This document shows, piece after piece, positions 1-20,000 of a stretch of 20,000 bases of DNA. The notes under the pieces are model-generated. The model searched no databases. It saw only the letters and a list, made by a program, of their open reading frames with translations, and had not been told where the DNA came from. The translations under genes and the position numbers were made by a program. Source of the stretch: an uncultured virus (IMG/VR IMGVR_UViG_3300042288_002474) (taxonomy: Duplodnaviria; Heunggongvirae; Uroviricota; Caudoviricetes); the IMG/VR virus record IMGVR_UViG_3300042288_002474. One strand, given 5' to 3'. How positions within the stretch are numbered: the first letter of the stretch is position 1; every line of letters starts with the position of its first letter.

Positions 1-1
1 G

Positions 2-85
2 CCTACGAGTACGGGAGTCGAACCCGCTTGCACCGCATTTGTTATCCTCTCTGTGCGGAAAATCTTCATTCCGCCAACTCGCAGG
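2..85 (-). ncRNA. tRNA-like structured RNA without a recognisable anticodon arm
   Basis: Minus strand: CCTGCGAGT/ACTCGTAGG 9-bp acceptor-like helix, TG linker, GCGGAA-N8-TTCCGC D-like hairpin, canonical T arm GCGGG-TTCGACT-CCCGT. The central part does not form an anticodon stem. The 3' end is at the window edge. Confidence 0.55.
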
Positions 86-99
86 TTTATATTGTTACA

Positions 100-267
100 T
101 TAATTAACTTCAGGAGGAAGGTACAAGTCGTCTCCAGGCAACCGCCTTTCTGTAATTTCTTCCCTGTCGTTACTTAATATTAATGGGTATATTAATGGGT
201 TATTTTTGCCCTTGCGCGATCTTATCCTTGGGACGGTCATTGTGAATATTTGTAGTTTGTTTTGCAT
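100..267 (-). CDS. Small hypothetical protein (55 aa, MQNKLQIFTMTVPRIRSRKG...LPPEVN)
   Basis: Translated by hand (below the ORF-track cutoff). ATG is preceded by AGGA and the ORF ends 14 nt before the tRNA-like element. Confidence 0.45.
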   Translation of the reverse strand: MQNKLQIFTMTVPRIRSRKGKNNPLIYPLILSNDREEITERRLPGDDLYLPPEVN

Positions 268-342
268 TTTCCTAATCTTCTTTAACTTGTGGGATATTTT
301 ATATTATACTATACTATAGATATACCCAAATAAAAAGTTAAA

Positions 343-1161
343 ATGCCATTAATTAATCAAAATCCCAATTACGTCCCCAATGTTCCTAATATTGGGATAG
401 AGGAATTAAATAGGGTAAAATCTTATGCCTTAGAAGGTAGGGAAAATAACGAAGAAGCTTGTGGAATTATCCTTAAAAATAATAAGGAAGTTTTAAATTT
501 AAGGAACGCTCACCCTGTCCCAGAGGATAGCTTTAGAATTACCTTAACTGACTTTAAAAAAGAAGATATTTTATTATTTTGGCACTCGCACTTTAAGGAC
601 TCTCATCAAGGAAGTTTTACGTCCCAAGATTTAGCCTTAGCTAATTATTTAAACATACCATCTTTGCTTTACCACGCCCATGAAGATTTTAATAACTGGG
701 ATTATTACGAACCTTCAAACCCCAATCCTTATCCATTAAATAAAATTAATTATAGTCCCGATGAAATAGAATTTTACTTAGGATGGCGTTTTGATTGGGG
801 GCGGACAGATTGCTTTGCATTAGTCCGTAGATATTTCTTAGGTGCTTTAAATATAGAAATTGGGGAATGGAAACGCCCAGAAGAACCGCCCAGTAACGGT
901 AATCTTAATTGGTCATTTGAGGATTATTGGGATTTCTCCCAAAGTTTTAATAAATTACCATTACATTCTTCCCAATTTAAGCTAAATGATATTTTTGGCA
1001 TTGCCTTAAGAGGTGGCGGAAAAGCTAATCACTTAGCTGTATTAATTAACCCAGAATTAAACTTAATCCTTCACAGTCCTGGTGTGCGCCAAAAAAGCAG
1101 GTTGGATGTTTTTGACGATAATTGGCGAAAATTAGTGGTTAATCACGGGAGGCTAAAATAA
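343..1161 (+). CDS. Tail tip assembly protein K (lambda gpK-like; JAB/MPN + NlpC/P60)
   Basis: JAB motif EEACG...WHSH...SQD; NlpC/P60 motif FDWGRTDCFALVR...NHLAV...ILH; upstream of I- and J-like genes. Confidence 0.88.
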   Translation: MPLINQNPNYVPNVPNIGIEELNRVKSYALEGRENNEEACGIILKNNKEVLNLRNAHPVPEDSFRITLTDFKKEDILLFWHSHFKDSHQGSFTSQDLALANYLNIPSLLYHAHEDFNNWDYYEPSNPNPYPLNKINYSPDEIEFYLGWRFDWGRTDCFALVRRYFLGALNIEIGEWKRPEEPPSNGNLNWSFEDYWDFSQSFNKLPLHSSQFKLNDIFGIALRGGGKANHLAVLINPELNLILHSPGVRQKSRLDVFDDNWRKLVVNHGRLK

Positions 1162-1748
1162 TGTTAACTAAAATAATCCTTAAGGGAAATTTAGGGGAAA
1201 AGTTTGGGGAAGAGTTTAATGCAAGCGTAGAAAATCCTAAAGAGGTAATTGATTTTTTATCCTCGCAATTCCCCGACTTTAAAAACTTTGTACTTTCCCA
1301 AAGGGAATCTCAATATAAGATAACTTGCGTTGGCGAAAATTGGGAAAAAGAATTAACGCCGCATGACCCCAATCTCCAACTCTTCCCTATTTCTGGCAAA
1401 ACAATAATCATAGAAGAGGTTTTCGAGGGTAGCGGGGATGGGTTTATGCGATTTCTTTCACCCATATTATTAATTAGTGTGGGGATTATAACTAGTAATA
1501 CGGCTCTAATTGTTGGCGGAATTGTCCAAGGACTCCAAAGTATTTTATTTGGATACCCACCTAAACCAACGGAAGACAAGCGTAGTGTAAATTTCCAGGG
1601 AGGCAGCGCTAGAACTCAAGAGGGAACGCCTATCCCGATAGCTATTGGCAGTCAGGTAAAAATTAAGGATGTGATGATATTGACTTACGATATAGTGTCG
1701 GAATATACTAATGTCGGTGGCGGCGGTAGTGGCGGAAAGGGTAAATAA
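1161..1748 (+). CDS. Tail tip assembly protein I (lambda gpI-like)
   Basis: N-terminal IILKGNLGEKFG...V.NPKEVI, hydrophobic Gly-rich middle, C-terminal QEGTPIPIAIG; TAATG coupling with K. Confidence 0.85.
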   Translation: MLTKIILKGNLGEKFGEEFNASVENPKEVIDFLSSQFPDFKNFVLSQRESQYKITCVGENWEKELTPHDPNLQLFPISGKTIIIEEVFEGSGDGFMRFLSPILLISVGIITSNTALIVGGIVQGLQSILFGYPPKPTEDKRSVNFQGGSARTQEGTPIPIAIGSQVKIKDVMILTYDIVSEYTNVGGGGSGGKGK

Positions 1749-1750
1749 TT

Positions 1751-3985
1751 ATGGGATTTGGTAGGAAAGAGAGGGAAAATGCGCCCGTTAGTGGCACAAC
1801 TAAAGATTATATTAGAGGCATTGCCGGACTTTGCGAGGGAGTGATTGAGGGTTTACCCAATGGAAGTAAGGATATTTCCCTAAACGGGACTCCCTTACAA
1901 AACAGTGACGACAGCTTTAATTTCCTGAATTTTTCTTGGGATTTAAGAGTTGGGACTAAAGATCAAACAGCTTTTCCGAATGGCTTAAACGAAACTTCAA
2001 TAGACAACACTATAAATGTTGAAGTAACCAATTCTTTAAGCGCAACCCGCACCGTATTTAATGCAGATGTTACAGCTTTAAGGATTAGGCTGGCTATTCA
2101 ATTAGATAATAAAGGGCAGGAAGATAGCATAACTTTTAGGATTTTAGTTAAGGAAGGTAGCGGTGGTTCTTTTATTGAGAAAGCCGTCCCTACTATTAGT
2201 GGGAGATTTCCTACATTTACTACTTTCCAATACTTCTACCAAGTAGATGAAACTTTAGACGAGTATTCCGTAAGAGTAGAAAAAATCTCTGATGATTCTG
2301 TAACAACAGATTTAGTAAGATCCTTACAATGGTTAACTTTTACTGAAGTTGTTCAGAAACAAATTGCTTATATCGGCACAGCCTTAATTGCCTACAATTT
2401 TAATAGTGAGTTGTTCACATCCGATCCAGAAGTTTCGTTATTTTTAGCTGGCAGTATTTTTTCTATTCCCACTAATTCCACTATTAATACTTTAAGGACA
2501 GATAGAGGATTAACTTTTAGCGGTGGTTGGGATGGAAACTTTTTTACTCCAACTTTGGCGACGACTGACCCAGCTTGGGCGGTTTATGCTTTATTTACTA
2601 GGAGTAGGCAGGACGGCGGTTTAGGTTATTCCACTACTCAAGTTAATAAGTGGGATTTATACCAATGCTCCGTTTATAATAATGTATTAATAAGCAATGG
2701 TTTTGGTGGTACAGAAAGGCGTTACAGTTTTAACGGCTTAATAACTCAGCAGCAAGTAACAATTGAAACAATTAGGGGAATTTGTGCGACTTTTGCAACA
2801 AAACCTTATTGGGACGGAACTCAGTGGCGTTTTTGGCAACAGCGACCTACGACTGTGTTGCCAAGAATTTTGTGTAACGCTGACGTAAGAGACGGGAAAT
2901 TTTCTCCATCACAAGGTGAGTACCAAGCGATAACCACAGCTTGCAAAGTTTGGTACACCGATCCAACTAATGATTATGAACAAAGTCCTGAACCAGTGGA
3001 AGTAGCTGAGGCAATAACTAAATATGGATATCATCAGGAAGAATTTACAGCTTTAGGAATTATTACTCGCGGCGCGGCTATTAGAGCGGGGCGCAGAATT
3101 ATTTACAATTCGCTACCTAAATATAATAAGCAAATTACTTTTGAGTGTAGACCTCATGCAATATTTTTTAAACCTGGAGAGGTGGTACAAATCGCCGATA
3201 GTGCTAGAGGTAGGCAAAGAAAAGCTGGGCTTATTTCATCTGCCACTTCTACGGCTATTACTTTAGATGCTCCAACGTCTGTTAGTGGAAGTGATGCGGT
3301 AATTGTTTTAACTTTAACCGACGAATCTAATAATATCTATACCTTAGAAAGAGATATCTCAAATGCAGCAGGAACGCATACGATAATTAATGTTTCGCAG
3401 TCCCTTTCGGTATTGCCATTGCCACACTCAACGTGGCAAATAGTAGACGGATCGGTAACTTTGCATCGTTACCAAATTTTAGATATTAGTCCATCCGACA
3501 ATCCATTATTTTTTAGCATTACTGCTAAACTTTATGATCCGGATTTAGAAAGTAAAATAGAGTCTGGAATAAGTATTACGGAATGGCCTGCCATTAACAG
3601 ACCTCCTGCCGTTATGACTCCTCCCAATAACCTTGTCGTAAATATTTTAAGTGATGAAGTAGGGATAGAGTCTTATTGGGAACAACCTACAAGAATAGGC
3701 GGAGGGTTAGAAAGTTATACAAAATCTTATATTGCAGAATATAAGATTGGGCTAAACGGAAGTTGGGGAAACAGAATTAGTACCGTAAATTTATATGCTT
3801 CTTGGAATTTTCCCACAATTTTAACTACCACTTATTACGTTAGGGTCGCTGCTATTTCAACGCAAGGTAAAACTTCCCGATGGGTCGTACAATCCAAAGC
3901 TTATGCACAGATAAGTTGGACTGGATTAAGTGAGGATTCCTGGCTTACTGTGGGAGAAGATGAATGGTTCGGAATGGGTGTATAA
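1751..3985 (+). CDS. Tail tip attachment / central fibre protein J (lambda gpJ-like, 744 aa)
   Basis: LCEGVIEGL...ISLNGTPLQNSD, WDGNF...TTDPAW, ERRYSFNG, PGEVVQIAD motifs and a C-terminal FN3-like YYVRVAAIS; K-I-J synteny. Confidence 0.9.
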   Translation: MGFGRKERENAPVSGTTKDYIRGIAGLCEGVIEGLPNGSKDISLNGTPLQNSDDSFNFLNFSWDLRVGTKDQTAFPNGLNETSIDNTINVEVTNSLSATRTVFNADVTALRIRLAIQLDNKGQEDSITFRILVKEGSGGSFIEKAVPTISGRFPTFTTFQYFYQVDETLDEYSVRVEKISDDSVTTDLVRSLQWLTFTEVVQKQIAYIGTALIAYNFNSELFTSDPEVSLFLAGSIFSIPTNSTINTLRTDRGLTFSGGWDGNFFTPTLATTDPAWAVYALFTRSRQDGGLGYSTTQVNKWDLYQCSVYNNVLISNGFGGTERRYSFNGLITQQQVTIETIRGICATFATKPYWDGTQWRFWQQRPTTVLPRILCNADVRDGKFSPSQGEYQAITTACKVWYTDPTNDYEQSPEPVEVAEAITKYGYHQEEFTALGIITRGAAIRAGRRIIYNSLPKYNKQITFECRPHAIFFKPGEVVQIADSARGRQRKAGLISSATSTAITLDAPTSVSGSDAVIVLTLTDESNNIYTLERDISNAAGTHTIINVSQSLSVLPLPHSTWQIVDGSVTLHRYQILDISPSDNPLFFSITAKLYDPDLESKIESGISITEWPAINRPPAVMTPPNNLVVNILSDEVGIESYWEQPTRIGGGLESYTKSYIAEYKIGLNGSWGNRISTVNLYASWNFPTILTTTYYVRVAAISTQGKTSRWVVQSKAYAQISWTGLSEDSWLTVGEDEWFGMGV

Positions 3986-4020
3986 TACAATACTAAACAA
4001 TACTAAGGAGGTAATTAAAT

Positions 4021-4653
4021 ATGCCCACTTTAACGGGATATAAAAGGGATACTTTAGCGGATTTATTAGCGATTCCCGCCGATAAAAGAGCAAACGGATT
4101 AAATATAAAAGTCCTAAGTCTTAGGAGTTGGTTTCAGTTTGAATCTTCAGCAACGACTGGAGGATTCGCTCCTGACGACAACCCCAGTACGGGGCGGTGG
4201 TTTCCTGATCAAAACGCAACAGGAGTTTTAACCACTTTATTAACGGGATTTTCTGTAGGAAGCGCGATAGCAATAGCCGCAACCGACACTATTTTGCAAG
4301 CCTTTGGAAAGATCCAGTCCTTGCTTAATTCTAAGACGGATAAGTTATTGGTAATTAATTCCCAAACCGCATCTTATACCCTAATTTTAAGTGACGCAGA
4401 CAAGTTAGTAGAAATGAATGTCTCCGCAAGCAATAACTTAACAATTCCGCCCAATGTAGATGCGGCTTTCCCTATTGGGACACAAATTTTAATTGCCCAA
4501 TATGGATCGGGACAAACAACTTTGGTAGGAGGAGTTGGCGTGAATTTAAGAAGCGATGGTAATAAGTTGAAAATCTCCACACAATACTCAGGTGTAACTT
4601 TAGTTAAAAGAGGTGTTAATGAGTGGTATGTGTTCGGGAGTTTGGCGGCATGA
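4021..4653 (+). CDS. Tail fibre-associated protein
   Basis: Strong RBS AAGGAGGT at 4005-4012; motifs ATDTILQAFGKIQ and QTASYTLILSD...LTIP...FPIGTQI...WYVFG resemble phage fibre/adaptor domains; position after J. Confidence 0.65.
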   Translation: MPTLTGYKRDTLADLLAIPADKRANGLNIKVLSLRSWFQFESSATTGGFAPDDNPSTGRWFPDQNATGVLTTLLTGFSVGSAIAIAATDTILQAFGKIQSLLNSKTDKLLVINSQTASYTLILSDADKLVEMNVSASNNLTIPPNVDAAFPIGTQILIAQYGSGQTTLVGGVGVNLRSDGNKLKISTQYSGVTLVKRGVNEWYVFGSLAA

Positions 4654-5441
4654 TATTAAGTAATAATGGAATTATTCAGTCGGGTAAAAGCTTAGGTGGC
4701 GGGGGTGGTGGTGGTGCAGATCCTTTTGCCGCAAACGTAGTTCTATTTCTTAAAGGCAATGGCACTAATAATACGAATATTGTTGATAATTCTAGTTTTA
4801 ATCATTCAATCATGAACCAAAACGGAGTAATCAACACAATTAACCCTAAAAAGTATGGTCTTGGTAGTTTGTTTTTTTCGGGTGCTAACCACCTCGCCCT
4901 AGGTTCTGATTTTGTGTCTAATTTTGTGTCTAATTTTGAACCCTTTGCAGGGAGCAAAAAAACTATAGATTCTTTGATCAAAATAGACGAACCAGCGACA
5001 TATTGGGTATCAGGCATAATCGGGAATTATAGAGCTGTATCGGCTAATGGTCGCTGGCGAATGGGTTATACTACTTCATCTTCATTAATAAATCCAAATC
5101 CCACGATATCCCTACACTTCACTTGGACTACAAGCCAAGGTACTGAGACTGAAGTAGTTTTTACTCAACCTTATGTAAATGATTTCAATCATTTAGCCGC
5201 TTGCATAGATTCTACAATACCTCAAGCAACTATTATCTATCTTTGCATTAATGGAGTAGTTCAAGCCTTTAACAATAATAACTTTGCAAGTCAAACAACT
5301 TTATTCAATGCCCATACTATTGGCGGAGGCATGGATTACACAACTGCCATAAAAGCTCATGTAAATGTTTTGAGGCTTACAAAAAACGTCAGGTACACAG
5401 CCAACTTTAATGTTGAAACTGACACTTACTTGAATGTTTAG
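4650..5441 (+). CDS. LamG/concanavalin A-like lectin domain tail protein (putative receptor-binding protein)
   Basis: Start moved to the ATGA overlap at 4650. Gly linker, DPFAANVVLFLKGNG, KYGLGSLFFSG, FNHLA...LCING and LRLTKNVRYTANF are typical of phage LamG fibre domains. Confidence 0.72.
   Translation: MILSNNGIIQSGKSLGGGGGGGADPFAANVVLFLKGNGTNNTNIVDNSSFNHSIMNQNGVINTINPKKYGLGSLFFSGANHLALGSDFVSNFVSNFEPFAGSKKTIDSLIKIDEPATYWVSGIIGNYRAVSANGRWRMGYTTSSSLINPNPTISLHFTWTTSQGTETEVVFTQPYVNDFNHLAACIDSTIPQATIIYLCINGVVQAFNNNNFASQTTLFNAHTIGGGMDYTTAIKAHVNVLRLTKNVRYTANFNVETDTYLNV
4909..4938 (+). repeat. In-frame 12-bp tandem duplication (ATTTTGTGTCTA x2.5; FVSN FVSN F)
   Basis: Read directly from the sequence. 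Confidence 0.8.
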
Positions 5442-5511
5442 TTATGAAATTCAACAACTACTATCTGATTTATTCAAAAAACCATAGCTCGGTTCGCGCA
5501 GGTATACAAAT

Positions 5512-6282
5512 ATGGCAATTTTAGAATTACCTCCCGTTAAATGGGAATTAACTAAGGTTAAAAAAATAGAAAGTAACGGAGACGGGTTAGGCGATGGATA
5601 TACCTTAACCGGAAGTGTCCCCTTCTCAGGCAGAGATACTTTTAACATTACGATACCGGGATTAACCACTGTAAAATTTAATGAGATTTGGGCGATAATT
5701 AAGGATTTTGCGGGCTACAAAACCTTTGGATGGCGAGAATTTTCTTGGCAAGATTACAAAACTTATGTTTTTGATGGTGAGCCGCAAGTTATTCCTCAAG
5801 GTTTGGATTGTTGGGAATTAAGGCTAATTTTAAAGGAAACGAGTCCGAGTCCGTCGGAGTTTATCGGAGTTATTCGTATGACTTGCGATAACGAATTCAC
5901 TCTTTTCCTAAATGGTGTGGAAGTAGGAAGTTGGGATAATTGGCCAGTTGCCAATGTTTTTTCTGTGGATTTTTTGTATGAGAATCAGATAGCTGTTGCT
6001 TGCCGTGATTTTGGGGTTATTTCTGGACTGTTGGGCGATATATCGGTTAACGGAAGTAGAATTAATACCGACTCTAGTTGGAAATATTCTCTTACAGAGC
6101 AAACTGGATGGAAAGAATTAGGTTTTAATGAAAGTTCGTGGACTAATGCCACGGAAGTATCGAATTACCAAGGGGGAAGGTGGCCTACTATAGCTAACAT
6201 GGATGGGACAACAGCTAAGTGGATATGGTCTTCAAGTGAATCAGACGACCTCGTTTATTTCAGAAAAAAATTAATATTTTAG
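5512..6282 (+). CDS. Distal tail protein (lambda gpM-like N-terminus) fused to a beta-sandwich carbohydrate-binding-like domain
   Basis: N-terminal ~110 aa with LGDGYT...GYKTFGW resembles gpM. C-terminal CDNEFTLFLNG...TDSSWK...F.ESSW...AKWIW...VYFRK is a jelly-roll/lectin-like pattern. Precedes the gpL-like gene. Confidence 0.62.
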   Translation: MAILELPPVKWELTKVKKIESNGDGLGDGYTLTGSVPFSGRDTFNITIPGLTTVKFNEIWAIIKDFAGYKTFGWREFSWQDYKTYVFDGEPQVIPQGLDCWELRLILKETSPSPSEFIGVIRMTCDNEFTLFLNGVEVGSWDNWPVANVFSVDFLYENQIAVACRDFGVISGLLGDISVNGSRINTDSSWKYSLTEQTGWKELGFNESSWTNATEVSNYQGGRWPTIANMDGTTAKWIWSSSESDDLVYFRKKLIF

Positions 6283-6296
6283 GGTTTAAATAATTT

Positions 6297-6935
6297 ATGA
6301 CTAATTTAGCAAAAGAATTACAATCTTTGGATGTAGAAAGTCCTATAGACTTAATTACAGTTACAGCAAACTCCCAGATTTTAAGATTTTGTAATTTATC
6401 TACGGTTAACTTCCAAAGCTTGACTTATCTAGCTAGACCTTGCGAAATATCTTGGCTGGGGCAATCAGGAGAGGGTACAGAATTAAGTAGTAAATTAAGT
6501 GTGTCGGATATTGATGGAGTAGTTGGAATATTAATTGACAATTACGAAGAAGATGTAATTGGTGCATCCGTTAATGTAAAAAGAACTTTAAAAATGTTTT
6601 TGGATGGGGAAAGTTCAGAAGATCCTACACAGTTTGTAGAGTTTAGCTTAAGAATAAACAGTTGGACTGGGCAATATGGCATAGGGTTTGAATTTAATTT
6701 AATCCCACTAGCTTCACTAGAGAGAAGAAAAATTCCTGGAAGAACTTACTTAAGGCGTTGTGGCTGGGAGTTTAGGGACTCTAACTGTGCAGCCACAACC
6801 GCGCTAAACTTTGATATCTTTGGCAATGCTACAACTTTAGTCAATAGCGTTTGCGGTAAAGATTTAGATAGTTGCGGAAGATACCAAAACTTATTAAGGT
6901 ATGGTGGTTTTCCAGGTATTGTTAGGAATAATTAA
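6297..6935 (+). CDS. Tail tip protein L (lambda gpL-like, 4-Cys Fe-S motif)
   Basis: VIGASVNVKRTLKMFLD, and C-terminal CGWEFRDSNC...CGKDLDSC...YGGFPG. Confidence 0.88.
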   Translation: MTNLAKELQSLDVESPIDLITVTANSQILRFCNLSTVNFQSLTYLARPCEISWLGQSGEGTELSSKLSVSDIDGVVGILIDNYEEDVIGASVNVKRTLKMFLDGESSEDPTQFVEFSLRINSWTGQYGIGFEFNLIPLASLERRKIPGRTYLRRCGWEFRDSNCAATTALNFDIFGNATTLVNSVCGKDLDSCGRYQNLLRYGGFPGIVRNN

Positions 6936-6941
6936 ATTTAT

Positions 6942-7754
6942 TTACTTAATTAATTCCTTAATTTCACTAGGAATAATAAATTGTGAGATTCCCCAATATT
7001 TAACAACTGCATTTACTACTATAGTAGCTGTAATGTTAATCATAATAATTATTATGATTATTGTTTTTTTACCTCCTGGGATGTTGTTAAAAAACCGAGC
7101 TAATGATGCTAGTTTTTGGATTTCGTCTCTATTTTCTGTGAATTTCTCCCACCCCTCATCGTCATTACTTTGGCGCACTTCTAATTTATTTAGTCTAGCC
7201 ATGAGGCTATCCTGGTCTATAAAAATATCCCTTTCTAATTGGGAATATTTAGCCAAGGCTTGCTTTGATAAAATTTCTACTTCTACCACGCTAGTGTTTT
7301 GGGGTTTTTCCCCACTTACGCTAGGATTTAGTGCGAGGATTAAAGCCTTAAGATCATTCCTCTCGTTACTTAAAGCTAATGCAGAAGGGAGGTAATTTAA
7401 TATATTGAAAAGCCTTTCTTCGTTAGCAATAACTTCCGTTATGTCTGTCGCTACGTTTAAGATTCCCCACTCAAATTTTTTACTTACCACCATTAAAACT
7501 TGGGTTTTCGGACACCTTTCTTGCCTATAAATCCATTTATCCTCAGTTCCGACGGGTGTGTTAATCAAAACCTTCATCCTTTGCGGTAGACCCTCGCATC
7601 CAACTTCGCAATCAATTGATTGTCCGTTAAGAGTTTTTTCCGAGGCAAATTTTTTTAATCCTGGGCTAACGGCAATATATCTTAAATCCAAGCTTATTGC
7701 AGAGACATATCCAGGCATCAATTCTATGATCTCCAAAAACTTAAAGTCATCCAT
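6942..7754 (-). CDS. PAS-domain protein with coiled coil and C-terminal transmembrane helix
   Basis: IIELMPGYVSAISLDLRYIAVS at the start and the DITE terminus are typical PAS boundaries; hydrophobic run IIIIIIMINITATIVVNAVV near the C-terminus. Confidence 0.65.
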   Translation of the reverse strand: MDDFKFLEIIELMPGYVSAISLDLRYIAVSPGLKKFASEKTLNGQSIDCEVGCEGLPQRMKVLINTPVGTEDKWIYRQERCPKTQVLMVVSKKFEWGILNVATDITEVIANEERLFNILNYLPSALALSNERNDLKALILALNPSVSGEKPQNTSVVEVEILSKQALAKYSQLERDIFIDQDSLMARLNKLEVRQSNDDEGWEKFTENRDEIQKLASLARFFNNIPGGKKTIIIIIIMINITATIVVNAVVKYWGISQFIIPSEIKELIK

Positions 7755-7786
7755 TAGAGTAAATGTAAATGAGTATAATTCTTTAC

Positions 7787-7795
7787 ATTATAGCA
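7787..7795 (-). promoter_or_regulatory. Extended -10 promoter (TGCTATAAT) for the PAS gene
   Basis: Perfect TGnTATAAT 33 nt upstream of ATG 7754. Confidence 0.6.
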
Positions 7796-7854
7796 AAGTA
7801 TTTTTACTTACTTAATTTACGTAATACAGCGCGCCGCAATGGTAGATTAAAAAA

Positions 7855-7937
7855 CGTCAAGAGAAATCCTTATTAAAAGAAAAATCCTTTGACACCATTC
7901 ACCTGACTCTGCGTTTTAAGATTTTTTTGCGATCGCG
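7855..7937 (+). repeat. Dispersed ~85-bp intergenic repeat, copy A, ending in a HIP1 site
   Basis: Shares blocks CGTCA, AAATCCTTAT, AAGAAAA, GACnCCATT, TGAC, TCTGCGTTTTAAGATTTTT and TTGCGATCGCG with 14417-14506. Confidence 0.8.
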
Positions 7938-8109
7938 TATCTGTTATGATGGGATGGCGCAGAGAAGAAGTCTTAGTTAATAGCATATTTCCTTAATTTA
8001 TTTGGAATAATAATATTTTTTGGCGCGGGTCTAGGTTTAGTTATTTTTCTCTTCATCCTACTTCTGCCACCATTATCAAATTTTAAATCTGTGGGACAAT
8101 ATAAATTTA

Positions 8110-8136
8110 CTCCCATAAATTAAAAAAATATGGGAG
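8110..8136 (-). terminator. Hairpin, probable terminator of the minus-strand small-ORF operon
   Basis: CTCCCATA/TATGGGAG inverted repeat just after the stop at 8145; weak U-tract. Confidence 0.45.
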
Positions 8137-8144
8137 CGGTAATT

Positions 8145-8330
8145 TTACCCTATTATAAAACTTTGTATTGGCGCAACCTCTGAAGAGGTTTTGTGTTCTG
8201 GAATCAATTTCCGCTCGATCTTGAAACCTTCTAATTCAAGAGTCGTGCAAATTCTTTCCATTACTTGTCGCCTGTCCATCCCAACAGGCGACTGTATCCA
8301 CAGAATCTCATCGCAGGGCATTCCGATCAC
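8145..8330 (-). CDS. Hypothetical protein (61 aa)
   Basis: GTG start overlaps the upstream stop (GTGA); part of a tightly packed operon. Confidence 0.5.
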   Translation of the reverse strand: MIGMPCDEILWIQSPVGMDRRQVMERICTTLELEGFKIERKLIPEHKTSSEVAPIQSFIIG

Positions 8331-8473
8331 CCCGAAAGCTTTTTCTCTAAGATCTTTCTGTACGATATTTTTAATTCTGCACTAGTAGAGAACTCCATCC
8401 AAAACATATTGGTATCTTCTGAAGCCCAGACTAAAACATCGTAACTTGGTTTTATCCCAGAAAAATCAAACAT
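8327..8473 (-). CDS. Hypothetical protein (48 aa, MFDFSGIKPSYDVLVW...KKLSG)
   Basis: Translated by hand; fills the gap between the 8480 and 8330 ORFs with GTGA coupling. Confidence 0.5.
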   Translation of the reverse strand: MFDFSGIKPSYDVLVWASEDTNMFWMEFSTSAELKISYRKILEKKLSG

Positions 8474-8479
8474 TTTTTA

Positions 8480-8764
8480 CTATCCCTTGTTTTTAATTAC
8501 ACGAAACTCGCCGCTGATGTGATTGTATTCAAGTTCTTCATCGTTTTCTAACGGATGTATTTCCTTAATTAATTCCGTTATTGTGTCCCAAGCTTTATCT
8601 TTTTCTTTTAATAGTTCAACGTGGGCGGAAACTGCGGCTTTAATTAAATCTTCTAACCCTATATTGCCTAGCATTAAAGAACTCTCAAAAACTCTTTTAG
8701 CACAGTCCTGATCCTTGCTAAAAATAAAAACTTTTTCGCCATTTGGTTTAATTTTAATTTCCAT
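8480..8764 (-). CDS. Hypothetical protein (94 aa)
   Basis: AGGA RBS, protein-like composition, operon context. Confidence 0.65.
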   Translation of the reverse strand: MEIKIKPNGEKVFIFSKDQDCAKRVFESSLMLGNIGLEDLIKAAVSAHVELLKEKDKAWDTITELIKEIHPLENDEELEYNHISGEFRVIKNKG

Positions 8765-8943
8765 TTTATTTTCCTTTGTTCTAGTTTTATTTGCTCAATC
8801 TCTTTTTCCGCGTCCAATATCTCTTCTAATTTACTTTTTAATAAGGAAGAAGCGGCATTGGTAGCTGTGTCAAACAACTCTTGACTTGTGGCTTTGTAGG
8901 CATCTACACTAACCCAATCATTGTAGACAAATGGGTACTCCAT
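8674..8943 (-). CDS. Hypothetical protein (89 aa, coiled-coil-like)
   Basis: ORF track; overlaps both neighbours, so boundaries are uncertain. Confidence 0.45.
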   Translation of the reverse strand: MEYPFVYNDWVSVDAYKATSQELFDTATNAASSLLKSKLEEILDAEKEIEQIKLEQRKIKWKLKLNQMAKKFLFLARIRTVLKEFLRVL

Positions 8944-9155
8944 GTTTCTAATTTGTACCCAAAAACGAGACTGTGTTCCGTTATTGTGGTAATGGACGCT
9001 GACGCAAACGAGTTTCCCCTGTATGAAATATCTTCCAGTTTGCGAATAGCCATTGACGAAAGGAATGATTGGTGATCACTCCACTCCCATCCGCTATCTA
9101 TCAACGCCGGACAGCGATCTTGATAAAACTCTAATTCCGACTGAGATGGTTGCAT
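8904..9155 (-). CDS. Hypothetical protein (likely start MQPSQSELE at 9155)
   Basis: ATG 4 nt downstream of the RuvC-like stop. Confidence 0.5.
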   Translation of the reverse strand: MQPSQSELEFYQDRCPALIDSGWEWSDHQSFLSSMAIRKLEDISYRGNSFASASITTITEHSLVFGYKLETWSTHLSTMIGLV

Positions 9156-9159
9156 TTTT

Positions 9160-9687
9160 TTATTTTCCTTTATTACTATTCCAACATAAATAAGCCAAAA
9201 GTGCCGACTCTTCCTCATCTGCTGTAGCAGAAGGATTAAATTTAAAGTAAGGAAAAAGCTTATTAGCTTTTCCCTTACTTAACTTTTTAAGAGCCTTATC
9301 TTTATCCTTACCGTTAAAAGTCCCTAAATTTTTTACAGATACGCCCATTAAATCTTTCCACTCAGTTGGCGGAGTTGAGTTAATTTCTCCAACTCCCAAC
9401 ACTTCTAATATTAAGACTAATCCTATGGCATTAGCACCAAAGTTAAATGCGCTATTTCTGCCCTGGTTATAAGAGTTAACCCTCTCAATAAGGGCGGTCA
9501 CTTCCGAGAAATCTTTAATTAATCCCCGAAGTTCTTCAGCAATAGTTCTAGCGTTAATTATTTTAAATCCCCACAAAACCCTAATATGATTCTTGAAAGA
9601 AATAACCTTAATTAATACTCCCTCGGAATTAATTATAGAAATTGCGCCGCTTTGTCCTGGGTCAATTCCTAGGAAATACTTGTACAT
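9160..9687 (-). CDS. ruvC: RuvC-like Holliday junction resolvase (phage type)
   Basis: YFLGIDPGQSGAISII, ALIERV...SAFNFG, PPTEWK and ADEEESALLA motifs. Confidence 0.85.
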   Translation of the reverse strand: MYKYFLGIDPGQSGAISIINSEGVLIKVISFKNHIRVLWGFKIINARTIAEELRGLIKDFSEVTALIERVNSYNQGRNSAFNFGANAIGLVLILEVLGVGEINSTPPTEWKDLMGVSVKNLGTFNGKDKDKALKKLSKGKANKLFPYFKFNPSATADEEESALLAYLCWNSNKGK

Positions 9688-10004
9688 TTTTTCTTTCTCC
9701 CGCGTTTCCTTACTTCTTTTTGTATTGCGCTTTGTACCGTTTGGCGTTTTCTTAGTGTCGTAATTTGGCTAAGGTCTTGTATTAGTGAAGATTGTGCGCT
9801 CAAGTTAAATGCCTTGTCTCTTAATTCCAAAGGAACTAAGTAATGGGGTACGACACAATCTTCAAAGTCATCCTTTTTGCTAAGTCCTAGTTTTTTTGCA
9901 AAATCATGCAATTCTTCCAGCGTGTAAGCTACCATCTGGCAGACTTCTCTATCCTTTTCTCCCAATCTTATTAATTTGTACGGAAGATTTAAAAACACTG
10001 TCAT
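9669..10004 (-). CDS. DUF4031-like protein
   Basis: CQMVAYTLEELHDFAKKLGL...FE...PHYLV...R.KA pattern. Confidence 0.65.
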   Translation of the reverse strand: MTVFLNLPYKLIRLGEKDREVCQMVAYTLEELHDFAKKLGLSKKDDFEDCVVPHYLVPLELRDKAFNLSAQSSLIQDLSQITTLRKRQTVQSAIQKEVRKRGRKKKCTSIS

Positions 10005-10032
10005 TTTTTACCCTATCCTTATTTAAGAAACC

Positions 10033-10066
10033 CCCTAACTTAATTTATTTTTAAATTAAGTTAGGG
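10033..10066. terminator. 15-bp perfect inverted repeat, probable terminator
   Basis: CCCTAACTTAATTTA-TTTT-TAAATTAAGTTAGGG directly after the stop at 10073. Confidence 0.6.
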
Positions 10067-10072
10067 CGTGAA

Positions 10073-10648
10073 TTATGCAGAAATTCTTATGGCGTACCGT
10101 TCAACTTCATCGTTGAAGCCTTGTCCCTGCATATCTTCAAAAAACTCGCAGATAATACGTTTTATGATGGGATTATTTACGGGATAGACTCCTCCATCAA
10201 AAGCGTTTAACCCTAATCCTAAGCCTATTGCGCCAAGCCTTCCTTGGTTGGGAGATAAGCCCAGTGTTTTTAATTTCCCCACTACATAAGCATTTAAACT
10301 ACTTCTGCTTATTTGTCCGGGATACCCCATCCTTATAGCTAAACTAGAAGCGTCTAATTTTTCTTTGCTAGGTCTGCCAAACGTTCCATTAAATAATGTA
10401 AAGTTGAAATAACTCTGGACTATGGACTGAGTTAATTTTTCTTCAGATGGATATCTGGCATCTTCCTTTTGAATGGGAAATAAATCTTTAGAAAGTGGGA
10501 CAAATCCCCACTTTTTAAAGGTTTCAAATACGTAAGTATTTAAAGCATTCTCGTTAGTAGTTTGGGAAGTGTTTAGCCCCAATTCGTCGGCCATTACTAT
10601 TGGACGCGACAGGTTGATCCCGTTGGACTTGATTGGTTTTGTGGTCAT
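10073..10648 (-). CDS. Hypothetical protein with two internal repeats, possibly DNA-binding
   Basis: Start moved to ATG 10648 because upstream starts lie inside the promoter. Repeats MADELG...ALNTYVFETFKKWG and LAIRMG...SLNAYVVGKLKTLG. Confidence 0.65.
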   Translation of the reverse strand: MTTKPIKSNGINLSRPIVMADELGLNTSQTTNENALNTYVFETFKKWGFVPLSKDLFPIQKEDARYPSEEKLTQSIVQSYFNFTLFNGTFGRPSKEKLDASSLAIRMGYPGQISRSSLNAYVVGKLKTLGLSPNQGRLGAIGLGLGLNAFDGGVYPVNNPIIKRIICEFFEDMQGQGFNDEVERYAIRISA

Positions 10649-10672
10649 AATCGCTAAGTTAATTTCTTTCCT

Positions 10673-10755
10673 CATCCTACTTGACAACGGTAGGGATGTC
10701 AAGTAGTTTTTGTAAATAAAAATAGTTGCCTAACGACGGTAGAGTGTGCTAGGGT
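10673..10755. promoter_or_regulatory. Divergent promoter/operator region between the 10648 gene and dnaE
   Basis: Minus strand TTGACA-17-TAGGAT; plus strand TTGCCT-18-(TGc)TAGGGT; inverted repeat CTACTTGACA-N10-TGTCAAGTAG at 10677-10706; two ACRACGGTA boxes. Confidence 0.7.
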
Positions 10756-10782
10756 AAATTTACACAAAACATTTTTAAAAAT

Positions 10783-13700
10783 ATGCAGCAGTACATATCT
10801 CTTCATAACCACACCCGCAGAGGCTCAAACTTTGATGGTGACATAGACGTTAAGAGATTAGTTGAGTTTAGTAAGGTACAGGGCTTACCCGCAGCTTGCA
10901 TTACCGATCATGGGAGTATGTCTGCGGCTTTTGAGCTATTTAAGGAGTGCCGAAAAGAGGGGATTAAGCACCTGATAGGCTGCGAGTTATACGTAATGGA
11001 AGAGGGTGGGGAAAAAACCGCCAACGGAAAAGACTATTACCACTTAACCGCTATTGCAATTAACCTAGAGGGTTACAAAAACTTATGCCGTTTAAGCACG
11101 ATAGCCAGTTTAGAGCAAGTACGCGGGAAGGCTAAAAAGCCTTGTGTTACTAACGCCCAAATTTTCTCCCATAATGCTGGGTTGGTAATATTAAGCGGAT
11201 GTATTAGTTCCGAACTGAACCAAAGCCTTAGCGCGGGAGATGAGCTTAGGGCTAAGAAGTGGATCATTAAATACCGCGCCGTCTTTAAGGACAGGCTTTA
11301 TCTAGAATTGCACTGCCACTACGGCATAAGGAAAAGTTGGCCAAGTCATACTCAAAAAATTGTCGAGTTAGGTAAAAAATTAAATGTTGCGAGAATCATT
11401 ACCAATGACGCGCACTTTTTAGGTAAGGAAGATTGGTTTAGTCAAACACTCGCGTTAAGTATAGGCATGAAGGGTAATGCCACTTTAGGATCGGAAAGGC
11501 TTAATAACTTCGAGTACACCGGTGAAGAGTATGTAAAAACGAGGGAAGAAATTTTCCAACACTTCTATGACAATTCTGGGTTATCGTCAGAGGAGATTAA
11601 CGTAGCCCTAGATAATACCCTAAAAATCGCGGATAAGTTTGAGGATTACAGCTTATTTAACGTTGTTAAGCCAATTAAATTTTCTCCCAATGCCGAGGCA
11701 ATATTTAAGCAAAAGTGCGCTGACGGGATGTTTAACCGTTACCCTCCCGAAGCTTTAAGTCCTGGGTTATGGGAACGACTGGACTATGAAATGAGAGTAA
11801 TCTCAGAAATGGGTTTTGCAGACTATTTTTTAATCGTGGAAGATTTTTGTAGTTTTGTGAGGGGAATTGGCCATAAAGTTGGGAAAGGCCGGGGTTCTGC
11901 GGCTGGGTCAATCGTGGCTTACTGTTTAAAAATTACTGATATTGACCCAATCAAACACGGGCTAATGTTCGAGCGATTCCTCAATCCTGGGCGAAAAGCA
12001 ATGCCCGACATTGATACAGATATGAACGGCGAAGGGAAGGATGCCGTAGTGGAACATTTAAGGGAAAGATGGGGTCGGTACAATGTTGCAGCCGTCGGTA
12101 CAGTCACTAAAAGTGCGGCTGGCAGTGCCTTAGCAGATTCCTTCAGGACACACAACTTAAGTTGGCGTAAGGCTACGGAAATATCCAAGAGGTATTTCAA
12201 AACTATTAGGGGCGTTCCTCCAAAAATTAGTAAATTATTAGTGGATGAGGGTGGGGAATTTTATAAATTTTTCCACTCCGATGAATTATCAGAAGAGGAA
12301 AGAATAGCCATAACTCATGCAGCACAATTTATAGAGGGACGGGAAAGACAAAGCGGAGTTCATGCGGGCGGAATTTGTATTTCGGAAGAATTACAGGATT
12401 ACGTTCCCCTAGTCTGGGACGGCGGCGAGGAAAAAATTACCACCGTTTACGATAAAGACGAACTTGAGGAAATGGGCGTTATTAAATTTGACGTTCTAGG
12501 ACTTACAGGTTTATCCCAAGAATTAGAAATAGAGGCATTACTTAAAGAAAGTAATTGTACAATTCCTGTAATTAATGAGTTAGGGAATTATCCCGAAGTT
12601 TACGCCATGTTAAAACAGGGGGATACTTTTGGCGTATTCCAGATGGAGGGTAAAGTTCCTTCAAATTTATTGCGAGAAATAGGGGCAAATAACTTTGAAG
12701 ACTTATCGGCGGTAAACGCTCTAAATCGTCCAGGATGTTTAGACAGTGGCAGCGATAGGGTTTATGTCAGAAACAGGGTTTTGGGTACTCCAAAGGTTCA
12801 CCCCATCGTAGATGAAGTGCTTAAAGATACTTTTGGGATTATGCTTTACCAAGAGGAAATTATGCTTATGGCTCAAAAACTTTCAGGGTATTCTTTAGCT
12901 GAAGCTGATGATTTACGGAAAATAATTGGGAAGAAAAAAATTAAGGATATGCCCGCGCAAGAGGAAAAATTTGTGGGGGGCGCAATTACTCATAGCGGGG
13001 TAAGTGAAGAATTAGCATTAGCTTTATGGTCAGAAGTTAAAGCTTCGGCTGAGTACAGTTTTAATAAATCCCACACTTATGCTTATGGGTATCAAGCCTT
13101 AATTAGTGCATTTTATAAGGTTTATGCACCGAGGGAATTTTGGGCAGCCGGAATTACCGTGTCCTCAAAATCATTTGAGAAGTCAGCAGAGTGGATTAAA
13201 AATACAAAACGCCACTTTAATATAATCCTCCCTAAAATGTGGGCAGAATTAAGGGTTAAATGTTTCCTAACTCCAGAGGGAATTAATTTAGGTTTAGCTA
13301 ATATTAAGGGACTGGGCGTAAGCGTTGCGGAGGAAATAGTTAAGAATTACCCTTATAGTGGCGTTGTGGATTTTTGCCTAAGAAGTGGTGGTGATAAAGG
13401 TGTAGTAATTAGCTTAAATAATTTAGGGTTTTTTGGGGATGAAATTTTTCCAGAAGAAAGTTTAGTGGTTTTATTTAAAGCCTTAAGTTATTTTAAGGGA
13501 ACACTAAAACGTCGGGCATTAAAAAACGGGGGAGAGGGGGAAGTAACTTTAAACGTAGAAGAATTTAAAACTTACCTTGTGAGTAAGGATTTTAATTTTC
13601 CCCAACCTACTTTAAGGACTACGGAAAAAATAGTAGAAGTGGAGAAGGATCTGATCGGGACGGTCGTAAGCGTCAACCCGTTCCAAAACTTAAATTTAAA

Positions 13701-14325
13701 CTTACCCCAAAGTGAATGGGTAACGGGAATTGTCACGAATTACAAGCCCTTTACGACAAGAAATGGCGACTTAATGGTATTTCTCATGGTTAATGATGAA
13801 AATGGGGAAAGTCATGACATTACTGTGTTTAACGAAGAATTAACCAAGTTTAATACCCTAATCCAAACTTCAGTATTGGAATATAAACCTTTAGCTTTTA
13901 ACGTAACTAAGGGTGAATATAACGGTAAGGTCAGTAATACTTGCAAAGCAGTCCTAAGCTTAAATGAAGTTAAAAAGTGCTTAGATGAATTAAATTTAAT
14001 AGTAGCCTTTGAGGGGGAATATGGCGATCGCATAGCGTCAGGCAAAATCATCCAAAATAAAGTTCTCACAAACAAACAGACGGGAGGGACTGACCATTTC
14101 CTTAGAATTATGCAAAAAACAGGGTGTGTTTTGGAGGTATTTTTGCGTGACGGCACTCAGGGGAAAGAATTTTTAACATCATGTTTGACGGCGGGAATAA
14201 CCGTAAATTTAAGTGACGGTGATAGGCCAAAAATCATAGAAATGACAATTTTAGGATATGAGTTCGCGCCACGTCAGGTAAATATGTGGGAATATCCCCA
14301 AACTGCGCCGGCAGGTTTTTGGTAA
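10783..14325 (+). CDS. dnaE: DNA polymerase III alpha subunit (family C), contiguous and intein-free
   Basis: PHP domain (LHNHT, TDHG, GCE, HLT, SGC, TNDAH), GRGSAAGS, FERFLNPGR..MPDIDTD, HAGG, KFDVLGL, GVFQME, YQEE, YSFNKSH, HhH IKGLG and a C-terminal OB fold. Confidence 0.97.
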   Translation: MQQYISLHNHTRRGSNFDGDIDVKRLVEFSKVQGLPAACITDHGSMSAAFELFKECRKEGIKHLIGCELYVMEEGGEKTANGKDYYHLTAIAINLEGYKNLCRLSTIASLEQVRGKAKKPCVTNAQIFSHNAGLVILSGCISSELNQSLSAGDELRAKKWIIKYRAVFKDRLYLELHCHYGIRKSWPSHTQKIVELGKKLNVARIITNDAHFLGKEDWFSQTLALSIGMKGNATLGSERLNNFEYTGEEYVKTREEIFQHFYDNSGLSSEEINVALDNTLKIADKFEDYSLFNVVKPIKFSPNAEAIFKQKCADGMFNRYPPEALSPGLWERLDYEMRVISEMGFADYFLIVEDFCSFVRGIGHKVGKGRGSAAGSIVAYCLKITDIDPIKHGLMFERFLNPGRKAMPDIDTDMNGEGKDAVVEHLRERWGRYNVAAVGTVTKSAAGSALADSFRTHNLSWRKATEISKRYFKTIRGVPPKISKLLVDEGGEFYKFFHSDELSEEERIAITHAAQFIEGRERQSGVHAGGICISEELQDYVPLVWDGGEEKITTVYDKDELEEMGVIKFDVLGLTGLSQELEIEALLKESNCTIPVINELGNYPEVYAMLKQGDTFGVFQMEGKVPSNLLREIGANNFEDLSAVNALNRPGCLDSGSDRVYVRNRVLGTPKVHPIVDEVLKDTFGIMLYQEEIMLMAQKLSGYSLAEADDLRKIIGKKKIKDMPAQEEKFVGGAITHSGVSEELALALWSEVKASAEYSFNKSHTYAYGYQALISAFYKVYAPREFWAAGITVSSKSFEKSAEWIKNTKRHFNIILPKMWAELRVKCFLTPEGINLGLANIKGLGVSVAEEIVKNYPYSGVVDFCLRSGGDKGVVISLNNLGFFGDEIFPEESLVVLFKALSYFKGTLKRRALKNGGEGEVTLNVEEFKTYLVSKDFNFPQPTLRTTEKIVEVEKDLIGTVVSVNPFQNLNLNLPQSEWVTGIVTNYKPFTTRNGDLMVFLMVNDENGESHDITVFNEELTKFNTLIQTSVLEYKPLAFNVTKGEYNGKVSNTCKAVLSLNEVKKCLDELNLIVAFEGEYGDRIASGKIIQNKVLTNKQTGGTDHFLRIMQKTGCVLEVFLRDGTQGKEFLTSCLTAGITVNLSDGDRPKIIEMTILGYEFAPRQVNMWEYPQTAPAGFW

Positions 14326-14351
14326 ACTAAAAGCGTCAGGCAAATTACACT

Positions 14352-14392
14352 AAATCCTCCAAATCTTTATACAGTAAGGTTTTGGAGGATTT
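14352..14392 (+). terminator. Inverted repeat after dnaE, probable terminator
   Basis: AAATCCTCCAAA/TTTGGAGGATTT 12-bp arms. Confidence 0.55.
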
Positions 14393-14416
14393 TAAAATAT
14401 GTAAAGTTATATGAAG

Positions 14417-14506
14417 CGTCAGTCAAAATCCTTATAGTAAAGAAAACTGTCTGACCCCATTGCATGACGCTCTGCGTTTTAAGATTTTTACCATTTTGCG
14501 ATCGCG
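14417..14506 (+). repeat. Dispersed ~90-bp intergenic repeat, copy B, ending in a HIP1 site
   Basis: Aligns block by block with 7855-7937. Confidence 0.8.
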
Positions 14507-14718
14507 CTCAAATATAAAAACGGGCAAAAGCCTCTAAAATGCCGATACCCATTACCCATTGAAACAGATAATTATGGAGATTGTCCATCTGGTAAGCTGA
14601 TCCGCAACATGGAGAATAGCATTTAAGCAAAACTAAAGCCGCAATTCAAATGTCGGATCATCTACAGATTTTCTGCTATAGTCTATAGTTTAGATATATC
14701 TAGTGGAGTTAATCCCAA

Positions 14719-14931
14719 ATGTCCCGACCGAGTGAAGATAGAGTTAAGATCCAGTGTCGTCTGCCCAGAGACAAGAAAGCACACTGGGACGAGTTGCTGA
14801 TAAATGGCGGCTTTTTCTTTCGGTATAAAGCCGCCATTTATCCTATGTATGGGGAATTTCTAGAAGCACTGCTAGATGGTGATCCTAGGGCGTTATTGGT
14901 TATCCTGAAAATATTTTCTAAAACCACTTGA
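14719..14931 (+). CDS. Small putative DNA-binding regulator (ribbon-helix-helix-like)
   Basis: GGAG RBS; N-terminal alternating strand RVKIQCRLP followed by helices (...YGEFLEALLDG); upstream TGCTATAGT extended -10. Confidence 0.5.
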   Translation: MSRPSEDRVKIQCRLPRDKKAHWDELLINGGFFFRYKAAIYPMYGEFLEALLDGDPRALLVILKIFSKTT

Positions 14932-14956
14932 CAAATTGGAATAAGTCTACTAGACT
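14928..14956 (+). promoter_or_regulatory. Sigma70-type promoter of the accessory cassette
   Basis: TTGACA-17 nt-TAGACT; palindrome AGTCTA-C-TAGACT (14944-14956) overlaps the -10. Confidence 0.7.
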
Positions 14957-14993
14957 CTAAATATAGAGTGAAACAAATTACAGGACATTAATC

Positions 14994-15857
14994 ATGAGAT
15001 TACTAAACAAAACGGTTCAAAGCTTTGAGTCTGCTAACAATCTAATTACTCAATTAAATAAAGCGATTAATACAAGTTACATCCCCACTGGGGATGACAT
15101 AAAAGAGGTTGTGCATAACTTCACTAAAATTCAGTTAGCTAGGACATTTAATCCTAGCTGTTTTAGTGCGGCGCATTTAACCCTGACATTTAACGAGAAA
15201 GAAATTCTCACTAGTTACTTGTCTACATCATTAACTAGTGTTGATATTTTCTATCGGTTTAACAACAACATGGAAGTAGATTCAATTGAAATCAATGTTT
15301 CAATACCTGATGATAGATCCCAACCTGGAAGGACTCATTATGAGTCCTTAACACGTGAGTTCTATAGGAACAACTTCATAGCAGTTGATTGGACTGCTAA
15401 ATCAGTTGAATTAGTTGTACCGATTGACCTAGTGTCATTAAATGATCACTGGTCAGTTACGGATAATATTCCGAACTGGGTAGTAGAAGAGATTAGCAAT
15501 TACAATGCTGTATGGAATGGATATGCCGAGTTACTGGAACTTGGTTATGTTCCAGTTAATAATCTAATAGGATTTAAATTAGTATTTCACAATCCCAATA
15601 ATTCTATCCAATACATTGTAGTTATCGAAAAACTACATGAAATAGATAATAACTACTATTTACTTGAAGATGTAAATAGTAAGCTACGAAATGAAGGTGT
15701 TAGTTACTTGAGATTGATCGAAATGATTAAATCTGCTGTTGATAAACAATCACGCAAGGTTGAAGAAGTTATTGACTACGAATACGATGAAAATGTATAT
15801 GATGACGGACACGAAAGAGTTAGTAATAACTTACCCGAAGGCTTTGCTGGCTGTTGA
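14994..15857 (+). CDS. Hypothetical protein (287 aa)
   Basis: Long ORF with AGGA RBS downstream of the promoter; acidic C-terminus; no recognised motif. Confidence 0.75.
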   Translation: MRLLNKTVQSFESANNLITQLNKAINTSYIPTGDDIKEVVHNFTKIQLARTFNPSCFSAAHLTLTFNEKEILTSYLSTSLTSVDIFYRFNNNMEVDSIEINVSIPDDRSQPGRTHYESLTREFYRNNFIAVDWTAKSVELVVPIDLVSLNDHWSVTDNIPNWVVEEISNYNAVWNGYAELLELGYVPVNNLIGFKLVFHNPNNSIQYIVVIEKLHEIDNNYYLLEDVNSKLRNEGVSYLRLIEMIKSAVDKQSRKVEEVIDYEYDENVYDDGHERVSNNLPEGFAGC

Positions 15858-15874
15858 TTTAGACGAAGCATAAA

Positions 15875-15941
15875 GTCGAAACAGGGTTAGCAACCCTGTC
15901 TGCATGAGGTTAGTGACCTATGCACTGATGAGACAAACTAG
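15875..15941 (+). ncRNA. Type II hammerhead ribozyme (predicted cleavage 3' of C15900, GUC site)
   Basis: GTC-GAAA; stem III ACAGGGTT-AGC-AACCCTGT; C; stem I TGCAT(g)AGGT-TAGTG-ACCTATGCA; core CTGATGA; stem II GAC/GTC; loop I TAGT can pair with the 3' tail ACTA (pseudoknot). Confidence 0.9.
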
Positions 15942-16075
15942 GGGGAAGCTTCAAAGAAGTTAGAACCTACCAGTGGCAACACTGCCACCAAGACAATAAA
16001 AATTCCCTACTTTAAGGGCAAGTATTCTGATTGGGCAGAATATGTAGATTCTCTCCCATTTGATAAGTAGTTCCT

Positions 16076-16101
16076 TGACCTAAGCAAGTCATTAAACTGC
16101 T
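16076..16101 (+). ncRNA. Compact H-type pseudoknot motif
   Basis: P1 TGAC/GTCA, loop CTAAGCAA, linker TTAAAC, P2 AGCA/TGCT. Confidence 0.4.
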
Positions 16102-16126
16102 GTTGTAAATAGTTAGCAGGGAAACA

Positions 16127-16222
16127 ATGCAAACAACAATGACAGTGGGTGAATACACTTATCACCTATCCGAATTAGAAAGCCGTAGGGTAAAACCGGG
16201 CTGGCAACCTTTTACCGTTTAA
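16127..16222 (+). CDS. Small ORF (31 aa, MQTTMTVGEYTYHLSELESRRVKPGWQPFTV)
   Basis: AGGGA RBS-like sequence upstream; stop lies 8 nt before the next ATG. Confidence 0.35.
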   Translation: MQTTMTVGEYTYHLSELESRRVKPGWQPFTV

Positions 16223-16230
16223 CCCACCTG

Positions 16231-16602
16231 ATGACTAACGGTATTGGTATTTTATGGGGCGTTATCCAGTCGCCCCTAATAATTTCCCCACTCTACCCCG
16301 TGGGGAGTCCCCACCATACAACACTCCAGTTTGGGGTTGGCCGCCAAGACTGGAAAGAGTGGGAGGGTTTAGAGTTCCAAGCCACAACTTTATATGAAGC
16401 TTGGAACGGCAAAATACAAGCTGTAGCTGTCAAACTTCCTGATCATATTCCCTGCGCTAACAAATATCCTCACATATCTGTTAGTTGGTGTAAAGGCATA
16501 AAGCCCTATGAATCGAACCTGATGCTGTCATCTAAGTTTGACTACAGACTGTTCAAGCAATCTGTAAAGATGAAAATAGAGTTTTTAGAGTGGATAGAAT
16601 AA
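16231..16602 (+). CDS. 2H phosphoesterase superfamily protein
   Basis: Two HxT/S motifs (H29-T-T-L and P-H81-I-S-V), each followed by a hydrophobic residue, in a 123-aa protein. Confidence 0.72.
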   Translation: MTNGIGILWGVIQSPLIISPLYPVGSPHHTTLQFGVGRQDWKEWEGLEFQATTLYEAWNGKIQAVAVKLPDHIPCANKYPHISVSWCKGIKPYESNLMLSSKFDYRLFKQSVKMKIEFLEWIE

Positions 16603-16627
16603 AGCGTCTACAAGGAATAAAATACGC

Positions 16628-17410
16628 ATGAAAAACATTTTTGTTGAAGATTTAGGAAATGGTGTGATATTGGAAATGGCTGCAATCCCCGGTGGCACTT
16701 TTATCATGGGTTCACCACCAGAGGAATTGGGACACAGGGACAATGAAAGTCCCCAGCATCAAGTCACAGTCCAACCCTTCTTTATGGGTAAATACCAAGT
16801 CACTCAAGCACAATGGCGATTTGTAGCTCAGTTAGCCCAAGTGAACCGTGAGTTAGAGCAAGACCCATCTAACTTTAAAGGTGATAATCGCCCTGTGGAA
16901 CAAGTATCTTGGTATGATGCGGTGGAGTTTTGCGATCGCCTCTCAAATCATACTAAAGAACAATATCGCCTCCCCAGTGAAGCTGAATGGGAATATACTT
17001 GTCGAGCCGGAACTACTACCCCGTTTTATTGTGGGGAAACAATTTCTACAGATTTAGCTAATTATGATGGTAACTACACCTATGGTGGTGGTGCAAAAGG
17101 AGTTTATCGAAAAGAAACAACAGAAGTAGGCAGGTTTGGAGTAGCTAATAACTTTGGATTATACGATATGCACGGCAACGTCTGGGAATGGTGTCAAGAC
17201 GATTGGCATAATGACTATGAAGGTGCGCCAATAGATGGAAGCGCATGGCTAAATAATGAAGAGGATAATAACGGTAAGCTGCTGCGCGGTGGTTCGTGGT
17301 ACAACTCTCCTGTGCATTGCCGTTCTGCTTATCGCGGCAGCAACCATCTCGACCACTACCACTACGATATTGGTTTTCGGGTTGTGTGTAGTGGTGCGGC
17401 GAGGACTTGA
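16628..17410 (+). CDS. FGE-sulfatase (SUMF1/CLec-fold) domain protein, cyanobacterial DGR-target type
   Basis: IPGGTFIMGS, ESPQHQV, YQVTQAQW, RPVEQVSWYDA, YRLPSEAEWEY.CRAGT, NNFGLYDMHGNVWEWC, LLRGGSW...R...IGFRVV. Confidence 0.93.
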   Translation: MKNIFVEDLGNGVILEMAAIPGGTFIMGSPPEELGHRDNESPQHQVTVQPFFMGKYQVTQAQWRFVAQLAQVNRELEQDPSNFKGDNRPVEQVSWYDAVEFCDRLSNHTKEQYRLPSEAEWEYTCRAGTTTPFYCGETISTDLANYDGNYTYGGGAKGVYRKETTEVGRFGVANNFGLYDMHGNVWEWCQDDWHNDYEGAPIDGSAWLNNEEDNNGKLLRGGSWYNSPVHCRSAYRGSNHLDHYHYDIGFRVVCSGAART

Positions 17411-17471
17411 TAGCACTATGCACTTTTGCCCTCTTGCTCTTTTCTTGTCTTATCCCTCTCGCATAGCGAGA
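17279..17471 (+). other. DGR variable-region-like segment with downstream hairpin
   Basis: Run of NNC/NNT codons between GGSW and IGFRVV; hairpin TCTCGC-ATA-GCGAGA at 17457-17471. No template repeat seen in the window. Confidence 0.55.
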
Positions 17472-17594
17472 AAATTTTTGTCAGAATCAGGATATCTACC
17501 GATTAAAGGATGAAACTGATATTCAACTATTAAACCGGAAATTAGCGAAGCTTATGAAGTTGGAATGACAAGGATTTTAAAAAGTATCACCCCA

Positions 17595-17619
17595 GCCCGT
17601 CAGAAATGGCGGGTTTTTT
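17595..17619 (+). terminator. Rho-independent terminator closing the accessory cassette
   Basis: GCCCGTCA-GAAA-TGGCGGGT followed by a T-tract. Confidence 0.88.
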
Positions 17620-17737
17620 ATTGTTTATTTGCCCAGGACACCTAACAAGGTTAAAAAAATGTCCTTGCATACTACCATACCTCTTTTTTTACAATTACAT
17701 TAAGTATATGCTTTTAAAATAATTTTACTAAAACTAC

Positions 17738-17766
17738 TTGACGACGGTATAGGGATAGAGTATGAT
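17738..17766 (+). promoter_or_regulatory. Sigma70-type promoter with ACGACGGTA box
   Basis: TTGACG-17 nt-TATGAT; the ORF-track ATG at 17762 lies within this -10. Confidence 0.75.
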
Positions 17767-17797
17767 ATTTTATATAAGCTCAAGAAAATTAAAGATT

Positions 17798-18913
17798 ATG
17801 TCCTCCAACGAACTACTCCAACAATTAGCACAAGAATTAGCACAGATCTTAGGCGGCAGCAATAGTAATGGATTGGGCTTTTGCCCAATCCCAGAAAACC
17901 AAAACACCGTAAAGTTTATCTTTCCTGGATATACTAGACAACAGCCTCCATATATGCACTTTTTGGGAGAAAAAGATCAGCGTACCGGAAACTCTCCTCA
18001 TATCCCAGTTCCAGGTGACGCACTTAAGGGTCGATTACAATTCATTAATTTAATTGACGTTGTTTCTAACGGTGAAGATAAGCAAAAGCTTTGCTTCTGG
18101 ATTGATTGCGGATCAATAACCTACGTCCTTTGGTTGGGGTGGGCAGACGCTTATGGTAAGCTAAACAACGCTAGTGAAAGTTTTTTAAAAGCCTTAGCTT
18201 CATTAACGCCAGATGAATTGTTAGAACCCTTTACGTTTACATTATCTCGCTTAATTGACAAACCCTCCTACGATCCAAGTAAAGGGAATCCTGCCACCGC
18301 AGGAAAAGTATTACTAGTTGACGTTTGGAAAAACTCCGGCGAGAGAGTTTTTTCTGAACAGGGTCACATGGATGCTAATGCTGCGGCTGGCGTGATCGTA
18401 AGAATTAATCAACATCTAACCGGACAAGCGGTTCTTACGCCCCGTCAACCAAAATCAAAAACTGTCATTCAAGAACCAATCCCAGTAGCTCAACCCCAGC
18501 CAACTCAACAGCAGTGGGGACAACAAACCCAAGCTCAAGCTTGGGGAACTGCACCCATTCCTCAAAACTTACCTGCCCCAGTTCCTCAACCCCAACCAAC
18601 TCAATATCAACAACCCCAAAACTTACCCCAACCTATTCCTCAGACCCCTCCTGTAGTTGGTGGCTTAACATCAGAAATGGCAGCACAATTCCAAGCCCAA
18701 CAAGCCCAACAAACCCAAGCTGCACCAATTCCTACCCCACCACCCGCACCTATTCCACAAATGACTTCCGATCAAATGGCACAGTATCAGCAATTTTTAG
18801 CTATGCAAGCCCAACAAAGTCTTACGCCGCCTCCACAGTGGGGAAGTGTCGCACCTACCCCGCCACCTACCCCACCACAAAACGGTAATGGTGGTGGTAA
18901 GATAAATTGGTAA
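17798..18913 (+). CDS. Hypothetical protein: globular N-domain plus long Gln/Pro-rich tail
   Basis: Start moved to MSSNELLQ (17798); low-complexity PQPQPTQ/QAQQ tail ending GGGKINW. Confidence 0.8.
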   Translation: MSSNELLQQLAQELAQILGGSNSNGLGFCPIPENQNTVKFIFPGYTRQQPPYMHFLGEKDQRTGNSPHIPVPGDALKGRLQFINLIDVVSNGEDKQKLCFWIDCGSITYVLWLGWADAYGKLNNASESFLKALASLTPDELLEPFTFTLSRLIDKPSYDPSKGNPATAGKVLLVDVWKNSGERVFSEQGHMDANAAAGVIVRINQHLTGQAVLTPRQPKSKTVIQEPIPVAQPQPTQQQWGQQTQAQAWGTAPIPQNLPAPVPQPQPTQYQQPQNLPQPIPQTPPVVGGLTSEMAAQFQAQQAQQTQAAPIPTPPPAPIPQMTSDQMAQYQQFLAMQAQQSLTPPPQWGSVAPTPPPTPPQNGNGGGKINW

Positions 18914-18928
18914 TTCCTTAAATAACTT

Positions 18929-18964
18929 AAAAAACCTTAATTATTAATTTAATTAAGGTTTTTT
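18929..18964. terminator. Bidirectional terminator-like inverted repeat between convergent genes
   Basis: AAAAAACCTTAATTA-N6-TAATTAAGGTTTTTT. Confidence 0.6.
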
Positions 18965-18981
18965 TAATATCTATAGCTAAA

Positions 18982-19015
18982 AAAATTAACCCTTAAATAT
19001 TTAAGGGTTAATTTT
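18982..19015. repeat. Perfect 34-bp palindrome with no spacer
   Basis: AAAATTAACCCTTAAAT|ATTTAAGGGTTAATTTT. Confidence 0.85.
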
Positions 19016-19037
19016 GAAATTAAATTAAATTAGGGAG

Positions 19038-20000
19038 TTATGGGTTAGTTATTTCTAAAAGCCTACTCTTAATTACGGTGGTATGGCATAACTTAGGGGA
19101 ACAGTGGCATAGAAGCCTTATTTTTTGTCCGCTATCTAACATCCCTGCCAAATTAACTATATTCATCATTATTTCTGCAACGGTAGGATATTTATACTTC
19201 TCTGCAATTTTTAGCCCAGGGATAACTAAAGCTGGATCTAGTTTTTTGTCCCTTAAATCTTCTCGTTTGTAGGCTTGAAAATTCATGTCTAGCCACGCCT
19301 CAAAAGCTTTTACGCACATTTCCCTATCTTCCTCTTTTTCTAGGACATAGGGATTGCCTAAAGCGCTACTCCTGTCACAAATTACATCCATATACCCCAA
19401 CTTTGGGGAAAGGTTTTTTAAGTTGCCAATTATTATTTTCTCTTCCTCTTCCTTAATTATTTTTTTAGTGGGATAAAGATTAATCCAGGGGATATTTTTT
19501 TTCTTGCAATACTCAATACAATTTGCCGTTCCGCCCTCTTTGTTTCCGTCCCAAAACGCCAACATTAAATTAACCCTATCCGCCATCCATCTGTTACGAC
19601 GTTGCATCTTCCAACTTTCATAACCGCTTTTACAAACAATGTGGGATGAGGTAAGGGGATTGTTTAAAATATCCCAATACTCATTTTGGGAGGATTTTGC
19701 CCAGCGCGATTCTTGACCTTTAAATGGGATGGCAGCAACTAATCCTATTCCGAGATGTAGAGATGCTTTGGCTATGGCAAAATCCCAACCTATAGCCATG
19801 CCCGAAATTACAGAGGTGGGGTTAATTTCATCCAAAATATTAGTGGAGATATTTAATAAATTATCCTCAACTTCTTTAGTATACCCGCCTACTTTTTCCC
19901 CTAACCTATGACCCGTTGCGCCAACTACAAAAAGTCTTTCAGGAGTTTGGCTTTTTATAAACTCTACATAAGCCTTTAAATTACTTTTTGTTATTTCCAT
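19038..20000 (-). CDS. SLOG (YpsA/DUF1273-like) domain fused to a DUF4326-like domain; start may lie beyond the window
   Basis: TGHR, ISGMAIGWD, AAIPFKGQESRW, MQRRNRWMAD, AFWDG...GGTANC (SLOG); DRSSALGNPY...LLCHCSPKLCHTTVIK (DUF4326-like). Confidence 0.8.
   Translation of the reverse strand: MEITKSNLKAYVEFIKSQTPERLFVVGATGHRLGEKVGGYTKEVEDNLLNISTNILDEINPTSVISGMAIGWDFAIAKASLHLGIGLVAAIPFKGQESRWAKSSQNEYWDILNNPLTSSHIVCKSGYESWKMQRRNRWMADRVNLMLAFWDGNKEGGTANCIEYCKKKNIPWINLYPTKKIIKEEEEKIIIGNLKNLSPKLGYMDVICDRSSALGNPYVLEKEEDREMCVKAFEAWLDMNFQAYKREDLRDKKLDPALVIPGLKIAEKYKYPTVAEIMMNIVNLAGMLDSGQKIRLLCHCSPKLCHTTVIKSRLLEITNP

Follow-up and report, generated by a model that had tools for sequence, protein, structure and literature searches.

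A probable ribozyme-punctuated accessory slot and an apparently host-derived, DGR-type target gene in a lake cyanobacterial virus

Do the small genes that follow dnaE in a lake cyanobacterial virus work together as one operon, or do they only share a place in the genome? A preliminary description of this DNA, a 20,000-nucleotide stretch of an uncultured virus (IMG/VR IMGVR_UViG_3300042288_002474; hereafter the window), had taken positions 14719-17619 for a self-contained accessory operon, inserted as a block and comprising a regulator, an ORF without known function, a hammerhead ribozyme, a structured RNA, a 2H phosphoesterase and a CLec protein of the DGR type. We find a row of exchangeable small genes, with four co-oriented ORFs on the plus strand (Table 1), in a variable accessory slot that is probably expressed early. 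The phage is a siphophage whose hosts are most likely Dolichospermum/Aphanizomenon-type cyanobacteria. We think it somewhat probable that the slot is a shuffled one punctuated by ribozymes and that its last gene is an orphan DGR target derived from the host. G001, the contig of sister locus L003, serves as a stand-in for the window's own genome (the nearest related record is 65% complete). Neither the window nor G001 contains a tRNA, and no integrase was detected among the 37 G001 proteins scanned (37 of the 40 ORFs outside the first 20 kb).

The slot begins at a promoter that the preliminary description had already recognized. Matches of the TTGACA-17-TAGACT type are by themselves not above chance (39 found, 53.4 expected); this site and its spacing are conserved in six sister loci (L003, L004, L133, L137, L293 and L294). 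Identity with the window stops just behind it, at 14988 in L003 and at 14977 in L004. The proposed palindromic operator over the -10 box (14944-14956, read from the sequence) is present in the window, only its core with 4-bp arms is left in L004, L137, L293 and L294, and it is absent from the related promoters of L208-L210. The 70-aa ORF in front is 76-94% identical in L003, L004, L137, L293 and L294 and ends inside the -35 box; it therefore precedes the slot promoter and is left out of that promoter's transcript. Its RHH identity is only a lead: Pfam and PHROG profile searches gave no match, and the nearest named Atlas clusters (DUF3950, RHH_1 and MetJ, at 0.88-0.89) are all RHH-type. The protein is a candidate autoregulator.

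At the other end, the strong terminator proposed earlier is present, with the same hairpin in L003; by eye, it also ends the arrays of phage CL131 and of L209. Sister phages retain dnaE, the RHH-like gene, the promoter and the terminator and exchange the genes in between. L003 (99%) and L004 (98%) match the window up to the promoter, continue with different genes and rejoin it at the 2H gene, and in L293 and L294 a CLec gene stands directly behind the promoter. The window's own cassette is found again in L133-L135 and also, judged by shared words, in many lake runs. Fixed borders, promoter and terminator, enclose swappable small genes with repeated RNA elements between them (hammerheads of types I and II and a coremin-like pseudoknot), and a self-contained unit inserted as a block is not compatible with contents that vary between sister phages.

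Table 1 Features of the accessory slot (window coordinates).
Position	Strand	Feature	Basis or remark
14719..14931	+	RHH-like ORF, 70 aa; backbone gene 5' of the slot promoter	kept in sisters
14928..14956	+	sigma70-type promoter TTGACA-17-TAGACT; left slot border	kept in 6 sister loci
14994..15857	+	287-aa protein, function not assigned	mosaic among strains
15875..15941	+	type II hammerhead	RF02276 34.1 bits (gathering cut-off 37); three-stem descriptor
15942..16064	+	open frame, 41 codons, no ATG/GTG/TTG start	possible gene remnant
16076..16102	+	H-type pseudoknot, 27 nt, coremin (xrRNA-C)-like	between phage genes
16127..16222	+	collapsed remnant, 31 codons	start and end of ~106-aa gene of L003/L136
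16221..16234	+	5' half of type I hammerhead joined to 2H start codon	
16231..16602	+	stand-alone 2H phosphoesterase, 123 aa, CNPase / fungal Trl1-CPD-like	PF08302
16628..17410	+	CLec/FGE-only protein, 260 aa, host-derived DGR target	PF03781
17276..17404	+	DGR variable region (VR) and IMH-like end	Dolichospermum TR comparison
17411..17514	+	host-derived tail: pyrimidine tract, hairpin 17457-17471, Dolichospermum dispersed repeat ~17478-17514	
17594..17623	+	intrinsic terminator hairpin (17594-17615) and U-run; right slot border	

The last cassette, independent of the ribozyme part and captured from a host DGR locus, encodes the CLec protein, and its earlier assignment is borne out (PF03781, 193 bits; T. 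denticola TvpA, E 8e-23). The gene has 70-83% DNA identity to Nostocales genes. Relative to a Dolichospermum TR, taken from a related host genome rather than that of the actual host, its VR is changed at 16 of 35 adenines and at 4 of 94 non-adenines (p 9e-8); by its sequence, the gene is a true DGR-type target. The IMH-like end and the downstream hairpin, a candidate DGR cruciform or terminator, are common to the window and host targets and absent in other phage CLec families. The protein resembles remote targets of cyanobacterial clade 5E DGRs, which in the excerpts available (PMC7517822, PMC10907252, PMC12691664) are likewise CLec-only with a CLec/FGE domain and a 3' VR equal to TR outside adenines, are acted on in trans within a genome and are proposed sensors of MoxR/vWA conflict systems; the window's target differs in lying on a phage. 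Bordetella phage BPP-1 also has a gene with an adenine-mutated CLec tip (PMC7517822, in part), but that phage has an RT of its own, with a tail fibre as the diversified protein, whereas the window's domain stands alone, far from tail genes, with no RT found.

Between sister phages the VR differs only at template adenines: all 17 VR differences between the window and L134 fall on TR adenines, and the flanks are identical. Changes between L288 and L322 are distributed 9/10/1 over codon positions 1/2/3, with 0 of 300 differences upstream, and those between L307 and L309 6/5/0, with 1 of 300 upstream. We give an even chance to retrohoming in trans by the host DGR as their source and a smaller one to recombination with already diversified host targets. 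Taken to its end, the latter would mean that no variant is made on phage DNA and that finished VRs are repeatedly acquired at conserved VR ends, which we likewise hold possible but doubtful. Hosts carry many such CLec targets, conservation is highest at the VR ends, L003 retains only a VR end, and L290 and L292 differ by a whole VR family (codon positions 13/11/14), which fits recombination. Against acquisition, the window and L134 share their non-adenine VR bases together with 276 and 128 identical flanking bases, whereas in the host targets compared identity with the window drops in the flanks, and the L307/L309 difference is confined to part of the VR. In lake runs, compared as assembled contigs and thus without ends, strand or rare variants, VRs are clonal: the window's VR is dominant in X1 (depth 135 of 144) and X3 (46 of 49), with no VR piece among the matches listed for X6. 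One VR is also common to four of five Fukuivirus isolates. These dominant and shared VRs give no sign of fast ongoing mutagenesis, and variation would be episodic rather than continuous.

The ribozyme part starts with the 287-aa gene, whose 53 homologues include none with a Pfam domain or an informative name. Pfam and PHROG gave sub-threshold matches only, Foldseek gave none at E<=0.001, the Atlas was blank and the AF2 model is of low confidence (pLDDT 52). The middle of the gene is exchanged in L133/L134. Its last ~10 codons run into the hammerhead module, and the C-terminal extension matches DNA 5' of the CL131 hammerhead.

The hammerhead that had been noticed is of type II. Its Rfam score (E 0.0012) lies under the gathering cut-off, which weakens the formal assignment and not the structural reading. 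The core is complete (CUGANGA, GAAA, A15.1-U16.1, H17), stems II, III and I have 3, 8 and 6 pairs, with stem II open, and a three-stem descriptor that finds it has 0 matches in 3.0 Mb and 3.2 Mb of shuffled sequence. Cleavage is predicted after GUC, at 15900^15901. By eye, loop I (15910-15914) and the 3' tail (15937-15941) could form five pairs, both sides of which are altered in L208/L209 variants. Near-identical type II copies occur in CL131 and L209, and the L208/L209 variants (L208 recognized by eye only) have altered stem pairs. Type I hammerheads in L001-L005 were missed by Rfam at E<=0.5, and some by our first strict descriptor; we built a covariance model for them, which the training sequences match by construction. 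In this family 96% of cells are paired and 10 of 17 pairs show double changes. Arrays hold up to four hammerheads, and CL131, a cultured phage of an Aphanizomenon host, has three predicted ones, although the main text of its genome paper contains neither 'ribozyme' nor 'hammerhead' (PMC6293099).

The preliminary description suspected a possibly undescribed ribozyme-processed early or anti-defence transcript. Our data support a ribozyme-processed accessory transcript and a link between hammerheads and 2H. Hammerheads between phage genes are already known. The prophage hammerheads of Perreault et al. (2011; PMC3088659, in the part available) likewise cluster, several at a time, near single genes or short gene blocks of inconstant identity, include type II copies with a pseudoknot between loop I and the 3' tail, and were proposed to process long transcripts; the present ones differ in belonging to Nostocales phages, in the CNPase-like 2H gene behind the arrays and in the coremin-like pseudoknot of the spacers, the latter two being nowhere mentioned in that part. 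Very probably, the window's hammerhead would cut the transcript at 15900 and thereby free the 287-aa cistron, with a 2',3'-cyclic phosphate end, from a downstream part with a 5'-OH. Cleavage and co-transcription are predictions, as is the 2H substrate. RNA run X20 yields a contig (depth 3.6) that equals the window from 16371 to 16661 but does not prove transcription, and X20 contigs do not cover the ribozyme.

A 2H phosphoesterase was also identified correctly. The protein matches PF08302, the tRNA-ligase CPD family, with 32 bits against a cut-off of 23; it has the motifs H29-x-T31 and H81-x-S83, of which H29, T31 and H81 are, with H28, invariant in 42 sequences; and an AF2 model (pLDDT 93.8) confirms the fold. 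A PDB sequence search gave nothing useful. By VIA, the model is closest to CNPase (Z 11.3, rmsd 2.6, 121 aligned). Like CNPase and fungal CPD it has two HxT/S motifs and the fold, but it stands alone, with no adjacent kinase or ligase in the window. Hammerheads lie upstream of the gene in each of the 11 viral contigs that carry a full-length 2H relative and likewise in CL131, L133, L134, L136 and L137; in whole records, 4/4 type I copies of G315, 3/5 of G316, 2/4 of G317 and 1/1 of G001 are upstream of 2H. Within such arrays the gene lies close to the 3' end. Because the homologues are 64-98% identical and move among phages as parts of shared modules, the 11 loci do not count as that many independent events. 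Most 2H loci have a different downstream gene from the window, and a distant relative (L217, 38%) lacks a hammerhead. Conversely, only 10 of 21 contigs with the arrays' hammerhead family have a full 2H nearby, and eight with full flanks do not, indicating that hammerheads do not need 2H; complete genome G319 retains a C-terminal scrap and G322 (94% complete) has none.

By analogy with CNPase, the enzyme might open the cyclic ends to 2'-phosphates and so block re-joining or circularizing by RtcB, a step whose chances we put just short of even. RtcB is encoded by 88 of 101 host-family genomes, and CNP reduces RtcB ligation (PMC10630183, in part). The earlier suggestion that 2H acts on RNA ends or on immune signals divides: the enzyme folds most like a 2',3'-cyclic phosphodiesterase, and an immune-signal substrate is less favoured structurally. 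An anti-defence role for 2H, either as an Acb1-like nuclease or with 2',3'-cNMPs or cyclic ADP-ribose phosphate as substrate, is unlikely; the gene would then be placed here only because anti-defence genes gather in early arrays, and hammerheads would only tune cistron levels. Acb1, also a small 2H protein of phage accessory regions, is the second VIA match (PDB 7t27; Z 6.6, rmsd 3.9, 13% identity), and viral 2'-5' PDEs follow closely. A search of 301 host-order genomes, made without positive control, detected no member of the 2H family, which so looks phage-specific; and like many accessory anti-defence genes it has been lost from some hammerhead-bearing genomes. Yet the far higher CNPase score, the Pfam family and the position behind hammerheads in 11 of 11 loci, an association that sets it apart from Acb1, argue against this role.

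Repeated ribozyme and gene-start sequences may also serve as recombination joints at which cassettes are shuffled or deleted. That the hammerheads are mainly this, selfish or neutral repeats with 2H hitch-hiking by descent, is improbable. It would account for the long identical repeat of gene end and ribozyme present twice in L004, for stray 2H gene-start scraps in L208, L209, L215 and L216, for arrays without 2H and for a deletion through a ribozyme in the window, but not for cores and stems conserved with compensatory changes or for 2H lying behind type I as well as type II ribozymes in phages that differ in size and gene content.

That deletion, at 16221-16234, is one example of cassette loss at such joints. 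It occurred at a 5-nt microhomology and removed the 3' part of a ribozyme and a ~120-134-aa gene; the junction is on one contig (run X1, depth 143.6) and identical in L133-L135. In relatives the lost gene overlaps the 2H start, so translation of the window's 2H may be weak. Part of what had been called a structured RNA is thus a collapsed gene and half of a deleted second hammerhead; over its full 403 nt, the spacer has only a marginal folding advantage over shuffles (z -1.8). We discarded a type III antitoxin mimic, the element being single-copy with no repeat array.

What stands of the structured RNA is the pseudoknot. A degenerate pattern finds it in at least 123 viral stretches, and L003, L136 and L274 have it too; an exact search with the window's copy and flanks gave 0 viral matches, and Rfam matched the motif in none of 20 loci. 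Because the pattern fixes most positions, only three pairs are testable in 121 distinct copies: one covaries strongly (p 4e-12), a second is strong by shuffle (78/121; mean 32, max 56) and the third is not significant (p 0.09). A second stem extension is unsupported (13/121). Like coremin, the Xrn1-resistant xrRNA-C motif of plant RNA viruses (PMC10520033, in part), it has a short GAC/GUC-type stem, then a UUAAACU-like spacer, a proposed pseudoknot and an intergenic position. Unlike coremin, it belongs to DNA phages, its stem arms are in opposite order and an 8-nt loop, which does not fit the hp1 consensus YGAD or YGNNAD, forms 5-6 Watson-Crick pairs with the 3' tail. The main text of the coremin paper does not contain 'phage', and the phage motif was not found in the literature searched. 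We tentatively suggest that it protects the downstream piece against 5'-to-3' decay, as a candidate phage counterpart of exoribonuclease-resistant RNAs.

Where would the RT for the CLec gene come from? None was found in the window, in 41 CLec loci or in 13 phage records, mostly incomplete (two are at least 90% complete; L136 and L137 are not among the whole records). Dolichospermum has a complete DGR (targets, Avd-like protein, RT and TR). The fragmentary state of most records would leave room for the phage's own RT, Avd and TR elsewhere in the genome, making CLec an ordinary remote target, but this is quite improbable: G004 (72.7 kb), G007, G008 and G009 (111.6 kb, 92% complete) have no RT and one VR/TR-like match per record, a search of G324-G328 without positive control gave none, and no cyanophage is among the best 30 of 171 phage RT matches. 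In its fullest form, which as a whole we rate as rather unlikely, the preferred use of the host DGR would have freshwater cyanophages borrow it: a CLec-only copy of a hypervariable host sensor, with targeting signals but lacking RT and template, would be rewritten on phage DNA during infection into a diversifying decoy against MoxR/vWA-type immunity. The copy would be expressed early, from an array that ribozymes cut, and a phage cyclic phosphodiesterase devoted to the cut ends would process them against RtcB. If true, mutagenesis of a phage gene in trans by a host DGR would give viruses a new way to evolve, invisible to RT-anchored surveys (one DGR survey states that remote targets would escape detection; PMC8144416), and it would matter for the hypothesis that the DGR targets of cyanobacteria act as immune sensors. 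Neither RT-less phage DGR targets nor a phage hammerhead-2H link was found in the literature searched, which comprised main texts and few subscription journals. What self-cleaving ribozymes do in phages has been an open question ever since they were first described; with three predicted hammerheads and a candidate partner enzyme, the cultured CL131-Aphanizomenon pair makes it directly testable. CLec rewriting at adenines without a nearby RT had been overlooked in the preliminary description.

A single co-evolved six-part anti-defence operon is very improbable and already largely refuted by co-occurrence counts: the cassette recurs in L133-L135 and L209 combines a 287-aa homologue, the same hammerhead and 2H, but among 39 viral CLec loci (L151, beside nine tRNAs and with a host-like tail, may be host DNA and was not counted as phage evidence) the type I hammerhead model matches two and 2H occurs in one, the two nearest viral relatives of the 287-aa gene are in records without hammerhead, each part is replaced or deleted in sisters, and part of the spacer is deletion debris. 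The suggested comparison of codon usage, made as GC3, does not separate slot (0.30-0.46) from core genes (0.29-0.38). The opposite extreme, a random moron array, is right in that the array is shuffled; the hammerhead punctuation and the placement of 2H are non-random.

The genes behind dnaE occupy a slot whose borders are conserved and whose contents vary. dnaE, the 70-aa RHH-like gene and the promoter are 99% and 98% identical to the window in L003 and L004, related loci that carry unrelated genes behind the promoter before the match to the window resumes at the gene for a 2H (CNPase-like, cyclic phosphodiesterase-type) protein. The CLec gene is retained in L004, and only its last ~130 bases remain in L003; in L293 and L294 a CLec gene lies immediately 3′ of the same promoter, and neither locus has a type I ribozyme match or a 2H gene. 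The promoter match by itself is not above chance; it is, however, conserved at the slot border. The preliminary description had read the array as an inserted block with a regulator gene in front, whereas shared borders around unrelated genes indicate a variable slot, and the end of the RHH-like gene falls within the −35 box, which puts this gene off the transcript of the slot promoter. It is plausible that the RHH-like protein autoregulates through the palindrome.

Features of the slot and its borders in the window
Feature	Position	Detail
RHH-like gene	14719–14931	70 aa
Slot promoter	14928–14956	
287-aa ORF	14994–15857	
Type II hammerhead (Rfam)	15874–15942	
Predicted cleavage site	15900^15901	
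Pseudoknot	16076–16102	27 nt
Collapsed gene remnant	16127–16222	31 codons; source, ~106-aa gene of L003/L136
Type I hammerhead 5′ half, fused to 2H start	16221–16234	joint, 5-nt microhomology
2H gene	16231–16602	
CLec/FGE gene	16628–17410	
Variable region (VR)	17276–17404	
Terminator	17594–17623	

Judged by its sequence, the window array derives by deletion from an array of the L136/L003 type and is joined to a ribozyme module like that of the cultured Aphanizomenon phage CL131, as indicated by the collapsed gene and the half hammerhead fused at the 2H start. A single contig of sequencing run X1 spans 14600–16488 with no differences from the window; together with the metagenome runs described below, this shows that the arrangement is no assembly error. 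Of the spacer previously described as a structured RNA, the pseudoknot stands, and the remainder includes the gene remnant and the half ribozyme. The pseudoknot occurs in at least 123 viral stretches, by eye mostly between genes, covaries at two of three testable pairs and has no Rfam match among the 20 loci tested. It has a short stem and spacer in common with coremin, as presented in PMC10520033, but departs from the loop consensus given there, and is thus coremin-like without being a coremin member. Locus L027 has three copies between small genes (1501, 1816 and 2133), and in L010, L021, L032 and L033 copies lie beside tRNA genes or hammerheads.

The hammerhead proposed earlier is borne out: its Rfam score (34.1 bits) falls slightly below the cut-off, but the three stems and every core base are intact, and the descriptor has no match in ~3 Mb of shuffled sequence. 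Copies in CL131 and locus L209 are near-identical, and in more distant copies stem pairs change together. Sister phages carry a type I family in place of type II, in which 96% of alignment cells are paired and 10 of 17 pairs show double changes, figures reached by 0–1 of 500 shuffles, with relatedness among the sequences a caveat on this statistic. These hammerheads are located directly 3′ of stop codons, with as many as four per array; hammerhead-punctuated phage gene blocks are a known kind (PMC3088659). Arrays of three to seven type I hammerheads (42–68 bits) also occur in unrelated phages (L275/L277/L281, L259/L269, L251 and L243/L250/L254/L258/L263/L266), with no 2H gene within these loci.

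The 287-aa gene is followed by the type II hammerhead in arrays of the window type and at locus L209, and its read-through tail is also found in a few database homologues. The homologue loci L001 and L002 have no hammerhead. Given where the gene lies in the window, its 287-aa product would most likely take part in early interaction with the host. In another phage (contig G003, comprising L002 and L288), ~8 kb separates a 287-aa homologue from a co-oriented CLec gene, with no hammerhead match.

An alignment search found 14 viral 2H loci (11 full length, two gene-start scraps and one distant). Hammerheads lie upstream in all 11 full-length loci, a count inflated by shared descent, and the distant locus has none. 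In whole virus records the type I copies cluster upstream of 2H, with four of four there in G315, three of five in G316 and two of four in G317; G318 has zero type I copies and two type II copies upstream of 2H, G009 has no type I copy, and two of the three CL131 hammerheads are found in the 1.4 kb that precede its 2H gene. The hammerhead pattern gave 54 matches, with 21 distinct contigs at ≥72 bits: at ten of these the locus includes a complete 2H gene, eight have none despite full flanks, one has a scrap and two are cut by the contig end. Five of these eight were searched as whole records, of which two have a C-terminal 2H scrap adjoining the ribozymes and three have no 2H at all. The expected co-occurrence thus holds in one direction (11/11 versus 10/21): 2H implies ribozymes, whereas ribozymes manage without 2H. 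Within the literature searched, a CNPase-like partner of phage hammerhead arrays is new.

A fixed six-part unit, as first envisaged, does not survive this comparison, because 2H is present in only one of 39 CLec loci, the type I model matches two of 39, and the gene 3′ of 2H in most phages is a homologue of CL131 gp124 instead of CLec. Overall, the preliminary description was largely right in observation and half right in interpretation.

In the 2H protein, H28, H29, T31 and H81 are invariant across 42 sequences. The structure model is confident and matches CNPase best (Z 11.3, rmsd 2.6, 121 aligned), with Acb1 next (Z 6.6). CNP-type opening to a 2′-phosphate reduces RtcB ligation (PMC10630183), and RtcB is encoded in 88 of 101 host-family genomes. 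A putative role for the 2H enzyme in blocking RNA ends against RtcB is therefore coherent; it would open cyclic phosphate ends to 2′-phosphate and so hinder ligation by the host enzyme.

The CLec gene has the hallmarks of a diversity-generating retroelement (DGR) target. A Dolichospermum genome carries a complete DGR, with targets, reverse transcriptase (RT), template repeat (TR) and an ORF that, from its motif and position, we take to be Avd-like. Of the 35 adenines of this TR, 16 are changed in the 3′ end of the window's CLec gene, against 4 of its 94 other bases (p = 9 × 10−8), and all 17 differences from sister locus L134 fall at TR adenines, between identical flanks (276 upstream, 128 downstream), in agreement with the DGR-type protein first proposed. 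No RT was found in 41 CLec loci (39 from the scan and two Fukuivirus loci; flanks of up to 5 kb) or in 13 records searched whole; 11 of the 13 carry a CLec gene or its end, and two of the 13 are ≥90% complete. Among sister pairs ≥95% identical upstream, two again have VR changes concentrated at the first and second codon positions (9/10/1 and 6/5/0 at positions 1/2/3). Two further pairs show no change, three pairs from the L307 family have just 1–3 differences each, and one is a VR family swap (13/11/14). In runs X1 and X3 the VR of the window predominates (contigs drop rare variants), and one VR is common to four of five Microcystis phage isolates, both of which speak against fast VR mutagenesis. 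Remote, trans-acting DGR targets in cyanobacterial and other genomes, and the proposal that such targets act as conflict-system sensors, already appear in PMC7517822, PMC10907252 and PMC12691664. Phage-borne targets lacking an RT were not found in the literature searched, within which the present case is new. We would only infer that the CLec protein may act as a decoy.

Cultured Fukuivirus phages of Microcystis also have a CLec-only gene (LMM01 gp062 and MaMV-DC ORF63L; L169/L170 3650–3755), which is annotated as 'kinase' or hypothetical, and differences between the LMM01 gene and four other isolates are densest in the VR. In the phage array of L136 (5392–6999) two CLec genes stand in tandem, and their VRs belong to different template families. 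In L151 a cluster of nine tRNA genes (735–1664) is separated by a few kb from a CLec VR whose tail is host-like.

Lambda-like tail genes, a resolvase and dnaE mark the window as phage DNA. The closest record, G001 (72.7 kb, 65% complete), is 99–100% identical across most of 1–14988. The host is probably Dolichospermum or Aphanizomenon-like, because the CLec gene and tail match such genomes and CL131 has the same ribozyme, 2H gene and terminator. Between 78% and 97% of the window's words are present in 18 DNA runs from lake and freshwater metagenomes.

A T-arm sequence at 1–30 (minus strand), also in G001, resembles a tRNA/tmRNA 3′ end (weak Rfam match, E 0.1); ARAGORN calls no tRNA there in either sequence, and it is possibly an att-like site or degenerate tRNA. 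Short intergenic repeats (14325–14472 and 7864–7937) recur in G001 (28532 and 57291) and within the window's relatives. The region 4763–5370, tail-associated, has no G001 match between two 99–100% blocks and reads as a swapped lectin-like region. A 383-aa protein with a Gln/Pro-rich tail (17762–18913) has ~70% identity to its L003 counterpart, compared with 99% for its neighbours, and 19038–20000 (minus strand) encodes a YspA/SLOG domain fused with DUF4326. G001 also contains an IS200/IS605 element with a TnpB-like ORF (L157 2855–4619) and a ribonucleotide reductase carrying an intein/LAGLIDADG insert (L158 14313–17693).

Follow-up and report, generated by a model that had tools for sequence, protein, structure and literature searches.

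A canonical type II hammerhead motif and its predicted role in an accessory operon of a likely cyanophage

Genes and features of the locus

The stretch of DNA analysed here (20,000 nt, hereafter the window) belongs to an IMG/VR provirus record (G000) that is 66% complete and carries lambda-like tail genes together with DnaE. The best cultured match across the region was Aphanizomenon phage vB_AphaS-CL131 (CL131), from which we infer a filamentous host; the phage likely infects cyanobacteria. Window features described below lie on the plus strand.

A 70-aa ORF (14719..14931) heads the module. It has no Pfam, NCBIfam or PHROG match and presumably resembles a small DNA-binding regulator, and similar small ORFs were found at the module head in relatives. 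A sigma70-like promoter, TTGACA-17-TAGACT with 10 of 12 consensus matches (14928..14956), likely marks the operon start. The promoter scan alone is no evidence, because 9 sites were found against 10.4 expected; a promoter-like site lies similarly upstream in L163, L164 and L167, three of the ten loci tested. An ORF of 287 aa with no assigned function (14994..15857) lies 5' of the ribozyme. Its TGA stop codon (15855-15857) leaves a gap of 17 nt before the ribozyme, as the earlier note on this DNA had reported.

At the far end, a FGE-sulfatase/CLec-type gene with a hypervariable 3' end (16628..17410) was recognized through profile search and comparison with L175, followed by an intrinsic terminator-like hairpin with a U run (17594..17625), which has matching DNA in L002 and L006 and is the likely operon end. 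The FGE gene and its L175 copy differ only in a cluster near the 3' end (17200-17410). Such clustered variation resembles the targets of diversity-generating retroelements; no reverse transcriptase was found in G000 or four relatives.

The type II hammerhead motif

The motif spans 15875-15940, and sequence inspection found every core nucleotide, three stems and a pseudoknot. It opens with the stem II 5' strand GUC (15875..15877), followed by the GAAA core (15878-81) and an 8-bp stem III hairpin (15881-88/15892-99), both in the Rfam match and in the fold of 15878..15899. The GUC triplet (15898..15900) places the predicted cut after C15900 according to the hammerhead consensus. Stem I (15901..15924) folds into 5+4 bp with G15906 bulged and a UAGUG loop. 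The CUGAUGA core (15925-31) and the stem II 3' strand GAC (15932-34) make up 15925..15934, again in agreement with the Rfam match, and two nucleotides (AA) separate GAC from the tail strand ACUA (15937..15940), whose partner is UAGU at 15911-15914 in loop I. The conserved stem II pair is G15932-C15877, and a fifth pseudoknot pair, U-G, is possible between 15910 and 15941.

In hammerhead numbering, C3-U4-G5-A6-N7-G8-A9, G12-A13-A14, A15.1-U16.1 and H17 are all present. Loops close stems I and III, stem II is open and contains the G10.1-C11.1 pair, and UAGU/ACUA supplies a loop I/3'-tail pseudoknot of at least 4 bp. The earlier note had called the element a complete type II hammerhead, and its core, GUC triplet, 8-bp stem III, 9-bp bulged stem I, 3-bp open stem II with the conserved G-C pair and UAGU/ACUA pseudoknot were all recovered where it had placed them.

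The note had also proposed a check against the Rfam Hammerhead_II model (RF02276). This gave an end-to-end match (34.1 bits, E 3.7e-5, model positions 1-66 of 66), but one under the gathering score of 37 bits, which is a curation threshold and not a biological definition; a gathering-level Rfam scan of the window was empty for this reason. The two near-identical relatives described below, from the IMG/VR phage G001 and from CL131, were also under the threshold, one with 36.2 and the other with 36.7 bits. A hammerhead descriptor covering all three permutations matched the 71,236-nt record at the window site alone. When the record was resampled 100 times with a first-order Markov model, two loose type II matches appeared and none equalled the window ribozyme.

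The minimum free energy fold of 76 nt was the hammerhead, with an unexceptional folding energy (z -1.56; 13 of 200 shuffles were equally stable). In wider, nested-only folding, stems I and III had probabilities of 0.85-0.94 and the 3-bp stem II one of 0.02-0.03, from a model that omits the pseudoknot and tertiary contacts. The weak stem II in wider nested folds counts against the reading that the element cuts. A 3-bp stem II is usual among phage type II matches (147 of 172).

The ribozyme is conserved in other phages. The G001 copy showed 96% identity over 83 nt and the CL131 copy 90% over 126 nt, and the flanking genes differ among the window, G001 and CL131 despite the near-identical ribozyme. 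One loop base is changed in G001, with the pseudoknot pairing kept as G-U, and a 38% homologue of the 287-aa ORF lies before the G001 hammerhead. In CL131, GGAGG follows the pseudoknot strand without a gap, and then comes the ATG that starts a small gene. Comparison by descriptor and Rfam revealed three unannotated hammerheads on the minus strand of CL131 (MG209611.1; 97349-97417, 98375-98436 and 105165-105227), one of type II and two of type I.

An alignment of 23 type II sequences had 94.9% of its cells paired, a value reached by none of 500 shuffles, and 13 of 18 pairs showed double changes. It was composed of the window, G001, CL131 and 20 of 22 length-matched matches (L061 and L074 left out), the latter drawn from a pattern scan giving 125 of about 650 stretches; since a stem descriptor served to choose the rows, the covariation count is partly circular. 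In the pseudoknot helix (77% paired), the three window-like rows are shifted by one column. Among the 172 distinct type II hammerheads of phages, 161 had a pseudoknot of at least 4 bp, compared with 90.8 when the tails were swapped, and the descriptor made no pseudoknot requirement.

A chance match to the hammerhead consensus might be suspected from the sub-gathering score and the folding z of only -1.56. Set against the E-value, the absence of an equal match in 100 resampled genomes and the conservation in G001 and CL131, whose flanking genes differ, this reading deserves practically no credence, and we regard it as refuted by the resampling, that conservation and the alignment covariation. 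The element was thus confirmed as a real, canonical type II hammerhead motif for which self-cleavage is predicted.

The motif itself is ordinary, such elements being known in phages since 2011. The available text of Perreault et al. 2011 (PMC3088659) describes type II hammerheads and their pseudoknot and shows them clustered at single prophage genes, in line with the earlier note's statement that such hammerheads lie between phage genes. The window RNA shares with this type the open stem II, hairpin stems I and III, the core, GUC, the 4-bp pseudoknot and the intergenic phage site, and it showed no difference in itself from RF02276, its score being just under the cut-off. The same source demonstrates cleavage for tandem hammerheads of prophages, both in vitro and in E. 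coli, and 14 of 18 consensus hammerheads tested there were active, so some consensus hammerheads are inactive.

Hammerhead arrays and the 2H phosphoesterase gene

A gene starting 331 nt past the predicted cut (16231..16602) encodes a 123-aa 2H phosphoesterase, a predicted 2',3'-cyclic phosphodiesterase, and forms the conserved end of a cassette array. The protein matched Pfam tRNA_lig_CPD (PF08302) with 32 bits (cut-off 23), and H29-x-T31 and H81 are invariant. Its model had a pLDDT of 94.5 and the best Foldseek matches were to CNPase (E 2.5e-3, TM 0.58); at this E-value the fold match alone is weak. The two H-x-T/S motifs and the 2H fold were both present, which places the protein among the 2H phosphoesterases. 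It shares the two-histidine motifs, PF08302 above cut-off and the CNPase-like predicted fold with the fungal tRNA-ligase CPD domain, CNPase and phage Acb1, but it is a stand-alone protein, and no partner ligase was found in five genomes.

The interpretation in the earlier note is supported and can be refined in two ways. One is that the ribozyme belongs, as one unit, to a hammerhead-punctuated operon common to related cyanophages. Among 25 viral and metagenome loci with close relatives of the 2H gene, 21 had one to four same-strand hammerheads upstream of this gene, and none had a hammerhead downstream within 0.3-6.4 kb of sequence per locus, against a background rate of one match in 944 kb. 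As for the four hammerhead-free loci, L176 starts inside the ribozyme, the upstream sequence of L180 is 147 nt long, and the other two, L185 and L187, belong to the distant relatives. When CL131 and two distant named records were added and sequences collapsed at 95% identity, 19 arrangements remained, with a hammerhead in 15 of 15 close-clade and 0 of 4 distant ones. A given slot may hold a type I hammerhead or one from either of two type II families, and the intervening genes are variable. Relatives carry one to four hammerheads each and the window one intact copy and one stub, in keeping with the clustered punctuating hammerheads of phages. Comparison of these sequences shows the window ribozyme to be one unit of a variable accessory operon with hammerheads between its genes.

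Two near-identical type I hammerhead repeats flank a 383-aa gene in L004/L164. The upstream one (G003:C1, about 2593-2653, minus strand) has a damaged stem III and cleavage triplet.

The position of the ribozyme behind a stop codon was also noted earlier. The stop is there, but the telling neighbour is usually the downstream gene, as in CL131: among phage hammerheads, 110 of 131 of type II and 71 of 90 of type I had an ATG at most 50 nt downstream, compared with 54 of 240 random positions. The first qualifying ATG of the window lies 296 nt away from the ribozyme, and L174 has the same sequence. What follows the ribozyme is a start-less open frame of 42 codons (15942..16070), a possible gene remnant with no homologue among the fetched loci except identical copies. 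The gene formerly located directly after the ribozyme appears to have been lost or to have decayed in this genome.

Three deletions were recognized within 340 nt downstream of the ribozyme, and the window copy of the operon is, judged by comparison with its relatives, eroded by deletions. The 31-aa ORF (16127..16222) is an in-frame internal deletion of a 107-aa gene intact in L177. Next to it, a type I hammerhead stub, CCCAC CTGATGA (16223..16234), is fused to the 2H start codon; its junction is a 5-nt microhomology, and relative to L177 and L163 the remaining type I ribozyme and a gene of about 122 aa were deleted. The same eroded arrangement exists in two metagenome contigs, L174 and L175, so an assembly error is unlikely.

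This erosion suggests that the ribozyme could be a leftover, which may still cut and was selected as the leader of a lost gene (e.g. CL131 gp126), with no selected role here. The missing start codon after the ribozyme, the deletions, one of which took a whole type I hammerhead together with its gene, and the G001 copy, which likewise has no clear ATG (the next one is 427 nt away), all point in this direction. Nevertheless, every core and stem base has been kept, whereas in the upstream protein the window and L174/L175 show a difference of about 21%, and a cut would still set the 3' end of the 287-aa gene message. We consider a leftover unlikely.

The finding of a cyclic phosphodiesterase gene next to ribozymes that produce cyclic phosphates raises another possibility, a dedicated cut-and-heal system in which the operon's 2H enzyme would open the 2',3'-cyclic phosphates made by the hammerheads, blocking re-ligation or circle formation or timing decay, with help from a 3'-phosphatase in some phages. 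The 2H gene lies 284-791 nt after the last hammerhead in 15 of 15 close-clade arrangements (L181 representing the L180/L181 pair), its predicted fold is CNPase-like, and a PNK3P-family phosphatase lies 2-3 kb away in two of five genomes, namely those that carry the near-identical type II copy. However, distant 2H relatives have no nearby hammerhead: L185 (59%), L188 of a Nostoc phage-plasmid (46%), L189 of Synechococcus phage B23 (29%) and L187 (34%, with only 550 nt upstream). None of the 125 further phage type II loci compared (out of about 650 stretches; 80 with long flanks) encodes the 2H family, RtcB and Rnl2-type ligases were each found in none of five genomes, and shared descent of one accessory module explains the linkage. 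Such a system is therefore quite unlikely in our judgement, and shared descent is the simpler reading of the 2H link. A further alternative is an anti-defence role, in which the 2H enzyme could degrade cyclic-nucleotide defence signals in an Acb1-like way (PMC12830947, as far as its available text goes).

In the ligase survey, two of the five records were 65-66% complete, and the Rnl1 search was positive in no control genome. A general coupling of hammerheads with 2H genes was rejected, since none of the 4 distant 2H loci has a hammerhead and none of the 125 other type II loci has this 2H family; a scan of genome contigs for further distant 2H loci found none, so the distant sample comprises four loci.

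The B23 2H homologue (L189) also lies at the end of an array made up of single genes, which are separated by promoter-like repeats: at L189 1432-5995 there are repeated intergenic units of about 250 nt with terminator- and promoter-like parts and no hammerhead.

In many relatives the 2H gene is followed by a conserved gene of about 140 aa (L168:6354-6770), where the window has the FGE gene. It may resemble Csx16-type ring nucleases; it had no Pfam, NCBIfam or PHROG match, and structure search gave Rossmann-like matches only, at Z<5. Similarly, the gene before the distant 2H homologue in L185 (1609-2010) starts with an NLxPH motif, presumably reminiscent of Crn4 ring nucleases, and found no support for a ring nuclease in PDB or Pfam. 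A ring-nuclease identity of these neighbouring genes was unsupported by profile or structure searches.

Predicted cleavage and operon punctuation

Hammerhead cleavage is a Mg2+-dependent internal transesterification, leaving a 2',3'-cyclic phosphate on the upstream product and a 5'-OH on the downstream one. RNA ends that are hairpin-capped or carry a cyclic phosphate or 5'-OH should resist host exonucleases. The window ribozyme is predicted to cut itself after C15900, and we think that it probably serves this likely cyanophage as a punctuation mark, splitting the operon into single-gene messages.

The multi-gene transcript would be cut co-transcriptionally between C15900 and U15901. The upstream message would then end with the stem III hairpin and a cyclic phosphate, and the downstream message would carry its 5'-OH on the first paired base of stem I, leaving no overhang, and this hairpin would stand immediately ahead of the ribosome-binding site. 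Each cassette would receive an identical leader regardless of the sequence upstream, and with ends both protected and independent of context, the cassettes would be freely swappable. Because the gene after the ribozyme has decayed here, the cut would mainly finish the message of the 287-aa gene, and also cap the message of the 31-aa ORF, the 2H gene and the FGE gene.

The type I hammerheads of this clade would make similar ends. The first five bases of their downstream products, GUGGG, pair with CCCAC 12-17 nt downstream in 25 of 25 distinct copies, compared with 0.72 in shuffles (maximum 6); the 25 copies are related and not independent. The CCCAC strand sits just before the ribosome-binding site. 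Outside the clade, a 5' hairpin of at least 4 Watson-Crick bp was formed by 38 of 126 phage type I hammerheads against 28.6 after shuffling (maximum 42), and one of at least 5 bp by 8 against 8.9. A general 5'-hairpin rule for phage type I products is thus unsupported, and since such rebuilding is not general, end protection is not a universal rule. Synthetic insulators such as RiboJ place a self-cleaving RNA before the ribosome-binding site and so produce a fixed 5' leader. Unlike RiboJ, hammerheads of the window type are natural and occur in arrays, and their leader function is predicted.

The hammerheads could instead be mainly conserved DNA repeats for cassette recombination, or slow regulated switches, with constitutive mRNA cutting secondary. 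Near-identical repeats flanking cassettes in L004/L164, the window deletion junction inside a hammerhead core and the weak stem II in wider folds would agree with this. Yet a slot may be filled by either type I or type II, which have no long sequence in common, and the compensatory base changes indicate that the RNA structure is under selection. We consider such a role very unlikely, and punctuation of the operon by cutting remains our preferred reading.

Expression data were taken from seven public runs, in each case in the form of assembled contigs. Contigs from two metatranscriptomes of different studies end at 15869 and 15870, one of them continuing into adapter, and none of the RNA contigs of the two studies covers 15871-15917. 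These ends lie 30 nt short of the predicted cut; they fit an RNA end near the ribozyme and can be considered a weak hint. In run X7, one RNA contig lies over window positions 15918-16140 at a depth of 116 and joins a foreign part of 189 nt to the 3' half of the hammerhead. The foreign part corresponds to the 5' portion of a phage gene (357 aa) present in L438/L439; this gene has no Pfam match, and we take it to be integrase-like. The contig may be a chimera or a rearranged variant.

In the text available, Perreault et al. 2011 (PMC3088659) proposed that hammerheads process long messages into gene-length mRNAs, and Weinberg, Weinberg and Hammann 2019 (PMC6765202), likewise consulted in part, regarded this role as suggested but unproven. 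Like the clustered prophage hammerheads of the former (Fig. 3, for example the Agrobacterium ardA triple), the cyanophage arrays have mixed types flanking single variable genes on one strand; they differ in that the array always ends in a 2H gene and that refolding gives the type I products of the clade a 5'-terminal hairpin ahead of the ribosome-binding site. Neither of these two features was found in the accessible part of PMC3088659 or in the hammerhead-phage literature searched, a body that left subscription journals mostly outside. What is added here is the module, with its interchangeable types, hairpin-capped products, terminal 2H gene and cultured host-phage pair, together with an unlisted pseudoknot.

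The role of bacterial and phage hammerheads is still unsettled, as far as the consulted part of the 2019 review (PMC6765202) goes, and this cyanophage family is a tractable test case: CL131 is cultured and has a near-identical ribozyme, types I and II are interchangeable, and the predicted products are hairpin-capped with a 5'-OH. Should the cut ends prove to be substrates of the 2H enzyme, this enzyme would exemplify the protein partners which the same part of the review suggests seeking.

The unlisted element is a 26-nt H-type pseudoknot (16076..16101), which lies 140 nt downstream of the hammerhead and 25 nt before an ATG and was recognized by sequence pattern and covariation. A self-contained mRNA-processing module may be imagined, in which the hammerheads cut, the 2H enzyme opens the cyclic ends and this pseudoknot represents an undescribed processing class (self-cleaving or 5'-exonuclease-blocking); we hold this to be rather improbable. 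The pseudoknot had no Rfam match, and no published description of it was found, though the supplement of Weinberg et al. 2017 (PMC5737381), a source available in part, might list the motif. Identity with STAXI was rejected: RF01728 matched none of four records at E<=10, and the published STAXI row, in the portion of the source at hand, differs.

Further copies were found in G000:C1 near 894 and 531 (minus strand), and both flip the stem. One narrow pattern matches about 1,700 viral stretches. At least five pseudoknot pairs were present in 106 of 119 distinct copies, compared with 14 in controls, and G-C/A-U covariation was significant (Fisher p 5e-13, uncorrected for the relatedness of the copies). 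The pseudoknot stood before ribosome-binding sites in 33 of 115 cases, against 6 of 111 further downstream. It also occurs before a tRNA and in tandem, and it was detected in phages of Staphylococcus, Moraxella, Microcystis and Cylindrospermopsis.
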